Source: Desulfobulbaceae bacterium (GTDB lineage Bacteria > Desulfobacterota > Desulfobulbia > Desulfobulbales > Desulfocapsaceae). Taken from it: a stretch of DNA of 64,000 nucleotides. A program made the position numbers and the translations under genes. The notes below the pieces were generated by a model that searched no databases, was not told the DNA's origin, and worked only from the letters and a program-made list of their open reading frames with translations. Below are positions 1 to 64,000 of this stretch, piece by piece; within the stretch, counting starts at the first letter, position 1; every line of letters starts with the position of its first letter. The DNA lies in contig QKIH01000035.1 in NCBI GenBank assembly GCA_003249645.1, positions 6,495 through 70,494 on the forward strand. The letters are read 5' to 3'.

Positions 1-98
1 ACTATTTTTCCGTTTTTTATCCATAACGAACCGACAGAATCAACACCTGATGACGGATCAATAATCCGTCCATTTTCCAGCACAAGCAATTCGTCCAT
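1..98 (-). CDS. pyrC: dihydroorotase, N-terminal fragment (gene runs off the window start)
   Basis: Reverse complement from the ATG at 98-96 reads MDELLVLENGRIIDPSSGVDSVGSLWIKNGKI..., a typical dihydroorotase N-terminus. An AAGGAGGGG Shine-Dalgarno lies at ~101-110, next to the pyrB stop. This is the classic pyrB-pyrC order. Confidence 0.6.
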   Translation of the reverse strand, partial: MDELLVLENGRIIDPSSGVDSVGSLWIKNGKI

Positions 99-108
99 TT
101 GCCCCTCC

Positions 109-1071
109 TTAACCTTCACTACCTTTCTCTCCACCCATTACCAGGTAGAGCAAAGCCATACGTACCGCAACACCGTTAGTAACCTGATCAAGAATTACCG
201 AACGCTTGCCGTCTGCAACATCGGGGTTCAGCTCCACACCTCTGTTGATCGGGCCAGGATGCATAACCACCACGTCATCTTTAGCAAGTCCCAGCAGTCT
301 GTTGTTGATTCCGTACCGTATTGCATATTCACGTAGCGAAGGAATAAGCGGATCATTCTGCCTTTCTTTCTGAATTCTCAACGCCATGACAACATCTGCA
401 TCTGTAACGGCTTCGGCAACACTATTGCAAACCTTCGCCCCCATCTTCTCTATTCCTGGTGGAATAAAGGTTGCCGGACCGGCAAGATACACCTCAGAAC
501 CCATTCTGGTAAAACCGAGAATATCAGAGCGCGCAACCCTACTGTGAGTGATATCACCGATGATAGCAATTTTAAGACCATCCAATCGCTGTTTCTTTTC
601 AAGAACAGTCATCATGTCGAGCAATCCCTGACTTGGATGCTCATGTGCTCCATCACCTGCGTTAATTATCGATGCGTTTATTTTGTTTGCGATTAGGTTT
701 GGTGCGCCGGAACTTGAATGACGCATGACAATAATATCAGGGTTCATGGCCTGCATATTTCTGACTGTGTCTATCAGAGTCTCACCTTTTTGTGCCGAGC
801 TTGTTGATGCAGAAATGTTAAAAGTATCTGCACTCAGACGTTTGCCGGCTATCTCAAAGGAAAGGCGTGTCCTTGTTGAAGGTTCGTAAAACAGGTTGAT
901 AATAGTCTTGCCACGTAACGTGGGAACTTTTTTAATCGGACGGTTCGATATTTCTTTAAAAGACGCAGCGGTCTGCAGAATGAACTGTATATCTTCAGAG
1001 GACATCTGTTCAATGCCGAAGATATGCCGATGCTTGAATTGGTAGTTTTCGTTCACAGCCCACACCCTCAA
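109..1071 (-). CDS. pyrB: aspartate carbamoyltransferase catalytic subunit
   Basis: 320-aa ORF with the motifs [21 protein letters not shown] and HPGPINRG, diagnostic of the ATCase/OTCase fold. Sits next to pyrC. Confidence 0.95.
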
Positions 1072-1746
1072 TTAGTGAATGATATCTCCAAGACGGCTGA
1101 ACCTGATGGAAGTCAGCCTGTCGACTGAAAACAATGGTTTATCAATATTCCACGACCAGTAAATAATCATCGCTTTACCGAGAATTTCCCGCTCGTCGAC
1201 AAATCCCCAGAATCGGCTGTCATAGCTATTATCACGGTTGTCCCCCATAACGAACCATTTTCCTTCGGGTATTAAAATAGGACCAAAATTATCTTTATTG
1301 GGACCTGCTTTGAATATACGAGGATCCTTAAGCTCCTTAGGCAATATCAACTGATCAGAAAAATGAGCCGTTTTGTCCTCGGTTTTCTTTCCATTGATAT
1401 AAACCTGCTTGTTTATGATTTCGAGGGTATCACCAGGAACTGCGATCACGCGCTTGATGTAATCAAGACTTTCATCTTCAGGATAACGAAACACTATTAC
1501 ATCGCCGTGCTCAGGTTTCATTATCGGCACCAGCAGTTTGCCGGTAAAAGGGATCTTTAATCCGTAGATAAATTTATTAACCAGCAGATGATCACCAATC
1601 TGGAGTGTAGGAAGCATCGACCCGGACGGGATTTTGAATGCCTGAAACACAAAAGTGCGGATAAACAGAGCTAGTACAACAGCAACGATTATCGCTTCGG
1701 TGTATTCTCTAACCACAGTCTTGTTCTTTGTCTCACTCACAACCAT
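1072..1746 (-). CDS. lepB: signal peptidase I
   Basis: 224 aa with an N-terminal TM helix, the catalytic Ser box IPSGSMLPTL, and the GDNRDNSYDSRFWGFV box. Its stop directly abuts the pyrB start. Confidence 0.9.
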   Translation of the reverse strand: MVVSETKNKTVVREYTEAIIVAVVLALFIRTFVFQAFKIPSGSMLPTLQIGDHLLVNKFIYGLKIPFTGKLLVPIMKPEHGDVIVFRYPEDESLDYIKRVIAVPGDTLEIINKQVYINGKKTEDKTAHFSDQLILPKELKDPRIFKAGPNKDNFGPILIPEGKWFVMGDNRDNSYDSRFWGFVDEREILGKAMIIYWSWNIDKPLFSVDRLTSIRFSRLGDIIH

Positions 1747-2136
1747 TCCTTCCCGAATTATTTTGATAAAGTTGAATCGAAATTTTTCTGCAAAATGTAC
1801 CTAATGTAATTCATTGCGAATTACAAGACAGATTCAAATTGTCATCACAAATTATCTGAATTTTATACTTTTTTTTTTACATCTGGCAACCATACTACAT
1901 ACAGATTTTAAGCTTTAGCACATAGCTATATATTGTAGAAAAAGTACAAATTTTTATATTTTCTTCATTAACTCCCTGTTAAAAAAAGAAAATTTCAAAC
2001 ATTAAATATAGCACTTTTCCTTGACAAAAGAGTTTTTTTATGTCCTAAATATAATTTATCAAGTGATACCTTTATATTATAAGGCGAAGAATCTGTTAGT
2101 TTTTGTTGCAGGTGATATTAACTTTCTACCTCCCTG

Positions 2137-3201
2137 GTGACTATGAAACTGCCTTTTGCAAAAGAGAATTTGGTGGTTGGTGTAGATATAGGCTCACATG
2201 CCGTTAAAGTTTGCCAACTAAGTAAAACCGATAATAACTATAGTGTCGTCAATTTAGGCAGCATTACACTGCCTGAAGGAGCCGTTGAAGACGGGACCCT
2301 CAACGAGCCTGAAATTGTCGCCAAGGCCATTTCAGATCTTTTCACCAATCTGAAAATTAAAAACAAACGGGTCGGTTTTTCCATCTCAGGATACTCCGTC
2401 ATTGTGAAAAAAGTTAATTTGGCAGTGATGGATGACAAAGAGCTTGAAAACCATATTATGGCTGAAGCTGAGCAATATATCCCTTTTGACCTTGATGACG
2501 TTTATCTTGATTTTCAGGACCTGAAAACAAACACTCCGGAAACCGAAAGAACTGACGTTATGCTTGTTGCTGCAAAAAAAGAGGTCGTAGACGATTATCT
2601 TCAGATGCTTGAAGGCATAAAACTTAAACCGGTCATTGTCGATGTCGACGGTTTTGCTCTTGAAAATACCTACGAATACGTCAACAAGAAGATTGAAAAT
2701 GTTGCGCTGGTAGATATCGGTGCCTCCAAAATGAATATTAACATTCTCTCTAACGGGGTGTCTGTTGTAGCAAGAGATATCGTTGTTGGCAGTCGCCAGT
2801 TAACAGAACAGATTCAGTCGACTTTCGATATAGACTACGAGGAAGCTGAAGCTATCAAGATTGGTCATATCCCTGCTGACGATGATCAAAAAGAACAAAT
2901 TGGCGAGATTTTCACTTCAATTTGTACTCAATGGGTTCTAGAAGTAAAGAAAGCTATCGACCTATACCATTCAAATCATCCATCACAACCTCTTACAAAG
3001 CTTATTTTAAGCGGTGGAGGGGCAAAAGTTGTGGGGTTAATAGATTTTCTTACCAATGAAACTGGACTGACGGTTGAACTTTTCAACCCGTTTGCCTCAA
3101 TGGATTTTAACGAGAAAAAGATTGATCGGGGTTATCTCGAGAGTATCGGTCCGGAAATGGCGATAGCCACAGGAATCGCAATCAGGCCATCGGTCATTTG
3201 A
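2137..3201 (+). CDS. pilM: type IV pilus assembly protein PilM (actin-like ATPase fold)
   Basis: 354 aa. N-terminus VGVDIGSHAVKVCQL and a later VDIGASKMNINIL are typical of PilM/FtsA-like proteins. First gene of pilMNOP. The start may be GTG 2137 or ATG 2143. Confidence 0.85.
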   Translation: MTMKLPFAKENLVVGVDIGSHAVKVCQLSKTDNNYSVVNLGSITLPEGAVEDGTLNEPEIVAKAISDLFTNLKIKNKRVGFSISGYSVIVKKVNLAVMDDKELENHIMAEAEQYIPFDLDDVYLDFQDLKTNTPETERTDVMLVAAKKEVVDDYLQMLEGIKLKPVIVDVDGFALENTYEYVNKKIENVALVDIGASKMNINILSNGVSVVARDIVVGSRQLTEQIQSTFDIDYEEAEAIKIGHIPADDDQKEQIGEIFTSICTQWVLEVKKAIDLYHSNHPSQPLTKLILSGGGAKVVGLIDFLTNETGLTVELFNPFASMDFNEKKIDRGYLESIGPEMAIATGIAIRPSVI

Positions 3202-3240
3202 AAGACATCAAATTTGTATTAACTGAAAGGTACGCAAACC

Positions 3241-3816
3241 ATGCTTAGGATCAACCTACTTCCAATACGGCAGTTAAAAAAACGCGCCCACGCTTTCAAA
3301 CAGATAACTCTCGCACTGATAGGTCTGGGTTGCGTACTTTTAGTCTTAGGTGCAGTGAGTTTTTATCAAAAAAACAATATTAAACAGACACAGCAAAGCA
3401 TTCAGAAGCTTGAAGAAAAAAAGAAAACATACCAGAAGACGCTTGATAAGATCGCTGAACTTAAGAAAAACACCGAAGAACTTAACCGTCGAATTACCGT
3501 TATTAACAATCTCAGGAAAAGTTCCTCGGTAACCGTTCATATCCTCGACGAAGTGACCAACCGGATAGACAACGAACGAGTTTGGCTGACCTCTCTTTCC
3601 CAGCAAAATACTACTCTCAATCTTATTGGGGTAGCTTTAGATAATGAAAGTATCGCACAATTTATGGATTCTTTAAAAGATTCTGAATATATCGATACTG
3701 TCTCACTTGGACAATCAACATTAAAAAGTGTATCAGGCAGAAACCTGAAATCTTTTAATCTGACCTGTTCAATTAATCAGCTGGGAACGGAACCAGTAAG
3801 TGAAAGTGGCAAATAA
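3241..3816 (+). CDS. pilN: type IV pilus assembly protein PilN
   Basis: 191 aa. Has the INLLPIRQ N-terminal motif, a single TM helix and a coiled-coil periplasmic part. Lies between pilM and pilO. Confidence 0.8.
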   Translation: MLRINLLPIRQLKKRAHAFKQITLALIGLGCVLLVLGAVSFYQKNNIKQTQQSIQKLEEKKKTYQKTLDKIAELKKNTEELNRRITVINNLRKSSSVTVHILDEVTNRIDNERVWLTSLSQQNTTLNLIGVALDNESIAQFMDSLKDSEYIDTVSLGQSTLKSVSGRNLKSFNLTCSINQLGTEPVSESGK

Positions 3817-3858
3817 ACGAGGATTTTCTCTAAACAAACTGAAACTCGTATAATTCTC

Positions 3859-4491
3859 ATGAAAAAACAAGATACATTCAACAAATTCCTGGATGAACGC
3901 TACATTCCGCTGGAACCGAAATTCAAAATCCTTGCTGCGGTTCTGCCTCCAGTAGTTCTAATAGCGCTTTTTTACTTCTTGCTCTTTAGTCCGGATCAAA
4001 CGACTTTGCAAAATCTGCAATCTAAAGAGACTAAGTTAACTAAAGAAGTTCAAACTGCTCAAAAGCAGGCTGCCAACCTTGAGAAGTTTCAAAAAGAATT
4101 TGATGAAACAGAAACGAAATTTCTTGAAACAGCAGACATGCTTCCTGAACAGAAAGAAATCCCTCAGCTGTTAAAGGATATTTCCGCAATCGGCCAAAAT
4201 GCAGGGCTTGATTTTGTCAGCTTTACCCCCGGTGCTGAATCCCCGCAGGATTTTTATGCTGAGTTTCCAATTAATCTTAGCGTTAAAGGTCCATACCACA
4301 ACATGGGATTCTTCCTTGACCAGGTTAGCAAGTTGAACCGTATCGTTACTGTATCCAATATCAATATGGGTGGTGCAAAAGAGGACGGAAGTGAACTCAT
4401 TCTAAACTCGACATGCAGCTTACTGACCTATCGTTTCACCAACAAGGCTTTGACTCCACCTAAAGATGATAAAAAAGGGAAGAAAAAGTAG
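3859..4491 (+). CDS. pilO: type IV pilus assembly protein PilO
   Basis: 210 aa. TM helix, then coiled coil, then a ferredoxin-like C-terminal part (IPQLLKDISAIGQNAGLDFVSFTPG). Position in the operon fits. Confidence 0.8.
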   Translation: MKKQDTFNKFLDERYIPLEPKFKILAAVLPPVVLIALFYFLLFSPDQTTLQNLQSKETKLTKEVQTAQKQAANLEKFQKEFDETETKFLETADMLPEQKEIPQLLKDISAIGQNAGLDFVSFTPGAESPQDFYAEFPINLSVKGPYHNMGFFLDQVSKLNRIVTVSNINMGGAKEDGSELILNSTCSLLTYRFTNKALTPPKDDKKGKKK

Positions 4492-4528
4492 ATAACACCT
4501 CTATAATAACAGGATAGCAAAGAGAGCC

Positions 4529-5056
4529 ATGATACCAGTTACCAACACATTCCCATTTCACAGAATTGGACGGATTTTTGCTATGGGTGTGATACTATTT
4601 TCTGCATCCCATTCTATGGCAGCTGATAAGAAAGAGACTAAAGAGACTGTAGAACAGCCAACCGTCCCCATTGAGCTGAAAATTGTTCAGGATGATTTCG
4701 AATACAAAATTGACGGACGCCCTGATCCTTTTAAACCTTTTCTAAAACCAAAGATAGAATTAGACCCAAATGAAATCATAGAGTCTAATGAGGTCTTAAC
4801 TGGAATGCAGCTTTTCGAGCCGGGCCAGCTCACGTTGGTAGCTATTATGATGGCAGGTAAACAGCACATTGCCATGGTTCAGGATTCAACTGGAAAGGGA
4901 TATGTTTTAAATACTGGCATGAAAATCGGGCGACATGGTGAAATCATTAGCATTGATGCCAACAAAGTGACAATTGAAGAAACTGCTGTTACTCGAGCCA
5001 AAAAAGAAATTAAATCTAGGATTGATATGGTCTTAAACAAAGAGGGAGAAAAATAA
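4529..5056 (+). CDS. pilP: type IV pilus assembly protein PilP
   Basis: 175 aa. Signal/anchor sequence, an RPDPFKPF motif and a C-terminal beta domain. Follows pilO. Confidence 0.7.
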   Translation: MIPVTNTFPFHRIGRIFAMGVILFSASHSMAADKKETKETVEQPTVPIELKIVQDDFEYKIDGRPDPFKPFLKPKIELDPNEIIESNEVLTGMQLFEPGQLTLVAIMMAGKQHIAMVQDSTGKGYVLNTGMKIGRHGEIISIDANKVTIEETAVTRAKKEIKSRIDMVLNKEGEK

Positions 5057-5059
5057 GAC

Positions 5060-6547
5060 ATGTTTAATAAGCTCATTAAACTCAATTTGGCCCTTTTCAT
5101 GCTAATGTTCGTTTTTGCGCAACAGAGTAGCTTTGCAAATGATGAAACACCAAAGAATAGTGCGCCCATTGAAATTACTGATATCTCGGTTAAGGCAGCT
5201 GATAATACTGTTGAAGCACTTATTGTTGCCAGCCAGTCTGTAACCGCATTTCAAGACAAGACTATCGCCGGAACAGAATCTGCCCCGGCAAGGATGTATG
5301 TCGATATTGCCAATGCCACTCTCGGAAGCGTTAAAAATGAATATGCTGTCGGTAACATTTTGGACAAAATCAGAATTGCCCCAAGTGATACCGGAATTCG
5401 TTTAGTCTTTGATGCGGATGGACCTGAGATTTTCCAGTATTCCATTACAAGTGATCCTCAGGGATTAAAGGTGAAAATTACTCCTGCAAGCCAGAAGGAT
5501 AACACTTTAGACCAATTAATTGAGTCATCAGTTGCAGAACTGGAAAAACAACCTCTCAATTCGACTAGTAAAGGTATTGAAAAAAGCTCTCCTGACGACA
5601 GCTTTAAAGTATCAGGTTTTGATAAAGAGCGTATCAGTGTTGATTTCTATAAAATCGATCTCCACAATGTATTTCGTCTCTTCAGAGAAGTGAGCGGCAT
5701 GAATATTATTGTAGATGAAAAAGTCAACGGTATACTGACATTATCTCTTAACGATGTTCCTTGGGATTTTGCACTCGATATCGTACTCAATCTTTCTAAT
5801 CTTAAAAAAGAAGAAAGGTTTAACACGATAGTGATTTATCCGGCATCATCGACTTTTTCCTGGCCTGAGAGAACCTCGCTAGACAATCTTGAGATTGAAA
5901 CTGATTCCAACATCCTTGAGCAGGAAACTCTCATTGTTCAGCAGACTGCAAATCAGTCTAAAGAAATAATGGAAGCTCAACAAATATTGCAGAAAGCCAA
6001 AAAAGCTGAACACAAGAAAGATTTTGAAGAAGCAGCCAAACTTTATGAAGATGCCCTGAAATTATGGCCGGACAACAATAAAATTTCTAACCGTTTGGCA
6101 ACACTCTATCTTGTTGACCTCGGTTTGAATGCCAAGGCTGTTTATCATGCTTCCAATACCTTGAAAAAAGATCCACAGAACTACAGAGCTGCACTTTACG
6201 CAGCCATTGGGTCAGCCAATATGCAACAGAAAGCAGAGGCAATGGAGTTTTTCAACCAGAGCGTTTCAGGTAATCCCCCAATGCAGGAGGCACTCATCAG
6301 TTATGCAGCCTTCAATGAACAGAATAAGATGTATGATGAGGCCATTAAACTCTTGGAAAAGCATGATGCATTTTACGGCGAATCATCCTCCACAATGCTC
6401 TCAAAGGCTCGGATATTTGATAAACTCGGCGATTCAGATAAAGCAACGCAGCAGTACTCTGCATTGCTTTCTTCAGGATATCAGTTAACACCGGATTTGA
6501 AAAAATACATCAAAGGTCGTATTGCGGCCGGAAATATACAAAATTAA
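5060..6547 (+). CDS. secreted AMIN-domain / secretin-N0(STN)-like / TPR-repeat protein (no secretin pore domain)
   Basis: 495 aa. Contains a signal peptide, an AMIN-like segment, an STN/N0-like segment (ISVDFYKIDLHNVFRLFREVSGMNIIVDEKVNGILTLSLNDVPWDFALDIVL) and a C-terminal ~190 aa with a TPR-like periodicity. Starts 4 nt after pilP. Confidence 0.6.
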   Translation: MFNKLIKLNLALFMLMFVFAQQSSFANDETPKNSAPIEITDISVKAADNTVEALIVASQSVTAFQDKTIAGTESAPARMYVDIANATLGSVKNEYAVGNILDKIRIAPSDTGIRLVFDADGPEIFQYSITSDPQGLKVKITPASQKDNTLDQLIESSVAELEKQPLNSTSKGIEKSSPDDSFKVSGFDKERISVDFYKIDLHNVFRLFREVSGMNIIVDEKVNGILTLSLNDVPWDFALDIVLNLSNLKKEERFNTIVIYPASSTFSWPERTSLDNLEIETDSNILEQETLIVQQTANQSKEIMEAQQILQKAKKAEHKKDFEEAAKLYEDALKLWPDNNKISNRLATLYLVDLGLNAKAVYHASNTLKKDPQNYRAALYAAIGSANMQQKAEAMEFFNQSVSGNPPMQEALISYAAFNEQNKMYDEAIKLLEKHDAFYGESSSTMLSKARIFDKLGDSDKATQQYSALLSSGYQLTPDLKKYIKGRIAAGNIQN

Positions 6548-6609
6548 ACTTATTTTAAATAACGGTTAGCTATACAGAACCAATTCTTTTGCCTCAAGAG
6601 GTTAAATAC

Positions 6610-8253
6610 ATGAAGTCAATCTATCAAGGAATTACTATTTGTGGCGTCTTGCTGCTGGCACTGCTTCTGGCATCCTGCAGCCCTCAATCACAAGTTGAGC
6701 AATCAGACATCCAGGCTTCTGATTCAACCACATCTGCTAGTGAAATGGGAGCAGCCCCATCATCCCTCCCAGTACAATATCAGCAACCTTCTTATATGGT
6801 TGACATCAATTCAACTACTGAAATGGAAGACGATGTTGAAGATGCTGGTCTCAAAGTCGGAGCTAACATAGTTTCAACCCGCGGTCCTGAACCGCTTGCT
6901 GATGTTTTACGCATCCTTGCAAGATCGAAAGGTTTCACGATTTCATGGGCGAGCGATGTTGATCGCAATGTCTTAGTTGATGTTAACATCAGCGCTAATG
7001 ACGACTTTCACAAATCAATAGACAATCTGCTTCGTCAGGTTGATTATTTCCATGAATTTGAGAACAACACGATCGTCGTCAAATACAAGGAAACACGCCA
7101 GTTTCATATTGCCATGCCGTTTACTAAACAGACCTACAAAACAGGCACCGGTGGTAATGTTCTTGGCGGCAATGATGCATCGACAAACGTAGATGGAACC
7201 ATTCAACTCTCCAGCAGTGATAATCAATTTGATATATGGGCCAACATTCAGAGCAATATGGATAAAATCATTGCTACCTGGAATACCAGAACCGTTCAGG
7301 GCAAAGTTCCAGAAGCGCCTGCAGCTGCTCAAGACGGAGAGGCTAATACCGATGATCAAACCGCTCAGGCTGCAATGCAGGTTTCTTCCGGCGACAGTAT
7401 GTACATAATTGATAAACCGGTTGGTCTGGTTACCGTTTCAGCTCCCCGGCCACTTCTCAACAGACTCGAAGACTATTTTAACAGTCTCAAAAGAGAACTT
7501 TACAAACAAGTCAATATTGAAGCGAAGATCATTGAAGTTAAACTTACAGACAACTCAAGTATCGGTATCAACTGGAGTAACGTACTTGACGGTCTCTCTG
7601 TTTCAGGTTCGGTAGAATTCGGTGAAGGTTCTGAAGGCGACAGCTACGGAACTGTCTGGCCAAACGATTCTGCGTTGCCATTTATTCGTGCAGTACACAT
7701 TGATGCCCTTGACTTCGGTATATTTCTTAACGCCTTGAAAACGCAGGGAGACACCAATGTGTTGTCCAATCCGAAAATTAGTGTCATGAATGGTCAGCCT
7801 GCCCTGCTTACTGTTGGTAAAAATACTACTTACATCAGTGAACTTTCATCAGAAGTTGACGATGACACAGGCGATACCACGTACACTACAGAAACTGAAA
7901 GGATTCTCTCCGGTATTGGTCTGGCGCTTACAGCCAACGTTCTAAATGATAATGAAATCGTCATGAATCTGGTTCCTGTCACTTCAGAACTTCAGGAGCT
8001 TGATCAGGTAGAAATTGGCGATGGTTATATTAACCTGCCAACTGTCGATGTTCGTGAAATGAGCACAACTGTAAAGGTTAAAAATGGCGAAATACTGGTT
8101 ATCGGTGGTCTTATCGATAACACCACTTCCACGGAAGGAAACTTTGCTCCAATACTCGGATCAATCCCGATAATTCGTTACCTTTTCGGATACGAAGAAA
8201 AAGTAAATCAAAAGCGTGAGCTGATTATTCTGCTTAAACCAGCCATACTTTAA
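6610..8253 (+). CDS. lipoprotein secretin of the type IV pilus (MshL/PilQ-like)
   Basis: Lipobox LLASC after a signal peptide. C-terminal secretin domain: NVLSNPKISVMNGQPALLTVG ... VKNGEILVIGGLI ... GSIPIIRYLFG. ATG at 6610 is preceded by AGAGG; the ORF track starts at TTG 6589. Confidence 0.85.
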   Translation: MKSIYQGITICGVLLLALLLASCSPQSQVEQSDIQASDSTTSASEMGAAPSSLPVQYQQPSYMVDINSTTEMEDDVEDAGLKVGANIVSTRGPEPLADVLRILARSKGFTISWASDVDRNVLVDVNISANDDFHKSIDNLLRQVDYFHEFENNTIVVKYKETRQFHIAMPFTKQTYKTGTGGNVLGGNDASTNVDGTIQLSSSDNQFDIWANIQSNMDKIIATWNTRTVQGKVPEAPAAAQDGEANTDDQTAQAAMQVSSGDSMYIIDKPVGLVTVSAPRPLLNRLEDYFNSLKRELYKQVNIEAKIIEVKLTDNSSIGINWSNVLDGLSVSGSVEFGEGSEGDSYGTVWPNDSALPFIRAVHIDALDFGIFLNALKTQGDTNVLSNPKISVMNGQPALLTVGKNTTYISELSSEVDDDTGDTTYTTETERILSGIGLALTANVLNDNEIVMNLVPVTSELQELDQVEIGDGYINLPTVDVREMSTTVKVKNGEILVIGGLIDNTTSTEGNFAPILGSIPIIRYLFGYEEKVNQKRELIILLKPAIL

Positions 8254-8322
8254 TTGGCTTTGAATTATACTAACGACGTTTAAACTAACACATAAATTAT
8301 ATTTTACGGCAGGGAGAAGATT

Positions 8323-9333
8323 ATGAAGAGGCTGAAATGTCTGTTGATTGGAATTTTGGCAGCGTCTTTAGCAGGATGTGGCCAGACAGTAGTAGAAACA
8401 TTAAATGTCCCTACGGCAGTTTCTCCAAACGCTCCGGGAAAGGGTATGACAGCTCTTATTCTTCCTTTTGCTGATTACTCTTACGGTGACGATCTGGCCT
8501 CTGCTCATAGACGTAACCTTAAAGTTACTGAAACGCTCACGGATCATCTTGTAGGCAATGGCTTTGCATTACCTGTTCAGGAAGATGTATTTTTCTATCT
8601 TGTTGACCAGAATATTATAAGCCTTGTTCCTTATGAAGAACAAAGATCAACCTCTTTAGCAAACGAATTAAACTCAGACTGGTCTCCGGAGATGAAACAG
8701 ACCATAAAGCATTATATGGGGTTACAGCAAAACAGTCGTAAAAGAAATGTATCATCTAGCCCAGGTACACACGGTTTAACCTCTGACACTGTTGCCAAGA
8801 TGGCTCGCAATTTCCATGCTGATTATGTCGTTCGGGGCAGAATCCTTGAATACAAAACCCGTCAGGAAGCTACTTGGGCACCATGGAAAACCGGTATACT
8901 TCCTTTTATCACTGGTTCAACCAGCCAGATCTTTTATGGTTTTGCCGGCTCTGAACAATATGATGAAATGGGTATGATGGTTTCAGGTGCCACCATCGGA
9001 GCCCTGGCTGCTCACAGCGGACATTATCCATTTGACAACGATGACATTGTTTCAGGTTCTGCAGTGACCGGCAATGATATTGCCTGGGGACTCGTTGGTG
9101 CAGGGCTTGGCCAGATGGCATATAACGCAGGCCGTGTCGATCAAGCTGTAGTACAGCTTAGAATTTGGGTTCAGGAAGCTTCAACAGGAAACGTTGTTTG
9201 GACCAACCGTATTCAGGTTCAGGTCTCTCCAGAAAGCGTGTTCTCCGATGCTCAATATGACGTTTTGTTTGATCAGGCAATTGAGAAAGGTGTTTCCACC
9301 CTCATCGATAACTTTGTAACTACTGCTTTATAA
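8323..9333 (+). CDS. hypothetical outer-membrane-type lipoprotein with glycine-zipper segment
   Basis: 336 aa. Lipobox LAGCG. The N- and C-terminal parts resemble the LpoB/CsgG-like fold pattern (LILPFADYS...; QLRIWVQEASTGNVVWT). A central Gly-zipper is present (GATIGALAAHSG, GLVGAGLGQMAYNAG). The function is not recognised. Confidence 0.6.
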   Translation: MKRLKCLLIGILAASLAGCGQTVVETLNVPTAVSPNAPGKGMTALILPFADYSYGDDLASAHRRNLKVTETLTDHLVGNGFALPVQEDVFFYLVDQNIISLVPYEEQRSTSLANELNSDWSPEMKQTIKHYMGLQQNSRKRNVSSSPGTHGLTSDTVAKMARNFHADYVVRGRILEYKTRQEATWAPWKTGILPFITGSTSQIFYGFAGSEQYDEMGMMVSGATIGALAAHSGHYPFDNDDIVSGSAVTGNDIAWGLVGAGLGQMAYNAGRVDQAVVQLRIWVQEASTGNVVWTNRIQVQVSPESVFSDAQYDVLFDQAIEKGVSTLIDNFVTTAL

Positions 9334-9351
9334 AAAAAGACGATCCTGCCT

Positions 9352-9395
9352 AAAAAAAAGCCCAGTCATTTTTAAAGTGACTGGGCTTTTTTTTT
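9352..9395. terminator. bidirectional rho-independent terminator
   Basis: A8 run, then the stem GCCCAGTCA (9360-9368) paired with TGACTGGGC (9378-9386), then a T9 run. Lies between convergent genes. Confidence 0.75.
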
Positions 9396-9415
9396 ATCCT
9401 TATCCCGCGCAGAAA

Positions 9416-9886
9416 TCAGGCATTAGCCTTCTGCTGCTTCATCTGATTTTGAAATAAGGCCATGAAGTTAATTGGCTCCATCTGAAAAGGCACAAAACCA
9501 CCGTCTACAGAGACCTGGCTAACAATTTGCCTTGTAAATGGGAAAAGCAGAGTAGGACAATCGACAGCCAAAACCATTGCAAGATGTTCTTCTGGAATAT
9601 TATTGAGATAAAAAATGGCAGCATGTTCAATTTCCATCACAAACATGGATTTGTTATCTTCCTTCTTGTTAGTCACTTCTGCATTAACATGCAGTGAAAC
9701 TTCCCAGTGAAGCTCATCTATTTTTCTATTACTCAGTTTCAAGTTCAGTTCAACATTCGGTTCCTGACCTGCTTGCGGCATAAACACCTGTGGAGCATTA
9801 GGATTTTCAAAAGAAAGATCTTTAATATACATCTTTTGAAGTCTGAACTGTGGTCTTGAGTCTTGGGTATTATTTGTCTCTGACAT
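9416..9886 (-). CDS. secB: protein-export chaperone SecB
   Basis: 156 aa. Close to the E. coli SecB pattern (F.LQKMYIKDLSFENPNAPQVF, CPTLLFPFTRQ). Confidence 0.9.
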   Translation of the reverse strand: MSETNNTQDSRPQFRLQKMYIKDLSFENPNAPQVFMPQAGQEPNVELNLKLSNRKIDELHWEVSLHVNAEVTNKKEDNKSMFVMEIEHAAIFYLNNIPEEHLAMVLAVDCPTLLFPFTRQIVSQVSVDGGFVPFQMEPINFMALFQNQMKQQKANA

Positions 9887-9977
9887 GTTTTCCTCAATTT
9901 AATTGTTATAGATTGAATCGGTTCATCATACTTAAACGGTAACGTTATGAAATGCAAGCAACTGATTGCCAATATTT

Positions 9978-12815
9978 TTACGGCTCCATCAACATTTTTA
10001 AAAATTTTCCAGTATAAGACTTATCCTCTTTGCAAATCTTTTCAGGTGGCCCTGTGCAGACTATTTTTCCACCTTTTTCTCCTCCCTCCGGGCCAACATC
10101 AATTAGCCAATCGCATGTCTTAACAACATCAAGATTATGCTCGATTACCACGACACTGTTCCCCTTATCAACAAGCCGGTTAAGAACTTCCAGCAAATAT
10201 TGGATATCGGCCGGATGCAATCCTGTAGTTGGTTCATCAAGTATGTAGAGACTTTTTCCGCTGCTTCTGCCCGAAAGTTCCTTGGCCAGTTTTACCCGTT
10301 GAGCTTCACCGCCAGATAATGTTACCGAAGACTGACCAAGTGCGATATATGACAGTCCAACATCATACAATGTCTGGAGCCTGCTTTTTATAGGAGGTAT
10401 ATTTTCAAAGAATTCCAGCGCTTCTGCAACTGTCATCGACAGCACATCATGAATGCTTTTACCTTTATACTGTATCTCCAGTGTTTCGTGGTTATAGCGT
10501 CTTCCCTTGCAGCTTTCACATTCTACATAGATATCCGGAAGAAAATGCATAGCAATTTTTATTAACCCTTCGCCTCCACACGATTCACAGCGGCCGCCTT
10601 TTACATTAAAAGAAAATCTGCCTGGTTTATACCCTCTTGCTCTCGATTCAGGCAGTCGGGCAAATAAATCTCGAATCGGTCCAAAAACCCCTGTATAGGT
10701 TGCAGGATTTGATCGCGGAGTCCTTCCTATAGGACTCTGGTCAATATCAATAATTTTGTCGACATTTTTAGCACCGGATAAGCTCACACCATTTTCAGTA
10801 ATTTTATCTTCCTTTAAACTGAGAGCCTCTTTTAGCAGTTTATACAGGGTCTCCATGATTAATGAGGATTTACCAGACCCGGACACCCCTGTTATGCCGA
10901 TCATTCCACCCAGCGGAATACTGATGTCGATGTTTTTCAGATTATTTACATGAGCATTCTTGACAGTTATTATTTTTTTTCCATCATTTGACAGATTTCG
11001 TTTCCCTGCTGGCCTTAAGATTTCTTTTCGTCCACTGAGATATGCGCCTGTAGCCGAATCTAGATGATCAAGAAGTCCTTTTACATCACCATTATACACG
11101 ACTTCACCACCATGTATGCCTGCCCCCGGCCCCATATCTAGAACGTGGTCAGCAGCAAGAATAGTCTCGGTATCGTGCTCTACCACAATCACACTATTGC
11201 CTAGATCGCGTAACTCCAGAAGAGTATTGATCAGCTTCTGGTTATCTCGCTGATGAAGACCTATGCTAGGTTCGTCAAGAATATAGAGTACTCCAGCAAG
11301 TCTTGACCCAATCTGGGATGCAAGTCTTATACGCTGTGCTTCACCACCTGAAAGAGTTCCAGATTTCCTGGCCAGCGTAAGATACCCAAGGCCGACATCT
11401 TCTAGGAATGACAACCTATCAACTATTTCTTTTAATATGGGTTCTCCTATCTTTCTTTCCCGCTCACTGAACGGCAGTAACGGCAGTAAGTGCAGCAGTT
11501 TTTCAATGGACTGGCAGGTGATAGTATATATGTTCCATTCGCCTATTTTGGCAGCAAGCGCTTCAGGCTTTAATCTGGCGCCTCTGCAAATCGGGCACTC
11601 CTGCTCATTCATATACTGGGCAAGTTCCTCTCGGATCATAACCGAATTGGTTTCGTGAAATCGACGATCAAACTGGGGAATAACCCCTTCAAACTGCTTC
11701 TGACCGGTAAGTAGCCTTCTTCCCTTCCGGTATTGAAAACTAATTTCTTCACTCCCAGATCCATAGAGCAACACCTTCTGGTCTTTAGAGGAAAGCTCTC
11801 TAAATGGAGTTTTTAAGGAAAAACCATAATGATCTGCGACAGCAGAAAGCATCTGTCCAGTATAAGTATTGTCATTTCGCCAACCCCACGGGGCAATTGC
11901 TCCTTTTTCAACGCTCAGGCTCTTATCTGGAACAATAAGCGAAGGATCAAAAAACTGTTTTACTCCAAGTCCTCCGCATTCTTCACAGGCTCCTTGAGGA
12001 TTATTGAAAGAAAAGAGCTGGGTAGATAGTTGTGGCATGGAAATGTTACAAGTATGGCACGCGGCATGTTCACTGAAAAGCTGTTCTTCACCGCTATCAG
12101 AGTACAGTACAAGCAGAAAGCCCTCCGTCAGATTAACTGCAGTTGCAATAGAATCTGAAAGTCTTCTGGTGATAGAAGGTTTAAGCACAAGCCGGTCTAC
12201 CACAACCTCTATGGTATGCTTCTTATTTTTATCGAGATTCTGAACATCATCGGTATGGAGAATATCGCCATCAACCCGAATACGGACAAACCCTTCTTTC
12301 TTTATTCTGGCAAGTAATTGTTCATGTCGCCCTTTCCTCTCAGTAACCAAAGGAGCAAGCAGTAAAACTTTTGTTCCTTCAGGTTGCGCCATCAGTTGAT
12401 TAACCATATCTTCAATCGATTGCGACTGTATCGGCTCCCCGCATTGCGGGCAGTGCGGACGTCCGCATCGGGCAAAAAGCAGGCGAAGATGATCATATAT
12501 CTCTGTGACTGTGCCTACCGTTGATCTGGGATTTTTACTTGTTGTTTTCTGTTCAATAGAAACAGCCGGAGATAAGCCTTCGAGACTGTCGACATCAGGT
12601 TTATCCATCTGACCAAGAAATTGTCTGGCATACGTGGACAGGGACTCTACATAACGCCTCTGCCCTTCTGCATAGAGCGTATCAAAAGCTAAAGTCGATT
12701 TCCCGGATCCTGAAAGTCCAGTGAAAACAACCAGACTGTTTCTAGGAAGATCAACATCGATATTTTTCAGATTATGCATCCTTGCACCACGGATGCTTAA
12801 TGTTTGCGGTTCCAT
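9978..12815 (-). CDS. uvrA: excinuclease ABC subunit A
   Basis: 945 aa. Two ABC ATPase modules (GLSGSGKSTLAFDT, GVSGSGKSSL, LSGGEAQR twice) and zinc-finger Cys clusters. Confidence 0.97.
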   Translation of the reverse strand: MEPQTLSIRGARMHNLKNIDVDLPRNSLVVFTGLSGSGKSTLAFDTLYAEGQRRYVESLSTYARQFLGQMDKPDVDSLEGLSPAVSIEQKTTSKNPRSTVGTVTEIYDHLRLLFARCGRPHCPQCGEPIQSQSIEDMVNQLMAQPEGTKVLLLAPLVTERKGRHEQLLARIKKEGFVRIRVDGDILHTDDVQNLDKNKKHTIEVVVDRLVLKPSITRRLSDSIATAVNLTEGFLLVLYSDSGEEQLFSEHAACHTCNISMPQLSTQLFSFNNPQGACEECGGLGVKQFFDPSLIVPDKSLSVEKGAIAPWGWRNDNTYTGQMLSAVADHYGFSLKTPFRELSSKDQKVLLYGSGSEEISFQYRKGRRLLTGQKQFEGVIPQFDRRFHETNSVMIREELAQYMNEQECPICRGARLKPEALAAKIGEWNIYTITCQSIEKLLHLLPLLPFSERERKIGEPILKEIVDRLSFLEDVGLGYLTLARKSGTLSGGEAQRIRLASQIGSRLAGVLYILDEPSIGLHQRDNQKLINTLLELRDLGNSVIVVEHDTETILAADHVLDMGPGAGIHGGEVVYNGDVKGLLDHLDSATGAYLSGRKEILRPAGKRNLSNDGKKIITVKNAHVNNLKNIDISIPLGGMIGITGVSGSGKSSLIMETLYKLLKEALSLKEDKITENGVSLSGAKNVDKIIDIDQSPIGRTPRSNPATYTGVFGPIRDLFARLPESRARGYKPGRFSFNVKGGRCESCGGEGLIKIAMHFLPDIYVECESCKGRRYNHETLEIQYKGKSIHDVLSMTVAEALEFFENIPPIKSRLQTLYDVGLSYIALGQSSVTLSGGEAQRVKLAKELSGRSSGKSLYILDEPTTGLHPADIQYLLEVLNRLVDKGNSVVVIEHNLDVVKTCDWLIDVGPEGGEKGGKIVCTGPPEKICKEDKSYTGKFLKMLMEP

Positions 12816-12837
12816 CTACTTCCTGTATAAAGTGAGA

Positions 12838-13248
12838 TTACATCAGATTCTGATGATCGATTTTAATACATCTGTCCATGACGATTTCACAATCATGTTG
12901 TCTCGCAAAAGCAGCAGCTTCGTCATTAATAATACCGAGCTGCATCCAGATGTATTTTATATCTTTGCTAACAGCAGACTCAACAATCGGACCGACATCT
13001 TCCGGTCGTCTGAAAATATCAACGAGATCGACCTTACCCGGCACATCGTCAAGGCTTGCATAACATTTAAGCCCCAATATTTCCTCCTGGCCTGGATTGA
13101 CCGGAATAACTGTATAACCAGCATCGATAAGATATCTTGCAACCATATTGCTTGGTCTGTTGCTCTTTGGGGATAAGCCAACAACGGCAATAACCCGAAC
13201 ACTTTTTAAAATTTCGCGCAGCCTGGTGTTGGAATAAATTTCAACCAT
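12838..13248 (-). CDS. CoA-binding domain protein (YccU-like)
   Basis: 136 aa. The IAVVGLSPKSNRPSN...GYTVIPVNP pattern matches the CoA_binding_2 family. Confidence 0.8.
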   Translation of the reverse strand: MVEIYSNTRLREILKSVRVIAVVGLSPKSNRPSNMVARYLIDAGYTVIPVNPGQEEILGLKCYASLDDVPGKVDLVDIFRRPEDVGPIVESAVSKDIKYIWMQLGIINDEAAAFARQHDCEIVMDRCIKIDHQNLM

Positions 13249-13450
13249 ATTTTATATTCAGAGAAATTGAGCGGAGGCCGGAATGATGAAACACTGAAAA
13301 TTCTATTTACCAGGCTTCGATGCTGTGGTAGCTTATCAGGTCCGCATGAGATTCATGGACAAACCCATTCATAACGGGTATAAACTTTTGCAGATTTACA
13401 AAAACCTGCTATCAGACATTCAAAAACAGACTATACCATAGGTCGTATTG

Positions 13451-14317
13451 ATGAATTTTCAAGATATAATACTCGAACTTAACAGATACTGGGCAAAACA
13501 GGGATGTGTACTGCAACAGCCCTATGATATGGAAGTCGGTGCCGGAACCTTTCATCCGGCAACCCTGCTTCGCTCTTTAGGACCTGAACCATGGAAAGCC
13601 GCTTATGCCCAACCTTCAAGGCGTCCAACTGACGGCCGATATGGAGAAAATCCGAACCGCTTGCAGCATTATTACCAATACCAGGTAGTAATGAAGCCTT
13701 CCCCTCTTAATGTTCAGGAGTTGTATCTCGGCAGCCTGAAACAATTTGGGCTTGATCTTCTTGAGCACGACATCCGTTTTGTTGAAGATGACTGGGAGTC
13801 CCCGACTCTGGGAGCATCAGGGCTCGGCTGGGAGGTTTGGCTTGACGGCATGGAAATTACTCAATTCACTTATTTTCAGCTGGCAGGATCAATAGATCTT
13901 CATCCAACAACGGTTGAAATTACCTACGGTCTTGAACGTATCGCCATGTATCTGCAGGGTGTTGAAAGCGTTTATGACATCAAATGGAATGATGAAGTGA
14001 GCTACGGTGAAATTTTTCACCAGGCTGAGGTTGAATTTTCTACCTTCAACTTTGAAGAAGCCAATGTAGAAAAGCTCCTTGAGTTTTTTGACACCTTTGA
14101 ATCTGAAGCATTAAAACTGGTTGAGAAAAAGCTTATTCTCCCAGCCTATGATTACTGTCTGAAATGTTCTCACACCTTCAACCTGCTCGATGCCAGAAAA
14201 GCTATCAGTGTTGCTGAGAGGACCCGTTATATAGGCCGCATAAGGAATATAGCCCGTAAAGTTGCCGAGCAGTATGTCATTCAGCGCGAAGAAATGGGAC
14301 ATCCTCTTCTTAAATAA
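13451..14317 (+). CDS. glyQ: glycine--tRNA ligase alpha subunit
   Basis: Strongly GlyQ-like ([42 protein letters not shown]). ATG at 13451; the ORF track starts at TTG 13448. Confidence 0.95.
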
Positions 14318-14333
14318 TACTGTTTATACACAG

Positions 14334-14370
14334 CCGGGTGTTACTTCACCCGGTTGATTTTAAATTTTTT
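14334..14370 (+). terminator. rho-independent terminator after glyQ
   Basis: Stem CCGGGTG (14334-14340) paired with CACCCGG (14347-14353), 6-nt loop, then a T-rich tail. Confidence 0.6.
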
Positions 14371-14522
14371 CCCTCTATTTTTTTCTATCAGTCTCTTTCC
14401 TCATTCTGTTATTCTTTCTTTATGATCTTTTTCTAAAGATGGCTAATACAGTGTCGACAACAATAATGCAGAAAAAATGATAAGTGCTAATTAAGAGAAT
14501 TCACTAAGAAAAAAAGATATCT

Positions 14523-14620
14523 TGGCGGAAGTGCATGGGAATCGAACCCACCTAGCGAGCTATTAACCCGCTACACCGGATTTGAAGTCCGGGAGGGCCA
14601 CCAGTGCCCTATCCACTTCC
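14523..14620 (-). tRNA. selC: tRNA-Sec (anticodon UCA)
   Basis: The reverse complement reads GGAAGTGGATAGGGCACTGGTGGCCCTCCCGGACTTCAAATCCGGTGTAGCGGGTTAATAGCTCGCTAGGTGGGTTCGATTCCCATGCACTTCCGCCA. It is 98 nt, with anticodon loop CTTCAAA (UCA), a long variable arm, a TTCGATT T-loop and an encoded CCA. GGACTTCAAATCC matches E. coli selC. Confidence 0.9.
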
Positions 14621-14797
14621 AGGGGATGTCGGATATGAGTTGCACATATTAATAGGTGTTGCGCTTGAAAACAACTTTTTATTATATTATATAAGCATTT
14701 TGCTTTTTCTAGACAGCAAAGTGCGACGTAATTAGCTGGCCAAGTAATTGAATGGCCGTAAATATATTACATTATTAAAAAGGCAGTAATAAAACGT

Positions 14798-15187
14798 ATG
14801 CAGTGCGAACGACTGATGAAATTGGCCAAATCGTGGTACATTCACGTCCGTGAGGAAACCATGGCCCCCGCCCGTATGATCTCTTTTATGGAAAAACATG
14901 CAGCGGAATGTCCTGTCTGTCAGGAAGACCCGGATCTTCCGGGCGAAATCGCCAAGATTACCGAAATGATCCTCCCTGAATCTAAAATTCCGAAGGCCAT
15001 GAGAAATAGTGATGACATGGATGATGACGATGATATGGATGATGACGATGATCGCGACGACATGGATGACGACGACGACATGGATGACGACGACGACATG
15101 GATGATGATGAAGACATGGATGATGACGACGACATGGACGACGATGACATGGATGATGAAGACATGGATGATGACGATTACATCTAG
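14798..15187 (+). CDS. small protein with an HxxxCxxC (ZAS-like) motif and a poly-acidic (M-D5)n C-terminal tail
   Basis: 129 aa. Motif H34-AAE-C38-PV-C41. From residue 71 onward the sequence is almost entirely Asp/Glu punctuated by Met. Confidence 0.6.
   Translation: MQCERLMKLAKSWYIHVREETMAPARMISFMEKHAAECPVCQEDPDLPGEIAKITEMILPESKIPKAMRNSDDMDDDDDMDDDDDRDDMDDDDDMDDDDDMDDDEDMDDDDDMDDDDMDDEDMDDDDYI
15011..15178 (+). repeat. imperfect 18-nt tandem repeat (ATGGATGAYGAYGAYGAC) encoding M-D-D-D-D-D units
   Basis: About nine to ten consecutive units are visible in the sequence, for example gacatggatgacgacgacgacatggatgacgacgacgacatggatgatgatgaagacatggat. Confidence 0.9.
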
Positions 15188-15278
15188 TCTTTCATTCTCG
15201 CTATTAAACGTTTTTCGTCGAGAACCTTTCCAACTCGATGATCTTTACTGATAAATCATTGCAAATCAGGAACCTGTA

Positions 15279-16103
15279 ATGATTTATCGGTTAATAACGC
15301 AAGTACAGGAGTTTTGCTCTGCCTCCCTGAAACCTTATAGTTACAATGTCCCAAAGAATCCTTACATATGGTTTGGTTTTCTCTGGGGGGCACAACTCCC
15401 TGTTTTTCTTCTTGTCCTTACTCACATTCTACAACAACACAAAGACTATAGTGAAACGTGGGCGCTGTTTTCTACCTCATTGCAGATCTTCTGTTTCGGA
15501 TATCCGATCCTGCTCGGGGCCATTTTCGGTATTCTCGGCACTATACGAGCCGAAAAAACATTCCAGATTCAGCAACTCATAACCCGTCTGCAGCAGACAT
15601 CCATCACAGACCCTCTGACAGGTTTGTTTAACCGTAGACATTTTGCTTTGATTTTCCAGGATCATGTCTCACAGGCAACCCGTTCACAGAAACCCATTTC
15701 TATTCTGTTTATTGATATAGACGACTTTAAGAACATCAACGATAACTTCGGACACCAGACAGGTGATCAGGTTCTCGAACAGTTGGCAGCAATATTGAAA
15801 GACAGTTTACGGCCTTTTGATTTACCAGTCAGGTGGGGTGGGGAAGAATTTCTCCTTCTCCTGCCCGAAGTTTCAGAAAATACAGCCAAAGAAATTGCCG
15901 AGCGGTTACGAAAAAAATCTATGGAGATACTTTCAGCAAAATTTTGTATCAAGATTACAATTTCCATTGGCGTCGCATCATACATTCAGCAGGAGACATT
16001 ACAGAGTTTTGTAGACAAGGCTGATCAGAGCCTTTATGCAGCAAAAATGCTGGGGAAAAATCAGGTGGTTTGCTGGTCGATACTTCGTGACAGCATGCCA
16101 TAA
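15279..16103 (+). CDS. membrane-anchored diguanylate cyclase (GGDEF domain)
   Basis: 274 aa. N-terminal TM helices, then DPLTGLFNRRHF and the RWGGEEFLLLLP active-site motif. Confidence 0.85.
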   Translation: MIYRLITQVQEFCSASLKPYSYNVPKNPYIWFGFLWGAQLPVFLLVLTHILQQHKDYSETWALFSTSLQIFCFGYPILLGAIFGILGTIRAEKTFQIQQLITRLQQTSITDPLTGLFNRRHFALIFQDHVSQATRSQKPISILFIDIDDFKNINDNFGHQTGDQVLEQLAAILKDSLRPFDLPVRWGGEEFLLLLPEVSENTAKEIAERLRKKSMEILSAKFCIKITISIGVASYIQQETLQSFVDKADQSLYAAKMLGKNQVVCWSILRDSMP

Positions 16104-16297
16104 AACAAATCAGCCTTTATCATATCTACAGAAAAAATTTCTTCGGAGATCCGATACAATTCCACGCCGAACTATCTATAATTTCCAGACATCAACTTTT
16201 AGTTATCTTGACATAGAAACTTTTAATTACCTGGTTTGACGATTCCTATTTGATAAATAATTCACGTCACGGCACAAACAAAACAGATATAAAAATC

Positions 16298-17440
16298 CTA
16301 CGTCCGCAAGATTTTGTAGAGTTGTAGGCAATCAACCAGTCGTTTTTCGACAAGATCAGCTGCTCCGCTCATTGCCTCGGCAAGCGTCATCGGCCCTGAA
16401 ACTATCGGCATCATACTGCTCACCCCTATTTCATACAAGGCTTCGGCATTTTCACCAATCTTACCAGCCAGGGCGATTACAGGGATGCTGTTTGCAGATG
16501 CCATTGCTGCCACACGACCAATAAGTTTCCCCTGAACAGACTGCCCATTGATCTCTCCTTCCCCAGTTATAAGCAGAGTAACCTCACCTCCGGCCAGAAT
16601 TTTCTGCAGTCCATAACAATCTGCAATGAGTTCAAAACCACTTTGCATCACAGCACCGGTATAGGCTAAAAAGCCAAAACCCATTCCACCGGCAGCTCCA
16701 GCTCCTTCAAACATCGAATAGTCTTGGCCAACTGCAGAAGCCGTTATTTCGGCAAAATGTGCTAAACTTCTTTCAAGCTGATCCAGCAGATCTGCATCTG
16801 CGCCTTTTTGTGGGCCAAAGACCCGGGTTGCTCCATTCACACCAAGCAGAGGATTAATGACATCTGAAGCCAGCAGAATATCCACGCACTCAAGTTCTTT
16901 TAAAACAGAGGTTGTCTCAACACGGCAAATATTACTCAGGTTGCCGCCACCTGAAGAGATCTCACAATCTTCTTTGTCCAGAAATTTATAACCAAGAGCC
17001 TGAAGAGCTCCGGCACCGCCATCGTTGGTCGCTGAGCCGCCAAGCCCTAAAATTATTTTTTTTGCCCCGTTTCTTACAGCATGGCAAATGAGTTCACCGG
17101 TACCGAAGCTTGTCGTCAATACAGGGTTTCTTTTCTCCTCAGGGACAAGAGGCAGACCGGATGCGGCTGCCATTTCAATAACAGCAGTAGTTTCATCAGG
17201 CAGCATACCATACGAGGCCTCAACTGTTTCCCCTAGAGGCCCAGTTACTGCAAGAGTTACAATTTTCCCGCCTGTGGCGTAAATCATTGCTTCAACGGTT
17301 CCTTCCCCACCGTCTGCCATGGGAAAAGAATATATCTTCTCACCGGGCAAGCACCTCTTTACTACACTTGCTGCAAGCTCACAAAATTGAACAGCCGACA
17401 GACTGCCTTTAAATGAATCAGGGGCGAATACAATTGCCAT
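16298..17440 (-). CDS. glycerate kinase
   Basis: 380 aa. IVFAPDSFKGSLSA and PMADGGEGTVEAM are hallmark glycerate kinase (GlxK/GarK) motifs. Confidence 0.9.
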   Translation of the reverse strand: MAIVFAPDSFKGSLSAVQFCELAASVVKRCLPGEKIYSFPMADGGEGTVEAMIYATGGKIVTLAVTGPLGETVEASYGMLPDETTAVIEMAAASGLPLVPEEKRNPVLTTSFGTGELICHAVRNGAKKIILGLGGSATNDGGAGALQALGYKFLDKEDCEISSGGGNLSNICRVETTSVLKELECVDILLASDVINPLLGVNGATRVFGPQKGADADLLDQLERSLAHFAEITASAVGQDYSMFEGAGAAGGMGFGFLAYTGAVMQSGFELIADCYGLQKILAGGEVTLLITGEGEINGQSVQGKLIGRVAAMASANSIPVIALAGKIGENAEALYEIGVSSMMPIVSGPMTLAEAMSGAADLVEKRLVDCLQLYKILRT

Positions 17441-17539
17441 GGCTCATTCTCCAGAATCAGAGATTTCATATTGTGCTATCCGTTCACAAACAATGCGTCT
17501 GCATTATTTTGTTGTAAAGAACAGGAGTTCTGACAATTT

Positions 17540-17788
17540 TTGCATAACTTCAGGATGAGTGCCATGAAAAAAAGCAACTCTGTATTAGTCAGTCTGCTTC
17601 AATTCCTCATTTTTATAGCCAGGATAATTATTTCTGTAACAGTAATATGGGTTGGCTATACTCTCATAACAGGAGAACTCTATATATCGCAGACCATCAG
17701 CGGCGGATTCGGAACCGGATTATTTCTTCTGATAATCGGCGCCTATTTTTTCTTCAGCGCATTCCTGCGCCATTTTTTTGATCAGTAA
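17540..17788 (+). CDS. hypothetical small membrane protein
   Basis: 82 aa with two predicted hydrophobic helices. No recognisable family. Its 3' end overlaps the convergent EamA gene by 35 nt. Confidence 0.35.
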   Translation: MHNFRMSAMKKSNSVLVSLLQFLIFIARIIISVTVIWVGYTLITGELYISQTISGGFGTGLFLLIIGAYFFFSAFLRHFFDQ

Positions 17789-18719
17789 TTTCTGCTTGTT
17801 TAACCGCAGATTCAGCATTATCACCATTGCCATAGGAAGATTGCTGGCTCAAAATCACCCCACCCATCACAACGGCAGCAGCAACACACTGCATTGGGGT
17901 AAATACCTCACCTAGAACCATCCAGCCAAGCAACACTGTAAATACAGGGATTAGGTTGACAAACGATGCGGCCCTGCTGGCCGGAACATACTTGAGGCTG
18001 TAATTATACAAGCCATATGCACCTAGAGTTATCACAGCACCCAGATAAATAATAGCAAATGTTGGGATAAACTCTATTTTCTCAGGAAACTGTACAGACG
18101 GCAGAAAAAGTATTGGCAGATAAAAAACAGATCCGACAAAGGCCTGTACAGCAGTAAGAAACAAAGGAGAATATTTTGGTGCAAGAAACCGCATCACCAG
18201 TGTATAGCCGGTTGCACAGATCATGGCCGTAAATTCAAGCAAATTGCCAAGTACAGGGTTTGGGGCATCTTCTGTCGGCGCCCCGCTTACCGTCAGCCAG
18301 CATACCCCGACAACAGCAAGAATTGCCCCAGCCCAGCCTTTAACACCCGTTTTCTCGCCAAGAAAGATCGAAGCCGTTATCATCACAAGGATAGGCAGCA
18401 ATGCGGTAATCATACCAGCCTGTGAGGCAGTGGTGTTCTCGATCGCCTTTGCCTCAAAAATAAAATAGAGGCAAGGTTCACAGAAGGCCATGAAGATCAT
18501 TAAAAAGACATCTGATCTTTTCAATACCAACAACCGTGTCACCCGCTTATACACCACAAGAAAACAAAGTGTTGCCACCATCATCCTGCCGAAAATAACA
18601 ACCATCGGGTCATAACTGCGAAAAGCTATTTTAAGGGCAATGAACGAACTTGACCACAGGACCATGGCAAGCAGCAGAAGAATGGTCGGTAAATACTGAT
18701 TATATTTTGATAAGTTCAT
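17754..18719 (-). CDS. DMT-superfamily (EamA-like) transporter
   Basis: About 10 hydrophobic helices in two EamA-like halves. The likely start is MNLSKYNQ (ATG at 18719); the ORF track extends to 18800. Confidence 0.8.
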   Translation of the reverse strand: MNLSKYNQYLPTILLLLAMVLWSSSFIALKIAFRSYDPMVVIFGRMMVATLCFLVVYKRVTRLLVLKRSDVFLMIFMAFCEPCLYFIFEAKAIENTTASQAGMITALLPILVMITASIFLGEKTGVKGWAGAILAVVGVCWLTVSGAPTEDAPNPVLGNLLEFTAMICATGYTLVMRFLAPKYSPLFLTAVQAFVGSVFYLPILFLPSVQFPEKIEFIPTFAIIYLGAVITLGAYGLYNYSLKYVPASRAASFVNLIPVFTVLLGWMVLGEVFTPMQCVAAAVVMGGVILSQQSSYGNGDNAESAVKQAEITDQKNGAGMR

Positions 18720-19075
18720 AGCATCTCTCTTATTGGCAGAAAATGGGAAGCGGACTGTATACGACTTTTTGCCCCAGTTGGCAAATATGTTTTCTGCCAA
18801 CAGCCAAATAATGATTGCCTGATCGATGATGAACTTTTATCTTGGAGCTAGAGTAAGCTGGAAATAATTTGCCTTTTACAGAGAGATCACTAATGAACGA
18901 TAAAGTTAGAAAACTTGAAGAAGAGTGGGAAAAAGAAGAAAAAACTGAAGAAGAAAGCCTTGAAGATGCTCTTTTAGGCATGGAAATGCTCCTTTACACC
19001 TCAAGAAGTCTGAAAATCGAAGGAAACTCCAACGTCAAAATCACCGAGATTGAGAAAAAATAATATTTTCTCTGT

Positions 19076-19969
19076 TTATATTCTCTGACTTACTTCTCTG
19101 AACAGCTCTTCAGCCTTGTATGAGCTTCGTACCAGGGGGGCTGCCACCACGGCTTTTATTCCCTGTTCACGCGCTAAAAGACCCAATGCACTAAACTGTT
19201 CAGGGGATACATATCTGTCAACGTCCAGATGCTTCAACGATGGTTGAAGATACTGGCCGACAATCAGAATATCACATCCGGTGGCGGCAATATCTCTGAA
19301 TGTCTCTTTCAGTTCGTCATCGCTTTCACCAAGTCCTACCATTATACCCGATTTGACCACCATATTATTTTTGAGCGCTTTAACACGACGCAGGAGGGTC
19401 AAAGAGCGTTGATAAATAGCCTGAGGCCTTACTTTAGAGTACAGACGCGCCACCGTTTCAACGTTATGATTGAGTACATCAGGAGCTGCATCTAAAACTA
19501 TTGAAAGACTTTGCTCATCGCCCTGAAAATCAGGAATCAATACTTCAATGAGAGTCTGCTGATTTTTTCTCCTCACAGCTCTGATTGTCTCGGCAAATAT
19601 TTCAGCACCGCCATGATCAAGATCATCCCTGGTGACTGAAGTAATGACCACATAGCGAAGTCCCATCTGTCTAACAGCTTCCGCCACGCGTTCAGGCTCA
19701 TTATGGTCAACAGGCTGTGGACGGGCGTGCTCCACATTACAAAATCGGCAATTCCTGGTACATCTTGACCCAAGAATCATAAAGGTAGCACTTCCTTTTG
19801 CATAACATTCAAACTGATTTGGGCATCTCGCTTCCTGACACACTGTAGCCAATTCGTTATTTTTGATTGTCTCGCATATCTGACGATAAACGCCCCCTTT
19901 CGGAAGCGTTCTTGACAGCCATTTAGGCTTTGGAGTGCGTTGTTGACACGTCTTAACACGAATATGCAT
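19076..19969 (-). CDS. lipA: lipoyl synthase
   Basis: CQEARCPNQFEC and the radical-SAM CTRNCRFC motifs. The likely start is MHIRVK (ATG 19969, preceded by GGAAGGTGA); the ORF track extends to 20005. Confidence 0.93.
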   Translation of the reverse strand: MHIRVKTCQQRTPKPKWLSRTLPKGGVYRQICETIKNNELATVCQEARCPNQFECYAKGSATFMILGSRCTRNCRFCNVEHARPQPVDHNEPERVAEAVRQMGLRYVVITSVTRDDLDHGGAEIFAETIRAVRRKNQQTLIEVLIPDFQGDEQSLSIVLDAAPDVLNHNVETVARLYSKVRPQAIYQRSLTLLRRVKALKNNMVVKSGIMVGLGESDDELKETFRDIAATGCDILIVGQYLQPSLKHLDVDRYVSPEQFSALGLLAREQGIKAVVAAPLVRSSYKAEELFREVSQRI

Positions 19970-20008
19970 AGCTATTTCACCTTCCCTGTCAACATTTACT
20001 GTCAAATA

Positions 20009-20647
20009 TCACTTAATTTGCCCAGTCAGCAATTCCTGCAGGTACTGACCAAGATATGACTTAACATCCCCAACACATACATGCGGTTCTGCCTGCTCCG
20101 AAATGGAGGTCATAGCAACACCTGAAAGTCCGCAGGGAGAAAGCCACGAAAATGGTTCCAGATCAAGATCGACATTAAGCGCAAGACCGTGATAAGTCAC
20201 CCCGTGCCTTATTGCAATTCCAATAGATCCCAACTTTTTATCCGCACACCAGACCCCGGCATTTCGCTCGTCACGATGTGCCGCCACGTTAAATGAGGCC
20301 GCCGTTCTAATCATAGCTTCTTCAAGGAGGAAAACATATTCATGAACAGAAATGCCATACGATCTCAACCTGAGCAGCGGATAGGCAACCAGCTGCCCCG
20401 GAGCATGGTAGGTTATAAAGCCCCCCCTGCCGGTGGAAACAATATCGATATGCCTCTCTTTCAGGAAGCTTTCCTGAACCCCGAGATATTGTTCCCCGCC
20501 CCTTTTGCCAAGAGTCACAACAGGAGGATGTTCGACAAGAAAGCACCTGCTTTCAGACTCATACCCGTCAACTATCCTGTCAACAGAAGCCAGCTGCAGC
20601 TGGAGAACCTCCCTGTAAGGAGCCAATCCGAGATCAACCAGCTGCAT
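20009..20647 (-). CDS. lipB: octanoyltransferase (lipoyl(octanoyl) transferase)
   Basis: 212 aa. Has the LipB pattern (HPPVVTLGKRG, TGRGGFITYHAPGQLVAYP, KLGSIGI). Adjacent to lipA. Confidence 0.9.
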   Translation of the reverse strand: MQLVDLGLAPYREVLQLQLASVDRIVDGYESESRCFLVEHPPVVTLGKRGGEQYLGVQESFLKERHIDIVSTGRGGFITYHAPGQLVAYPLLRLRSYGISVHEYVFLLEEAMIRTAASFNVAAHRDERNAGVWCADKKLGSIGIAIRHGVTYHGLALNVDLDLEPFSWLSPCGLSGVAMTSISEQAEPHVCVGDVKSYLGQYLQELLTGQIK

Positions 20648-20649
20648 GG

Positions 20650-22107
20650 TTATCCTATCAGGCAGGGCTTTCTGGCAGCCTGTGTTTCATCAAGCCGTCT
20701 TACCTTACTGATACAGGGTGCCTCATGAAGCAGTTCAGGATTGCTTTCAGCCTCGCCGACTATTGTTTTGACTGCTTCAATAAATCCGTCGATATCATCT
20801 TTGCACTCAGTTTCAGTCGGTTCGATCATAATGGCGCCGGAGACAATCAACGGGAAGTAGATAGTCGGCGGATGATACCCATAATCAATCAGCCTCTTTG
20901 CCAGATCCAGTGTCATCACCTTATGCTTCTGAAGATGCTTATCTGAAAAAACACATTCATGCATACAGGCTGAATCGTACGGCAAGTGGAGAACGTCCGT
21001 CAACCGCGATTTAACATAGTTGGCATTCAACACCGCGTATTGACTTGCTCTTTTCAGATTTTCTGCACCCATCGAAAGGATATATCCATAGGCTCTGATC
21101 AGCACACTGTAGTTGCCGTGAAATGCATGCAGCCGGCCGATAGAATGTTCCCCGACGCTCACCATTGCATATCCGTCATCATTCCTTACGGCCATTGGTG
21201 AAGGCAGGAACGGCAGCAGTTTCTCAACACAAAGCACCGGCCCGGCCCCAGGACCGCCACCGCCATGAGGAGTGGAAAAGGTCTTATGAAGATTGAGATG
21301 CATGACATCAACACCGGTTCGGGCGATATCAACAATCCCCATAACGGCATTCATGTTGGCTCCGTCCCCATAAACAAGCCCGCCTTTACCGTGGACGATC
21401 TCAGCTATCTGCTGAATCTCAGACTCAAATAGCCCCAAGGTATTAGGATTGGTGATCATAATCCCGGCTGTCTGCTCATCCATCAGAGCAGCAACACTCT
21501 CCGCCGACAAGGTCCCTTTGGCACCCGATTTGACAGCAACAGGCTTAAAACCGCATAAAGCTGCACTGGCCGGGTTGGTACCATGGGCCGTATCAGGAAT
21601 AAGAATTTTAGTCCGCTGTTCACCTTTGGCTTTAAAATAGCCGGCAAACATCAGCATTCCGGCAAGCTCGCCCTGAGCACCGGCAGCAGGCTGCAAGGAC
21701 ACACCGGCCATACCGGTTATAGCCTTCAGGTATTCCTGCAGGTCATAGAGCAGGCGGATAGTTCCCTGATTGAGCCCATCTTCCAGCATAGGATGACTGT
21801 TAGCAAGAGACGGGCTGGCCGCAAGCTTCTCATTGAGCTTCGGATTATACTTCATTGTGCATGAACCCAATGGGTACATGCCGGAGTCGATACTGAAATT
21901 CCACTGTGACAGACGGGTGTAGTGGCGTACCACATCCAGCTCTGCCAGATCCGGGAAACGGACATCTTCTCTGCGGCAGTGTTCTGGAAGTGCTGCCTGA
22001 GGCACATCACTCTCCGGGATGCTCATCGCACACCTGCCATTCTTACCCTTCTCCCACAATAGCGGTTCATTAAAAATCAACCCGCGGGTTCCCGGCTGAT
22101 CAGCCAT
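20650..22107 (-). CDS. gcvPB: glycine dehydrogenase (decarboxylating) subunit 2
   Basis: 485 aa. PLP-lysine region HLNLHKTFSTPHGGGGPG. Overlaps gcvPA by 8 nt. Confidence 0.95.
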   Translation of the reverse strand: MADQPGTRGLIFNEPLLWEKGKNGRCAMSIPESDVPQAALPEHCRREDVRFPDLAELDVVRHYTRLSQWNFSIDSGMYPLGSCTMKYNPKLNEKLAASPSLANSHPMLEDGLNQGTIRLLYDLQEYLKAITGMAGVSLQPAAGAQGELAGMLMFAGYFKAKGEQRTKILIPDTAHGTNPASAALCGFKPVAVKSGAKGTLSAESVAALMDEQTAGIMITNPNTLGLFESEIQQIAEIVHGKGGLVYGDGANMNAVMGIVDIARTGVDVMHLNLHKTFSTPHGGGGPGAGPVLCVEKLLPFLPSPMAVRNDDGYAMVSVGEHSIGRLHAFHGNYSVLIRAYGYILSMGAENLKRASQYAVLNANYVKSRLTDVLHLPYDSACMHECVFSDKHLQKHKVMTLDLAKRLIDYGYHPPTIYFPLIVSGAIMIEPTETECKDDIDGFIEAVKTIVGEAESNPELLHEAPCISKVRRLDETQAARKPCLIG

Positions 22108-23440
22108 GCTGCACCTCCTCTGCTACCATATCCATCACATCCTTTGAGGTCTTTTCCGTTACCCCGAAGAGATAACAGTTTGCCAATTGCGGGTAGTAAG
22201 CGCCCAATGCCAATCCGGCAACGATGTTTTTCCCAAGAAGTTTTTTCCTGACAGGTTCGAAATCAAAACCGAACTTCACGACGAACTCATTAAATGTCGG
22301 GCCATGGCTGACAATTTCTGCTCCGCTCTGCACGAACTGCTGTTTGAAGTATTCGGCCTTGTCATAATTGAGACGAGCCAGCTGTTTTAAGCCTGTTCCT
22401 CCCAGGGCACTCATATAGATTGCTGCCGAAAGAGCACAGATTCCCTGATTTGAGCAGATATTTGATGTCGCTTTTTCCCGCCTGATATGCTGTTCGCGCG
22501 TATTCAGTGTCAGGACAAAACCCCGTTTGCCATCCAGATCATTGGTCTGTCCGACCAGTCTTCCAGGCATGGCGCGAACGAAATCCTGCTTGCAGCCGAA
22601 CATACCAAGTGCTGCGCCACCAAACGATTTTGCAAGCCCCAAACTCTGCCCTTCACCGCAGACAATATCTGCACCCAGATCTCCCGGGCTGTTATAGAGG
22701 CCAAAGGCAAGCGGCTCAGAAAACGAGCAGACCAGCAGTGCACCCAGCTGATGGACGTTCTCTGCTATTGATCCAACATCCTCAATGACACCGAAAAAGT
22801 TCGGTGAGCCAACGGCAACAGCAGCCAGATCATCCTGAAGCTCTGCAAGTATTGAAAAATCGGTTATGCCATGCTCGTCAACCTCAAGCTCGACAATTCT
22901 ATATTCTGTTGCCTGAAAATAGGTATGCACAACCTGCCGATAGTGAGGATGAATCGCCCCGGAAATCGCCACGGTCTTGCGTTTTTTGCCAAGCCTGATT
23001 GCCATCAGCAGTCCTTCAGCCAGAGCTGACGCTCCGTCATACATTGATGCATTGGCAACATCAACGCCCAGCAACCTTGCCGTCAAGGTCTGGTATTCAA
23101 ATATTGCCTGCAGAGTTCCCTGGGATATCTCCGGCTGATATGGCGTGTAAGAGGTGAGGAACTCTGATCTTCCGGCAAGCTGTCCGACAAGTTCCGGGAT
23201 ATAATGGTCATTGCTCCCGGCGCCGATCAGAAATTTGGTATCGCCGTCAATCTTCATCATCCTGCCCAGCTCATTCATATGGGCAAGCATTTCATATTCG
23301 CTTTTGGCTTTCGGCAGTTCCATGAGGTTCTGCCTGCGGCACTCTTCAGGGATTGAGGAGAACAGCTCTTCAAGAGAGTTCTTCCCAATCACCTGAAGCA
23401 TTTGTCCGATTTCTTCTTCCGTGTGTGGCAGGTATCGCAT
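22100..23440 (-). CDS. gcvPA: glycine dehydrogenase (decarboxylating) subunit 1
   Basis: 446 aa. Has the typical P-protein alpha pattern (FLTSYTPYQPEISQGTLQAIFEYQT). Confidence 0.95.
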   Translation of the reverse strand: MRYLPHTEEEIGQMLQVIGKNSLEELFSSIPEECRRQNLMELPKAKSEYEMLAHMNELGRMMKIDGDTKFLIGAGSNDHYIPELVGQLAGRSEFLTSYTPYQPEISQGTLQAIFEYQTLTARLLGVDVANASMYDGASALAEGLLMAIRLGKKRKTVAISGAIHPHYRQVVHTYFQATEYRIVELEVDEHGITDFSILAELQDDLAAVAVGSPNFFGVIEDVGSIAENVHQLGALLVCSFSEPLAFGLYNSPGDLGADIVCGEGQSLGLAKSFGGAALGMFGCKQDFVRAMPGRLVGQTNDLDGKRGFVLTLNTREQHIRREKATSNICSNQGICALSAAIYMSALGGTGLKQLARLNYDKAEYFKQQFVQSGAEIVSHGPTFNEFVVKFGFDFEPVRKKLLGKNIVAGLALGAYYPQLANCYLFGVTEKTSKDVMDMVAEEVQHG

Positions 23441-23441
23441 A

Positions 23442-23843
23442 CTATTCTTCTAAGGATTCGAGATAAGCTTCAGCATCAAGCAGTTGATCATAATCTTCAA
23501 GGTCTTCCATCCGGATTTTTATTATCCAGTTTTCATACGGATCGGCATTCAACAACTCCGGAGATTCCGAGAGGTCCTCGTTAATTTCAACAACTTCTCC
23601 AGACAGCGGCATATACATCTCCGAAACAGCTTTAACAGACTCCAGGCTGCCGAACTCATCACCCTGATCAAAGCTGTCACCGACCTCTGGCATGTCCACA
23701 AAGACGATATCACCAAGTTGATCCTGGGCAAAATCGCTGATGCCGATATAGGCAAATTCATCTTCAATTCTGGCCCATTCATGATCTGCCGAATACCTGA
23801 TGTCGTCCGGTAAAATCAGTTCATCCAACTCTTTCATCTTCAC
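23442..23843 (-). CDS. gcvH: glycine cleavage system H protein
   Basis: 133 aa. Lipoyl-lysine motif LESVKAVSE and YSADHEWAR. Confidence 0.95.
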   Translation of the reverse strand: MKMKELDELILPDDIRYSADHEWARIEDEFAYIGISDFAQDQLGDIVFVDMPEVGDSFDQGDEFGSLESVKAVSEMYMPLSGEVVEINEDLSESPELLNADPYENWIIKIRMEDLEDYDQLLDAEAYLESLEE

Positions 23844-23846
23844 ACC

Positions 23847-25115
23847 TCATTTAAGTGCAATAAATTTTGACAATGCCATTCCGGCCGTTCTCGACGGCCT
23901 TATTTCTTTCCTTATTTCCACTTCAACAGCTCTCCTTCCCGATACCAGTGAAACCCGCTGTCCGATCTCGACTTCTCTATCGACCAGAACAAAACCGCAG
24001 CTTAGACCTTTAATCGTTGTTTTTTCTTCTTCGCCCATATCAATTAAAGAGATTATTTCATCACCTTTTCGATGTATTGCCATATCAGTAGTACAGGTCA
24101 GAATTCTACCGATCCTGTTCCCTTCCAGGTCGGCAACAAAACTCGTTTCACCGGGAAGAATCTTTCTCGGATCAAATCCGGCAAAGCCATAGGTGAAACG
24201 TTTGTCCTTCTCGTTTATGACAGCGCTATCACCAACAAATTCCTTGGTGAAGCTGCCGTTTTCATCCGTCGGCAGGACAAAATCCCAGGGTGTATTGCCG
24301 AAAATCCAATCACCAATATCCTGATGGGACAACGGAAGCATTGCTCCAGCCCGAAGCGAATCACGGGCAGCAAGACCACACGGAATCAGGCCAAAAGGTG
24401 CTCCGCATTCCATGATCTCCTGCCAGAGCGCCAATGCCTTTTCGGGCTGAACAAATATCTCAACACCGAATTCGCCTGTATAGCCTGTCCGCGAAAGCAG
24501 AATTTCCGTTCCGCCTTTGGTAAAAACCGCCGGGTTCGCCTTGCCCGGTTCAAAACATCCCCGATAAGAGAAATAAACAAACTGATCAAGTGCTGCGGCA
24601 GGATCAGCCAGTAGCTGCTGCAGTACCTTGCCGGTGGCTCTTCCCTGAACATCGAGTTTCACCAGCCGATCGGTATAATCAATTATATGCACATCCATTG
24701 CATATGTTGCAAGGTGGGCTGCAACTTTCTCTCCCATCGAGGCATTAACAACCAGCATAAACATCGAATCGTGGATTTTATAGACGATGGCATCATCAAG
24801 TACCGTGCCGTTTTTCAACAGAAAAACACCATAGGCACACCTCCCGGCAGCAAGAGGCTGATGCTCCTTTCCAAGACACCTGAGAAGATCGCGCGAAAAG
24901 CTCCTCTGGAGCAGTGCAAAGGCGTCTTTACCTTCGATAGTCAGAAGCGCCATATGGCTGGTATCGAATAGACCGGCCTGTTCAATCACGGCCAGATGCT
25001 CCTGCTTCGCCCCGGTTTTATACCAGAGCGGCATTTCGTAGCCGCCAAAGGCTGCCATATTGGCACCAAGATTCACATGGGTTTGATAAAAAGGTGTTTT
25101 TTTAACAGGTTCCAT
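23847..25115 (-). CDS. gcvT: aminomethyltransferase (glycine cleavage T protein), long form
   Basis: 422 aa. N-terminus TPFYQTHVNLGANMAAFGGYEMPLWY...GLFDTSHM is GcvT-like. About 50-60 aa longer than typical GcvT. Confidence 0.9.
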   Translation of the reverse strand: MEPVKKTPFYQTHVNLGANMAAFGGYEMPLWYKTGAKQEHLAVIEQAGLFDTSHMALLTIEGKDAFALLQRSFSRDLLRCLGKEHQPLAAGRCAYGVFLLKNGTVLDDAIVYKIHDSMFMLVVNASMGEKVAAHLATYAMDVHIIDYTDRLVKLDVQGRATGKVLQQLLADPAAALDQFVYFSYRGCFEPGKANPAVFTKGGTEILLSRTGYTGEFGVEIFVQPEKALALWQEIMECGAPFGLIPCGLAARDSLRAGAMLPLSHQDIGDWIFGNTPWDFVLPTDENGSFTKEFVGDSAVINEKDKRFTYGFAGFDPRKILPGETSFVADLEGNRIGRILTCTTDMAIHRKGDEIISLIDMGEEEKTTIKGLSCGFVLVDREVEIGQRVSLVSGRRAVEVEIRKEIRPSRTAGMALSKFIALK

Positions 25116-25122
25116 AGGTCTC

Positions 25123-25566
25123 CTATTTGCTCAGCGGCACTTTCAGATCAAAACTCTTGTACACCACAAAGGTTTCCACAGAGCGGACATTTGTTATCTG
25201 AGATACTTCATCGGTATAAAAATCAAGGATGGTATAGCCGGTGTTGAGCAGGACCGTAACAATCAGATCATAACGACCAGTAACAACACAGACGGAAGTC
25301 ACGCCTCTCAGTTTGCTGAATTCTTCACCTTTTTTAACCAGGTCCATATCTTTGACCCTGACCCCGACCATGACCACCGATTGATCAGGCAAAGCCTCCG
25401 GATCAACAAGACCGGTTATTTGAAGAACCCCTTCTTCTTTGAGTTTTTTTACTCTGGCGCGAACAGTTCCTTCAGCGAGCGAGAGCCTGTCGCCTATCTG
25501 CTTGAAAGGCATCCTGCCATCTTTCAGGTAATGAATTATTGCTATACTTGTTTCATCCAGCTGCAT
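25123..25566 (-). CDS. Lrp/AsnC-family transcriptional regulator
   Basis: 147 aa. N-terminal HTH (LDETSIAIIHYLKDGRMPFKQIGDRLSLAEGTVRARVKKL) plus a RAM/ACT-like C-terminal part. Ends 7 nt upstream of gcvT. Confidence 0.85.
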   Translation of the reverse strand: MQLDETSIAIIHYLKDGRMPFKQIGDRLSLAEGTVRARVKKLKEEGVLQITGLVDPEALPDQSVVMVGVRVKDMDLVKKGEEFSKLRGVTSVCVVTGRYDLIVTVLLNTGYTILDFYTDEVSQITNVRSVETFVVYKSFDLKVPLSK

Positions 25567-25687
25567 TTTTTCCTCGACTGATCTTTTTCGCCATCATTCA
25601 GATGACTTTGTCAATATTTTGCTATATAATTGCTGTATTCGTATTTTGCAAATATGTTTTTGACGTTTTCAACAGTAAGGATGAAAA

Positions 25688-27097
25688 ATGATGAAAATAA
25701 AGATAGCAGTTCTAGGCGGCGGCCCCGGAGGGTATTCAGCAGCTATCCGGGCAGCACAACTGGGCGGAGACGTCACCCTTGTCAATAATGACCAGCTGGG
25801 CGGGACATGTCTTAATTACGGCTGCATCCCTTCAAAAATGTTGAAAAAGGCCGGAGAAATTTTTTCCCATTGCATCGACTCAAGTCATCTCGGCATACGC
25901 ATCGAAACACCTCCCGTATTTGACATGGCGAAACATTTGGAGTATCAGCAGCAGACTATCCTGCAGCAGCAAAAAGGTGTCGAGGCTCTTCTCAAGAAAA
26001 ACGGCGTAAACCACCTTCAAGGCCAGGCGAGATTAACAGGTTTAAACTGTCTTGAGATATTACAAGGAGATGGAATCATCCAGCTTGAGTGGGACAAATT
26101 AATCATAGCAGCCGGAAGCAGCCCGTTATCAATTGGCGCGTTTGCCTTTGATCACCGACATATCCTCTCATCAACGGACATATTACGTCTTGTACAGCTT
26201 CCGAAATCGATTGTCATTGTCGGCGGGGGAGTTATCGGTTGTGAATTTGGTTCTATCTTTCGCGATCTTGGCTGCGAAGTTACCATCGTTGAAGCCGCTG
26301 ATCGCCTTCTCCCTCTGCCATCTCTTGACGAGGAAATATCGAAAAATCTTCAGCGCGAATTTAAAAAGAATAAAACGGTAGTTCTGACCAGCCATCTGGT
26401 CAACAGCGTTGATATTCGTAACAACCTGGTACAATGCAGTATTTCATCGGTCAAAACCGGGAAAAGCACAGTTGTCGAGGCTGAAAAGGTGCTTGTAGCA
26501 ATCGGACGAAAATCCAATGCTCAGTCACTGAATCTTGGCTGCATCGGCATACGGTGTGATTCAGCAGACTGGATAACAGTGGACAGCCGGATGCAGACCA
26601 GCTGTGAAAACGTTTATGCCATTGGTGATATTACCGGGCCGTACAGGCCGATGCTTGCGCACGTTGCCGCAGCAGAAGGAGAGGTCGCCGCAGAAAACTG
26701 CTTCGGCAAAGGCAAGAGCATGCGATACGACAATATCCCCAGCGGCATCTTTACAACTCCTGAGATAGGCTCCGTCGGCCTCTCGGCAGGGCAAGCACAG
26801 CAGCAGGGACTTGAAACAGCATCTGAAACAGTACTCTACCGCTCACTGGGAAAATCACATGCCACCGGTGAGATTGCAGGCCTTGCCAAGATTGTTTTTG
26901 AGCAAAACAGTCGGCAGATTATCGGCGTGCAGATCATCGGAGCAAGGGCAACAGATATCATTGCCGAAGCGGCTCTTGCTGTTACCATGAAGGTGACACT
27001 GAATGATCTGGTTGACACGATTCACGCACATCCGACCTTTGCCGAGATAATCAGGGAAACGGCCCAAAAAGCAGTTGGTTACCCGCTGCATGGATAA
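25688..27097 (+). CDS. lpd: dihydrolipoyl dehydrogenase
   Basis: 469 aa. FAD motif GGGPGGY, redox disulfide GGTCLNYGCIPSK, NAD motif GGGVIGCE and a C-terminal HAHPT. Confidence 0.92.
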   Translation: MMKIKIAVLGGGPGGYSAAIRAAQLGGDVTLVNNDQLGGTCLNYGCIPSKMLKKAGEIFSHCIDSSHLGIRIETPPVFDMAKHLEYQQQTILQQQKGVEALLKKNGVNHLQGQARLTGLNCLEILQGDGIIQLEWDKLIIAAGSSPLSIGAFAFDHRHILSSTDILRLVQLPKSIVIVGGGVIGCEFGSIFRDLGCEVTIVEAADRLLPLPSLDEEISKNLQREFKKNKTVVLTSHLVNSVDIRNNLVQCSISSVKTGKSTVVEAEKVLVAIGRKSNAQSLNLGCIGIRCDSADWITVDSRMQTSCENVYAIGDITGPYRPMLAHVAAAEGEVAAENCFGKGKSMRYDNIPSGIFTTPEIGSVGLSAGQAQQQGLETASETVLYRSLGKSHATGEIAGLAKIVFEQNSRQIIGVQIIGARATDIIAEAALAVTMKVTLNDLVDTIHAHPTFAEIIRETAQKAVGYPLHG

Positions 27098-27142
27098 CAG
27101 AAAATGTATGCATCTTTTTCCCCGAAGCTTACAAATAAGCCT

Positions 27143-27170
27143 TTGACATTTCTTCAATTTATCTGATACT
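27143..27170 (+). promoter_or_regulatory. candidate sigma70-type promoter of the flp/tad locus
   Basis: TTGACA (27143-27148), a 16-nt spacer, then GATACT (27165-27170), about 70 nt upstream of the flp ATG. Sequence match only. Confidence 0.35.
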
Positions 27171-27239
27171 CTTTGAGTGCAGTCCAACGTTGTCGTACAC
27201 TTACTGGGAAACCAAACCGAAGCATCGAGGAGAATCGCC

Positions 27240-27509
27240 ATGAGGTTATTAAAAAACAAAAACGGCCAGGGAATGACGGAATACATCATTATCGTAGCCC
27301 TGATTGCCATAGCAGCAATTGCAGCATTTACTTATTTTGGTCGTACTGTGCGTACCCAGACAACAGCAATGACCCAGTCCCTTGGCGGTGATGCCTCCGG
27401 CGCTAAAACTACCGAAGAAGGTCTGAGCACCATATCGAGCGATGCTGCAACCGCAGGCAAAGAGCAGCAAACGCTTAAAGATTACGTTCAGGAACCATCT
27501 GGAAACTAA
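27240..27509 (+). CDS. flp: Flp-family type IVb pilin
   Basis: MRLLKNKNGQGMTEYIIIVALIAIAAIAAF has the Flp motif (G/xxxxEY followed by a hydrophobic helix). GAGGAG RBS at 27228-27233. The upstream part of the tracked ORF was rejected. Confidence 0.85.
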   Translation: MRLLKNKNGQGMTEYIIIVALIAIAAIAAFTYFGRTVRTQTTAMTQSLGGDASGAKTTEEGLSTISSDAATAGKEQQTLKDYVQEPSGN

Positions 27510-27589
27510 CTTTATCTGTTTTCCATTATTCGAGGAGAACATGGTGGCTCTCCTGAACTGTCCCGTTCATTGCAACAGAACAGCTTGAA

Positions 27590-29350
27590 ATGGCAGGAGA
27601 AAATCGCTGTCATTTCAAGCTTTATAATCTTTTTGCGCTGAAATTCCCTCTTTCTTCTCAGCGGGGGCAGTCTTCTGTCTTTGTCCTTGTTATGCTGACC
27701 GTTGTTATTGTCAGCGCAATTTTTCTTTACAAGTCAGGTCGACTGACAACCGAGAAAATACAGCTTCAAAACGCCGCCGACGCAGCGGCTTACAGCGCCT
27801 CCGCCCTTGAAGCAAGATCAATGAATTTTGCGGCTTACACCAACCGTGCCATGGCAGGCAATGAAGTCGCCATAGCCCAGGCCGTAGGTCTGCTTTCTCT
27901 TGCCGATGAGTGGAAAGCCATCAACGACTACTTTGAAGTTTATGCCGATATCCTCGATGCAGCCGGGGCAGTCCTTGATATCTTCGGCGGTGCTGGGGCG
28001 CCGTTAAATACAATGGCAGAGGTCCTGCGAACAATCGGTGAGGGATATGAAGGCGCCGGAGACGGGCTTAACGCAATAATCCAACCCATTGCCGGCTACT
28101 GGGTCAAGGCCTTTTCAGTCATCAACACCATTTACAGCTATGCCCAGGAAACCTATCATCTCACCACCATCGCGCTGGTAAGTGATTCAATTTTCAAGAA
28201 TCTTGAAGGCAATGTGGTGGGGACGGAATATAACGGCAACCTCCTGCAGAACCTGTTTGACCGCTCCGGTGACAAGGCCATGATATCAGGGATGGACTAC
28301 ATCGCCCTGGTCGGTCATTTTGCCACCTACATTAACGGATACACCAAACGGTTCACAGTGGGCAGCAAGGATGAAGAAGGCAGGCTGGCAGCAACCGTCC
28401 GTGAAGCAAGAGATCCTTTCAGCAGCGGCGATACAGCAAAAAACAGCGACGGCGTCGAGGAAAACAGGGACTGGCGCATGGCTCTGGAATCAGAACACAT
28501 CACCCACTTCACCATCAATCTGCTGGTCAAGAAGATACGGATAAAAATCGGCTATTCATTTGCCTTCGGCATATACAGCAAAGGCGGATCCGAAGTCATA
28601 CAGAAAGACGACAAACAGTTTGCCTGGTCAGCAATTGACACTTCAGATCTAGAGGTTCAGCTGGCAATTTACCCCTTCTTCGATTTTCATCCGGGCATCC
28701 CAACAGGCGGCGGAGCCTCACAGGCAGCCTCTTCAGAAACTATACTCAATGAAGCGGACATCTCAAGTGATGTGAACAATGCTGTGCTGCCGGGTTACGG
28801 CGGTGCTCCTGATTACAGCATCAGCTGGGATGAGGCAAAGATAGTCATACCGGAAAAACAGATAGAAGGAGCTAACTACAGCGGGCTTAAGGCATACCGG
28901 GATGTGAAACCGAAGCAGGATTCAAATCAGGACAGCGGTTTTTTCCCTTTCAAGTCACCCTTCTTTCTTATCGGCGTTGTCAAAGACCTCGACGCCATGA
29001 ATGAAAACGAACCCAAAGCTGCCGGGGATGATTTTTCCCTGTCCCACGGCACACAGCATAAAAACCTGATTGCAACAGTTGCCAAATCCGAAGTCTATTT
29101 CAAACGGCCGACCGACCTCAGCTATTTTGCACGCGAAGACGGCAACCAGGAAAACTCAAACCTTTTCAGTCCATTCTGGCAGGCACGTCTGGTTCAGCCG
29201 AGCGAGTTTGACAGATTCATAACCATTGCTCTACAGCAGGGGAAATTGTGGATCTCCGAAAAGGCAAAAAAAGACATCGATAAAATCCCTTTTATCAACG
29301 TCGAGAAAATGTCCACCACCATAGAAAATTACCTGCAGAGGTTTTTATGA
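27590..29350 (+). CDS. TadG-like pilus assembly protein / large pseudopilin
   Basis: 586 aa. Prepilin-like N-terminus QRGQSSVFVLVMLTVVIVSAIF followed by LQNAADAAAYSASALEAR, as in the TadG N-terminal domain. Confidence 0.7.
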   Translation: MAGENRCHFKLYNLFALKFPLSSQRGQSSVFVLVMLTVVIVSAIFLYKSGRLTTEKIQLQNAADAAAYSASALEARSMNFAAYTNRAMAGNEVAIAQAVGLLSLADEWKAINDYFEVYADILDAAGAVLDIFGGAGAPLNTMAEVLRTIGEGYEGAGDGLNAIIQPIAGYWVKAFSVINTIYSYAQETYHLTTIALVSDSIFKNLEGNVVGTEYNGNLLQNLFDRSGDKAMISGMDYIALVGHFATYINGYTKRFTVGSKDEEGRLAATVREARDPFSSGDTAKNSDGVEENRDWRMALESEHITHFTINLLVKKIRIKIGYSFAFGIYSKGGSEVIQKDDKQFAWSAIDTSDLEVQLAIYPFFDFHPGIPTGGGASQAASSETILNEADISSDVNNAVLPGYGGAPDYSISWDEAKIVIPEKQIEGANYSGLKAYRDVKPKQDSNQDSGFFPFKSPFFLIGVVKDLDAMNENEPKAAGDDFSLSHGTQHKNLIATVAKSEVYFKRPTDLSYFAREDGNQENSNLFSPFWQARLVQPSEFDRFITIALQQGKLWISEKAKKDIDKIPFINVEKMSTTIENYLQRFL

Positions 29351-30339
29351 TGAAAGGACACATGGCAGTCAGAAATAACAGAGGTCAGGCAGCAACAGAG
29401 TTTCTTATCGCTGCAGCCTTTGTTCTGGTCCCGCTTTTCGTGATCATTCCGCTTATCGGCAAATATATCGATATCAGACATTCTCTCATCCAGCAGGCCC
29501 GCTATGAAGCATGGGAATATACGGTCTGGTACGGCCCGGATGAAAGCATCCTGAGCGGCGGAAAAGAATCGCAGAGGGTCGATCAGAAATCTTGGCGGGA
29601 TACCAGGGATGAGGCTAAAGCCTATTTTTTCACTGATCCGCATACAGCCTCTTACGGTGTCCCCGATTCACAGATTACTGATAATCCTATCTGGGTCGAT
29701 CACCATGGGCAGTCTTTATTTATTAACAGCGAATCAAAAATTAACGGAACACAGAAAGAGGCAGACAGCCCGGATCCGACAATGGGTGTCGTTGACACCG
29801 TCCTCAGCGGCATCAGCTGGGTTACCACCAATTACGGCAGTCTGCTCCATTATATCGATAAAGATGCCGGCGAATTCGACGCTATCTACACGAAGGGATA
29901 CTACAAGACATCGCCAACTGTATCTGTTCGCTCGGTAGGTATGGTGCTGCCTGAAACCGGTTTAGATCATGAGCAGGACAACAGTCTGCAGCAGCCGCTG
30001 GTGCTTCAGTCCAAAGCTGCAGTCTTAAGTAATTACTGGAATGCAGGATCAAAAGACCAGGCAGTCCATGAAGCGAAAGGCCTCGTTTTTTCGGGTATTC
30101 TTGAACCTGTATCAAAGCTCTTTAATGGAGTTCTCGGTTTCATTCAGCAAGGCATCAATTTTGCCGAGAAGTTTTTGCCCGTTGACATGAAATTGCCGAT
30201 GATGCCGGAATTCGGTTATGTGAAAGAAGATCTGATACCATATGAACACCTCGACGAGTCCGATGCCGACGGTGACAAAAAAAACAAACATGAAGTGAAG
30301 AAGATCGGCGGCTTATATTACTACCAGGAAAATGATTAA
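29347..30339 (+). CDS. TadE/TadF-like pseudopilin
   Basis: 330 aa. N-terminus NRGQAATEFLIAAAFVLVPLFVII...ARYEAWEY is TadE-like. Overlaps the preceding gene by 4 nt. Confidence 0.65.
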   Translation: MMKGHMAVRNNRGQAATEFLIAAAFVLVPLFVIIPLIGKYIDIRHSLIQQARYEAWEYTVWYGPDESILSGGKESQRVDQKSWRDTRDEAKAYFFTDPHTASYGVPDSQITDNPIWVDHHGQSLFINSESKINGTQKEADSPDPTMGVVDTVLSGISWVTTNYGSLLHYIDKDAGEFDAIYTKGYYKTSPTVSVRSVGMVLPETGLDHEQDNSLQQPLVLQSKAAVLSNYWNAGSKDQAVHEAKGLVFSGILEPVSKLFNGVLGFIQQGINFAEKFLPVDMKLPMMPEFGYVKEDLIPYEHLDESDADGDKKNKHEVKKIGGLYYYQEND

Positions 30340-31048
30340 CGCAATTCAAACCCATAAAGATATTAATGCGGTCTACAGGACGACAGTTTTTGTCCCGGCT
30401 CTGCTCTATTGCCTGCTCATCACGCATTCTTCATGGGCAAACCTTGCCGATTACCCGACGCCGTCCTGGCTTCAGTTCAATAGTGTAGCCGAAAACATGG
30501 TAATTAACAGCCTGCCTTCTGAAGTTTACTACTTCACCAGTGAGAGTTCTTCTGCAAGCACGCTCGATTATTATCGCAAACAGTGGCAGAGCCATCCCGA
30601 TTATTCACCGGGATACAGAGAAAGCTGGGTCTCTCCGTGGCATATATTAGCCAGAACGGAAGAAGGCAAGCTAATCACCTTGCAGATCCAGGATGACTCT
30701 GACGGCACTTCCCTTGGCTACTTCACAATCGCCGATATGAGCCGCGCACAGACAGTAGAAACATCCGATGTCCCCATGATGACCGGCAGCAAGATCCTCA
30801 ATCAGTCGCTCAGCGAAGATGGAGACAAAAAAAGCAGTGTCACCCTTGTCAGCAACAGCTTTTCCATTAGCAGCAACACGGATTTCTATCTCAGCTATTA
30901 CCTTGATGAAGGGTGGACCAATGATGTCCACCAGGAGGAAAGCGATTCTGTGACGCTGGTCTTCAGGAAAGGACGTCAGGAAGCAAACCTGGTAATCCGG
31001 CAGCTTTTCGGTGTAACGCAAATTGTTATCAATACGGTGATACAATGA
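30332..31048 (+). CDS. hypothetical secreted protein in the Tad locus
   Basis: 238 aa with an N-terminal hydrophobic signal-like segment. No family recognised. Translationally coupled on both sides by overlaps. Confidence 0.5.
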   Translation: MINAIQTHKDINAVYRTTVFVPALLYCLLITHSSWANLADYPTPSWLQFNSVAENMVINSLPSEVYYFTSESSSASTLDYYRKQWQSHPDYSPGYRESWVSPWHILARTEEGKLITLQIQDDSDGTSLGYFTIADMSRAQTVETSDVPMMTGSKILNQSLSEDGDKKSSVTLVSNSFSISSNTDFYLSYYLDEGWTNDVHQEESDSVTLVFRKGRQEANLVIRQLFGVTQIVINTVIQ

Positions 31049-31428
31049 GAAAAAGCATCCTGAATCTGCATGCGATTAGACTGCTTTTCCGAAGCGGCAG
31101 CCAGAAGGGACAATCGACCGTCGAATACGTGGTCGTCGTCAGCCTGCTGCTGGCAACCTTCCTTGGAAGCAGCTGCATCGACGATCTTGTTGATGCATTT
31201 CACAAAAAGTACAAAAGTTATGCCTTCGGCGTCTCCATCTCCGACCCTCCAAGCTCTTCCTTTGACAAGGAAGTAAATGACGGAGCCCAGAAGATCGCTG
31301 ACATAATGAAGATAATAGATGATCTTCTGCAATTTGTCGAAGGTGCAGATCCTGATGCAGGTGGGGCCGGAGACAACCCTGCCACTGAAGAGCTTGACGA
31401 ATTTGAACGCATAATCAAGAACCTTTAA
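31045..31428 (+). CDS. second Flp-like pilin with extended acidic C-terminal domain
   Basis: 127 aa. Leader ...SGSQKGQSTVEYVVVVSLLLATFLG has the same G-Q-x-x-V-E-Y signature as flp. The C-terminal ~70 aa are helical and acidic. Confidence 0.55.
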   Translation: MRKSILNLHAIRLLFRSGSQKGQSTVEYVVVVSLLLATFLGSSCIDDLVDAFHKKYKSYAFGVSISDPPSSSFDKEVNDGAQKIADIMKIIDDLLQFVEGADPDAGGAGDNPATEELDEFERIIKNL

Positions 31429-31448
31429 CCATACAACAGCAGGGATTT

Positions 31449-33617
31449 ATGGCTAAATTTGAATTGTTGCACACCAAGAGTGGACGGTTGTTTTTCATCG
31501 CCTTACTTTTTGCCCTCATGGCTGGTGCCGGGACCATACTGTATTTAAAATCCCTGGAACGCCGTATTGAAGAAAAATACACCCCCGCTAAAGAACAGAA
31601 GAGCAGGGTGGTTGTAGCAAGCAGCAATCTCAAAGCCGGTACGGTCCTGTCTCCAAACACGGTTTCTGTCCGTGAAATTCCAGCAACCTATGTCCCCAAA
31701 GAAGCAATCACTGCACAGCAGTTCAACACCATCAGCGGCGCCATTCTTACCGAAGATCTGGAACAGGGTAAAATGCTCACCATGGCCCATATCAACCTGA
31801 ATCTTCCTAAAGACCTGTCAGCCACGATCAAGGAAGGACACCGGGCAATCACTATCAGCTCGGACGAACTCCAGTCCATATCCGGTCTGCTCAGACCCGG
31901 CAACCGTATTGATATTTTCTCGAGGCTCAATTCATCTACCGCTCAAAATGCCAATATCGACTCACGCAACAGCGATGTCATTATCCCGGTTCTGGAAGAC
32001 GTGCTGATACTTGCAACCGGCAAAAAACCGGCTCGTCCCAACGAGGACGATTATCTCAATCTGAACGAAAATCAGCAGAAACATACCTACAATACCATTA
32101 CGCTGGAACTCTCTCCGGATAACGCAGCCCTGCTCAGTCTTGCCCGCTCGGAAGGGGAGCTTATTGCTGTTCTGCGCAACAAGGAGGACAACGGCGGCCT
32201 GCTGTTTGAAAAGATGACCCTGCAGGATCTTGCCGCCAACTCTGCAAAACTGGAAAATGAAGCACAGAAAAAGCTGGATAACCGTTTAGTCGATTCAGTT
32301 ACCAGAACAGCAGACGGCAAACTGGTCACCAAGGACGGGGTTGTCATCAACGACCCGAACGTTCACCTGAACAAAGACGGTCTGCTGGTTACAAAAGACG
32401 GAGTTGTCCTTTCCGGTCGCGGTCTGCACGTTGATTCTAACGGCCATATAGTGGACGAAAACGGCAAGCCGGTGGATACCGCCAGTCTGGTTGCAACAAA
32501 AGACGGCGGCATTGTCGATAAAAACGGCAACGTTCTCGACTCAAACGGCTATCATTCTGTAAAAGGAGGCTTTCTGGCTGACAAAAACGGGAATATCTAC
32601 ACCCCGGACGGACACCTGCTCAAAGGCGTCCATCTCGATAAGAACGGTAATGTCGTTACCAGCGACGGCAAACTACTCAAAGCCTCAGACCTCTCCATCT
32701 CTTCTGACGGAACAGTCAGTATAGCGCCAAAAGTTCCCGGAGTTCATGTCGGCCAAAACGGTGAACTGCTCAACGCTGACGGCAAGCCGGTTACTGCAGC
32801 GGACCTCGTTACCATCGACAAAGACGGCACAGTCAGAACCAAGGATGGCAGAATCCTCAAAGGGGTTCACATGGGGAAAGACGGTAAGCTCTATGATGCA
32901 AACGGCAATGAAGTAAAACCGGAAGATCTGGTTTCAGTCGGCCCAGATGGTTCTGTCACATATAAAAGTGCTGATGCATCTGGTGTTCATCTCGGAAACA
33001 ATGGAGACGTGCTCAATGCTGACGGAAAACCTGCATCGGCTACAGACCTGGTAACTGTCGGAGCCGATGGTCTTGTTCGTACAAAAGACGGGAAAGTGCT
33101 TGAAGGCGTCCATATGGGCAAGGACGGCAAGCTCTATGATGCAAACGGCAAAGAGATGAGTGCAAACGATGTCCTGCTGGCATCACAGGGTTACAAGGCA
33201 GGCAATAACGGCACAGTCGTCGGTCCGGACAGCAAAACTTATACCGCAAAAGATCTGGTAACTGTTGACCCGGATGGCACTGTCAGAACCAAGGACGGCA
33301 AGATACTCAAAGGTGTCTATCGCGACAAAAACGGCGTTTTACGAAACAGCGACGGAACACCGTTGACCGCCCAGGATGTCATTGCACAGAGCAGCGCCCA
33401 AAATATTGATAATGCTCAATCGGGCACGCTGCCGGGTGTAAGCGCCAGTTATTCTCCTGATCTGGCAACATCGATCAAGAACCAGGGAGAAATCAAGACC
33501 CAGCAGTTACGACAAATTGAGTTCATTATTGGCGGTTCCGGAAACGGTGCAGCCAAAACATTTACAGTGCCAGTTGAAGAAAAAAGCATGCAACCTCTTC
33601 CAGGAACCAAAGAATAA
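31449..33617 (+). CDS. cpaB: CpaB/RcpC-family pilus assembly protein with a long C-terminal repeat extension
   Basis: Residues 1-250 are a TM anchor, a SAF-like part (VVVASSNLKAGTVLSPNTVSVREIP) and an RcpC part (GHRAITISSDELQSISGLLRPGNRIDIF). Residues ~285-640 are repeats. Total length is 722 aa. Confidence 0.8.
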   Translation: MAKFELLHTKSGRLFFIALLFALMAGAGTILYLKSLERRIEEKYTPAKEQKSRVVVASSNLKAGTVLSPNTVSVREIPATYVPKEAITAQQFNTISGAILTEDLEQGKMLTMAHINLNLPKDLSATIKEGHRAITISSDELQSISGLLRPGNRIDIFSRLNSSTAQNANIDSRNSDVIIPVLEDVLILATGKKPARPNEDDYLNLNENQQKHTYNTITLELSPDNAALLSLARSEGELIAVLRNKEDNGGLLFEKMTLQDLAANSAKLENEAQKKLDNRLVDSVTRTADGKLVTKDGVVINDPNVHLNKDGLLVTKDGVVLSGRGLHVDSNGHIVDENGKPVDTASLVATKDGGIVDKNGNVLDSNGYHSVKGGFLADKNGNIYTPDGHLLKGVHLDKNGNVVTSDGKLLKASDLSISSDGTVSIAPKVPGVHVGQNGELLNADGKPVTAADLVTIDKDGTVRTKDGRILKGVHMGKDGKLYDANGNEVKPEDLVSVGPDGSVTYKSADASGVHLGNNGDVLNADGKPASATDLVTVGADGLVRTKDGKVLEGVHMGKDGKLYDANGKEMSANDVLLASQGYKAGNNGTVVGPDSKTYTAKDLVTVDPDGTVRTKDGKILKGVYRDKNGVLRNSDGTPLTAQDVIAQSSAQNIDNAQSGTLPGVSASYSPDLATSIKNQGEIKTQQLRQIEFIIGGSGNGAAKTFTVPVEEKSMQPLPGTKE
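32301..33368 (+). repeat. coding tandem repeats (short x-K-D-G-x-hydrophobic units nested in ~80-aa duplications)
   Basis: For example, GVHVGQNGELLNADGKPVTAADLVTIDKDGTVRTKDGRILKGVHMGKDGKLYDANGNE pairs with GVHLGNNGDVLNADGKPASATDLVTVGADGLVRTKDGKVLEGVHMGKDGKLYDANGKE, and a third partial copy follows. The DNA copies have diverged. Confidence 0.85.
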
Positions 33618-33620
33618 GAT

Positions 33621-35129
33621 ATGAAACAACAGTCACAGAGAATCTCCTGTACAGGTTTTCAATCACACCGCAGCCTGCTTATTACAATGCTTTTCCTGCT
33701 CACTTTTCTTTTGCTTGGAACGGGGCAGACGACACATGCCGCCGGCAGGCAAAACATTTCCATGTATCTTGGTGAAGTCAAAGTGATGGAGGTTGGCAAT
33801 GTAATCAGGGTGGCGCTTGGTAACCCAAAGGTAATATCCAATTCACTTCTTCACCCCGGTCAGCTGGTAATACTCGCCAATGCCGTGGGCATTACTTCCA
33901 TGCATCTCTGGCTCGAAGACGGCAGCGAAATGGAATTTGACGTACTGGTGAAGGAAAAGCAGTCCTTTGATTCCTATCTTGAAATCAAGCAGCTCCTTAC
34001 AACCATTCCAAGCGTCACTGTGAAAAAAGTCGGTGAACTGATCGTTCTGACCGGCACCATCAGGGCAGACCAGCAGGAGATATTCGAACGAATTGTCGGC
34101 CAGTTCAAAGGTGTTCTTAACCTCGTCACCCACGGTAACCCGTATCAGGAGATCAGTTCTTTGTTGACGGCAGTACCAAATCTTAAAGTAAGAACAGTTG
34201 GTTCCAATACTGTTCTATCCGGTGAAATCAGTGACGAATACTCAAAGATCATCAATCTGGTTACCGGAAAGTTCCCCAATGTCATCAACATGACCCGTGC
34301 CCAGGCTGCCATTGCCGGGAAAATGGTATACATGGAAGTCAAGATCATGGAAGTCAGCAAAAGTTTTTCTGAAAAACTCGGCATCAACTGGTCAAACCTC
34401 GGTATTGTCGGCCCTTCCCTTGAATTCGGCTGGCAGAGGACGAGAAACGGAGCATCCATCCTGAACGCTTCTGCAACCAGCTCTTCACTTAAAAAATCAG
34501 ACGGCATAGAGTATGGCGCCGGCTATATCGGCATTGCAACCGGCATCACCTCCACTATCAACCTGGCGGAAGATACCGGCGATGCAATATTATTAGCAGA
34601 ACCTCGACTGAGCGCACGATCAGGAGGCAAGGCAGAATTCCTTGCAGGAGGCGAATACCCCTTACCGGTTTCCAACGATGGCCAGGTAACCGTTGAATTT
34701 AAAAAATACGGTATCCAGCTGATGATCGAACCGGTTGTCGACGAACTCGGCAATATTCTTGCCCATGTAGATACTGAAGTTTCAACTATCGACGATTCCG
34801 TTGCAGTTCAGGACATTCCGGGCATAAAAAGCCGCAGCACCAAGACAGATATCAGTATGCGTGATAATCAGACCCTGGTTATTGCCGGACTGCTAAGCGA
34901 TGAGGCCGGCAAAAGCTTTGACAAGGTAAAAGGGCTCGGGGACATTCCCGTTCTAGGTGCACTTTTCCGTTCAAAAAGCTTTCAGAACAAACAGACTGAG
35001 CTGATCATATTCGTCACTCCGAGGGTCTATGACGCGACCAGTCCGATCAATATGGAAGCGATTGAAAAAGCCGCCAGAATCAGCCAGGACTACAACGAGC
35101 TTGTCAAAGGTGGGGGAATTCTTGATTAG
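33621..35129 (+). CDS. cpaC: Tad secretin CpaC/RcpA
   Basis: 502 aa. Signal peptide, a pilus-N-terminal domain (LGEVKVMEVGNVIRVALGNPKV), two BON-like repeats and a secretin domain (LAEPRLSARSGGKAEFLAGGEYP...GDIPVLGALFRS). Confidence 0.9.
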   Translation: MKQQSQRISCTGFQSHRSLLITMLFLLTFLLLGTGQTTHAAGRQNISMYLGEVKVMEVGNVIRVALGNPKVISNSLLHPGQLVILANAVGITSMHLWLEDGSEMEFDVLVKEKQSFDSYLEIKQLLTTIPSVTVKKVGELIVLTGTIRADQQEIFERIVGQFKGVLNLVTHGNPYQEISSLLTAVPNLKVRTVGSNTVLSGEISDEYSKIINLVTGKFPNVINMTRAQAAIAGKMVYMEVKIMEVSKSFSEKLGINWSNLGIVGPSLEFGWQRTRNGASILNASATSSSLKKSDGIEYGAGYIGIATGITSTINLAEDTGDAILLAEPRLSARSGGKAEFLAGGEYPLPVSNDGQVTVEFKKYGIQLMIEPVVDELGNILAHVDTEVSTIDDSVAVQDIPGIKSRSTKTDISMRDNQTLVIAGLLSDEAGKSFDKVKGLGDIPVLGALFRSKSFQNKQTELIIFVTPRVYDATSPINMEAIEKAARISQDYNELVKGGGILD

Positions 35130-35141
35130 AGGGTATGCATT

Positions 35142-36875
35142 ATGTTTGAAATCCTGCTGAAAGACAACAAAGGCAAGCTGCTCGAAACAAGCACCTGTGA
35201 AACCGGATCGTGCACGGTCGGCCGTTCGGGGCGTAATCTTATTAACCTGAAGGGTTGGCGTATTGCGGCCATTCATGCTGAATTTTCTCTTCAGTCAAAA
35301 GGTCTGTACGTCTTCGATCGATCTGGTGGTATCGGCATACTGGTTAATGGCACACCCGTTCCCTCATTCGGACCGCTTCATGCCAGTGATGAGATTCAGA
35401 TAGGGTCCTACCGCCTCACAGCCCATTATGACGAGCCAGTCCTTTCCTATTCTGAAACTGCTGTGAGCAGCCCCAAAGCGCCTGAACAGCCTGAAAAGGA
35501 CATCCCGGAAGAACACATCGAGCATTTTACTGCAAAACAGACCGGCAGAAATATCGGTGTACAGCATCTTGAACATGATGAACAGCACAGTCACCAGCAC
35601 AGCAGCAAACGCTTTCTGTGGCATAACCGTATTCACCAGAAACTCATGCTGGCCATGGATCTTCGCCGCACAGACGTTGAATCCATGGACGATAACAAGC
35701 TCAAGGAAACAGTCGAATCACTGATCAAGGAAATCATCGAATCGGTAAAAAATGATCTGCCTTCTGATGTGGACTGTGAACGGCTGGCCAAAGAGGTGTT
35801 GAACGAGGCAATCGGGCTCGGCCCACTTGAAGATCTGCTGGCAGACGGCAGCATCACTGAAATAATGGTCAACCGCTTCGATGATGTCTACATTGAAAGA
35901 CGTGGGAAACTGCAGAAAAGTGAAGTGACCTTCTCAAGCGACGATGCCGTACGTTCAGTTATTGAGAGAATCGTTTCCCCGCTTGGCCGCAGAATTGACG
36001 AAAGCTCTCCCATGGTCGATGGACGCCTGAAAGACGGCTCCAGGGTCAACGCCATCATTCCTCCTCTGGCAATAAAGGGCCCGACCCTTACTATCCGAAA
36101 ATTCTCCAAACAGAAACTGCAGATGCAGGATCTGATCGATTTCGGTGCAATTTCCGCTGCCATGGCCTCTTTTCTCGAAACAGCCGTCACCAATAGAAAA
36201 AATATCGTCATCTCCGGCGGTACAGGCAGCGGCAAGACAACCTTTCTCAACGTGCTGAGTAATTACATTCCTCACACCGAACGCATTATCACGGTTGAAG
36301 ACTCAGCAGAACTGAGACTCGGTCAGCCCCATGTTGTCTCCCTTGAAGCACGGCCTGCCAACATGGAAGGAGTAGGAGGCATAACCATTCGTGATCTTGT
36401 TAAAAACTGTCTGCGCATGCGGCCGGATCGGATCGTGGTCGGCGAGTGCCGAGGCGGAGAGGCCCTTGATATGTTGCAGGCAATGAATACCGGGCATGAC
36501 GGATCCCTTACCACCGTTCATGCCAACACCCCCCGTGATCTTATATCCCGTCTTGAGGTCATGGTTATGATGGCAGGAATGGACCTGCCGGATCGCGCAA
36601 TCCGCGAGCAGGTAACCTCTGCAGTACACCTTGTCGTTCAGCAGGCCCGATTTGCCGACGGTACCAGAAAAATCACCCATATTACCGAGATTACCGGTAT
36701 GGAAAGCGGCATGGTGCAGATGCAGGATATTTTTATCTATAAGCAGCGCGGGTTTGACAGTGAAGGAAGGGTGCTCGGCGACTTTAAGGCAACCGGCCGG
36801 GTTCCCGAGTTTTATGAAAACCTGCAGGAAAGAGGAATTCCTGCGGACATGTCTTTATTTGCGGTGAACGAATGA
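35142..36875 (+). CDS. cpaF: FHA-domain-fused Tad secretion ATPase CpaF/TadA
   Basis: 577 aa. N-terminal FHA pattern (CTVGRSGRNLINL...IHAEF...LYVFDRSGGIGILVNGTPV...IQIGSYRL). C-terminal T2SSE ATPase with Walker A GGTGSGKTT, Asp box and His box. Confidence 0.92.
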   Translation: MFEILLKDNKGKLLETSTCETGSCTVGRSGRNLINLKGWRIAAIHAEFSLQSKGLYVFDRSGGIGILVNGTPVPSFGPLHASDEIQIGSYRLTAHYDEPVLSYSETAVSSPKAPEQPEKDIPEEHIEHFTAKQTGRNIGVQHLEHDEQHSHQHSSKRFLWHNRIHQKLMLAMDLRRTDVESMDDNKLKETVESLIKEIIESVKNDLPSDVDCERLAKEVLNEAIGLGPLEDLLADGSITEIMVNRFDDVYIERRGKLQKSEVTFSSDDAVRSVIERIVSPLGRRIDESSPMVDGRLKDGSRVNAIIPPLAIKGPTLTIRKFSKQKLQMQDLIDFGAISAAMASFLETAVTNRKNIVISGGTGSGKTTFLNVLSNYIPHTERIITVEDSAELRLGQPHVVSLEARPANMEGVGGITIRDLVKNCLRMRPDRIVVGECRGGEALDMLQAMNTGHDGSLTTVHANTPRDLISRLEVMVMMAGMDLPDRAIREQVTSAVHLVVQQARFADGTRKITHITEITGMESGMVQMQDIFIYKQRGFDSEGRVLGDFKATGRVPEFYENLQERGIPADMSLFAVNE

Positions 36876-37723
36876 TACTAACCCTGTTCGTGACAGTATG
36901 CGCATCGATTGCAACCGGCGTTTTTGCCTGGCTTTTCTTCGAGCATTTCTCGCACAGGATTCTAGAAGCGAAAGACTCCATCTCTTCCACCACCGCACTG
37001 AAGTTTTCCGAGATGTTTCTCTTTGTCGACGTCACCCGCTACTTCAGGATTTATATAGCCCTCATTATCGGCCTGCCTGTTCTTGTCACCCTGCTCTCAG
37101 AAGATTTCCTGCTTGGCATCATCACTCTTCTGGCGCTCTTTGCAGTACCGCCGATGATGATCAACTCGATGACGAAGCGCCGCCTGAAAAAAATCGAGCA
37201 GCAGCTCCCCGATGCCCTGATGATGATATCAGGTTCACTGAAAGCCGGGGCAAGTCTTTCAAGCGCTATCGACAACCTGATACGGGAGAGCCCGGCACCG
37301 ATCAGTCAGGAGTTCGGTCTCATGCTGCGTGAGAGAAAGCTTGGCGTCGATCTCGACACCGCTCTTTCTCATCTTGAGCAGCGAATCCCGCTTGAAGATT
37401 TTTCACTGAGCATCTCCGCCATCAGAATCTCGCGGGAAGTAGGTGGAAACCTTGCAGAAACATTGGAATCTCTTGCGGAAACAATACGCAAAAAACTGAC
37501 GATGGAAGGAAAAATAGAGAGCCTCACCGCCCAAGGAAAATTACAGGGGATCGTCATGAGTTCGCTGCCTGTTCTGCTCGTAGGTGTTCTGATGAAGGTT
37601 GAACCTGCTGCCATGGGTATGCTGTTTACGACCAAACTCGGCTGGGCCGTACTACTGCTGATCATTGCCATGCAGCTTCTCGGCTTCCTGGCAATTAGAA
37701 AAATCACCACCATAGACGTCTGA
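36872..37723 (+). CDS. tadB: Tad inner-membrane platform protein TadB
   Basis: 283 aa with a T2SSF-like domain (LPDALMMISGSLKAGASLSSAI...). Overlaps cpaF by 4 nt. Confidence 0.85.
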   Translation: MILTLFVTVCASIATGVFAWLFFEHFSHRILEAKDSISSTTALKFSEMFLFVDVTRYFRIYIALIIGLPVLVTLLSEDFLLGIITLLALFAVPPMMINSMTKRRLKKIEQQLPDALMMISGSLKAGASLSSAIDNLIRESPAPISQEFGLMLRERKLGVDLDTALSHLEQRIPLEDFSLSISAIRISREVGGNLAETLESLAETIRKKLTMEGKIESLTAQGKLQGIVMSSLPVLLVGVLMKVEPAAMGMLFTTKLGWAVLLLIIAMQLLGFLAIRKITTIDV

Positions 37724-37726
37724 AAT

Positions 37727-38611
37727 ATGGATACAAGCTATCAGCTCATACTTGCATCGTTCTCAATCATATCAGCGCTTGCCCTGTTCTACTGTCTGGC
37801 ATCGCTTTATGACGATGTGCCGGAAGATGACAGAGAGTTCATGGATCCGCTGCCCAAAGTGCTGAAACTCGTCTGGCCGCTGGTCCGGTTGATAGCCTAC
37901 CACCTGGTCAGCCCCATCGCTCCATACGACTACGTCAAACACGTGGAGGAAAGACTTCAGAAAACCGGTGTCAGCTATCTGATGATGGCAGAGGAGTTTA
38001 TCGCCCTTCGTATCTTTACTGCTCTCTTCACTCTCCTTTTCGGCTCGCTGATACTCATTACTTTCAACGAATGGAATAATCTTCTGATTCTTATCCTGCC
38101 GGTGATCGGTTATCTCTATCCGCATATATGGGTCAGGGATATCCGCAAGAGACTTGAAGACGGCATATTGAGAACGCTGCCCGCTTATCTCGATTTCATT
38201 TCCATGGCAGTGGAAGCGGGCCTCAACTTCTCAGGAGCCATCGAACAGGCAAGACGCAAGGGCCCTAAAGGACCGCTTGTCAATGAATTCGGCATAGTTC
38301 TGCGTGATCTGCGGTCCGGTATAAACCGCGAAAATGCGCTGAAGCGTATGGCGGAACGCCTGGATATCCATGAACTGACAAGCTTTGTCAATGCCGTGGT
38401 CCAGGCAGAAAAAATGGGATCCGGCCTGGGCACCATTTTAAAGATACAGGCGGAACAGAGAAGAAACGAACGGTTTCAACGAGCTGAAAAAAAGGCCATG
38501 GAGGCACCTGTAAAACTGGTTGGCCCGCTTATCCTGTTTATTTTCCCGACCACTTTTATCGTGCTGGCCTTTCCGATTGTGATGAAATTTCTCCATGGTG
38601 GTCTTTTTTGA
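37727..38611 (+). CDS. tadC: Tad inner-membrane platform protein TadC
   Basis: 294 aa with a T2SSF-like domain (LPAYLDFISMAVEAGLNFSGAIEQ...). Confidence 0.85.
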   Translation: MDTSYQLILASFSIISALALFYCLASLYDDVPEDDREFMDPLPKVLKLVWPLVRLIAYHLVSPIAPYDYVKHVEERLQKTGVSYLMMAEEFIALRIFTALFTLLFGSLILITFNEWNNLLILILPVIGYLYPHIWVRDIRKRLEDGILRTLPAYLDFISMAVEAGLNFSGAIEQARRKGPKGPLVNEFGIVLRDLRSGINRENALKRMAERLDIHELTSFVNAVVQAEKMGSGLGTILKIQAEQRRNERFQRAEKKAMEAPVKLVGPLILFIFPTTFIVLAFPIVMKFLHGGLF

Positions 38612-38964
38612 GATACGGTACTCTTTGCAACGATACAGACAGGAAGGTCATCATACCGAAGGTGTCGATTACTGAAAACTGGATTGAACGGGCAAGAGGG
38701 CTGCTCGGTCGTGCTCAGCTGGAAGAGGGAGAAGCAATGCTGATATCTCCCTGCAATTCAATTCACACGTTTTTTATGCCTTACGCTATCGATGTGGTAT
38801 ATCTTGATAAAAAGATGCATATTCTCAAGATCTGCTCCGACCTTTCACCATGGAGCCTCAGCGGCTGCCGCACTGCCTTCATGGTGCTTGAGCTGCCTGC
38901 ACGGGCAGCATCAAAAAATAATCTTCAAACAGGAATGCGTTTATCATGGCAGGAAGATATATAA
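38608..38964 (+). CDS. DUF192-family protein
   Basis: 118 aa. RARGLLGR...MLISPCNSIHTFFMPYAIDVVYLDK is the DUF192 (COG1430) pattern. Confidence 0.75.
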   Translation: MRYGTLCNDTDRKVIIPKVSITENWIERARGLLGRAQLEEGEAMLISPCNSIHTFFMPYAIDVVYLDKKMHILKICSDLSPWSLSGCRTAFMVLELPARAASKNNLQTGMRLSWQEDI

Positions 38965-39428
38965 TCCGGGCTCTATTACTGCTCTTTCTTGCAGTTGTTT
39001 CATTGTCAGGCTGCGCCGCAACAAAGCCCGGCAAAACGGTCTTTGACTACGAGCAGGAAGCCAGCGAGGCCTATGCTGGCGGCAGGTATGATGTGGCTGT
39101 TAACCGTTATGAATACCTTGTTGAGCAGGTACCGAAAGACCCGAATTTCTGGTTCAGGCTGGCAAACTCCTATGCCAAAAACGGTGAACCGGAAAAAGCC
39201 GTTGTGGCCTATCAGAATACCCTGCTCCGCGACAGCACCTATGAAAAAGCATGGTATAATCTCGGTATCATCCAAATGCAGCAGGCACTGAAGACGTTTA
39301 TCGACATGCAGAAAGCCATGCCGCCGAACAGCCCAGTCCATTCGCTTGCTGAAGAGAAAATGAACGGTCTTTTTCTCCTGCTCGGCCAGAATCCAGATGA
39401 AGAACATCCTGCAGCCGACACCAAATAG
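38946..39428 (+). CDS. TPR-repeat lipoprotein (TadD-like)
   Basis: 160 aa. Lipobox LSGCAA and TPR repeats (FWFRLANSYAKNGEPEKAVVAYQNTLLRDSTYEKAWYNLG). Confidence 0.6.
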   Translation: MAGRYIIRALLLLFLAVVSLSGCAATKPGKTVFDYEQEASEAYAGGRYDVAVNRYEYLVEQVPKDPNFWFRLANSYAKNGEPEKAVVAYQNTLLRDSTYEKAWYNLGIIQMQQALKTFIDMQKAMPPNSPVHSLAEEKMNGLFLLLGQNPDEEHPAADTK

Positions 39429-40089
39429 ATTCCATCAGCTTTTCCAGGCATCCGGCCAGAGCATGGTCGAACTGCTGGCTATTTTAAGCGCAATGCTGCT
39501 GCTTATTTTCGGCACCATCCAGTTTGCTCTGATCTGGCATGCTAAGATCACCCTGAACTACGCCGTCTTTGAAGCCGTAAGAGCAGGAACCCTGAACAAT
39601 GCAACCTATGATGCTGTCAAGGAAGGCTTTGCGAGAGGACTCGCCCCGTTATACAGCTTTGACGAAAACGATGAAGATCAGGTAGGCGCCTTTCAGGTGG
39701 CTCGTTCAAAGATTTTGGAAGAGTTCGATTCAAGCGAACAGTTGATTCGTATTGAACGGTTGAACCCGACCGAGAACAGTTTTGCGGATTTTGCAGACGG
39801 GGCCGGCTATATCCCCAATGATAATCTCCGTTTTCGCTCATCAACCATCAGCCATCGATCCGGCAGCTCAATCCAGGATGCCAACCTGCTGCACCTCAGA
39901 GTCACGTACTGGTATCCGCTCTATGTTCCTCTGGTCAATAAGTTCATGTTCAACACGGTAATCTGTAGCGGAAAATGGAAAAAGGACAAGGTGTGCAGTC
40001 AGGATATTCCGCGCATTCCGCTGACATCGACAACTGTTTTACGCATGCAGACACCCGCTCTCAACACTCAGGGATTTTACCAACCGTAA
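39397..40089 (+). CDS. TadE-like pseudopilin
   Basis: 230 aa. ASGQSMVELLAILSAMLLLIFGTIQFALIWHAKITLNYAVFEAVRAG is a TadE N-terminal domain. Confidence 0.7.
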   Translation: MKNILQPTPNRFHQLFQASGQSMVELLAILSAMLLLIFGTIQFALIWHAKITLNYAVFEAVRAGTLNNATYDAVKEGFARGLAPLYSFDENDEDQVGAFQVARSKILEEFDSSEQLIRIERLNPTENSFADFADGAGYIPNDNLRFRSSTISHRSGSSIQDANLLHLRVTYWYPLYVPLVNKFMFNTVICSGKWKKDKVCSQDIPRIPLTSTTVLRMQTPALNTQGFYQP

Positions 40090-40356
40090 TCAATCGGTGA
40101 GCAGCCGCACTTCAATACCGTGATCCGATAGAAAAGCTCTGGTTTTACTGCAGACAGGTGCACTCGTTTCAACAATGACAGTTGCACCCGGTAGTGATTC
40201 CTTGATTTTGTTTGATTTTTCAAGAAGTTTCCTGCCGTCTGCCATAATAATTCTGCTCTTGCGGCGGATAACCAGTGAATAGGCTTGCGAACCGATCTGT
40301 TCAACAATCACAGTTCTGTGAAGACCTAACGTATCAGGAGCTATAATTTTGCGCAT
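40090..40356 (-). CDS. hypothetical protein
   Basis: 88-aa ORF with no family recognised. Its stop abuts the end of the Tad locus. Confidence 0.4.
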   Translation of the reverse strand: MRKIIAPDTLGLHRTVIVEQIGSQAYSLVIRRKSRIIMADGRKLLEKSNKIKESLPGATVIVETSAPVCSKTRAFLSDHGIEVRLLTD

Positions 40357-40379
40357 ACAATGCTTTTGCTTAACAGTGA

Positions 40380-40631
40380 TCAGGAAAAGAACAGCCGTTT
40401 AAGATATGCTGCAACAGTTGTAGGCAACTCAAAGATGGTTTTAATTAAACTTGCCCCGGAGGATGGAGCTTTATGCAGCTTACCATTCAAGTTTTTCCCC
40501 TCTTTCAACCTGAAGTCAGAGTGAATTTTTTCTCCGCAGGAGGGGCATTTCATCAACATACCTCCAATTCCTTCAGGAATCCGGAGACGCTGACCACAGG
40601 ATGGGCATTTTTTTTCGACAAATTTTTCCAT
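40380..40631 (-). CDS. zinc-ribbon (CPxCG-type) small protein
   Basis: 83 aa with two CPSCG motifs 19 residues apart (CPSCGQRLRIPEGIGGMLMKCPSCGEKI). Confidence 0.6.
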   Translation of the reverse strand: MEKFVEKKCPSCGQRLRIPEGIGGMLMKCPSCGEKIHSDFRLKEGKNLNGKLHKAPSSGASLIKTIFELPTTVAAYLKRLFFS

Positions 40632-41054
40632 AGCTGAATCTATATCGTATATTCACCAGGGTGTACAACTGTTAATTCCTGCCAATTTTTTCTCATAAAA
40701 AATAATTATCTGTTCTGGGCCTTGAGCCACTTGACAATAACCTCAGGAAACAGGCCAAACACGGTGCAGCAGGCATACTGGATAGTAGAGAGTTCATCTA
40801 ACATAAGGCATGCTACAGTGCTTCACAAAAATAATACTCTCTCAGCACAACAATAAAAAATGTCATCGTCGCAGCGTCTTCAGTTAAAAGATTTTTTCAC
40901 GGAAACAACCCTGAATCGAATGCGCACCCCTGAAGATCAATCCAGGCCCAATCAGGCTTCAACAGCCGGTAATGAGCTTAACACCTCTTTTCATTAACAG
41001 AACGATACTCCATCATTTTCATCGATTAATCTGTCAAACTCCTCCCACTATACG

Positions 41055-43313
41055 ATGGTAGGGCAAGCTACTTTATGCTATAAAGGGAAATGGAATTGTA
41101 ATACAGAGCAGTACACAGAAACGAATATCAAGCCCGGCGTTCACATCATGACCAAAGCAACCGATACGACCACGGAGCATTCAATCTCTGATAGCTCCTT
41201 GCAACCAAATCCTGCCACCCTAAAAAGTTCTTCGCAGCCATTTCCCCAGCAGAACATACTTAACAGGGAAATAGAAGAACGAAAACGGGCAGAACAGATC
41301 ACCCAGACTCTGTTTAAGATTTCCAGTGCAGTCAGCTCCAGCAAAAATCTGCAGGAGCTGTATCGTTCTATTCACCTTATTCTTGGTGATATCATAGACC
41401 TCACCAACTTTTACATTGCTCTCTATTCGAAAGAAACAGGACGGGTATGCTTTCCCTATTTCGTTGATCAATATGACAGCGGTCAAGTTTATTCAGATCA
41501 GATCAACCGGGAAAACTCCTTAACCGGCAGTGTTATCAAAAAAGCCGCCCCTGTATTTTTTGATGAGCAGGAACTGCGCCAAAGGACTGAAAAAAATCTC
41601 ATTGTCGGAACCACTCCGCTTGTGTGGATCGGCATCCCTTTGAAAAGGGGAGATGAAGTTATCGGAATAATCGCAACCCAGAGCTACGACAACCCGAACC
41701 TTTTTGACCAGATGGATCTTGACACTCTGGTTTCCGTCTCGGATCAGATTGCTCTGGCAATTGAGCGAAAACACTATGAACAGGCATTAATTTCCAGCGA
41801 GAAAAAATACCGCAATATTCTCGAAAGCATTGATGACGGTTATTTCGAAATAGATACTGATCTTTGTTTCTCCCTGGTTAACAGGGCGATATGTGAGATA
41901 CTTGGCGAAAAGGCAGAGAACCTGCTTGGCACACCCTGCTCAAAATTCATCTCTCCATATATCTACAGCAAAATAGAGCAGATGGTAAAAGACCTTGTCC
42001 AGAACGGTGAATCCGGCAAGATTATTGAAATTGAGTTCACTCCTAAAAAAGGGGAAAAACGCTTCCTCGAGGCAGCCTTTTCTCTCAGGCATAATGAATC
42101 TAATCAAGTCATAGGAATACGTGGCATCGGCAGGGATATAACGCAGAAAAAGCAGGCCGAAAAGAACAGAAAATTGCTTGAGGATCAACTTCAACAGGCC
42201 CAGAGACTCGAATCACTTGGCACTCTTGCCGGAGGAATAGCTCATGATTTCAACAATCTGCTCATGGGAATCCAGGGAAGAATTGACCTGATGCGAAATG
42301 ATCTGGCCAAGGACCATCCGCACAGCAAGCAATTAGAAAACATAGAAAACTGTGTTGAGCGGGCAGCCAATCTCACTTCCCGGCTTCTCGGCTTTGCCCG
42401 GGGCGGAAAATATGAACTGCAGCCGACCGATGTCAACAGACTCATAGAAGAGAGCATCACTATTTTCGGTCGAGCGAAAAAAGAGATTACCATCACAACC
42501 CACTTCGATCAAAAAGGCTGCATCATAGATGCTGCATCCAATCAGATTGAGCAGGTCTTTCTCAACCTTCTGGTCAATTCATCCCAGGCAATGTCTGGAA
42601 ACGGCACTATTTCGATCAACACATGCCGTATCATCATCAACGAACAGCAAGCTGAATTTCACACAATTGTTCCCGGCAGCTACATCCGGATAACATTGAC
42701 CGATAACGGTAAAGGCATTGCTAAAGAACACCTGCCAAAAATATTTGACCCGTTTTTCACAACTAAATCCCTTGGCGGCGGAACCGGGCTCGGACTTTCG
42801 ATGGTTTACGGTATAATCAAGAATCATCTGGGAGCAATTACGGTAGAAAGCCAAGTCAATCAAGGGACATGTTTTACTATATATCTGCCTGAATCCTCAC
42901 ATGAACTTCCCCAGGAAGTCAAAATTATTAAAAAAACCGAAAAAGGCAGCGAGCTCATTCTTCTTGTTGACGACGAAGAAATGATCACCGCGGTCGGCAA
43001 GGAAATGCTTGTTGTACTGGGCTACAAGGTAATAACAGCTTCATCCGGATACGATGCTGTTGAAATAGTAAAAAATCATCAGGACGAGATTGATCTGGTG
43101 ATCATTGACATGATTATGCCGAAAATGAGTGGCGGAGAACTGTTTGATCAGCTGATGCAGATTAATCCCGAACTCAAAACAGTCTTGTCAAGCGGCTACA
43201 GTGTTGAAGGAGATGCCCAGAAGATTCTCGACCGGGGCTGTTGCGGATTTATCCAAAAACCATTCAATCTCTCAAAACTCTCAGAAAAAATACGCGAAAT
43301 ACTGCAGGAATAG
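41055..43313 (+). CDS. hybrid sensor histidine kinase (GAF-PAS-HisKA-HATPase-REC)
   Basis: 752 aa. GAF-like and PAS-like regions, H-box GGIAHDFNNLL, G-boxes DNGKGI and GGGTGLGLSMV, and a C-terminal receiver (LLVDDEE...IIDMIMPKMSG). The start may be ATG 41148. Confidence 0.9.
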   Translation: MVGQATLCYKGKWNCNTEQYTETNIKPGVHIMTKATDTTTEHSISDSSLQPNPATLKSSSQPFPQQNILNREIEERKRAEQITQTLFKISSAVSSSKNLQELYRSIHLILGDIIDLTNFYIALYSKETGRVCFPYFVDQYDSGQVYSDQINRENSLTGSVIKKAAPVFFDEQELRQRTEKNLIVGTTPLVWIGIPLKRGDEVIGIIATQSYDNPNLFDQMDLDTLVSVSDQIALAIERKHYEQALISSEKKYRNILESIDDGYFEIDTDLCFSLVNRAICEILGEKAENLLGTPCSKFISPYIYSKIEQMVKDLVQNGESGKIIEIEFTPKKGEKRFLEAAFSLRHNESNQVIGIRGIGRDITQKKQAEKNRKLLEDQLQQAQRLESLGTLAGGIAHDFNNLLMGIQGRIDLMRNDLAKDHPHSKQLENIENCVERAANLTSRLLGFARGGKYELQPTDVNRLIEESITIFGRAKKEITITTHFDQKGCIIDAASNQIEQVFLNLLVNSSQAMSGNGTISINTCRIIINEQQAEFHTIVPGSYIRITLTDNGKGIAKEHLPKIFDPFFTTKSLGGGTGLGLSMVYGIIKNHLGAITVESQVNQGTCFTIYLPESSHELPQEVKIIKKTEKGSELILLVDDEEMITAVGKEMLVVLGYKVITASSGYDAVEIVKNHQDEIDLVIIDMIMPKMSGGELFDQLMQINPELKTVLSSGYSVEGDAQKILDRGCCGFIQKPFNLSKLSEKIREILQE

Positions 43314-43331
43314 CCATTCGTAAAAGCGCAT

Positions 43332-43370
43332 AAAAAAAGCCGGGATTATAAATAAATCCCGGCTTTTGTG
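43332..43370. terminator. bidirectional rho-independent terminator
   Basis: A-run, then the stem GCCGGGAT (43339-43346) paired with ATCCCGGC (43356-43363), then a T-run. Lies between convergent genes. Confidence 0.7.
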
Positions 43371-43393
43371 TTTCAGGTATAAGCTATAAAAAA

Positions 43394-44284
43394 CTATTTC
43401 GCAGTGACAATCTCAACCATTGTCTCGTAGATACTCATCGGAGTCGTTCCGTGTGCTTCGGCAATTTCTTTAAGCTTCTGGGAGGGTTCCGCATTTATTC
43501 CTTTGGCAGCCAGCCCCTGCATAATCATCTCAAGTGATAAGCCATAATCATTACAGATTGATTCAATGCTCATTTTACCAAGACCGGATTTCGGGCCGTT
43601 CACGAACTCTTCAATATTTGCGCTGACTGATTGAGCACCTGCCTTCTCCTTGGCAACATCATCTCGGATAGTTGTTGCACCCTTTTCCTGTGATGGTTTA
43701 ATGATATCATATATTCTTTGCGGCGGGACCCCTGCGCGGGCAGCAATAACCTTCAGAGTCTCATTTTCACTCTTTACTTCAATTCCCGCTGCTTTCAGGA
43801 GTTCCATACATTTCGCAAGATCAAGACTGTCTCTCTTGGCGAACATTTTTAGCGAAGACAATTCAGCATGTCCATACGGAGGCTCACCGTATTTTTCACC
43901 TGCTGCTTCTTTAAAATGCTCTGAAAGGCTCATGATCTGTGCCATAGGTGGAACGTTGAAATAGGTTCCGACTGTCACGGCAAGGGTTATAACTAGAGCC
44001 ACAATATTGGTACCGGAAAAAAATCTGAACTCTTTAGCCTTGTTTTTCATATAGTTTATAATCGGCGTCCAGTTATAAAAGATATGCACCAGACCGGCCA
44101 GCAGGAAGAGAAACCCGACAGTGATATGCTGAGCACCCCAGTCAGTTTTCGACAGACCGAGAAAACTCCAGTCAGCCCAGTAAGCCACCCTTCCTTCCGG
44201 GACAACATAGAGAACAACGGAGTTCACTGTTAGAATAATGATACTCCAGACCAGAGTCATTGATGTAATTTTTCTCAAATTCAT
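43394..44284 (-). CDS. DUF4405-like membrane protein with soluble C-terminal repeat domain
   Basis: 296 aa. N-terminal ~125 aa has 3-4 TM helices with conserved His (HITVGFLFLLAGLVHIFYNW). The C-terminal part holds two similar helical modules. Confidence 0.55.
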   Translation of the reverse strand: MNLRKITSMTLVWSIIILTVNSVVLYVVPEGRVAYWADWSFLGLSKTDWGAQHITVGFLFLLAGLVHIFYNWTPIINYMKNKAKEFRFFSGTNIVALVITLAVTVGTYFNVPPMAQIMSLSEHFKEAAGEKYGEPPYGHAELSSLKMFAKRDSLDLAKCMELLKAAGIEVKSENETLKVIAARAGVPPQRIYDIIKPSQEKGATTIRDDVAKEKAGAQSVSANIEEFVNGPKSGLGKMSIESICNDYGLSLEMIMQGLAAKGINAEPSQKLKEIAEAHGTTPMSIYETMVEIVTAK

Positions 44285-44451
44285 AATTTCCTCGAATAGA
44301 TTACTTGATAATTACAGCCACCATCTCCTGCTCAATTTATATGCCAGATGCGGGTTTAAAATCAACATATATTTTAGTAATAAGTTAAAAACTATATATG
44401 TAAGATACACTATCTGGTAGACAGGACAACCGTTTTACACTGTTTCCAGTG

Positions 44452-44501
44452 GAAATAAAAAAGAGCCCTGCAGTATTCGTTTTCGAAAAATACAGGGCTC
44501 T
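44452..44501 (-). terminator. rho-independent terminator of the hydrogenase-MCP unit
   Basis: On the minus strand, AGAGCCCTG...CAGGGCTCT forms a long hairpin followed by TTTTTTATTTCC, 34 nt after the MCP stop. Confidence 0.7.
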
Positions 44502-44534
44502 ATCTTCCACCTGCCATAAAGCAGGATTCAAATG

Positions 44535-46223
44535 CTATTTGAGCTTGAACTGCGCAATTAAATGCTTCAGCTGCTCAGAAAGTTCAGCCAGTTCGGCAGC
44601 ACTCCTGTCGACCTGGTAACTGGAGTTTTTGATGCTCTCAGAGGCAGAATCAACTTCAACAATATCCTTGCTGATACCATGACTGACTTCGGAGCTTGCC
44701 TGAACATTATCGGCAACCCTGTCAATACCGTTGGAAGCCATACTGATATTGCCGGCAATTTCTCTGGTTGCCACAGACTGCTCTTCTACCGCAGCAGCAA
44801 TAGTTGTGACTATTGCATTAATATCATTAATAATTTCACTTATCGAAGCAATCTCTGCAATAGCACCTGAGGTATCGGTCTGAATTTCGGAAATCCGTTG
44901 ACTGATTTCCCCGGTTGCTGCTGCGGTCTGTTTAGCCAGTTCTTTGATCTCATTGGCAACAACAGCAAACCCCTTACCTGCCTCCCCTGCTCTTGCCGCC
45001 TCGATGGTGGCATTCAATGCAAGCAGGTTGGTCTGATCAGAGATCTCATTAATGGTCTCGGTAACCTTGCCGATATTCTGCGCCGATACGCCGAGATTCT
45101 TCATCTTCTGTGATGCATTCAGGGCATCATCAACAGCTTTCTCAGAAATCTTACGGGCATTTTCAGTATTATTTGCAATCTCATCAATTGTTGACGTCAT
45201 CTCTTCCGTCGCTGCGGCAACCATATTGATATTGCTGTTGGCCTCCGCCATTGATTCCGATACCGAGGCCATATTGGAACTCATTTCATGGGCCAGGGAT
45301 GCAACCTCAGTGGACTTCTTCGACATATCCTCCGAATCGTTCAACATACCCACGGAAAGACCGTTGAGTTTTTCCGAAGAAGATTTCAGACTGTCTACCT
45401 GTTTGGAAATCGTGAACATCATTTCATGCAGGGTGGCGATAAAGCCGTTGAAATTGCCAGACAGCAAGCCGATTTCATCTTTTGACCGCACTTCCATCTC
45501 CGTGGTCAGATCTCCGGATGCAACCTGATCAAAGCCTTTGCTTATTCGCCAAATCGGCACCGCAATAATCTGTCTTGATAGAAAGAAAATTGCCAAAGTG
45601 AGTACAACAAGAACGGCAACAACGGCTATTGCCGCGTCAGTAAGGTAGGTAATATTGAGATTATGCATCGACTCTGTTGTTTGTTTCTTCGCCTTAAGAA
45701 AGCTATCGATGGAAAACTTGAAATACATCACACCGCCATGGGGCTCACCCAGTTTCCAGTCAAGATGACAACGGAGACAATCGGCAACTATTTTCTGCGG
45801 ATGATATATCTGGATGGCCTGGTCATCCATCTGAAAAATAAGCTCTTCTCCCTTGTTGATTCGGTCATTGATATCAGCAGGAAGAGTCTTGTTGAGAAAT
45901 GCTTTATCGGATGCATAATCAACCTTACCGTTTTTAGAAAACAGAGAGAATTCAAGCAGTCCTTCAACATTATTTGTGTCTTTAAGCAAATTGCCAAATT
46001 TCTCCATTTCTCCCCGGGTCAGTGAATCGGCAACTGAACTTGCAATCGAGTGATAGAGGTTTCTGGCAAATGTTTCTTCCCGGGCCTGCAGCCGACCAAG
46101 ATTGTCCTTTGTCAGCTTGCCTATTTCCCGGTTCACCTGCACATATTGAAAAAGTTGTGACAGAATAATTACAACACTCAGGCAGACAATAAGTGTGAGA
46201 ATCAGTTTTGTATGCAGTTTCAT
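44535..46223 (-). CDS. methyl-accepting chemotaxis protein with periplasmic CxxCH (heme c) sensor domain
   Basis: 562 aa. TM1 (residues 5-25), a ~175-aa periplasmic domain containing C149-LR-C152-H153, TM2 (~195-216), a HAMP domain and an MCP signalling domain ([31 protein letters not shown]). Confidence 0.92.
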
Positions 46224-46244
46224 GATATCGCTCCCTTATCTCCC

Positions 46245-47156
46245 CTATGCTTTTTTCTCGCCCTTGCGATAAAACGGAAGAGCTGGATCTTTTGCAAAAA
46301 ATTCCGATGAACAGCCGATACACGGCCCACCCGACTTAATACAGTTGTTTATGCCGCCATTACGATAACGGGTTGTACAATCCGAATAAGTTACAACGCC
46401 AAGGCAGCCCAATTCGAAGAGACAACCGGGATCACCAAATTTTTTCGCAAAAGTGGAGCGTTCATAATCATAAAAACGGGGACAATTATGATGTATTGTT
46501 TTACCGAAGAACATCAGAGGCCGATCGCGGTCATCAAGCGGTGGTAAACCGTATTTAACAAGATGGACGAGTGTACCGACAAACCAGTCCGGGTGAGGAG
46601 GACAGCCTGGAATCACAATTGATGGAGTGTTGACCCCTTTATTCTTGAGATATCGCGGCGAACTGACTGCACCTGTAGGGTTGTTGTCGGAACCGGGAAT
46701 GCCGCCAAATGCCGCACAGGCACCAAGATGAATAACATGTGTAGCGGACTGCGCAGCCTTGACCACCAGATCTCCTACCGGCTCATGACCAATTACACAG
46801 GCCTCAGGCATTCCTTCAGGGATGCTGCCTTCCACCACAAGTATATGCCCGCCCTCTTCAGAGGTCTTATGGATGATTTCCATACAGCCCTCACCTTGCG
46901 TAGTTGAAAGGGTATGGTGGAAAAGCAGAGAAATATACCGGGTAAACAGTTCCCCGGCACCCGGTGCTTCCGAATCAATAAATGATATTGTACACCCTGA
47001 ACATGACTGCGCCTGCAGCCAGAGGACTTTTACCTGCCCTGTCGCCAATGATTCCATTGCATCCGCAATATCAGGAATTGCACTGCTGGCAAGCCCCATT
47101 GCAACTGCCATTTTCGACCCAAGTTCAAGAAATTCACGACGTGTAAACTTTGTCAT
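46245..47156 (-). CDS. [NiFe] hydrogenase small subunit, Tat-signal-bearing
   Basis: 303 aa. Twin-arginine leader MTKFTRREFLELGSKMAVAMGLASSA. Proximal-cluster motifs SCSGC, GACAAFGG and GCPPHP. Distal/medial motifs HHNC...GC...GC and C-x11-C-x6-C-x2-C. Confidence 0.93.
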   Translation of the reverse strand: MTKFTRREFLELGSKMAVAMGLASSAIPDIADAMESLATGQVKVLWLQAQSCSGCTISFIDSEAPGAGELFTRYISLLFHHTLSTTQGEGCMEIIHKTSEEGGHILVVEGSIPEGMPEACVIGHEPVGDLVVKAAQSATHVIHLGACAAFGGIPGSDNNPTGAVSSPRYLKNKGVNTPSIVIPGCPPHPDWFVGTLVHLVKYGLPPLDDRDRPLMFFGKTIHHNCPRFYDYERSTFAKKFGDPGCLFELGCLGVVTYSDCTTRYRNGGINNCIKSGGPCIGCSSEFFAKDPALPFYRKGEKKA

Positions 47157-47168
47157 AACACTACCTCC

Positions 47169-48671
47169 TTAATGAACCGCACAAGCTAAACATGGGTCAA
47201 ACGCACGTACAATACGAGCCGCCTCTATCGGATTATCCTTATCCTGAACATAGGTTCCAATAAGAGCCTGCTCCACCGGTCCTGAGACCTCCTTGTCATC
47301 TTTGGGTGAACAGTTCCAAGTTGTCGGAACGATACAGTCGTAATTACTGACCTTCGAGTTTTCGATGCTGATCCAGTGTCCAAGCGCCCCTCTCGGTGCC
47401 TCTGTCAGCCCGGCCCCTTTTCCTGAGGCAGGAATTGTAAAATCGGCACAGGCAGGCTGCCCCGGCTCTAGTTTTTCAATCCATTCCTCCATTCTGTCGA
47501 GCAGAAGCTGCAGTTCGATAATTCTGATAGCATGGCGGCCAAGACATGAATCAAGCTCCTCAACAGTGCGCCCGATCTGGCGCAGGAACTGATCTGTATA
47601 CTGCTTGAGCAAAGAGTCCCCTGGCCTTGCATAAGCGACCATCACCCTGGACAAAGGACCGACTTCCATAGGCTCACCGTTGTATCTCGGGGCCTTAATC
47701 CAGGAATATGCCCCAGATTTATTCGGTTCAGGATTGGTTTTTCCTCTGCCGGAATCGCTTGAATATTTCGAATATTTCACCTGTTCGGTGATACTGGCGG
47801 TGTCTACCTCGGAGAATGTGCCGTTGATCAACACTCCCGGTTCAAACACCTTGTTCGTATTACCTTTTGCTTGAGCAAATGAACCGTAGCTGAGATAATT
47901 GCCGCAGCTCTTCCCGAGTTGCCAATACTCAGGAAATTCGTTTGCCACCGCAAGGACATCATGTATGTATTCCGTCTCAAGAAACTCGCGAAGCTGCCTC
48001 GTCTTAGTCCTGCAAAGAGCGATTTTCTTTGTTGTCACCTGCTCAGTTACACCACCGGGGACATTTGAGGCCATATGGGGCATCTTGCCTGAGAAAATTG
48101 CAACAAGCTGGTGTGCCAGCGCACGTATATCCATTGCAACAAAATAGTTTTTCAACGCTGAGATATTTACCTCAGCGTTCTGAATATATCGCGTTTCATA
48201 ACGCGGCAGAAAAGGTGCCGCAGGGAATAATTTTTTAGAACGCATTTCCTGCTGAACCCACGACTTGATGTCAAGCAGCATTCTGTCTTTGCCCTGATAT
48301 GCCAGGATACCCTTAACATCGATAAAATCCATGGCAGACAGATGATAGAAATGTGTCACGTTATTGTGAAAATAATTGGCTCCCAGCATGATGTTTCTGA
48401 TCAGGCGTCCATTGTCGGGAATTTCAAGACCGTATGCATCCTCCTGCGCCAAAGATGACGCCTGCCCCTGGGAAACCGGACAGACACCGCAGATGCGCTG
48501 CATTATCTGCTGAGCATCCAAGGGAGAACGTCCTCTCATTATTTGTTCAAAACCCCTGAACATTTCACCGACACATTTCGCATCGCTGATGTAATTGCCT
48601 TCAACTTCAAGATTTATGGCCAGATGCCCTTCAATCCGCGTAAAGGGATCAATACTCACTTTTTGCGCCAT
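47169..48671 (-). CDS. [NiFe] hydrogenase large subunit (short form, no C-terminal extension)
   Basis: 500 aa. Has RIEGH and RICGVCPVSQ near the N-terminus. The C-terminus is DPCLACAVH followed directly by the stop. Both Cys are TGT codons. Confidence 0.95.
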   Translation of the reverse strand: MAQKVSIDPFTRIEGHLAINLEVEGNYISDAKCVGEMFRGFEQIMRGRSPLDAQQIMQRICGVCPVSQGQASSLAQEDAYGLEIPDNGRLIRNIMLGANYFHNNVTHFYHLSAMDFIDVKGILAYQGKDRMLLDIKSWVQQEMRSKKLFPAAPFLPRYETRYIQNAEVNISALKNYFVAMDIRALAHQLVAIFSGKMPHMASNVPGGVTEQVTTKKIALCRTKTRQLREFLETEYIHDVLAVANEFPEYWQLGKSCGNYLSYGSFAQAKGNTNKVFEPGVLINGTFSEVDTASITEQVKYSKYSSDSGRGKTNPEPNKSGAYSWIKAPRYNGEPMEVGPLSRVMVAYARPGDSLLKQYTDQFLRQIGRTVEELDSCLGRHAIRIIELQLLLDRMEEWIEKLEPGQPACADFTIPASGKGAGLTEAPRGALGHWISIENSKVSNYDCIVPTTWNCSPKDDKEVSGPVEQALIGTYVQDKDNPIEAARIVRAFDPCLACAVH

Positions 48672-49111
48672 TCCTGCTACTCCTTCTACTCAAATCAACT
48701 AGTTACATAAAACACTACCTTTCAAGGTAACTCCCCGATGCAGCGTACATTCCTGATGGAATACTAATGAAAAACTAGTTGTATGTTAATAATTCTCAAA
48801 AGTCAACTCGGGCCAGAAAAATATTTCTCAGTTTTTTTGATAAAAATATTTTTTAATTTCACCGTGTTATCGTTAACACATTAGTTGTTTCAAGATGTTA
48901 AAAACGGTAAGATATGAGCTGTCTGCAACCTGCTGACTTGTATTTACAGAATTATATTTTGTACACTGGTAGTGATACTTACTCAGGAGAAGGCCCTCTT
49001 GACTTCTCATCAAGGACTTCGGCCAATTTCAGTTTACAGAGATCAGGCATCAGTGCTATATACCCTGGCAAAGTGAGCTGTTTCAGATACACCAAGAGAG
49101 AAAAACGCATT

Positions 49112-50545
49112 ATGAGTTTGGACAATCAATATCAGCATAAATGGAAAATACTCGGTTCGGTAGGCACCGGTGTCTTTCTGGCAACCGTTGACGGAAGCAT
49201 CGTCAACGTATCCCTACCGACCATGGTTGAGTCGCTGCATACCAGCTTTACCCTTATTCAATGGGTCGTTCTCTCCTATCTGCTGAGTGTAACCACATTG
49301 CTTTTAGGTTTTGGCAGACTGGCTGATATTTTCGGCAAAAAGAAAATATATCAGACCGGTTTCGTCATCTTTACCCTCGCATCGGTCTGCTGCGGCTTAT
49401 CACAAACTGTACACCAGCTCATAATCTTCCGAGTATTCCAGGGGATTGGCGGTGCTATGATCATGGCGCTTGGCCCTGCTATTACTACCCAGTCATTTCC
49501 TCCTTCGGAACGCGGCAGGGCTTTGGGGACAATCGGTCTGATCGTCTCCATCGGTATTGTTGTCGGACCCGCCCTTGGCGGTTTTATCCTTCAGCTGCTC
49601 AGCTGGAACTGGATATTTTACGTCAATCTTCCTTTCGGTATCGTCGGACTCTGGATGGTCGGCAAATTCATTCCAGCCATGGCCCCTGCACATCAGCAAC
49701 GTTTTGATGTTGCCGGCGCCATAATTCTTTTTATCACAGTCTTCTCTCTGCTCATCGGCTTGAGCCTGAGTCAGCAGTATGGTTTTGGTGATATTAAAGT
49801 TATAGCCCTGATCTGTATTGCCGCAGTTGCTCTAGTTATTTTCATTATGGTCGAGAACCGGCTGGAGCATCCGATGATTCATCTGTCACTTTTTCACAAC
49901 CCGCTGCTCAGTGTTAATCTGATCACCAGCTTTATCAGCTTTTTTGCCCTTGGAGGCATTTTCATTCTTATACCGTTCTACCTTGAAACTATTCTTGGTT
50001 TTCCATCAATGAGGGTTGGCCTTCTGATGAGTGTAATCCCGGTCATGATGGGAATATGTTCTCCTCTGTCAGGAAATCTCGCCGATAAGATCGGTTCAAG
50101 ACCGCTGATCATAACAGGACTACTTATCCTTTCACTCAGCTATCTTTTCGCCAGTCTCCTGAAAGCAGACGGTTCTGCCCCCGCTTTTATCCTGCACATA
50201 GTCGGTATAGGAATAGGTACGGGGATTTTCCTTTCCCCAAACAACAGTTCTATTATGGGAGCAAGCCCGAAACAGCATCTTGGTGTCGTATCAAGCCTCA
50301 TGGCCCTTTCACGGACCCTCGGCCAGACGGTAGGCATATCCGTTATCAGCACCATCTGGGCCCTGCGCATTCATCATCTTGCCGGAGACTTCGGACACAC
50401 CAATGTCAGCGCTGCGCCAATCCCTCTGCAGATGGCCGGTATGCAGTTTGTTTTTGTTATCGTAAGTTTTCTGGTGATGCTGGGACTTGGCCTGTCTATT
50501 TACGGATACATTCTTGAACGGCGTCAACAGACCGTACAGCAATAA
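49112..50545 (+). CDS. MFS transporter, DHA2 (EmrB/QacA-like, 14-TMS) family
   Basis: Starts MSLDNQYQHKWKILGSVGTGVFLATVDGSIVNV. About 14 hydrophobic segments and a GRLADIFGKKK motif. The ORF-track extension back to 48914 was rejected. Confidence 0.9.
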   Translation: MSLDNQYQHKWKILGSVGTGVFLATVDGSIVNVSLPTMVESLHTSFTLIQWVVLSYLLSVTTLLLGFGRLADIFGKKKIYQTGFVIFTLASVCCGLSQTVHQLIIFRVFQGIGGAMIMALGPAITTQSFPPSERGRALGTIGLIVSIGIVVGPALGGFILQLLSWNWIFYVNLPFGIVGLWMVGKFIPAMAPAHQQRFDVAGAIILFITVFSLLIGLSLSQQYGFGDIKVIALICIAAVALVIFIMVENRLEHPMIHLSLFHNPLLSVNLITSFISFFALGGIFILIPFYLETILGFPSMRVGLLMSVIPVMMGICSPLSGNLADKIGSRPLIITGLLILSLSYLFASLLKADGSAPAFILHIVGIGIGTGIFLSPNNSSIMGASPKQHLGVVSSLMALSRTLGQTVGISVISTIWALRIHHLAGDFGHTNVSAAPIPLQMAGMQFVFVIVSFLVMLGLGLSIYGYILERRQQTVQQ

Positions 50546-50558
50546 AGTAACAGAGCTT

Positions 50559-51509
50559 ATGAACCCGATTGAATCTGTTTTAAAACACTACCCGATGCTG
50601 CTGCTCGACGGAGCGCTTGCTACCGAACTTGAGAACAAAGGCTGTAATCTCGCTGATCCCCTCTGGTCTGCTCGAATTCTGTTTGATCAGCCAGAGCTCA
50701 TCGCCGCTGTTCACCATGATTATTTTACAGCCGGAGCTGACTGTGTTATCACCGCCAGCTATCAGGCAACAGTCCAGGGACTGACAGCCAGGGGGCTGAC
50801 AGAAAGTGAAGCCTTGCGGGTGATTTCTTCTTCTGTCACCATAGCAAGGGAGGTAAGGGATACCTTCTGGAAAGACATAACAGATAGACGAAACAGGCCA
50901 AAACCGCTGGTTGCAGCTTCCGTCGGCCCTTACGGCGCCTACCTGGCAGACGGCTCTGAATATCGCGGCAACTACGGGATTACCCGAAGAGAATTATCAG
51001 ATTTTCATCGCAGCAGACTTGATGTGCTGATAGCCACACAACCGGACATCCTTGCCTGCGAAACGATTCCCTGCCTCGATGAGGCTCTGGCTCTTGCAGA
51101 ATTGCTGAGGGAATACCCCAATCAATTCTGCTGGATCAGTTTCACTGCCAAAGATGATTCCAAAACCTGTAACGGCGATTCCATATTGGAATGCGGAAAA
51201 CAGCTCAATGCCTTTGAGCAGGTTGCTGCCATAGGGATCAATTGCACTGCACCGCAGTACGTCGGTTCACTCATTAATAAGCTCAGGAGCGTTACAGACA
51301 AACCGATCATTGTTTATCCAAACAGCGGGGATCAATACGAACCGCTTACCAAAACGTGGATAAAGGCTGAAAGCCATGCATGCTTTTCTGATCTTGCAAA
51401 AAACTGGTATGAACAGGGAGCTAAAATCATCGGCGGCTGCTGCCGCACCTCTCCAGCCGACATTGCTAACATTGCCGGCTGGCTGAGAGGGGCAAACTCG
51501 CTCCCTTAA
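50559..51509 (+). CDS. homocysteine S-methyltransferase
   Basis: LLLDGALATELE...DPLWSA...DYFTAGADCVITASYQA...GGCCRTSPADI are MmuM/YbgG-type motifs. ATG at 50559. Confidence 0.9.
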   Translation: MNPIESVLKHYPMLLLDGALATELENKGCNLADPLWSARILFDQPELIAAVHHDYFTAGADCVITASYQATVQGLTARGLTESEALRVISSSVTIAREVRDTFWKDITDRRNRPKPLVAASVGPYGAYLADGSEYRGNYGITRRELSDFHRSRLDVLIATQPDILACETIPCLDEALALAELLREYPNQFCWISFTAKDDSKTCNGDSILECGKQLNAFEQVAAIGINCTAPQYVGSLINKLRSVTDKPIIVYPNSGDQYEPLTKTWIKAESHACFSDLAKNWYEQGAKIIGGCCRTSPADIANIAGWLRGANSLP

Positions 51510-53824
51510 AATTTCAGTCTGAAAAAGCGGATCATCCAGGGCAGGATAAACATATCCATCATCAAAGCGGTAAAGATGGTAAGAACCATCAATCCACCAA
51601 AGCTTTTGATTGGCGCAAAATCAGACAGGACGAACAGACCGCATCCGGCACCCATGACAACCGATGTAAACATCAGGGCTCTGCCGGTACTCCAGATCGT
51701 ATTCTCAAGCGCTTTTTCGATAACGCTCTCATCGCGTATTTCACGGCTGTAGCGTATGAGGACGTGGATGGTATTATCAACGGAGATGCCAATTGCAATC
51801 GAACTGATCATTGCTGTTGCAAAATTCAGCGACAGGCCAAGCCCTCCCATAACACCCATGGTCAACACAACCGGCAGGATATTCGGCACCATCGAAATAA
51901 TGGCGCCTTTCAGTGAACGGAGAAGCCAGAGCATCAGGAAAAAAATGACCGCCAGGGTAATGAAAAAAGAATTTGTCAGACTCTCCAGAATCGATATGAT
52001 CTGCTGCGACATCCTGGCGCTGTCACCGGTGACTACAACCTGCAGCCGCTTATCGACATTGGTCTCAATATAGTTGTTCAGATCATCCAGCAGCTGAATC
52101 TGTTCGCCGGTGCCGGCAATTTTCAACCGGGCAGAAACCCTGGCAACAGAATTGTCATCAGCAAGGAGTGCGGAAAGCTGATCAGACTGGCTGGTGCCTC
52201 CGAGCATAAAGAGAATCTCAGAAATCAATCCCTCTGCATGCTCACGGGTAAGCACATTTTCATCGGAATGCTCAAGTTTACTAAAAATCCATTGAAAAAG
52301 ATCAACGATTGATGTGACAGTTCCAACATCCTGTCTTGCTTCCAGAAAATGCTCGATCTTCTGTATTTCGAGCAAGGCCCACGGCTGCTCAAAACAGTTT
52401 TTCGGTCCCTTGACTTCCATTTCCACCGTACCAAAACCAAGCAGTTTTTTCTGTACAATGGTTAAGCCCTGAATCGAAGGAGCCTCTTCAGGAAGAAAGG
52501 CAACCATACTCGTTTCAACTTTTATTCTGTTTATTCCAACCCCTGCAAAAACGAGAAGCAGAGCACAGATTGCCACTACTTTGGCACTATGCCGCCGGTT
52601 AATGAAAAGAGCAAAGGTAATAACTTTGGTAAAAAGCGAGTTGCGGTATTTCTGGAGAACATCCCCGGGAGGCACAGAAAGAAAGGAGAGGACAAGCGGC
52701 ATCATTACAGCAATCAGGATATAACCGATCAGGATGCCGAAAGAGGACCAGAGCCCCAGTTGACGGATATTGGAAAGATCTGAAACTGCCAAGGTGAGAA
52801 AAGCGGCAGCCGTAGTAAGCGAGGTGAGAAAACATGCTGTGAGCATGTTCTCCATCGTTGAAACAATTATTTCGGTACGATCCCTGCTCGACTTGGCATG
52901 TTCATAATAATGGGCAAGAACATGAACCGCATCAGAGAAACAGACAATGGCAATCATCGATGGGAGCATCGCTCCGACCGAACTAAGCGTTTCACCGAGC
53001 AATGCCATGATGCCGAGGGTCCACCCTACTGCCAGCATGGTGATGCCCAGCGGGAGAAGAACACCGCGTACAGTTCGAAAGGCAAAAAAGAGCAGCACGA
53101 CCATAACCGCCCAGGTCAACCAGAAGAACCGTTTAAAGTCGGTTTCAATTGCATGAGACGAATCAGTGAGCAAAGGAGTAAGCCCTGTAAGATAAACTTT
53201 TACATCTTTAGAAATATTCAACTCACTCATTTTGCTGTTAATGGCAGAAACAGCAACAGCACCTTTTCCCATGCCTCTAGTCAGCGGAGGCAGGGTGATG
53301 TTAATCACCGTAACCTTGCCGTCAAAAGAGAGCAAAGTCCCAGCCCACATCGGATTTGCCAGAACCTCTTTTTTGATCTGATCAAGCTGCGGCTTTGAGA
53401 GATCAGGGGCGGCAAACAGCGGTTTCAGCCCCATCTCACCATACTCATCCACTGACAAGTCCTTAACCGTTGTCAGGGATTCAACTTTCATCACACCGTC
53501 GATCTGTTTAATGGACGATGTAAGTTTTTGAACCAGTGCCAGATTATCAGCGGTAAAGATATCATCTGCTTCAATGATGAGCAGCAGAGGCTCGCCCTGG
53601 CCGAATTTCTTTGCCATGGAGATCAGGTCCCTGCCGGAATCATCCTGCGCGGACACCTTGCCCTGCTTCTGCTCAAACAGGACTTTCGGATTAATAACAA
53701 AGGGGGAAAGGACAAACAGCGAGATCAGCGCGATCACGGCAAGAACAGCCAAACGATACCGCAGTAATGCTCCAACAAGAGTCCGCTGCCATGATTTTTC
53801 AGCCATAATGCCTCTATTTCTCAT
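51506..53824 (-). CDS. RND-superfamily exporter (MMPL/HpnN-like, HAE3-type)
   Basis: 772 aa. Two 6-TMS bundles, each preceded by a large periplasmic loop. SSD-like TM region. Confidence 0.85.
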   Translation of the reverse strand: MRNRGIMAEKSWQRTLVGALLRYRLAVLAVIALISLFVLSPFVINPKVLFEQKQGKVSAQDDSGRDLISMAKKFGQGEPLLLIIEADDIFTADNLALVQKLTSSIKQIDGVMKVESLTTVKDLSVDEYGEMGLKPLFAAPDLSKPQLDQIKKEVLANPMWAGTLLSFDGKVTVINITLPPLTRGMGKGAVAVSAINSKMSELNISKDVKVYLTGLTPLLTDSSHAIETDFKRFFWLTWAVMVVLLFFAFRTVRGVLLPLGITMLAVGWTLGIMALLGETLSSVGAMLPSMIAIVCFSDAVHVLAHYYEHAKSSRDRTEIIVSTMENMLTACFLTSLTTAAAFLTLAVSDLSNIRQLGLWSSFGILIGYILIAVMMPLVLSFLSVPPGDVLQKYRNSLFTKVITFALFINRRHSAKVVAICALLLVFAGVGINRIKVETSMVAFLPEEAPSIQGLTIVQKKLLGFGTVEMEVKGPKNCFEQPWALLEIQKIEHFLEARQDVGTVTSIVDLFQWIFSKLEHSDENVLTREHAEGLISEILFMLGGTSQSDQLSALLADDNSVARVSARLKIAGTGEQIQLLDDLNNYIETNVDKRLQVVVTGDSARMSQQIISILESLTNSFFITLAVIFFLMLWLLRSLKGAIISMVPNILPVVLTMGVMGGLGLSLNFATAMISSIAIGISVDNTIHVLIRYSREIRDESVIEKALENTIWSTGRALMFTSVVMGAGCGLFVLSDFAPIKSFGGLMVLTIFTALMMDMFILPWMIRFFRLKF

Positions 53825-54815
53825 CCATAGCAGGTGCAGACAATGCCTGCAGAACCGTCTCGGACAGTTTCAACTCGTTCTGCTCTCCGGATAGCCACTG
53901 CTTCAACCACAACTGCTCTTGTGCTGTTATTTCGGCAACAGGTTCAATGAATTGAATTCCATAGCGTTGCAAGACCTTTTCTGCATTGTCCGTTCTCTGC
54001 TGAAAAGCGTTTTCCAGGGTATTGCCAAGCTCCTTCAACCGAGCAGAAACTTCATTCTTTTCCTCCACGCTCAAGGCCGCAAGAAACTGGTTGTGCAACG
54101 TCCAGATCCCGTAGGAATAGGCTACCGGCACCCGATAAATATATTTGAGACAGGTATGCCATCTCTTCATGATCAGTAGAGGCAGCGGTGCGAGCACACC
54201 GTCCACCTGGGCTGATTTCAGATCGTTCAACACCTTTTTCACTTCAAGCTGCCTGAATTGCAGCCCGGTCGATTTCAGCTCTCGAATTGCTGCTGAATCT
54301 GCATCTGGCAGCCAGAAAACCTGCTGTTTCCACTCATCCAGAGTTGAAAGATCCTTCGATGAGCCGAAATACATGAAACCAAAATCAACAAAGTCTATGG
54401 CCTCAACATCGTTATTGCTCATATTTTTCAGCAGCATTTCATCCAGCCCGGTTCTCACTTCAATTACCTTCTCTCTGGAAGGGAAGGCAAACGGTAAACT
54501 ATAGGCTAGACTCTCCGGACCAAGACCTAACGAGGCAAAATCCGTTTCTATGGCCAGGCAGCCATCAAGCTCGCCGGTCACCACCCTCTCACCGAACCTG
54601 CTCTGCTGGTCTTTCATGAAATGCAGTTCGATATTTATTTTCCCTTCACTTTCAGTCCTGATACGATCAACCTGATCAAGCATCAGTTGATATTCTTTTG
54701 TCTTCTCAGGAACCGGAACGCCGATACGGATATCAACGGCGAGGCTGTTCTGCGGCAACAGGATACTGATGGTAAAGAGCAACGCAGTCAAAAAGCTGTA
54801 ATATTTTCCTGCCAT
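53814..54815 (-). CDS. periplasmic solute-binding-like protein (DctP/TatP-like)
   Basis: Starts MAGKYYS with a signal peptide. The IRIGVPVPEKT...INIELHF...GELDG pattern resembles TRAP-type binding proteins. The assignment is tentative. Confidence 0.45.
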   Translation of the reverse strand: MAGKYYSFLTALLFTISILLPQNSLAVDIRIGVPVPEKTKEYQLMLDQVDRIRTESEGKINIELHFMKDQQSRFGERVVTGELDGCLAIETDFASLGLGPESLAYSLPFAFPSREKVIEVRTGLDEMLLKNMSNNDVEAIDFVDFGFMYFGSSKDLSTLDEWKQQVFWLPDADSAAIRELKSTGLQFRQLEVKKVLNDLKSAQVDGVLAPLPLLIMKRWHTCLKYIYRVPVAYSYGIWTLHNQFLAALSVEEKNEVSARLKELGNTLENAFQQRTDNAEKVLQRYGIQFIEPVAEITAQEQLWLKQWLSGEQNELKLSETVLQALSAPAMDEK

Positions 54816-54819
54816 GGAA

Positions 54820-55689
54820 TCACTTCCCCTTTTCAAGGCCGGGCTGACACGACCCTGTCTGTCCAAGTTTATCAATGGTCTGCTTCGCCTGTTTGAGGGC
54901 AAAGTCATTCATCAGGGTAAACTGATCTGAGACGGGCAAACCTGACTGGATCACTTTTTTAAGTTTTACACACCCTGCTTCCACTTCTCCGTTATTGGTC
55001 AGCCAAATGCCATAGAATACCTGCGGCATCAGATTTTTTCCTGCCGCCTGTTCAACAGCCCGGTTGAAATAATCGCGAACGCTCTGATCGTCTCCGTATT
55101 CCATAGAAGCCAGTAAAGCGAGGTACAAGGTAGCCATTCCGCTGCGATAATCGGCCTCCAGCTCTGTAACTCTCTGCATCATGAGCTGAATCATGGGCAG
55201 GTCTGCAACAGCATCGAGATCATCTTTTCGTACCCGTACCCAGTCCAGCCAGACCGAACCCGTAGAAAAAAGAGTCGCAACATCTTTCACAGAAGTATTT
55301 TTTACCACCGTTTCAAAATCGGCATAACTGCTGGATCTGGCCGACACCATGCCCGGAATGATCTTTGCAGACGAAGTAAGGGCGTATTCAAGCGCACGGG
55401 CTGTCAGACTGCGTGCCCGTTCTTGATCATCAACAAAATACGCACCGTAAAGACTATAAAGCTGCGCTGCGGCTTCGAGCAGTTTTGGATCATCCGGAGC
55501 CTTGCTCAGCATGCTTTCAATCATGATGATATAGGTCGGCAGCCCGTCTTTAACAATGGTGCTGTCCGGAACTCTGCCCATGCCGCTCAGAATATCGTTA
55601 GCTGAAGGCCCCATTGACAGGGAACAACCTGTTAACAGCAAAGCCACAAGGAGGGAAAAGCAAGAACCGGCAATGATTTTTCTGGTCAT
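54820..55689 (-). CDS. TatT-family (TRAP-T-associated TPR) lipoprotein
   Basis: 289 aa. Lipobox LLTGCS. An all-helical TPR-like protein whose pattern (LPTYIIMIESMLSKAPDDPKLLEAAAQLYSLYGAYFVDD...) matches my recollection of the TatT family. Confidence 0.6.
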   Translation of the reverse strand: MTRKIIAGSCFSLLVALLLTGCSLSMGPSANDILSGMGRVPDSTIVKDGLPTYIIMIESMLSKAPDDPKLLEAAAQLYSLYGAYFVDDQERARSLTARALEYALTSSAKIIPGMVSARSSSYADFETVVKNTSVKDVATLFSTGSVWLDWVRVRKDDLDAVADLPMIQLMMQRVTELEADYRSGMATLYLALLASMEYGDDQSVRDYFNRAVEQAAGKNLMPQVFYGIWLTNNGEVEAGCVKLKKVIQSGLPVSDQFTLMNDFALKQAKQTIDKLGQTGSCQPGLEKGK

Positions 55690-56663
55690 ATATTCCCTCC
55701 TAACTCCCCCTTGTTGAGATGCGGCTTATTTTTACTGAAAAAGCCAAGCGCCAGAAACAGCAGCAAACCCGGAAGTCTAACAATAAGCAAACAGAAACGG
55801 ATTATAAACATCAACTCAGCACCACGGACATATCCGCTTTTTGCAAAGCTTAACATTGATATTGATTCACCAAGTCCAAGACCGCCCGGAGTCACAGGCA
55901 TTCCATTGGCAATCATTACAAAGGGAATGTTAACGGCTGAAGTGGAAAAAGACAATGGCGTATCGAGCATTTGACCGCTGATCTGAAACCCGATCGCCAT
56001 GCTGATTGCAGCCGTGAAGGAAAATAAGGAAGCAATTCCAACCCACAAAAGCAATCGTCCCCACGTTGACGATTGACCGTTTTCGCCTGCTCTTCGTTTT
56101 TCCTTTATCCCCATCCAAACAATGGTTGCCACTGTAACAAGCAGAGTCGCAACACATGATCCTGACAGAAAAAGAATATAGCTCGGCTCGGAAAACGACG
56201 GTCTAACCCAGAGCAGAACTATCAGCGCCAATGCAAAAAAAGCTGCCAGACCAAGCAATCGATCAAGAAAGACTGAATTAATCGTCTTGGTCTTAGCATT
56301 GGAGACGATACGTGTAATATAATAAAATCGGCTTACTTCAGCTCCAAGCGTCCCCGGAGTAACCATTTGAAAAAACTGGCCAATCCAGGAATACACCAGC
56401 ACCTTTCTCAAAGGCAGGTTGATCCTGTTAAGACGGAGCAGACACCACCACCTGATACTTTGAAAGGCGAGGGAAAAAAGAAGAACTAAAAGTAAGGGAA
56501 GAATCCACCAGGATGAAACGATGGACAGTAAGGTTTCGGTGGAAAGCTTATTTTGAGAAATAAGCCAGCCAAGAGCGGCTATTGCAATGCCGCTCTTAAC
56601 AATGGTGAGCCCTGTTTTTGAAAGAGAAATAAGTCCGATAAAATTTCTAATTCTTGCGAACAC
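55686..56663 (-). CDS. flippase-like membrane protein (LPG-synthase-TM / UPF0104 family)
   Basis: 325 aa with ~8 TM helices. Has the GxxGAEVSRFYY-type motif region (TPGTLGAEVSRFYYI). Confidence 0.6.
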   Translation of the reverse strand: MFARIRNFIGLISLSKTGLTIVKSGIAIAALGWLISQNKLSTETLLSIVSSWWILPLLLVLLFSLAFQSIRWWCLLRLNRINLPLRKVLVYSWIGQFFQMVTPGTLGAEVSRFYYITRIVSNAKTKTINSVFLDRLLGLAAFFALALIVLLWVRPSFSEPSYILFLSGSCVATLLVTVATIVWMGIKEKRRAGENGQSSTWGRLLLWVGIASLFSFTAAISMAIGFQISGQMLDTPLSFSTSAVNIPFVMIANGMPVTPGGLGLGESISMLSFAKSGYVRGAELMFIIRFCLLIVRLPGLLLFLALGFFSKNKPHLNKGELGGNI

Positions 56664-57360
56664 TGGCTACAAATTCACTTACACCCTTCTCAGTAATGCT
56701 GGTGGTACGATCATTACCTTCACAAACTGCACCGCGAACACCGATAATATCACAATCGATATCAAAAACCATGTCCATGTGCTCTTTTCTTACAGAACCG
56801 GCAAGAGCTGTTCCAAGACCAAGTTCTTTCGCCAGGTTCACGAAATCTTTTAATTCCTGAACAGACATATTGTCAAAAAGGGTAGAACCGTCTTTGATCT
56901 TGGTGTCAAGCATAGCAACATCAGAGCCGGAGTCTTTAGCTGCTCTAACAACATCGAGTGCAGAGACGCCGCCGAACTTTGCAAAATCGGCATAACCGCA
57001 AGCTACTTTAATAACATCGGTTCTTACCATGTTAATAGCTTTAACAGATGCAGACATCATTGCCAGGGCGTCGTCATAATTTTTTGCACCATACAGACCG
57101 GCTTTCAAATAATCCGCACCGCAGTGTGCAGCACCAAAAGATGCTAACGCGATAGTACCTGGAATATTTGGAAGATCACCTAATGCGGCGCTGCAGAGTA
57201 CCGGTTCATCTTTGAATTCTTCACAAATAGCCTTTGTTACCCATGGCCCTTGAGCACCCAGAGAACCTTCTTTTACGTTCTTGATATCAACTATATCGCA
57301 ACCGCCGCGAACAACGATACGAGCTTCTTCAAGGGATATCGGACTGATCAGTACTTTCAT
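56647..57360 (-). CDS. MfnB-like (DUF556) class I aldolase-type enzyme, homologue of 4-(hydroxymethyl)-2-furancarboxaldehyde-phosphate synthase
   Basis: 237 aa. Collinear with archaeal MfnB as recalled: VLISPISLEEA...GGCDIVDIKNVKEGSLGA..PWV, GADYLKAGLYG, DVAMLDTKIKDGSTLFD and CDIIGVRGA.C. The catalytic Lys (DIKN) and the D..K (DTKIKDG) are conserved. Confidence 0.8.
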   Translation of the reverse strand: MKVLISPISLEEARIVVRGGCDIVDIKNVKEGSLGAQGPWVTKAICEEFKDEPVLCSAALGDLPNIPGTIALASFGAAHCGADYLKAGLYGAKNYDDALAMMSASVKAINMVRTDVIKVACGYADFAKFGGVSALDVVRAAKDSGSDVAMLDTKIKDGSTLFDNMSVQELKDFVNLAKELGLGTALAGSVRKEHMDMVFDIDCDIIGVRGAVCEGNDRTTSITEKGVSEFVASVRKN

Positions 57361-57912
57361 TGAAACACCTTTTAAAATTTGTTCGGTTAAAATTAAAAAT
57401 TACAAATTTAAATTCTGTATATAAAACTGTCAAGCTCTCGGCTCAACTCATTAATGAATAAACTCAACATTAATAATTGAATTATTGCAGGAACGCAACT
57501 ACTCATGATAAGTTTTGTTACTATTCCCTAACACAGCAGTCATTCAACCCGCCGTAACCGGGGAAAATATCACCCTCGATGCTTTACATAATCACACCAT
57601 ATTATTACTGAATAACTTCTATAAGCTATCGAAGAAAACAGTGAGCTTGAGAAAAAAGAACCTCCCCAGAAAAATCACATTTTATTCGTATGATAATGAA
57701 AAAGGAATAAAAGACATCAGCCCAGAGGTGTTTTGTTCTCTCCCCGTCTCTTAAATATGATACTGGCACCAACCGCCCATTTATGCTATTTAAAAGGGTC
57801 TTCTAAGCATGAAGACGAACGCATATTAACAATATATTAAGTTCAGCTCAACACGATTTCGTTTTTGGGCCGACGTTTGATTTTTATCAACAGGACACGT
57901 TCACCAAAAGAA

Positions 57913-58929
57913 ATGGCCAACACATTCCAGAAGCATCTTCGCAATTTCCTTATCACAGCAAGGATTGAATTAGCCGGTTTTTCATTTGTAGCAGTCATCG
58001 GGGCAATGACTGTCTGCGGAACCGCCATATCACTGCCTGATGTCTTCATGCTGTTTCTTTTCAATGTTCTCCTGGTCATCTTCGGCTTCGTGCATAACGA
58101 TTACGAGGATTACGAAATAGACAAACGCCTCCCGGAACTTTCCAACAGACCCTTAGTCAATGGCTCAGTTTCCACCAAAACTGCTTTCTACTGGTCTCTG
58201 CTACTGTTTATTCTACCGGTTCTTCTGGCCCATATCTATTACGGCAGCCTGCAGACCACCCTGCTGCTCCTTGCAGCGTTTATCCTTGCGGCAACATATA
58301 ACAAGTTTTCCAAAAGTATGCTCGGTGCCGATATTTTTTACGGCATTTCATCAGGAGCACTCTTTCTTTTCGGTTCTTCCGCAGTTCTAAAGGATCAAGA
58401 CCATTTTTCAACCTTTACACTTATGATGACAGGGGTCATGGTGCTTGAGCATCTCTTTTTCAATATTGCCTCAGGCCAACTGAAAGACGTACGCTTTGAC
58501 CGCGAAGCTGGGGTTAAAACCCTTGCCGTTGCAATGAGCCACGTAGAAAACGGCGGCACCTGCATACACCTGCCGTTCAAAATTCTCTGCCTAGTGATAA
58601 AAATCCTTACCTATTCAATTATTTTTTCGTTATTCATCTTTTCAATACTGCCAGTCTACACATGGCAGATTATTGTCTTGGGGATTTTTACCTGCGGGTC
58701 GTTCTACCTTACCATGGCACTTCTGAAAACACCGATTGAACAGCGTGATAAAATCCTGGAATACTCGAGGAAGCAGGAGATGTTTTCAAAATCTTTGACA
58801 CCAATAGTCCTGTTGCCTCAAATAGGCATAATCTGGCTGCTTATTTTTACAGTCGGCCCTGTTATCTGGTTTTCTTTTTTCAATTTTATCCTTAACCGGG
58901 AATTTCTCGGCAATCCCAAGACTTTTTAG
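57913..58929 (+). CDS. UbiA-family prenyltransferase
   Basis: About 9 TM helices and the first Asp-rich motif NDYEDYEIDKR. The start is taken as ATG 57913 (MANTFQ); the ORF track starts at 57865. Confidence 0.8.
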   Translation: MANTFQKHLRNFLITARIELAGFSFVAVIGAMTVCGTAISLPDVFMLFLFNVLLVIFGFVHNDYEDYEIDKRLPELSNRPLVNGSVSTKTAFYWSLLLFILPVLLAHIYYGSLQTTLLLLAAFILAATYNKFSKSMLGADIFYGISSGALFLFGSSAVLKDQDHFSTFTLMMTGVMVLEHLFFNIASGQLKDVRFDREAGVKTLAVAMSHVENGGTCIHLPFKILCLVIKILTYSIIFSLFIFSILPVYTWQIIVLGIFTCGSFYLTMALLKTPIEQRDKILEYSRKQEMFSKSLTPIVLLPQIGIIWLLIFTVGPVIWFSFFNFILNREFLGNPKTF

Positions 58930-58936
58930 CATTGCC

Positions 58937-59665
58937 ATGGACAAAGCAGCAACCCCAAGTGCCCGTTTTATCAAGGCCGTCAAATTGCAACTTGCCCATA
59001 AAGCAATTCAAGCACTGTCGTTCTTTCCACAAGCAGCCCTTAAAAATTGCGCCCAGTTCGGCCAGTCTGTTGAATTCGCCTGGTGGATTCAAAGATATTT
59101 CGGTAAGTCCGCACCTTTTTTCCCCAGCCGTGAAAGGCTATGGCAGCAGATTCTTCATGAGCTCCCTGCAAACAATGAGCTTTATGGTTATGAATTCGGC
59201 GTTGCTTACGGATATCTGACAAACTGGTGGCTGAACAGGTGCCCTTCTATTATAAAATGGTTCGGTTTTGATACATTTACCGGCTTGCCTGAAGCCTGGC
59301 TTCATTTTGATCAGGGCGCATTCGATGCAAAAGGAAAACCTCCTGAAATAGATGATCAGCGAATTAGCTGGATCATCGGCAAAGTTGAAGAGACCTTCAC
59401 TCCAGAAACGTTTTCAGAACTGGCTGCCTCATGCAGCGATTCCGGAACCCGAATTTTCCTCTTTGACATGGATTTATACCAGCCGACCCGACAAGCTCTG
59501 GATACTATTCTCCCCAGACTGAAGAAAGGTGATATCCTCTATTTTGATGAAGCAGGTGATCTTGATGAACGCCGGGCTATCATGGACGTTTGTGATATCC
59601 TTCGGGAAACAACCAATCTTATCGGCTACACACCTATGGCTATGGCTCTTCGGAGGACCATATGA
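58937..59665 (+). CDS. class I SAM-dependent methyltransferase (TylF/macrocin O-methyltransferase-like)
   Basis: 242 aa. Has YEFGVAYG, FGFDTFTGLPE and FLFDMDLYQPTRQALDTILPRLKKGDILYFDE, as in the TylF family. Confidence 0.75.
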   Translation: MDKAATPSARFIKAVKLQLAHKAIQALSFFPQAALKNCAQFGQSVEFAWWIQRYFGKSAPFFPSRERLWQQILHELPANNELYGYEFGVAYGYLTNWWLNRCPSIIKWFGFDTFTGLPEAWLHFDQGAFDAKGKPPEIDDQRISWIIGKVEETFTPETFSELAASCSDSGTRIFLFDMDLYQPTRQALDTILPRLKKGDILYFDEAGDLDERRAIMDVCDILRETTNLIGYTPMAMALRRTI

Positions 59666-60756
59666 AACAAAAAGTTGTACAGATAATAGCGCCTTGCTGG
59701 GATAATAAGGGCGACAGACTGATGATAGATTCGCTTTACCAGGAACTTGGCGAGCGTTACTACCTGCCGACCCCTTTCTGGAACATGGTCCCGGCTGACA
59801 AGTTCTGGGGGCCCGTGAATTTTTTCAAAATGAGCCTGCTGGGAGGAAAACGTTTTTTCCAGACCTTGAGACACGGCAAGCCGTCCGTCTTTCTCGATGC
59901 CTCAGGCTATCAACTGGGCGATCCATGGGTGAAACTGAGCCTTGCCCTCAGTATGCGTCTTAATTTTTACCAATACTACAAGAAAAAAGGGGTTAAGCTG
60001 ATAATGCTGCCCCAGTCTATGGGGCCGTTTAATGAACCGCTGGTAGCCTCGAATGCTGCCGGTATCCTCCAGCTGGCTGATCTAATCTTTGTCCGTTGTG
60101 AAGAATCAAGGCAACACGCACTTTCCATCGGCTGCCCAGAATCAAAACTCTTTCTCGCACCTGATTACTCAAATCTGGTATGCCCACCACCGCCTTCTTC
60201 CCCATCCAGATGGGCCGATGTCGTCTGTATTGTCCCCAGTGTAAGAATGCTCGACAAAACCCCGGCCAAGCTCAAAGACCACTATATTGATGCCATAAAA
60301 TATTATATCGAGCTCATCCACCAAAAAGGTCTAACCCCCTGTTTTCTTGTCCATCAGGAAGAGGATCTTCAACTGGCGATCTCAATCAATAACACCCTGA
60401 ATGAAAAGATAATGATGCTTGATCCTGAACCACAAGAGGCAAAGCAGATTCTCGGTGCCTGCCATACAGTAATCGCCTCAAGATTTCATTCAATCGTCAG
60501 TTCGCTCTCGCAGGCTACACCCTGTATCGGCACCGGCTGGACACATAAATATCAATCCTTGTTCAGAGACTACGAGAGTGAGCAATATCTCTTCTCGCGT
60601 TTTGATTCAAAAGATGCGATTGTGGAAAGTTTTGAGCAGATAATAAACGAGGAAAACCGAATTCTCCTTAAAAAGACGCTGCAGAGAAAAGCAGAAGATA
60701 ACCGCCAGCGCACCCGAGAGATGTACGCCAAGCTGATTGAGACCATCGAAAGCTGA
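59662..60756 (+). CDS. polysaccharide pyruvyl transferase family protein
   Basis: 364 aa. N-terminal NKGDRLM and C-terminal VIASRFHSIVSSLSQATPCIG are typical of the WcaK/CsaB-like PS_pyruv_trans family. Confidence 0.8.
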   Translation: MKQKVVQIIAPCWDNKGDRLMIDSLYQELGERYYLPTPFWNMVPADKFWGPVNFFKMSLLGGKRFFQTLRHGKPSVFLDASGYQLGDPWVKLSLALSMRLNFYQYYKKKGVKLIMLPQSMGPFNEPLVASNAAGILQLADLIFVRCEESRQHALSIGCPESKLFLAPDYSNLVCPPPPSSPSRWADVVCIVPSVRMLDKTPAKLKDHYIDAIKYYIELIHQKGLTPCFLVHQEEDLQLAISINNTLNEKIMMLDPEPQEAKQILGACHTVIASRFHSIVSSLSQATPCIGTGWTHKYQSLFRDYESEQYLFSRFDSKDAIVESFEQIINEENRILLKKTLQRKAEDNRQRTREMYAKLIETIES

Positions 60757-60832
60757 ACCAGAAAAAAAACGTCCCCTATCCTGCAGCCCAGCTGTATCGC
60801 AGCCATGGTTCAGGATAGAAATGCGTTGCTGA

Positions 60833-61855
60833 TCAGAGGTTGCTCATTCGCTTTTTCCCATGCCACATTCCCCGCATGGAATAGCTCACTTCAAGTTCAT
60901 TGCGACAGTTATACCAGCAGTTTTGACACCTGTTTTGCTGATGTTTTTCTTTCAGCCGCTTCAACAGAGTGGCATTATCATCCAGCAGGACATGCCCGAC
61001 CGGGTTCGCCTGGTCTTCCGGACATTTAGCAACAAAGCCGCGGGGATCTATATTGATCATATATTTCCCGGCTATGCAGCCGGGAACGCCTTTACTGATC
61101 GCCTGATCAAACTTTTCCAAAACGACTCGATTGGTTACGAAATGAGGATATTTTTCATGAAGCTCCAGAAGCTTTTGGGATACCGGCTCCGGATACTGCA
61201 TTGAATTATCATGGGTTTTCAAGTTCGAGTAAGCCTGAACTCGAAATGTGCAACCGATATCTCTGGTCATTCTAGCTATCTCGTCCAGATCACCTAAATT
61301 ATCCTTGAGCAGGGTAAACATGAGATTAACCTGAGGCCTACCGTTTACCTGTTCACTGCGAAAAATCTCTAGCGCCCTTAAAGCACGCTCATAGGCTCCT
61401 GGAAAACCTCGATTCTCATCATGTTTTTCAGCACTCGCATAATCGAGGCTGACTCCGACCCCCCACAATCCAGCTTTAACAATGTCTCTGGCCCGTTCAC
61501 GTGTTACAAGTGAACCGTTGGTACTGATAAAAGAAAAATGGTGTTCATCCATGGCTGAGATTATCTGGGGAAGATCTTCGCGCATGAGAGGCTCGCCGCC
61601 AGTCATGGATATCATCATCGGGCCGATCTGGGCGATTTTTCTTGCGCCCTGCCGGATTTCTTCAAGGCTCATCTGTTCACTGTTCAGTTCTTTCTGCCAG
61701 ACCGAACAGAATTTACAGCGGAAATTACACTTATCCGTGAGCTGCCAGGAGCACCATACAGGACGGCGCATGACAAACGATCGAAAGAAACCTGAATTTT
61801 TACGAAACTTTTCTATGAACATTCCTTTATTCGACATACCCTGCAACTCACCCAA
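60833..61855 (-). CDS. radical SAM enzyme with C-terminal SPASM/twitch-like Cys cluster
   Basis: 340 aa. CNFRCKFC (CxxxCxxC) near the N-terminus and a GGEPL glycine-rich motif. The C-terminal part contains C...KCPED...CQNCWYNC. Confidence 0.88.
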   Translation of the reverse strand: MGELQGMSNKGMFIEKFRKNSGFFRSFVMRRPVWCSWQLTDKCNFRCKFCSVWQKELNSEQMSLEEIRQGARKIAQIGPMMISMTGGEPLMREDLPQIISAMDEHHFSFISTNGSLVTRERARDIVKAGLWGVGVSLDYASAEKHDENRGFPGAYERALRALEIFRSEQVNGRPQVNLMFTLLKDNLGDLDEIARMTRDIGCTFRVQAYSNLKTHDNSMQYPEPVSQKLLELHEKYPHFVTNRVVLEKFDQAISKGVPGCIAGKYMINIDPRGFVAKCPEDQANPVGHVLLDDNATLLKRLKEKHQQNRCQNCWYNCRNELEVSYSMRGMWHGKKRMSNL

Positions 61856-61894
61856 AATTATCCAACTTCAACCATACCAACCTGCAAGACCATA

Positions 61895-62821
61895 CTATTC
61901 GCGCGGAACCCGGTCCTCTGACTGCCAAATGCTGAAAATTAAAGCCAATCCGGCTGAAAAGTTCACCTTTTCATTAAAAAGAGGACTGTCTTCAAAGGAG
62001 GCACCGGCAAGATAATCAATATTGGTGTAGCCCCTTATCGAAAAGCGGTCAACAACATGATAGGTCAGGTCAAGGGAGAGAGACGCGCCAGAATATCCTC
62101 CACTTGCCTTGTACGCGGGACGTGTTGCAGTAGCATCTTCTGGACTCACTTCATAATAATAGGAAGCGAGTTCGGAATCGATGACGCCGACAGCTGCTCC
62201 GGCAACAAATTCAAGCTGCTTATTAGGCAGAAAATCAAAGTTTTCATAATAGAGAATAAGTTTGCTCTGCAATCCTCGGTAATCAGCAGTCAGGCTGTCA
62301 TCCCAATCACCTGAAATTGCAGCCCGAACCGGTAGGCTGAGATAAAGATCGTAGCCGGAACTCGCCTTCCGATCGAAATAATACTTGATTGCAGGACCGA
62401 CAGCAGTCATTACCCCATCCAGATCATCCATATCTTCACGGGCATCATCGCTTTTATCTACTTCGGCATAAAGAGAGACGTCTAGCGCCCACTTTTCAGA
62501 ATTGAAAAAATGCCCGGTCAGGCTGTCTTCATCCAGATCAATGGTCTCCCCTCGGTAAACCACATAGGGAAATGGAAATGCAAAGACCCTGTTTTCCGAT
62601 GATCCTTTATAATAGGGAACATACGCCATAGCTCCGAATATACCAAATTCAAGCTTAGGATCTGTCGCTCCGTCATATTCTTTTGTGGCGGCAGCATTTT
62701 TTTGCTGCGTCTCAGCAGTATCTGCAGCAGCACTGTCCTGCAGCATACCAAACGATAACACTGAAGCCAGACCGGCTGCAGCCATCACCTTGGCACCATC
62801 CAACTTGTTTACACGTTTCAT
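61895..62821 (-). CDS. MipA/OmpV-family outer-membrane protein
   Basis: 308 aa. Signal peptide and beta-strand-rich sequence with the MipA pattern (YVPYYKGSSENRVFAFPFPYVVYRG). Confidence 0.8.
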   Translation of the reverse strand: MKRVNKLDGAKVMAAAGLASVLSFGMLQDSAAADTAETQQKNAAATKEYDGATDPKLEFGIFGAMAYVPYYKGSSENRVFAFPFPYVVYRGETIDLDEDSLTGHFFNSEKWALDVSLYAEVDKSDDAREDMDDLDGVMTAVGPAIKYYFDRKASSGYDLYLSLPVRAAISGDWDDSLTADYRGLQSKLILYYENFDFLPNKQLEFVAGAAVGVIDSELASYYYEVSPEDATATRPAYKASGGYSGASLSLDLTYHVVDRFSIRGYTNIDYLAGASFEDSPLFNEKVNFSAGLALIFSIWQSEDRVPRE

Positions 62822-62830
62822 GTTATCCCC

Positions 62831-63934
62831 TCAGTTTTTTTGTTTATTCCAAATATCTAGACGATTTAAAACATATTCTACAAGCTTTTTATTCCCGCAC
62901 GGAAAGGCGTTTTCCGCTATCCGCTCCCGATAGTATTCTATTTGCCCCAGAAAACCAGAAAAATCATATCTTTCAGCTTTGCTGCCGGTCTGATAACATT
63001 CTCCAAAACCGCAATGACGGATATAAAACCCGTTTATCTCCTGTTCAGCCTGGTTTTTCACTGGAAAACAGATCACCGGCTTACCGAAATACAGAGCCTC
63101 ACTCAAGGTGGAATAACCTCCGTTAACCACAGCAAAGCGGCAACTTGCAAGATCACGAATAAAATCAGGTTCATTAAACGGTCGCAGATTATGTCCCCGA
63201 ATCCCCGCTGATGCGCCATAGACCCGTTTTTCTCCGGGCAGACTGTCCAGCACAGACTGGAGAGACGACATCGTTGCAGAAGTCTGATAGACTAGAACAT
63301 GACTGCCGCATTCCACCTTCTGGCTCAATACTTCCGGCCGCAATATCGGTCCGACAAGCAGCCTTTCATGACCTGCTTTTTTTTTTCTCCAGGGCGGATG
63401 AAAAAAAGAGGTTATTACCCGTGCAGAAGGCCATGGATAGGTGGTCGAATTAGAAAAATGGAGTAAGCCCATATTAAAGGAGGACACCGTATTCTTTTCA
63501 AGAGCACATTCGGTGGTTACCTGCTGATGATCAAAAGCAATCACCGGCACCCTCAACATATTACCGGTAATACTGGTAAGCGGCTCATAATCGCTGATAA
63601 CACCTGCCAACCTGCACTGTCTGGCCCTTCTCATAATCAACGAAAAGGCTCCAGGCCCATGAAATATAGAGTTCATGTTGTTCCAGGTCGTGCGCGGCAA
63701 ATGCAGCCTGTTATCCGCATAATGCATCTGCATACCAGGCACCTCGTGAACGAGGCAGTCTCTAAATTTTTCCCGGCAGAGCTTGATTACCCTTCTGGAA
63801 GAAAAAATTTCCACCCGGTAACCAGCTGCAAAGAGTTCCCGGATAAGAACCGTCGCCCGGGAATAATGGCCCAGACCTTCGCCGCAAATACCATAAAAAA
63901 CAGTCCGCTTATTGGGCTGTGATGAATTATCCAT
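62831..63934 (-). CDS. glycosyltransferase (GT-B fold, MJ1255/TIGR00661-like)
   Basis: 367 aa. N-terminal GEGLGHYSRATVL and C-terminal VVNGGYSTLSEALYFGKPVICFPV...EQEING match the MurG/UDP-glycosyltransferase-like pattern. Confidence 0.8.
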   Translation of the reverse strand: MDNSSQPNKRTVFYGICGEGLGHYSRATVLIRELFAAGYRVEIFSSRRVIKLCREKFRDCLVHEVPGMQMHYADNRLHLPRTTWNNMNSIFHGPGAFSLIMRRARQCRLAGVISDYEPLTSITGNMLRVPVIAFDHQQVTTECALEKNTVSSFNMGLLHFSNSTTYPWPSARVITSFFHPPWRKKKAGHERLLVGPILRPEVLSQKVECGSHVLVYQTSATMSSLQSVLDSLPGEKRVYGASAGIRGHNLRPFNEPDFIRDLASCRFAVVNGGYSTLSEALYFGKPVICFPVKNQAEQEINGFYIRHCGFGECYQTGSKAERYDFSGFLGQIEYYRERIAENAFPCGNKKLVEYVLNRLDIWNKQKN

Positions 63935-64000
63935 GTCAGCAGTCCACCGTCAACCGGCTTCGATTCGAGTTCCCAGAACATTTTCGCCCCTCAAGAACCC

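Follow-up and report, generated by a model that had tools for sequence, protein, structure and literature searches.

Can a Tad (type IVc) pilus be built by an operon that encodes neither TadZ/CpaE nor a prepilin peptidase of its own? In Caulobacter, no Tad machine forms without TadZ/CpaE (PMC12637624). The question is raised by a locus in the window, i.e., the whole 64-kb stretch of DNA that was analysed, which the original prediction described as a non-canonical Tad/Flp pilus locus lacking both components. Our results favor the reading that this locus is a complete, self-contained Tad (type IVc) pilus operon and represents a conserved subtype, spread horizontally, that does without TadZ/CpaE and has no dedicated prepilin peptidase; to this reading we assign a probability of about 0.72.

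The locus consists of 13 co-directional, close-set genes on the + strand (positions 27240-40089), identified by Pfam and NCBIfam profile searches and listed in gene order in Table 1. As predicted, all of the ORFs are real and intact, and their packing is operon-like, with overlaps of 4-32 nt at 7 of the 12 junctions and gaps of 3-80 nt at the rest. The sigma-70-like promoter candidate upstream is a consensus match only, and such matches are no commoner in this region than in shuffled sequence.

Table 1. Features of the FHA-type Tad locus, in window coordinates.
Feature	Position	Strand	Evidence or remark
Sigma-70-like promoter candidate (TTGACA-16-GATACT), 5' of flp1	27143..27170	+	10/12 consensus positions
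Flp1, probable major pilin, 89 aa	27240..27509	+	predicted cleavage MRLLKNKNG|QGMTEY, then hydrophobic helix
TadG-like large minor pilin, 586 aa, G|QSSVFV	27590..29350	+	PF13400, 31.2 bits
TadE1, TadE/TadF-like minor pilin, 330 aa, G|QAATEF	29347..30339	+	N-terminal motif only
Unk238, exported protein, predicted signal peptide ...SWA|N	30332..31048	+	conserved, subtype-specific
Flp2, second Flp-like pilin, 127 aa, G|QSTVEY	31045..31428	+	prepilin N-terminus; acidic C-terminal extension
CpaB/RcpC alignment protein, 722 aa, long repeat extension	31449..33617	+	SAF + RcpC; TIGR03177, 144 bits
CpaC/RcpA secretin, 502 aa	33621..35129	+	Secretin, 134.7 bits; T2SS-T3SS_pil_N, 45.5 bits
FHA-linker-CpaF motor ATPase, 577 aa, 'class III' CpaF architecture	35142..36875	+	FHA, 33.5 bits; T2SSE, 218.5 bits
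TadB platform protein	36872..37723	+	T2SSF, 60.8 bits
TadC platform protein	37727..38611	+	T2SSF, 62.9 bits
DUF192 protein, 118 aa, without signal peptide	38608..38964	+	DUF192, 70.9 bits; start overlaps tadC stop
TPR lipoprotein, 160 aa, lipobox LSGC, TadD-like pilotin candidate	38946..39428	+	TPR_16, 46.9 bits, and other TPR models
TadE2, TadE-family minor pilin, 230 aa, G|QSMVEL	39397..40089	+	PF07811, 39.5 bits

The hallmarks of a Tad/Flp type IVc system are present, namely a CpaF/TadA-type ATPase, single-domain TadB and TadC, Flp, CpaC, CpaB and minor pilins. The CpaF core matched Caulobacter CpaF structures at 425 bits (9e24), and the protein is the only CpaF-type ATPase in the genome. 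CpaC is a full-length secretin with pilus-N and BON-like domains at its N-terminus. The RcpC domain of CpaB scored 79.9 bits, and the length of this protein ranges from about 260 to 835 aa in related loci. Among the pilins, Flp1 scored 24.3 bits against Flp_Fap, under the cut-off of 32.2, with a clear G|QGMTEY motif; neither Flp2 nor TadE1 matched any family in Pfam or NCBIfam, and the TadE1 gene is conserved at the same cassette position in related loci. The prepilin set had been called unusually rich, a description that we do not uphold, as five is the canonical number: the Aggregatibacter archetype also has five prepilin-like proteins (flp-1, flp-2, tadE, tadF and tadG).

With respect to TadZ/CpaE, six-frame translation of the window revealed no ORF with a ParA-type Walker A motif (KGGxGK[ST]), neither TadZ/CpaE nor TadV/CpaA genes were found in the window or on the 83-kb contig, and the AAA_31 profile had no match on contig C95. 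Queries with TadZ from canonical loci matched only flagellar FlhG and ParA proteins in this genome; two ParA-like genes on other contigs (C65 and C173) gave a weak TadZ match and are FlhG within a flagellar cluster. The TadZ_N profile (PF16968) was uninformative because it matched nothing even in control genomes, and AAA_31, Walker A motifs and canonical TadZ sequences were used instead. In the best 80 of 466 related loci, there were no ParA-type Walker A ORFs, no matches to canonical TadZ and TadV queries, and no tadZ or tadV within 10 kb. The positive controls, four canonical loci from within the same order plus a further locus of Shewanella hanedai, all carry tadV and a ParA/AAA_31-type tadZ; in the control canonical loci tadZ lies directly before a cpaF without FHA, and a receiver-like TadZ N-terminus was detected in two. 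The predicted absence of a ParA-like TadZ/CpaE was therefore borne out in the frames of the window, the contig, the genome and these 80 relatives.

The search of the genome for tadV/cpaA likewise found none, and neither tadZ nor tadV lies just outside the locus. The sole good Peptidase_A24 match in this 87% complete genome is a 263-aa PilD-type gene on another contig (C134), whose product carries a zinc-finger N-domain plus a GGGD motif; a second, weak match, on contig C50, belongs to the permease of an ABC transporter. Four of 5 isolate genomes and 5/5 Desulfobulbales relatives likewise encode just one A24 peptidase, which is of PilD size, so that the predicted lack of TadV/CpaA in the locus and window extends to 9 of the 10 relatives searched. 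The exception is S. hanedai, whose second A24 peptidase (TadV) lies inside its separate canonical tad locus. Since the cassette has no peptidase of its own, it probably relies on the general PilD peptidase of the cell. In Pseudomonas aeruginosa, Flp requires the dedicated peptidase FppA, not PilD, an observation that counts against PilD cleavage of a G|Q Flp as proposed here from sequence. Bdellovibrio offers a precedent for such cleavage, as its PilD processes Flp1 (bioRxiv 10.64898/2026.07.08.737194).

Synteny in relatives showed that the 13-gene order from flp to tadE2 is kept in all of the best 80 of 466 related loci (80/80). Carriers include Thermodesulfobacteriota (Desulfobulbales), Gamma- and Betaproteobacteria (Shewanella, Pseudoalteromonas, Comamonadaceae), Acidithiobacillus and others, with many Betaproteobacteria among the related loci, and the flanking genes vary even between closest relatives. 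Thus, the cassette recurs in distant lineages and in unrelated genomic contexts. The original prediction had allowed that tadZ and tadV might lie just outside the locus, which they do not, and that the gene order might be standard, which it is for this cassette family. Because this family is large and spans several phyla, the window contains an ordinary representative of a subtype that is as yet unstudied. The proposal of a divergent Tad machine holds at the level of that subtype, with TadZ and TadV lacking in the best 80 of the 466 loci and both present in canonical loci of the same order. In a CpaF tree comprising canonical and FHA-type sequences only, the canonical sequences form one clade (100/98), and the window belongs to a Thermodesulfobacteriota clade of 17 rows (100/99), which is itself nested among Gammaproteobacteria (99/92). 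When the tree was rooted on distant ATPases, the canonical clade was nested among FHA-type rows. Altogether, the cassette is a conserved, horizontally spread, widespread but unstudied Tad subtype with an FHA-type motor.

A further mark of the subtype lies in its prepilins. All five carry Gln at +1 of the predicted cleavage site (G|Q), whereas canonical loci have G|V/A. In the Flp1 family, G|Q with E at +5 and Y at +6 was found in 53/55 members; Q occupies +1 in 52/58 TadG and 64/72 TadE2 homologues; G|Q...E is kept in 50/64 homologues of TadE1; and among 23 Flp2 sequences examined, all 22 with a detected cleavage motif have G|Q...EY. As a predicted cleavage site, G|Q is thus shown to be subtype-wide and common to the five prepilins. 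Archaeal Epd pilins, which are processed by EppA (PMC4371748), share the conserved Gln at +1 and Glu at +5 (KG|Q...); however, EppA is a dedicated A24 peptidase of large size, which is lacking here, and the present machinery is of the bacterial, diderm kind. The two signals may have arisen by convergence.

The motor has an N-terminal FHA domain (33.5 bits, cut-off 20.7), a disordered linker of about 100 aa and the CpaF core. Of the residues that bind phosphothreonine, the Arg, His and Asn are present here, while the Ser of SxxH is Ala; across the family, 41 sequences have A at this position, 16 have G and 14 have S, and the Arg position is Lys in 55/72. Phosphothreonine reading by the domain is doubtful, judging from these substitutions, because the phosphate-binding Ser is not kept and the Arg is mostly Lys. 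Comparison of family sequences found the linker unconserved, with no invariant Thr; the Thr of a DLRRTDV motif after the linker was considered as an FHA ligand and discarded, since it is Val in many family members. A Ser/Thr kinase or PP2C phosphatase adjoins roughly 10 of 72 loci, with no case among the Desulfobulbales, and linkage to a kinase and PP2C as a family-wide rule was rejected because it is confined to one gammaproteobacterial clade. The same domain architecture has been described as class III CpaF (FHA-IDR-CpaF), e.g. Achromobacter xylosoxidans E3HIW0 (PMC12019362). That study is a classification of the ATPases only: it does not mention TadZ/CpaE, and it contains no link between FHA fusion and loss of tadZ and tadV, no G|Q signature and no 13-gene cassette.

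Against this background, we considered whether the two absences might be artefacts, with tadZ and tadV lost through an incomplete bin or a degenerating locus. The genome is in 182 contigs at its 87% completeness, and the absence from this genome therefore rests on the relatives. However, the 13 ORFs show no decay, the same content recurs in the best 80 of 466 related loci, isolates included, and closed genomes with the cassette encode only one A24 peptidase, which is PilD-type; in two of them, the nearest AAA_31 match is more than 90 kb from cpaF. An artefact is extremely improbable: TadZ and TadV are truly lacking, and no gap in the assembly accounts for this. A less remote, though unlikely, explanation is that a conserved unknown supplies the missing function, either DUF192 as a TadZ-like organiser or Unk238 or DUF192 as an unrecognised processing factor. 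DUF192 was found in 69 related loci, and in none of these does it have a hydrophobic segment at the N-terminus. Its start overlaps the tadC stop, and BLAST did not detect it in the five canonical loci examined. Unk238 is specific to the subtype (about 58 related loci; 1146 clusters at E<=1e-10), had no Pfam or NCBIfam match, and gave an AlphaFold2 model of high confidence (mean pLDDT 88.7) with two beta-sheet/helix modules, for which a fold search of the PDB returned no credible match (TM <0.25). Yet an NTPase motif, membrane helices and the paired catalytic Asp of A24 peptidases are missing from both proteins; Unk238 is exported and so would be unable to cut leader peptides on the cytoplasmic face; and for DUF192 we found no published function in the literature and no physical tie to CpaF. 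Caulobacter CpaM was also considered as a DUF192 protein and set aside, as it is annotated as a polysaccharide deacetylase.

The original prediction also suggested a contact-dependent or long-reach function, as in the Kil system of Myxococcus xanthus, a Tad derivative for contact-dependent killing. Kil shares with our locus an FHA-fused ATPase, a single ATPase, the absence of TadZ and a possible reliance on PilD, which was proposed as the substitute for its dispensable dedicated peptidase (PMC8460266). TadE/F/G-type tip complexes can moreover be functionalised (PMC12075869), and the repeat extension of CpaB here is unusual. Nevertheless, the Kil system is split between two clusters and has many FHA proteins, its secretin is short and lacks N0, it has a peptidase of its own (KilA), and it depends functionally on a T3SS-like complex; none of these traits was seen here. 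Instead, the secretin is full-length with its N-terminal domains, TadG is present, the pilin number is canonical, and FHA-CpaF has the sole FHA domain of the locus and of contig C95; none of the other three FHA matches in the genome adjoins pilus genes. Pfam profiles run against the locus revealed no domain typical of toxins or effectors, and the carriers (sulfate reducers, Shewanella, Pseudoalteromonas, Comamonadaceae) are not known predators. These features lend the suggested function no support, and we consider a Kil-like machine to be quite improbable.

Canonical Tad systems (Aggregatibacter flp-tad-rcp, Caulobacter pilA-cpaA-K and P. aeruginosa flp-rcp-tad) resemble the locus in having Flp with E at +5 and Y at +6, TadE/F/G-type pilins, CpaB, the CpaC secretin, the CpaF core, the TadB/TadC pair and a TPR lipoprotein. 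They differ in that the locus lacks TadZ/CpaE and TadV/CpaA, bears FHA and the linker on CpaF, has Gln in place of Val/Ala at +1 of every prepilin, includes the extra conserved genes for Unk238 and cytoplasmic DUF192, and places minor pilin genes ahead of the machinery genes. Bdellovibrio bacteriovorus also has tad loci without TadV, but TadZ is retained there, fused to TadA, and the tad genes are scattered (bioRxiv 10.64898/2026.07.08.737194), whereas here there is one cassette and no ParA-type domain.

For the preferred reading, a self-contained Tad operon of this subtype, we propose that PilD acting in trans would cut Flp1, Flp2, TadG and both TadE-like proteins, that CpaF with TadB/TadC would polymerise Flp1, and that the filament would pass through the CpaB ring and then the CpaC secretin, whose insertion the TPR lipoprotein would aid. 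TadG and the two TadE-like pilins would form a priming or tip complex. More speculatively, the FHA domain and its linker of about 100 aa might replace the recruitment or gating role of TadZ, perhaps with the small cytoplasmic DUF192 protein, and a Ser/Thr kinase might control the FHA step in some lineages. The pilus would most likely serve in attachment to surfaces or in forming biofilms. A bolder version, which we regard as a long shot, is that the cassette represents a separate Tad lineage that assembles by rules of its own, in which Epd/EppA-like G|Q...E pilins would be cut by PilD and their N-terminal Gln maybe cyclised to pyroglutamate, the TadZ hub would be replaced by an atypical FHA domain and DUF192, and a CHASE2 Ser/Thr kinase and PP2C would serve as a switch in some lineages. 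To judge from the tree rooted on distant ATPases, such a lineage could even stand nearer to the ancestral bacterial Tad than do the systems known from textbooks.

For this organism, the findings mean that it probably makes one PilD-dependent Tad-type adhesive pilus. With Unk238 and a cytoplasmic DUF192 protein, the subtype also adds two protein families that lack annotation; these, together with the diagnostic G|Q signature of the prepilins, could be adopted by annotation pipelines and type IV filament (TFF) models. Because there are cultured carriers (Shewanella, Pseudoalteromonas, Limnohabitans and Acidithiobacillus), the subtype is directly testable. TadZ/CpaE is regarded as the organiser that starts Tad assembly; a large, conserved operon family that manages without it and without its own peptidase therefore points to a second, unstudied way to build and place the pilus.

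The original prediction held that the pilus operon lacks both TadZ (the ParA-like CpaE) and TadV (the A24 prepilin peptidase CpaA), and our searches of the window, its contig and the source genome bore this out. No ParA-type Walker A ORF was present in any frame of the window, and 12 AAA_31 matches were found in the source genome (a bin of 182 contigs, 87% complete), with none on the 83-kb contig (C95), of which the window covers G000:C95:6495-70494. The nearest relatives of the source genome are bins of Desulfocapsaceae/Desulfobulbales. In this genome, canonical TadZ queries matched nothing beyond FlhG, ParA and some short stretches resembling receiver domains, and canonical TadV queries matched only PilD. 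The latter, a 263-residue PilD-type protein with a zinc-finger N-domain and a GGGD motif, is the product of the sole convincing Peptidase_A24 gene and is encoded on contig C134 with no adjoining pilus genes; a second, weak Peptidase_A24 match proved to be an ABC permease. FlhG was rejected as a TadZ candidate, as it sits in a flagellar cluster on contig C173. It has a second copy on the 2.4-kb contig C65 (2392 bases), a near-duplicate of the flhG-fliA stretch at G000:C173:30607-32769 that probably stems from strain heterogeneity within the bin.

To confirm that TadZ or TadV would be detected if there, we analyzed five canonical Tad loci, one from Shewanella hanedai and four from members of the order to which the window belongs. 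In all five, a short A24 peptidase gene follows flp (Pfam confirmed both of the two scanned), a ParA/AAA_31-type protein of 386-411 residues is encoded directly before cpaF, with a receiver-like N-terminus in two loci, and CpaF has ~420-460 residues and no FHA domain. The S. hanedai locus (L110, G002:C11:120000-139999) has the order flp-tadV-rcpCAB-tadZ-tadA-tadBCDEF. The canonical TadZ and TadV sequences found no match in 80 related loci (L022-L101), the best 80 of 466 ATPase relatives, which match from residue 1 and therefore include the FHA domain.

These best 80 loci keep, with few rearrangements, the order flp, tadG, tadE-like, Unk238 (a 238-residue exported protein), flp2, cpaB, cpaC, FHA-cpaF, tadB, tadC, DUF192, TPR, tadE. 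Their hosts include Desulfocapsaceae, Desulfobulbaceae, Desulfuromonadaceae, Shewanella, Pseudoalteromonas, Alkalimonas, Nitrincola/Oceanospirillaceae, Cellvibrionaceae, Lysobacteraceae, Arenicella, Comamonadaceae, Oxalobacteraceae, Thiobacillus/Sulfuricella and Acidithiobacillus. Flanking genes vary even between nearest relatives, and the 13 genes therefore behave as a cassette. The locus of Limnohabitans sp. 2KL-51 (L071) is rearranged: flp-cpaB-cpaC-Unk238, a ~4 kb gap, then FHA-cpaF-tadB-tadC-DUF192-TPR-tadE-tadG-tadE-like. Among 201 genomes drawn evenly from the order, FHA-type cpaF was present in 8 (source genome counted), with alignments running from residue 1 to ~574 and identities of 63-69% in the seven others, and canonical cpaF without FHA was present in ~25; thus, the FHA subtype is a patchy minority in the order.

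In the source genome, all 13 ORFs are intact; of their 12 junctions, 7 are overlaps of 4-32 nt and the rest are gaps of 3-80 nt. Flp1 scored under the Flp_Fap cut-off, yet its N-terminus is clearly of the Flp type. Three gene products had no Pfam or NCBIfam match: a 330-residue protein with the prepilin N-terminus G|QAATEF, the 127-residue second Flp (Flp2; G|QSTVEY) and Unk238. The CpaF core matched the Caulobacter CpaF of known structure at 425 bits, and the genome encodes no CpaF-type ATPase besides this FHA-CpaF. The histidine kinase downstream is not kept beside related cassettes, with a partial match in one locus (L028) only.

Features of the pilus operon and its surroundings (window coordinates)
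Feature	Position	Strand	Match or remark
Promoter-like site	27143-27170		TTGACA-16-GATACT; consensus match only
Operon, 13 ORFs	27240-40089	+	
TadG	in 27240-40089	+	PF13400 (family scan)
CpaB	in 27240-40089	+	SAF + RcpC; TIGR03177
CpaC	in 27240-40089	+	pilus-N, BON-like, secretin domains
FHA-CpaF	in 27240-40089	+	family scan
TadB and TadC	in 27240-40089	+	T2SSF each
DUF192 protein	in 27240-40089	+	family scan
TPR lipoprotein	in 27240-40089	+	family scan
TadE	in 27240-40089	+	family scan
Hybrid histidine kinase	41055-43313		GAF-PAS histidine kinase + receiver domain; ~1 kb downstream of operon

The five prepilin-like proteins had been called unusually rich; they equal the canonical number, that of the Aggregatibacter locus. 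In the window operon and in L022-L101, all five typically carry G|Q..[VT]E[YFL], with predicted cleavage after Gly. Gln occupies +1 in 53/55 Flp1, 52/58 TadG, 50/64 TadE1 and 64/72 TadE2 members, and in all 22 Flp2 members with a detected motif. At this position the canonical loci, both those of the same order and the one in S. hanedai, carry Val or Ala (G|V or G|A). Archaeal Epd pilins, the substrates of EppA, are known for a conserved +1 Gln combined with +5 Glu (PMC4371748), and this likeness could reflect either ancestry or convergence. The N-terminal Gln of the mature pilins could cyclise to pyroglutamate.

The CpaF tree compared ATPase cores; it held 81 FHA-type rows, 20 canonical ones and 3 distant ATPases, with Kil sequences not among the rows. 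Canonical CpaF formed one clade (100/98). The window CpaF fell inside a 17-row Thermodesulfobacteriota clade (100/99); around it lies a 44-row clade (99/92) whose other members are Gammaproteobacteria, a nesting that fits horizontal spread. Outgroup rooting, on very long branches, placed the canonical clade among basal FHA-type rows; this rooting is not reliable. G+C is 47.5-51% across the operon (window 26000-40000), compared with 43-45% immediately downstream of it and 39-44% over the window's first 20 kb; the higher operon value weakly fits cassette acquisition.

The machine is most likely a Tad pilus, and nothing supported the suggested contact-dependent or long-reach function. Flp1 would form the fibre, with Flp2 as a minor Flp, and TadG with the two TadE-like proteins would make up a complex for priming or at the tip, in line with models of TadE/F/G and KilL/M/N (PMC12075869). 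TadB/TadC and CpaF would act as the motor, CpaB as a periplasmic ring, and CpaC with the TPR lipoprotein as the outer-membrane pore.

A single A24 gene of PilD size was found in four of five cassette-bearing isolate genomes, S. hanedai being the exception with a second gene that belongs to its separate canonical locus. Five Desulfobulbales relatives have exactly one A24 gene each; two of these are closed or nearly closed, and their closest AAA_31 match lies >90 kb from cpaF. Two relatives belonging to one genus carry their single pilD only ~10-16 kb away from the cassette (pilD vs cpaF, G072:C1:285781 vs 304112 and G193:C64:45114 vs 27633). It is ~1 Mb away in another relative (G086) and on another contig in the source genome. 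Prepilin peptidase sharing is well known. PilD most probably removes the leader peptides of the cassette prepilins: complete carrier genomes have no other A24 enzyme, and Bdellovibrio PilD was shown to process Flp1 (bioRxiv 10.64898/2026.07.08.737194).

For TadZ, the obvious candidate replacement is the FHA domain of CpaF itself, which may stand in for it, since FHA fusion and tadZ loss coincide in every locus examined. FHA-CpaF has been published as 'class III' CpaF, in a paper that does not discuss TadZ/CpaE (PMC12019362). Myxococcus Kil shares the FHA fusion and lack of TadZ (PMC8460266), but the further defining Kil traits that were sought in the cassette were not found. The window FHA domain scores above the Pfam threshold, and its His and Asn do not vary in the family. 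However, the SxxH Ser is Ala in the window (family: 41 A, 16 G, 14 S) and the Arg is Lys in 55/72 sequences, so classical phosphothreonine binding is uncertain. The ~100-residue linker after FHA is not conserved. A Ser/Thr kinase and/or PP2C phosphatase is encoded within the 10-kb flanks of ~10/72 loci, in some directly after the cassette; all of these loci belong to a single gammaproteobacterial clade, and no Desulfobulbales locus is among them. In a Cellvibrionaceae/Pseudomonadales clade both directly follow the cassette, and the L043 kinase, the representative scanned, has a CHASE2 domain; Oceanospirillaceae/Nitrincola and some further loci have a kinase or PP2C at other positions in the flanks. 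Loci with these arrangements include L043, L047 and L059 (at ~15.1-17.9 kb) and also L041, L049, L053 and others. The four Hanks-type kinases of the source genome are located elsewhere.

Another candidate for replacing TadZ is the cytoplasmic DUF192 protein. Its gene occurs in 69 loci, in none with a signal peptide, overlaps the tadC stop with its start in the window, and went undetected in the canonical loci analyzed; our literature search found no published function for DUF192. Unk238 has a predicted fold (mean pLDDT 88.7) of two beta-sheet/helix modules with no match in the PDB, and its family, which counts 1146 clusters when 1.84 billion representatives are searched at E<=1e-10, has no curated Pfam or NCBIfam model. 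We found no description of the 13-gene cassette, the G|Q signature, or the DUF192 and Unk238 genes in the literature, subscription journals being outside the search.

In 13 loci of Shewanella, Pseudoalteromonas and Alkalimonas (L065, L067, L070, L072, L076-L080, L082, L085, L087, L094), the cassette is directly followed, at ~15 kb in the locus, by a gene for a ~1400-residue protein, which may be a cargo or adhesin; TIG/IPT was the only domain detectable in the representative scanned. A LuxR-type regulator is encoded just upstream in 12 loci of this group. In S. hanedai, the canonical locus and the FHA-type cassette (L072) lie 215 kb apart on one contig, and this species, with both Tad subtypes, is a natural strain for their side-by-side comparison.

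Follow-up and report, generated by a model that had tools for sequence, protein, structure and literature searches.

A modular repeat array inserted between the ring-forming domain and the C-terminal hairpin of a Tad pilus CpaB/RcpC protein

The closest described systems are RcpC of Pseudomonas aeruginosa (PDB 9gzr; Evans et al., 2025, PMC12307814) and CpaB of Caulobacter (PMC13170226, PMC12637624), which share the order transmembrane helix, D1, D2, linker L3 and C-terminal hairpin. The hairpin of P. aeruginosa RcpC is required for RcpC function and binds the N-domain of RcpA directly (PMC12307814), while the hairpin of Caulobacter CpaB binds the adaptor CpaI (PMC13170226, PMC12637624). CpaI is a separate small β-sandwich protein of the Alphaproteobacteria that connects the CpaB hairpin to the CpaC secretin and so fills the gap between ring and secretin. 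Tad systems vary in the connection between their inner- and outer-membrane subcomplexes (PMC13170226).

A tad locus was identified on the + strand of the window, the 64,000-nucleotide stretch of DNA analyzed here. Its order was Flp, TadG/E-like genes, CpaB, secretin, CpaF, TadB and TadC, and related loci were syntenic. The upstream block (27240..31428) encoded a Flp pilin (27240-27509), a TadG-like protein (27590-29350), a TadE-like protein (29347-30339), a conserved protein of unknown function (30332-31048) and a pseudopilin-like protein (31045-31428). These assignments were made for the block as a whole from Pfam matches (Flp_Fap/Tad), pilin-like N-termini and synteny, its gene order recurring across 50+ loci. 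The cpaB/rcpC gene (31449..33617) was followed directly by an rcpA/cpaC secretin gene (33621..35129; Pfam Secretin, 3e-39), the product of which carries an N-terminal β-sandwich domain (T2SS-T3SS_pil_N, 6e-12, residues 45-110) and is the likely docking partner. An FHA-CpaF ATPase, TadB, TadC, a DUF192 protein, a TPR protein (TadD-like) and TadE were encoded at 35142..40089 according to Pfam and synteny. Three genes in the tad locus were without a Pfam match.

The cpaB/rcpC product, a Tad pilus alignment-complex protein of 722 aa, was recognized by the curated equivalog model TIGR03177 (144.1 bits against a cut-off of 71, 4e-42, residues 17-272). PDB 9gzr was matched both by the D2 sequence (7e-4) and by fold, with a Foldseek E-value of 1.5e-12. 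Together with the Pfam matches and the neighbouring genes, these results bear out the initial annotation, which had read the gene as CpaB/RcpC. Its position directly upstream of the secretin gene is shared with RcpC and Caulobacter CpaB, and the expected role is likewise a periplasmic ring linked to the secretin. The unusual length that had been pointed out was also real. The short forms among the nearest 150 representatives had 260-380 aa, RcpC has 303 aa and Caulobacter CpaB 297 aa, so that 722 aa is about twice the usual length. The identical 722-aa protein was present in public collections, and homologues with 86-88% identity were of equal length.

The N-terminal part followed the known order. 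A hydrophobic stretch, RLFFIALLFALMAGAGTILYL, forms the predicted transmembrane helix and inner-membrane anchor (residues ~13-33, 31485..31547; helix 10-44 in the AF2 model), in agreement with the topology of RcpC (PMC12307814). D1, a SAF domain (residues 53-115, 31605..31793), was detected by Pfam SAF (1.3e-8) and by Foldseek matches to FlgA and SAF folds, and the ring-forming D2 (residues 122-243, 31812..32177) by Pfam RcpC (1.7e-22) and PDB 9gzr. The proximal part of L3 with a helix (residues 246-283, 32184..32297) was delimited by an AF2 helix at 258-278 and by comparison with short CpaBs, in which "MDLxxLL" corresponds to the "MTLQDL" found here.

The difference lies in what follows. In short CpaBs the "LRN..D" landmark at the end of D2 and the hairpin landmark are 30-45 aa apart, and the motif h-E-h-I-h-GG lies 30-45 aa past D2. 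The 722-aa protein has "LRNKED" at 242-247 and "IEFIIGG" at 689-695 (hairpin 689-709), separated by about 440 aa. The short L3 linker that characterizes CpaB/RcpC, usually ~30-45 aa long and ~35 aa both in RcpC and in short CpaBs, is therefore absent, and this is the variant feature: the interval is occupied by ten ~40-aa modules that are predicted to be folded (residues 284-645), and by a connector (residues 646-686, 33384..33506), a predicted helix-strand-helix in the AF2 secondary structure and the least conserved region by region-wise identity. The protein had been described as carrying a repeat extension and ending in a Gly-rich tail. This has to be corrected, since IEFIIGGSGNGAAKTFTVPV, residues ~687-710, is a conserved β-hairpin and not low-complexity sequence. 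Judged by these landmarks, the array is an insertion in L3 between D2 and the C-terminal hairpin and not a C-terminal extension. The distinction bears on mechanism, since it is through the hairpin that P. aeruginosa RcpC docks on the secretin N-domain and Caulobacter CpaB on CpaI.

The hairpin (residues 687-710, 33507..33578, QIEFIIGGSGNGAAKTFTVPVEEK) is the presumed secretin-docking element, assigned by motif, HMM and AF2. Its motif, h-E-h-I-h-GG...h-x-V-x-V, was conserved in long and short forms, and region-wise identity identified it as the most conserved segment of the 722-aa CpaB. A hairpin HMM placed cpaB ORFs among its top 19 of 2235 background ORFs, each time with the hit downstream of D2, and the array was followed by the conserved hairpin in all 120 homologues listed. 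AF2 assigned its two strands to residues 688-694 and 703-709; the pLDDT of the hairpin in this monomer prediction was low. A 37-position hairpin profile searched against PDB did not find RcpC, the motif being too short, and TIGR03177 did not extend into the hairpin when run on the C-terminal 58 aa or on an in-silico deletion construct. Homology with the P. aeruginosa hairpin is presumed from motif, position and enrichment.

The array itself (residues ~284-645, 32298..33383), delimited by periodicity, a module HMM and AF2, consisted of about 35 heptads of the type G-x-h-h-[TD]-[KA]-[DN], in which Gly, Asp/Asn and two hydrophobic positions were conserved. The protein contained 34 [DN]G dipeptides, and turn dipeptides were most often spaced by exactly 7 residues (17 times). 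BLOSUM-based autocorrelation of residues 280-660, with 200 shuffles as background, gave peaks at lag 7 (z 7.2), 81 (z 6.9), 69 (z 5.9), 41 (z 5.5) and 14 (z 5.5). An iterated module HMM resolved ten ~40-aa modules, and the central ones alternated between types A and B, which generates the 81-aa period of double modules in part of the array. These data support the initial annotation, which had described a periplasmic array of β-hairpin-like KDG-type units with ~80-aa super-repeats at 32301-33368 (residues 285-640). Its further statement that the ~80-aa duplications have diverged at the DNA level held as well: the DNA copies, at spacings of 243 and 207 nt, were 60-78% identical and Tandem Repeats Finder reported no repeats in the array DNA, indicating that the higher-order duplications are old and diverged.

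No Pfam family covered the 40-aa module. The array gave motif-level matches only, to PF22692 (FlgE/F/G D1), PF12396 (DUF3659) and PF20606 (DUF6799), which share with it a "G-x-h-h-x-x-DG" double-hairpin motif. A relationship to the flagellar hook or rod proteins FlgE/F/G was rejected, because the PF22692 score (36-44 bits against a gathering threshold of 27) was the sum of many weak partial stretches and thus not a sign of family membership, Flg_bb_rod and Flg_bbr_C were not matched, and TIGR02490 and NF004242 stayed far below their cut-offs. The array sequence searched against PDB returned NHL-repeat matches alone (E ~0.8). When the repeat region by itself was used in a word-based homology search, a method poorly sensitive for such composition, only seven CpaB fragments were returned.

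AF2 predicted with confidence that the array is a chain of short hairpins with an elongated shape, made of strands of 2-3 residues and turns of 5 residues. The full-length model had a pLDDT of 84 and the model of the array by itself one of 87.8, with 80-97 in 28 of the 36 ten-residue blocks of residues 280-639 (lowest block 64); the pTM was only 0.46-0.54 (array 0.54). Foldseek with the array returned weak local matches only, to fibrous or solenoid repeats such as the CROPs of TcsL, an Rhs shell, and the shafts of reovirus sigma1 and adenovirus fibres, with TM-scores of at most 0.16 and RMSDs of 25-64 Å. Low TM-scores and large RMSDs are expected for such a long non-globular object. CROPs, choline-binding repeats and adenovirus or reovirus shafts resemble the array in their Gly-turn strand-turn-strand units, tens of repeats and elongated shape, but they have units of 15-20 aa in place of the heptad and 40-aa module found here and show no sequence homology to it. 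A β-propeller, which has a fixed number of 4-8 closed blades, was rejected in view of the 0-12 modules found across homologues and of a low pTM despite a pLDDT of 88; propeller matches had TM-scores of at most 0.11 and Foldseek probabilities of at most 0.25.

The same architecture was detected in more than 170 homologue clusters and in about 50 species of several phyla, with 0-12 modules at one site. The carriers are many sediment bacteria, mostly sulfur-cycling, and include the cultured Desulfocapsa sulfexigens DSM 10523, the finished genome of which encodes a 641-aa version. Long repeat-bearing CpaBs are thus common in public data, but a description of the variant was not found in the searchable literature. 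Protein length followed 33.7 x modules + 364 (r = 0.81) among family members with 0-12 modules, giving graded insert sizes at a single site. Some homologue pairs were 99-100% identical and one indel of 80-85 aa apart. In P0149, P0140 and P0164 another repeat type, with 11-aa VVDGKVVDANG units, occupied the array site. Compared with P0002, identity was 88% in the repeats, 90% in D1-D2 and 73% in the connector (other regions 88-90%); compared with P0010, the values were 52%, 50% and 19% (others ~50%). By these identities, the rate of change in the repeats is as low as in the folded D1-D2 domains.

In Burkholderiales the same 13-gene locus contained a short CpaB, therefore the repeat insert is best seen as an add-on to a working machine. 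We also considered that a long CpaB might compensate for a shorter secretin. This was rejected, as the lengths of CpaB and secretin were not anticorrelated (rho 0.15, p 0.2). CpaB length and TadG length gave a rho of 0.46, which is confounded by phylogeny.

With domain identity, insertion site, modularity, conservation, variable copy number and the confident prediction of an elongated fold established, we propose, as somewhat the better bet, that the array is a structured, length-variable stalk or set of staves within L3 that connects alignment ring and secretin and that lengthens or encloses the path of the pilus. The D1-D2 body, anchored in the inner membrane, would form a ring of about 12 subunits, and the C-terminal hairpin would dock on the N-domain of the neighbouring secretin; the matching N-terminal domain that Pfam detected in the adjacent secretin is in favour of such docking. 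Between them, the ten modules (~360 aa) would form an elongated stalk or laterally packed staves that act as a spacer or conduit wall, physically joining ring and secretin and extending or enclosing the periplasmic route. Stalk length would be set by module number, evolving as units of one or two modules are gained or lost. CpaI likewise fills the gap between ring and secretin but is a separate protein, whereas the connecting material here would be repeats within CpaB itself. Among the functions suggested in the initial annotation, an extended conduit or spacer fits this anatomy. By analogy with β-solenoids and fibre shafts, the end-to-end length of the array may be roughly 13-30 nm. Added to ring and secretin, this would be at least as much as the width of a normal periplasm, so that a straight simple spacer may not fit.

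A related reading, which we regard as rather unlikely, has the modules of neighbouring protomers intertwine or pack side by side into a few rigid oligomeric shafts, as in the triple β-spiral of adenovirus fibres, or into a closed tube of 12 staves, giving a load-bearing, length-quantised conduit and not twelve independent tethers. The best 19 BFVD matches were all adenovirus fibre proteins (E 1e-8 to 1e-3), and reovirus sigma1 and the Afp mini-fibre were among the PDB matches; however, the TM-scores of the BFVD matches were only ~0.1 (at most 0.11), RMSDs were huge, the resemblance is one between monomer predictions of repeats, and fibre shafts have trimeric repeats of 15 residues compared with a unit of 7 or 14 residues here. 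Two adjacent heptad positions were hydrophobic in 74% and 63% of cases, and since adjacent positions point to opposite faces, both faces of the strand would need burial. Packing within one chain may be sufficient for this, given the high pLDDT of the monomer. Indels in two-module steps are in favour of this reading, and the RcpC ring, ~10 nm across (PMC12307814), would give each protomer ~2.6 nm of its circumference, which is close to the width of a hairpin ribbon. Extended to rigid shafts or a closed palisade, the idea would make the array a tube of 13-30 nm between ring and secretin with the module number (0-12) as molecular ruler, again with a fairly low probability; such a ruler would either correspond to the distance from the inner-membrane platform to the outer-membrane pore in these bacteria or determine it locally.

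Binding of the array to peptidoglycan, another envelope polymer or a partner protein, so that it anchors or positions the machine in the way of choline-binding or CROP repeats, is distinctly unlikely. Evans et al. (PMC12307814) point out that Tad lacks a known PG-handling factor and suggest RcpC as its likely recruiter, which is in line with such a role, as is the weak local Foldseek likeness to ligand-binding hairpin solenoids, namely the CROPs of TcsL (7e-7), C-LytA (0.18) and TcdA (0.58). The cell-wall binding raised in the initial annotation was nevertheless unsupported: Pfam gave no match to CW_binding, LysM, SPOR, OmpA or AMIN, the region has almost none of the aromatic residues on which CROP and choline-binding repeats rely for their ligand sites (F 0.3%, Y 2.1%, no W), only turn and core residues are conserved, and the number of copies ranges from 0 to 12. 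Membership in the choline-binding/CROP repeats was rejected on the same grounds, the Foldseek matches being local. A largely neutral repeat expansion that a permissive linker tolerates, and that serves no specific function, would agree with the strong variation in copy number even between near-identical proteins, with the 11-aa units found at the same site, and with the Burkholderiales-type loci, which by synteny apparently work without an insert. We consider it very unlikely, because the repeats are conserved like D1-D2 and more than the true linker at 646-686, the array is kept in ~50 species of several phyla, the fold is predicted with confidence, and the diverged DNA copies speak for long-term maintenance. 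Short-read assemblies can collapse or expand repeats, and P0016 and P0041 differ by one unit, which shares 99% identity with the unit beside it, but an artefact of assembly or a two-gene fusion, the concern attached to the array initially, is hardly credible here. The frame is open throughout 31449..33617, the copies in the window have diverged beyond detection by Tandem Repeats Finder, the hairpin follows the array in every homologue listed, 722-aa proteins at 86-88% identity come from independent assemblies, and both the finished D. sulfexigens genome and more than 170 clusters carry the same architecture.

How Tad systems join their inner- and outer-membrane parts was worked out only in 2025-2026, and species differ. 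Besides direct binding of the hairpin to the secretin in Pseudomonas and the CpaI bridge in Caulobacter, a built-in modular connector would be a third solution, based on a newly defined ~40-aa repeat module outside all Pfam families. The 0-12 modules in an otherwise syntenic machine form a natural length series, which may be used to test the importance of the ring-to-secretin distance in pilus assembly, and a cultured carrier exists in D. sulfexigens DSM 10523. The series also bears on how trans-envelope machines handle the width of the periplasm.

The cpaB/rcpC gene (31449..33617, + strand) formed one uninterrupted open frame of 722 aa. The N-terminal third of its product was unambiguously CpaB/RcpC, in agreement with the initial annotation: TIGR03177 scored 144 bits (cut-off 71), and Pfam placed SAF (D1) at residues 53-115 and RcpC, the ring-forming domain (D2), at residues 122-243. 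The sole solved structure related by sequence was P. aeruginosa RcpC (PDB 9gzr), which the AlphaFold2 (AF2) model matched with a Foldseek E of 1.5e-12. The segment 32301-33368, previously singled out as repetitive, encodes residues 285-640.

An array created by misassembly or by fusion of two genes could essentially be excluded. Homology search with the whole protein gave 176 clusters, and the best 120 of these were examined. All were 491-835 aa long, and precomputed Pfam assignments showed RcpC in all of them and PF22692 and SAF in most. Two homologues from independent assemblies were exactly 722 aa and 86-88% identical to the window protein, the finished genome of Desulfocapsa sulfexigens DSM 10523 encoded a 641-aa homologue, and every homologue among those 120 clusters ended in the same C-terminal motif after the repeats.

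The short KDG-type units described earlier were real. The protein contained 34 [DN]G dipeptides, successive turn dipeptides were most often exactly 7 residues apart, and the heptad consensus of the array was G-x-[VLI]-[VLR]-[TD]-[KA]-[DN], with the turn Gly, the Asp/Asn and two neighbouring hydrophobic positions conserved. BLOSUM-based autocorrelation of residues 280-660, compared with 200 shuffles, peaked at lags 7 (z 7.2), 81 (6.9), 69 (5.9), 41 (5.5) and 14 (5.5). Iterated HMM resolved ten modules of ~40 aa (residues 284-645; family consensus GVTVDKDGNLVTADGKVLTAADLTVGKDGTVRTKDGKVL). Two module types alternated in the central part, giving a ~81-aa super-repeat that corresponds to the ~80-aa duplications proposed before. 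Their divergence at the DNA level was also confirmed: identity between copies was just 60-78%, and Tandem Repeats Finder reported no repeats for the array DNA, so the duplications are old.

The ~360 aa of repeats had been regarded as a C-terminal extension closed by a Gly-rich tail. The repeats stood, while their placement and the tail did not. The supposed tail, IEFIIGGSGNGAAKTFTVPV, was a conserved hairpin motif (family form YEVEYIxGGxSDGxAKTFxVxV), which AF2 modelled as strands 688-694 and 703-709 flanking a Gly turn. Its confidence there was low, as is usual for elements needing a partner. This h-E-h-I-h-GG motif was also present in the short CpaBs of syntenic Burkholderiales loci, 30-45 residues past the 'LRNxxD' end of D2. 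When a profile of the motif was run over all 2235 ORFs from 30 loci of this type, the top 19 positions were cpaB ORFs, always downstream of D2. The separation of D2 and hairpin in the window protein was ~440 residues, therefore the array is an insertion in L3, the linker between ring and docking element, rather than an extension. In P. aeruginosa, RcpC function depends on the hairpin, which touches the secretin RcpA at its N-domain (PMC12307814). In Caulobacter, the equivalent two strands are linked to the secretin through the adaptor CpaI, which binds both (PMC13170226, PMC12637624). A direct profile search detected no homology of the window hairpin to the P. aeruginosa sequence; the proposed equivalence is based on motif, position and enrichment. 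The next gene (33621..35129, + strand) encoded a secretin with a matching N-terminal domain.

Searching 1.84 billion representatives with the N-terminal 283 residues only returned 6782 CpaB-like matches. Among the nearest 55, 40 were at least 450 aa, and beyond these the lengths dropped to the usual 260-380 aa, against 722 aa here. Family members carried 0 to 12 modules and CpaB length followed 33.7 x modules + 364 (r = 0.81), with an intercept close to the length of short CpaBs. Short and long forms were bridged by CpaBs with 1-4 modules at the identical site, and by others with an 11-aa DG repeat there: P0149, P0140 and P0164 (370-430 aa) had ~11-aa units such as VVDGKVVDANGNEIGK in L3. Since different repeat types occupied one site, L3 appears to be a hot spot of DG-hairpin repeat expansion. 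Lengths grouped around 570, 640 and 725 aa, and pairs 99-100% identical differed by a single in-frame indel of 80 or 85 aa. In one length-variant pair the extra unit was 99% identical to the adjacent unit, indicating either recent duplication or assembly collapse; in two others its identity to the neighbouring unit was just 35-55%, so diverged modules have truly been lost. Some giant relatives (P0128, 1684 aa; P0183, 1197 aa; P0157, 1026 aa; also P0163 and P0202) contained 4-7 tandem SAF+RcpC units (7, 5 and 4 RcpC stretches by Pfam), being either another route to a larger alignment complex or gene-calling or assembly artefacts.

The AF2 model, built with a 98-sequence alignment, had a mean pLDDT of 84 overall and 87.8 for residues 280-660, with a pTM of only 0.46-0.54. 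Strands of 2-3 residues were separated by 5-residue turns, indicating a predicted array of confident local structure and elongated, non-globular shape. A closed beta-propeller was rejected because module number varies and pTM is low. Foldseek found no global match for the array model. The best PDB matches were TcsL (CROPs, 7e-7) and an Rhs shell (6e-6), followed by reovirus sigma1, Afp mini-fibre, C-LytA and flagellar rod, all with TM <=0.16; in BFVD the top 19 were all adenovirus fibre proteins (E 1e-8 to 1e-3, RMSD 25-64 A). Pfam matches on the array (PF22692 FlgE/F/G D1, DUF3659, DUF6799) were at motif level only, and the best PDB match by sequence was to NHL repeats (E 0.8).

In the best-supported reading, the array would fold into an elongated stalk or stave of variable length that connects the alignment ring at the inner membrane with the secretin-docking hairpin. 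Judged from beta-solenoids and fibre shafts, its ~360 residues may span roughly 13-30 nm, comparable to the whole periplasm, so straight, tilted, intertwined and tube-forming geometries are all possible. The array might also form oligomeric shafts or a tube of 12 staves, given the two neighbouring hydrophobic positions in each heptad and the fibre-shaft resemblance in Foldseek. Binding of a ligand or the cell wall is less likely, as aromatic residues are almost absent from the array. Neutral repeat expansion is also less likely, because the repeats match D1-D2, the folded part, in conservation among orthologues (88 vs 90% identity to P0002, 52 vs 50% to P0010); conservation was highest in the hairpin and lowest at residues 646-686.

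The locus was ordered Flp pilin, TadG-like, TadE-like, conserved unknown, pseudopilin-like, CpaB, secretin, FHA-CpaF, TadB, TadC, DUF192, TPR and TadE. This order was kept in ~50 species with long CpaB, including Desulfobulbales (Desulfocapsa, Desulfobulbus, Desulforhopalus, Desulfofustis), MAGs labelled Desulfuromonas, many Gammaproteobacteria (among them Thiohalobacter, Sulfuriflexus, Thiotrichaceae, Cellvibrionaceae and Pseudomonadales) and single MAGs of other phyla. Burkholderiales had the identical order with short CpaB, so the insert is an addition to a machine that is the same in other respects. CpaB and secretin lengths were not anticorrelated across loci (rho 0.15, p 0.2). Among loci L001-L080, longer CpaBs went with longer TadG-like proteins (Spearman 0.46, p 1.6e-4) and with shorter TPR, DUF192 and Flp ORFs; phylogeny (Burkholderiales vs the rest) is probably a confounder.

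Neither a TadZ/CpaE (ParA/MinD-type) gene nor a prepilin peptidase gene was seen within the locus, which looks like a distinct Tad subtype. The CpaF/TadA ATPase (35142-36875, +) carried an N-terminal FHA domain (Pfam 5.9e-8, residues 24-88), a fusion kept in essentially all related loci. Just upstream of cpaB, a gene at 30332-31048 (+) encoded 238 aa that start with a signal-like segment and match no Pfam family; it was syntenic across nearly all loci, whether their CpaB was long or short. The following 127-aa pilin-like ORF (31045-31428, +) was detected in roughly half of the loci with long CpaB and, among short-CpaB loci, only in L069. The DUF192 (COG1430) gene (38608-38964, +) had a conserved position between tadC and the small TPR (TadD-like) gene in the related loci. 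The Flp precursor (27240-27509, +; G/MTEY processing motif) was long for its class at ~89 aa, with a polar C-terminal extension of ~50 aa, and scored 23.6 bits with Flp_Fap, under the 32.2 cut-off. Directly upstream of the tad locus (20650-27097) were a glycine-cleavage cluster (GcvPB, GcvPA and GcvT on the - strand), an AsnC-type regulator and a dihydrolipoamide dehydrogenase. The window belongs to an uncultured member of the Desulfobulbales, whose GcvPB shares ~70% identity with the Desulfobulbus, Desulfoprunum and Desulfosediminicola proteins. Downstream of the tad locus was a GAF-PAS hybrid histidine kinase (41055-43313); a selenocysteine tRNA (Rfam tRNA-Sec 77 bits; ARAGORN anticodon TCA) lay at 14523-14620 (-).

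Databases label the long repeat-bearing proteins simply CpaB. They are common in public data, as the initial annotation had allowed, yet no description of a repeat-bearing CpaB/RcpC was found in the searchable literature, including recent Tad structural work. The main value of the variant is that it offers a natural length series to test how the inner- and outer-membrane parts of the Tad machine are bridged.

Follow-up and report, generated by a model that had tools for sequence, protein, structure and literature searches.

A conserved hydrogenase-chemoreceptor gene unit in a Desulfobulbaceae bacterium: a candidate periplasmic H2-sensing input to chemotaxis

Gene arrangement at the locus

The window, a 64,000-nucleotide stretch of contig QKIH01000035.1 from a Desulfobulbaceae bacterium, contains three minus-strand genes in the order large hydrogenase subunit, small subunit with a Tat signal, and methyl-accepting chemotaxis protein (MCP). 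The spacers between them are 12 and 21 nt long.

48672 to 48913, minus strand: AT-rich intergenic region of 242 nt upstream of the large-subunit gene, bounded on its other side by a divergent MFS transporter gene
47169 to 48671, minus strand: [NiFe] hydrogenase large subunit, 500 aa (PF00374, E 3e-147)
46245 to 47156, minus strand: [NiFe] hydrogenase small subunit, 303 aa (PF01058 and PF14720)
44535 to 46223, minus strand: MCP, 562 aa (Pfam HAMP and MCPsignal)
44452 to 44501, minus strand: terminator-like hairpin and T-run closing the three-gene unit

The original prediction had placed the three reading frames exactly here (large 48671 to 47169, small 47156 to 46245, MCP 46223 to 44535), and the sequence confirms both gaps as well as the ribosome-binding site at the large-subunit stop. 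The first spacer reads TAA-GGAGGTAGTGTT-ATG, with AAGGAGG overlapping the stop codon. The unit has ribosome-binding sites, and a strong terminator is found solely after the MCP gene. The hairpin claimed for this position folds strongly (−37.3 kcal/mol over 101 nt; z = −5.39; none of 200 shuffled sequences equally stable) and is followed by UUUUUUAUUU. Owing to its large inner loop, the hairpin escaped a simple scan for terminators. We infer that the three genes are co-transcribed as one unit.

The upstream region, previously given as 240 nt, measures 242 nt and is presumed to be the promoter region. Its sole sigma-70-like match (TTAACA-17-TAGTAT, 48789 to 48761; promoter scan score 9/12) scores no better than shuffled sequence and is therefore a weak lead only.

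That no hyp gene, endopeptidase or cytochrome partner adjoins the unit had been noted before, and it extends to the whole window, where we found no hyp, endopeptidase, cytochrome c3 or che genes, nor any flagellar or ccm genes. The one qualification is the next gene downstream, beyond the terminator (44284 to 43394), which encodes a DUF4405 domain. We take b3892 to be fdoI, the cytochrome b556 subunit of formate dehydrogenase. A published table of gene neighbourhoods (PMC12727194) lists DUF4405 together with the cluster for which b3892 is the example. The downstream gene is absent from all 160 other loci and is thus not part of the unit. The window also contains type IV and Tad pilus clusters.

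The hydrogenase

48468 to 48497, minus strand: L1 motif RICGVCPVSQ (aa 59–68) of the large subunit, with Gln68 replacing the usual His
47172 to 47198, minus strand: L2 motif DPCLACAVH (aa 492–500), followed directly by the stop codon, with no C-terminal extension
47127 to 47144, minus strand: twin-arginine signal TRREFL of the small subunit (N-terminus MTKFTRREFLE; predicted cleavage after ADA, at about aa 33)

The large subunit matches NCBIfam NF033181 (628 bits, cut-off 600), and the solved structures nearest to it are [NiFeSe] hydrogenases (399 bits). Two of its features recall sensory enzymes. A Gln in place of His in L1 is a mark of H2-sensing regulatory hydrogenases (PMC5665086); among the 119 other closest homologues listed, 7 share it, which makes 8 of 120 with the window's own protein. 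The C-terminal extension is missing in all of the best 120 homologues listed; according to a review, large subunits without it belong to the sensory groups 2b and 2d and to groups 4c, 4e and 4g, not to group 1 (PMC7294309). The gas-channel residues, judged by structure alignment and invariant columns, are Val63 and Leu111, the wide type of ordinary uptake enzymes, and the Ile/Phe pair of regulatory hydrogenases was not found in the alignment. As far as the sequence goes, there is no sign that the enzyme is a low-turnover sensor.

The small subunit carries ligands for three FeS clusters: proximal (C52/C55/C147/C185), distal (H222/C225/C245/C251) and medial (C260/C272/C279/C282). Given its four Cys, the medial cluster is predicted to be [4Fe-4S]. 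There is no C-terminal membrane anchor. Across 45 MCP-linked small subunits all 12 ligands are invariant, including the distal His222, and nearly all of these proteins have an RRxFL-type motif. The Tat motifs and the intact FeS relay suggest that enzyme and sensor domain share one compartment.

In our phylogeny the MCP-linked large subunits form a separate clade (bootstrap 98/100; 99/100 with D. vulgaris HysA placed outside), which leaves out all enzymes with the conventional small-large order and a C-terminal extension. The extension is missing in every member of the clade. Membership in a respiratory clade, which would have spoken against the original prediction, is ruled out by this topology. 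The characterised enzymes closest to the window's hydrogenase are respiratory ones of the [NiFeSe] and [NiFe] types, which feed soluble cytochromes encoded elsewhere, and a cytochrome partner of this hydrogenase may likewise be encoded at a distance.

It could be argued, then, that the locus pairs an ordinary respiratory hydrogenase with an energy-taxis receptor. A soluble periplasmic uptake hydrogenase, like HysAB and HynAB of Desulfovibrio, would feed the cytochrome c pool. The haem-MCP would read that pool or general periplasmic redox, as DcrA and GSU0582/GSU0935 are thought to do, and co-transcription would serve only shared expression conditions, with H2 sensed indirectly, if at all. The respiratory nature of the closest solved relatives, the NF033181 match, the standard gas-channel residues and the complete FeS relay all fit this account. 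In Desulfovibrio, too, the genes of soluble hydrogenases have no cytochrome gene beside them. We nevertheless regard the account as unlikely: the enzymes group in a clade of their own, apart from HysA, and have uniformly lost the C-terminal extension, and co-regulation leaves the conserved linkage described below unexplained.

The receptor and its haem domain

aa 7–29 and aa 196–218 (both approximate), minus strand: hydrophobic transmembrane helices TM1 and TM2 of the MCP
45639 to 46136, minus strand: periplasmic sensor domain (aa 30–195)
46005 to 46007, minus strand: Met73, candidate distal axial haem ligand, in the conserved motif SL(E/T)RGEM-KF, where a short helix begins
45765 to 45779, minus strand: CLRCH, c-type haem attachment motif (aa 149–153; Cys149, Cys152, His153)
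45423 to 45569, minus strand: HAMP domain (aa 219–267; Pfam)
44685 to 45152, minus strand: signalling domain MCPsignal (aa 358–513; 111.7 bits, cut-off 34.6)

The CxxCH site proposed for the periplasmic part of the MCP is present as CLRCH. It lies between two hydrophobic helices and hence in the periplasmic loop. At the other loci, 29 of the 42 partner MCPs keep the form C[ILV]RCH, as do 141 of 144 representatives of the sensor-domain family; Arg151 is invariant even in haem-less variants. In a 37-sequence alignment, all CxxCH-containing partners have Met at position 73, whereas all partners lacking CxxCH have T, F, A, Y, S or E there.

The domain matched no Pfam family, DUF3365 included. An AlphaFold model of aa 1–220 (mean pLDDT 81) was matched by Foldseek to sCache/PAS sensors, among them the Geobacter haem-c redox sensors GSU0935 (E 6e-5) and GSU0582 (E 9e-4). 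Most full-length family members are MCPs (105 of 112). Related sensor domains are also fused to histidine kinases and, adjoining a small-subunit gene, to a SiaA-like PP2C phosphatase.

A subgroup of 11 Planctomycetota loci has D[ML]xR[LM]xP instead of DCxRCH and has lost the Met as well. Triad, Tat signal and the full set of FeS ligands are nevertheless kept in these loci, and their receptors retain the domain's fold signature along with Gly71 and Arg151, both invariant. Coupling, then, cannot rest on haem reduction alone. Judged from these sequences, covalent haem is not needed for the hydrogenase-MCP partnership everywhere.

This subgroup fits a rival account, in which H2 is sensed through direct contact between the proteins and not through reduction of a haem. 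The hydrogenase would dock on the periplasmic domain and relay a redox or conformational change mechanically, as proposed for the cytoplasmic HoxBC-HoxJ, and the haem, where present, would gate the signal as an additional input for O2, NO, CO or redox potential. Regulatory hydrogenases indeed signal in complex with their kinase (PMC6978683, PMC5665086), and the haem sensors of Geobacter bind CO and NO (PMC8396549). Like regulatory hydrogenases, the clade lacks the C-terminal extension, and the window's enzyme also has their Gln. Against contact alone stand the near-universal CxxCH and its covariation with Met, which argue that the haem is central where it is present, and the invariant His ligand of the distal cluster, which serves intermolecular electron transfer. 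We think signalling by contact quite improbable.

Conservation across genomes

Whether MCP and hydrogenase stay linked elsewhere was a point on which the original prediction could have failed, and the linkage proved to be conserved across phyla in both directions. An MCP with the same sensor domain lies directly downstream in 42 of 45 other loci with the large-small order. Two of the three exceptions carry no information, one being interrupted by an assembly gap and the other frameshifted at the end of its contig; in the third, L004, the hydrogenase has no MCP. Conversely, hydrogenase genes adjoin the sensor-domain gene in 74 of 80 metagenome loci retrieved by the sensor domain alone. Some metagenome loci have the rearranged orders small-MCP-large or MCP-large-small, with the three genes still together. 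Linked loci occur in Desulfobacterota, Verrucomicrobiota, Planctomycetota, Riflebacteria, Spirochaetia and Chloroflexota. Being conserved in dozens of unrelated genomes, the triad is more than a chance arrangement.

If the genes merely shared expression conditions with a respiratory enzyme, such adjacency over six phyla, maintained even where the order is shuffled, would be hard to understand. This sensor-domain family is, moreover, the only partner seen in the sampled loci. Within 6 kb of the linked loci, 44 of 45 have no multihaem cytochrome reading frame. Cytochrome c3 pools are not a known feature of Verrucomicrobiota or Planctomycetota. What does suit the respiratory account is that the sensor domain at times occurs with no hydrogenase nearby, in hybrid histidine kinases (L083/L084, L157) and in MCPs (L104, L154); the domain can thus work, or be encoded, apart from the enzyme.

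The receptor's main role could also be to tether the hydrogenase to the membrane or to serve it as an electron outlet; alternatively, its pathway may not control swimming, the Che-like output acting instead on gene expression, pili or the formation of biofilms. In favour of this, the hydrogenase itself possesses neither membrane anchor nor cytochrome b, the kinases and the phosphatase mentioned above contain related sensor domains, and the window combines pilus clusters with a lack of flagellar and che genes. Yet the receptor has a single haem with no obvious onward acceptor, which would make it a poor respiratory outlet, and the family consists mostly of MCPs. Furthermore, cheA directly follows the MCP gene in five loci (L029, L031, L032, L038, L039) and is nearby in L030 and L036. 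We consider a tether or a non-swimming pathway very improbable.

A possible mechanism

With moderate confidence, we propose that the three genes encode a periplasmic H2-sensing input to chemotaxis, in which H2 oxidation reduces the haem of the receptor and thereby drives signalling. The conserved linkage and the separate clade support this hypothesis, which the original prediction had put forward; the missing extension, Gln68, the adjacency of cheA and the Geobacter-like sensor model support it beyond what was then known.

Under our proposal, the two hydrogenase subunits would assemble in the cytoplasm. Since the large subunit has no C-terminal extension, an endopeptidase step would not be needed. 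The heterodimer would be exported via the Tat signal of the small subunit and remain soluble in the periplasm. There it would oxidise H2, and the electrons would run along the three FeS clusters to the surface-exposed, His-ligated distal cluster and on to a c-type haem attached at Cys149/Cys152/His153 of the PAS/Cache-like domain. Reduction may alter the axial ligation or spin state of the haem, with Met73 binding as Met60 does in Geobacter GSU0935. The change in ligation would shift the N-terminal helices that continue into TM1 and TM2, and the signal would pass through HAMP and the MCP signalling domain to CheA/CheY. Swimming would then depend on how much H2 is available in relation to the oxidants present in the periplasm, which re-oxidise the haem. 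Recurring as it does in six or more bacterial phyla, the pairing probably represents a hitherto undescribed device by which anaerobes swim in response to hydrogen gas.

Relation to known systems

Like the window's unit, the group 2b hydrogenases HoxBC-HoxJ of Ralstonia eutropha and HupUV-HupT couple a [NiFe] heterodimer genetically to a signal transducer. Both kinds of enzyme have a large subunit without C-terminal extension (PMC7294309), the Gln-for-His exchange in L1 (PMC5665086) and three predicted [4Fe-4S] clusters. Group 2b enzymes, however, are cytoplasmic, have no Tat signal, follow the small-large order, have a gas channel narrowed by Ile/Phe and pass their signal to a transcription-controlling histidine kinase. 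The window's enzyme is predicted to be Tat-exported, follows the large-small order, has Val/Leu channel residues, clusters nearest to group-1a-like periplasmic enzymes and is paired with a chemoreceptor through a periplasmic haem domain.

The [FeFe] hydrogenases of group C2 are cytoplasmic. Listed as "chemotactic (putative)" in HydDB, they embody the same idea, predicted H2 sensing via MCPs (PMC5037454, PMC9431212), but belong to an unrelated hydrogenase superfamily, have no haem-c relay and are uncharacterised. That no hydrogenase-chemoreceptor pair has been characterised, as originally stated, agrees with the literature we searched, in which this putative class is the nearest concept (PMC5037454) and a single table row, left without comment in a 2025 paper, is our only trace of such a unit.

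The best structural and sequence matches are HysAB and HynAB of sulfate reducers (group 1a/1b; about 43–48% identity to HysA). They are likewise soluble, Tat-exported heterodimers, and the four-Cys medial cluster is common to the window's enzyme and the [NiFeSe] enzymes. In contrast, they follow the small-large order, pass electrons to soluble cytochrome c3 for respiration and fall outside the MCP-linked clade (bootstrap 99/100).

For the sensor domain, the closest parallels are Geobacter sulfurreducens GSU0582 and GSU0935 (PDB 3B47, 3B42) and Desulfovibrio DcrA, whose sensor domains also lie between two MCP transmembrane helices. The Geobacter sensors resemble the window's MCP in having a single CxxCH towards the C-terminus of a PAS/Cache-like fold and a Met among its N-terminal helices: Met60/His144 of GSU0935 parallels Met73/His153, and axial binding of Met60 switches with redox state (PMC8396549). 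Between the Geobacter domains and ours there is no detectable sequence similarity. What the Geobacter and DcrA receptors are believed to sense is ambient redox potential or O2 rather than a dedicated enzyme's output, and they are not known to be encoded beside a hydrogenase.

A further comparable system is sCache_heme (DUF3365/Tll0287), likewise an extracytoplasmic Cache-type sensor with covalent c-type haem and fused signalling modules (PMC12889525). These domains are proposed to sense NO. The window's MCP has no Pfam DUF3365 match, and the paper describing them does not mention hydrogenase (PMC12889525). Tll0287 (5b82) appears at rank 38 of the fold matches to our sensor-domain model.

The gene unit

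The reading that our evidence supports best is that three adjacent genes encode a two-protein H2 receptor, in which a [NiFe] hydrogenase is paired with a haem-carrying methyl-accepting chemotaxis protein (MCP). The unit has the following parts, with protein families assigned by Pfam and NCBIfam:

48671-47169, minus strand: [NiFe] hydrogenase large subunit, 500 aa (PF00374, E 3e-147)
47156-46245, minus strand: hydrogenase small subunit, 303 aa (PF01058 and PF14720)
46223-44535, minus strand: MCP, 562 aa (HAMP and MCPsignal domains)
44452-44501, minus strand: hairpin followed by a U-run (-37 kcal/mol, z = -5.4)

The original prediction of three packed genes on the minus strand is borne out by the positions and spacing of the open reading frames (ORFs) and by the family assignments. 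All three ORFs lie head to tail. Only 12 nt separate the large from the small subunit, with an AAGGAGG that overlaps the large-subunit stop codon, and 21 nt separate the small subunit from the MCP. A sequence scan between the genes found no terminator-like and no convincing promoter-like site, and the predicted hairpin and T-run does close the unit. The three genes are probably co-transcribed. The claim that no cytochrome c3, endopeptidase or hyp gene adjoins them holds across the whole 64-kb window, in which ccm and che genes are absent as well.

Just past the terminator (43394-44284, minus strand) lies the gene of a 296-aa protein whose N-terminal part is a DUF4405 membrane domain and whose C-terminal part has no family assignment. 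The gene b3892 is presumably fdoI, the cytochrome b556 subunit. A published neighbourhood table records DUF4405 together with the cluster that b3892 represents (PMC12727194). We reject the DUF4405 protein both as a fourth component of the unit and as its cytochrome b partner, since it is encoded beyond the terminator and none of the related loci examined has a homologue; it also has no NCBIfam match. Convergent with this gene is a GAF-PAS-HisKA-HATPase-REC hybrid histidine kinase (41055-43313, plus strand), which we likewise reject as a part of the system. Kinases near two related loci (L082 and L002) resemble it in generic domains only.

Conservation of the linkage

The order large subunit, small subunit, MCP was already seen in the first look-ups, at homologues of 61% and 57% identity. 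One of these loci belongs to Desulfotalea psychrophila LSv54, the other to a 1.1-Mb metagenomic contig with hypCFDE divergent upstream. In a forward test, a large-subunit alignment searched against one genome per species yielded 80 loci, which were sorted by script together with the two look-up loci. Besides the window, 45 loci show large>small. The original prediction had called this the reverse of the usual order; 37 loci in the same test are of the conventional small>large type. In all 45 large>small loci the histidine of CxxCxxH is the last residue of the large subunit, and an MCP gene lies directly 3' of the small subunit in 42 of them, a count that takes in one frameshift-split MCP and one locus with two MCPs, of which the second is the match. 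The three exceptions are an assembly gap, a contig end with a frameshifted small subunit, and one locus that is truly without an MCP (L004). An MCP with this sensor domain is absent from all 37 conventional loci, and in all but three of these (34/37) the large subunit bears a C-terminal extension of 14-18 aa.

For the reverse test, metagenomes were scanned with the periplasmic domain of the MCP alone (alignment A4). Hydrogenase genes lie alongside the sensor domain in 74 of the 80 loci obtained. The original prediction had allowed that the MCP might not accompany this hydrogenase clade in other genomes; the linkage turns out to be conserved in both directions. The order changes to small>MCP>large at five loci (L118, L119, L133, L147 and L160) and to MCP>large>small at one (L148). 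Membership that is retained despite shuffled order is what one would expect of a functional module.

The module is widespread. Within the Desulfobacterota it is carried by Desulfobulbaceae, Desulfurivibrionaceae, Desulfobacter curvatus DSM 3379, Desulfotignum and Desulfarculus; other carriers belong to the Verrucomicrobiota, Planctomycetota, Riflebacteria, Spirochaetia and Chloroflexota. As minor observations, altered orders in which the three genes stay together, found at the six loci just named and at L149, include MCP>small>MCP>large. Duplicated arrangements occur at L012 (3068-5513 and 6001-11777), L017, L134, L144, L161 and L163, either as pairs of extension-less hydrogenases back to back or as two to three tandem sensor-domain MCPs after one hydrogenase.

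The hydrogenase

The large subunit contains both nickel-binding motifs (RICGVC, aa 59-64, and DPCLACAVH, aa 492-500). The small subunit has all 12 ligands for the proximal, medial and distal FeS clusters, the distal-cluster His222 among them, and these are invariant in the 45 small subunits of the linked loci, that is, those with both hydrogenase and MCP. Four Cys hold the medial cluster, as in [NiFeSe] enzymes. At its N-terminus (MTKFTRREFLE) the small subunit bears a twin-arginine motif, TRREFL (aa 5-10), and nearly all clade members have a Tat motif of the RRxFL type. The hydrogenase shares its compartment, the periplasm, with the sensor domain of the MCP. The gas channel is of the standard wide type, with Val63 and Leu111, the latter invariant in our large-subunit alignment (A1); we take these positions to match Ile62 and Phe110 of HoxC. 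Judged from sequence, the standard gas channel, the invariant FeS ligands and the Tat motifs argue for an enzyme that is built to pass electrons to an external periplasmic acceptor.

Two features recall sensory hydrogenases. First, the large subunit ends at His500 without a C-terminal extension, as it does in the 120 closest homologues listed and in all 47 clade members. A review gives a missing extension as a feature of groups 2b and 2d, which sense H2, and of groups 4c, 4e and 4g, and does not list it for the periplasmic group 1 enzymes (PMC7294309). A regular-expression scan found an endopeptidase-like ORF in none of the 45 linked loci, but this crude scan detects the enzyme in only 3 of 37 conventional loci and is too insensitive to carry weight. 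Second, Gln68 (window nt 48468-48470) replaces the His of the L1 motif (RICGVCPVSQ), a replacement that is characteristic of regulatory hydrogenases (PMC5665086). Gln68 is not a clade trait: among the closest homologues listed, it is common to the window and 7 of the 119 others (8/120 including the window). The nearest relative of the window's enzyme (L003) also has Gln at this position, the rest of the clade has His, and Gln68 apparently arose independently in the window's sub-lineage.

The regulatory systems HoxBC-HoxJ and HupUV-HupT are like the window's system as we read it in that the hydrogenase is the sensor. Group 2b enzymes also share the absent extension and the L1 Gln with the window's enzyme, but they have a narrow Ile/Phe gas channel in place of Val/Leu and a different gene order. 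Furthermore, they are cytoplasmic and have a histidine kinase as partner, whereas the window's enzyme has a Tat signal and an MCP with a periplasmic sensor.

One could also argue that the hydrogenase is simply a respiratory enzyme, and the MCP a co-regulated energy-taxis receptor. The respiratory enzymes HysAB and HynAB are similar in sequence to the window's enzyme and likewise have a Tat signal on the small subunit, but they are set apart by their C-terminal extension, their gene order and their place in the tree. Neighbour joining of 85 large subunits gathers the extension-less MCP-linked proteins in a single clade (bootstrap 98/100). To this tree we added HysA of D. vulgaris, a respiratory [NiFeSe] enzyme and the sole characterised reference, with its sequence rebuilt from a printed alignment. 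HysA joins the small>large, extension-bearing enzymes, and its mean identity to members of the MCP-linked clade, which now receives 99/100, is 43%. A respiratory placement had been named as a possible outcome; the large subunit lies outside. No multihaem ORF is present within 6 kb in 44 of the 45 linked loci; the cytochromes that serve soluble Desulfovibrio hydrogenases are themselves encoded elsewhere. We consider a respiratory enzyme with an energy-taxis receptor rather unlikely.

A simple [NiFeSe] Hys-type identity (the enzyme passes NCBIfam NF033181) was rejected on tree position, gene order, the missing extension and Cys in the place of Sec. A scan of the small subunits returned only P117, A119, E157, F247 and an FPFYRK tail as clade-specific, and as a docking surface these residues were rejected because they are too confounded by phylogeny. 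Three loci from Dehalococcoidales/Chloroflexota MAGs (L052, L056 and L057) are small>large and have lost the extension independently. Their small subunits are without the RRxFL motif, as are many others in this region of the tree, and these hydrogenases may be cytoplasmic.

The receptor and its sensor domain

The MCP has two transmembrane (TM) helices followed by HAMP (PF00672, 46.2 bits, cut-off 25) and the signalling domain (PF00015, 111.7 bits, cut-off 34.6). Its periplasmic part was predicted to contain a CxxCH, and a single CLRCH does lie at aa 149-153, in the loop between the two hydrophobic helices. The receptor would be loaded with haem at this site. The sensor domain (aa 30-195) matches no Pfam family at E <= 0.01, including DUF3365, the family of the sCache_heme (Tll0287) domains, and its profile has no match at E <= 10 among PDB sequences, the Geobacter domains discussed below included.

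Word-indexed protein searches with the sensor domain returned only 8 and 3 proteins, as TM segments swamped the index. An exhaustive HMMER search, used in their place, returned 378 cluster representatives at 50% identity. The family that we examined consists of the best 150 of these 378 and eight fragments from the word-indexed search. Among its full-length proteins 105 of 112 have MCP architecture; the remaining architectures include three hybrid histidine kinases and one PAS and PP2C phosphatase. CxxCH is present in 141 of the 144 family representatives examined.

We modelled aa 1-220 of the MCP with AlphaFold on a 9-sequence alignment (mean pLDDT 81). Along the chain the model predicts a long N-terminal helix and then a short one with Met73 at its start, followed by a PAS/Cache-like sheet of five strands. 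The CxxCH sits on another short helix, after which a long C-terminal helix continues into TM2. The Foldseek matches of the model include sCache sensors, among them WalK (E 4e-5), and the haem-c PAS-like periplasmic sensors of two Geobacter sulfurreducens MCPs, GSU0935 (3b42) at E about 6e-5 (5.7e-5) and GSU0582 (3b47) at E 9e-4. According to the model, the window's domain would share with both a single periplasmic CxxCH, a PAS/Cache-like fold and a Met in the N-terminal helices; the likeness is structural and architectural only, with no sequence homology detected. In the Geobacter sensors, the haem is bound at Cys140, Cys143 and His144, and changes from high-spin to Met60-ligated low-spin on reduction, a ligand switch that is thought to be the signal (PMC8396549). 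Met73 and His153 would be the candidate equivalents of Met60 and His144.

In an alignment of the partner MCPs, this Met (in SLERGEM or RGQM) is present in every sequence with CxxCH and replaced by another residue in every sequence without. The co-variation of Met73 and CxxCH is suggestive rather than statistical, as there was essentially one loss event, in a Planctomycetota group. In these haem-less MCPs (third gene after the small subunit; L016, L019, L020, L022, L025-L028, L030, L036 and L043) D[ML]xR[LM]xP replaces DCxRCH, the Met of RGEM is lost, and Gly71 and Arg151 are invariant.

These variants bear on another explanation, namely that H2 is sensed by protein contact and that the haem is a second input. 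The Planctomycetota subgroup speaks for it, because it keeps the triad, the Tat motif and all FeS ligands without a haem site. The near-universal CxxCH of the sensor family is the pattern to set beside this subgroup, and we think that sensing by contact is quite improbable.

Chemotaxis context and other outputs

At five loci, from Desulfurivibrionaceae, Desulfobulbaceae and Desulfotignum MAGs, cheA lies directly 3' of the hydrogenase-linked MCP (L029:4343-7384, L031:8554-11724, L032:7489-10653, L038:11563-13506 and L039:10154-13327). With cheA immediately downstream, the triad opens a che operon in these MAGs. At two Pirellulales loci (L030 and L036) cheA is nearby.

The receptor could also be a mere tether, or have an output other than motility. 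A few relatives of the sensor domain have other outputs. Hybrid histidine kinases (HisKA-HATPase-REC-Hpt) with a CxxCH/RGEM sensor domain occur at L083/L084:6001-8766 and L157:4911-7811, with no hydrogenase gene within 5-6 kb, and so the sensor domain is not strictly tied to an adjacent hydrogenase. At L085:4991-9073 a haem sensor domain with two CxxCH is fused to a PAS domain and a SpoIIE/PP2C phosphatase. This gene lies directly 3' of a [NiFe] small-subunit gene (the 12-kb contig has no large-subunit gene). After it come genes for DUF6272 and SiaC, which complete a partner-switching set of the SiaABC type. The arrangement suggests that a hydrogenase-sensor pair can connect to biofilm or c-di-GMP-type outputs. 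For the MCP-linked module, where cheA follows the receptor in several genomes, we give a tether or a non-motility output hardly any credence.

Proposed mechanism and significance

Under the two-protein receptor reading, the exported periplasmic hydrogenase would oxidise H2, and its distal cluster would reduce the haem of the receptor. A switch of haem ligand would then act by way of TM2 and HAMP on the Che pathway and alter swimming behaviour. Whatever the coupling, we think it more likely than not that the module provides a chemosensory pathway with a dedicated H2 input. That enzyme-driven haem reduction is the working mode in this organism is a serious possibility, to which we give somewhat less than even chances. 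On balance we lean towards regarding the module as the first dedicated bacterial H2 chemoreceptor, in which a soluble periplasmic [NiFe] hydrogenase is the ligand-recognition half and, by reducing the haem of the MCP with which it is paired, signals the presence of H2. Sensory hydrogenases and haem-c chemoreceptors are both known kinds, and in this module the two meet in the periplasm.

Anaerobic communities have H2 as one of their central currencies. We know of no H2 chemoreceptor, and to our knowledge those H2 sensors that have been characterised reside in the cytoplasm and act on transcription. A methanogen has been shown to move towards H2 (PMC3817446), and a sulfate reducer is suspected of doing so (PMC12004927). 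The only precedent for the idea of an MCP-linked hydrogenase is the putative [FeFe] group C2, an uncharacterised class (PMC5037454) from an enzyme superfamily unrelated to the window's [NiFe] enzyme. A 2025 neighbourhood survey has 'MCPsignal' as cluster 29 near [NiFe] large subunits, without comment (PMC12727194). We found no description of a hydrogenase-MCP module in the full-text literature that is open without subscription, in agreement with the original view that no such pair has been characterised.

If our reading is correct, an enzyme would serve as the specificity element of a chemoreceptor, and the signal would consist of electrons, not of ligand binding. The extension-less, periplasmic large>small enzymes would form a new sensory [NiFe] subgroup in anaerobes of at least six phyla, with swappable output modules, mostly MCPs and occasionally a PP2C phosphatase. 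They would also add a hydrogenase class. Current schemes would score these genes as respiratory uptake enzymes, and metagenomic estimates of H2-oxidising capacity would need correcting. The Pfam-less sensor-domain family, with its 378 clusters, would gain a function. There may be a bearing on syntrophy, corrosion and underground hydrogen storage. Bacterial H2 taxis would become directly testable in cultured carriers, Desulfotalea psychrophila LSv54 and Desulfobacter curvatus DSM 3379.

Other features of the window

A type IV pilus cluster (pilMNOP-secretin) lies at 2137-8253 on the plus strand. On the same strand, a Tad/Flp cluster (27590-40089) encodes TadG-like, RcpC/CpaB, secretin and FHA-domain ATPase proteins, as well as two TadB/C-like proteins, a TPR protein and a TadE-like protein; its RcpC/CpaB has an odd FlgE/F/G D1-like stretch at aa 378-425. 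At 56647-57360 on the minus strand is a homologue of 4-HFC-P synthase (PF04476, E 1e-71), which we take to be the MfnB-type enzyme of methanofuran biosynthesis. It adjoins a lysyl-phosphatidylglycerol-synthase-like membrane protein and parts of a TRAP transporter, and is unusual in a Desulfobulbales-like bacterium.
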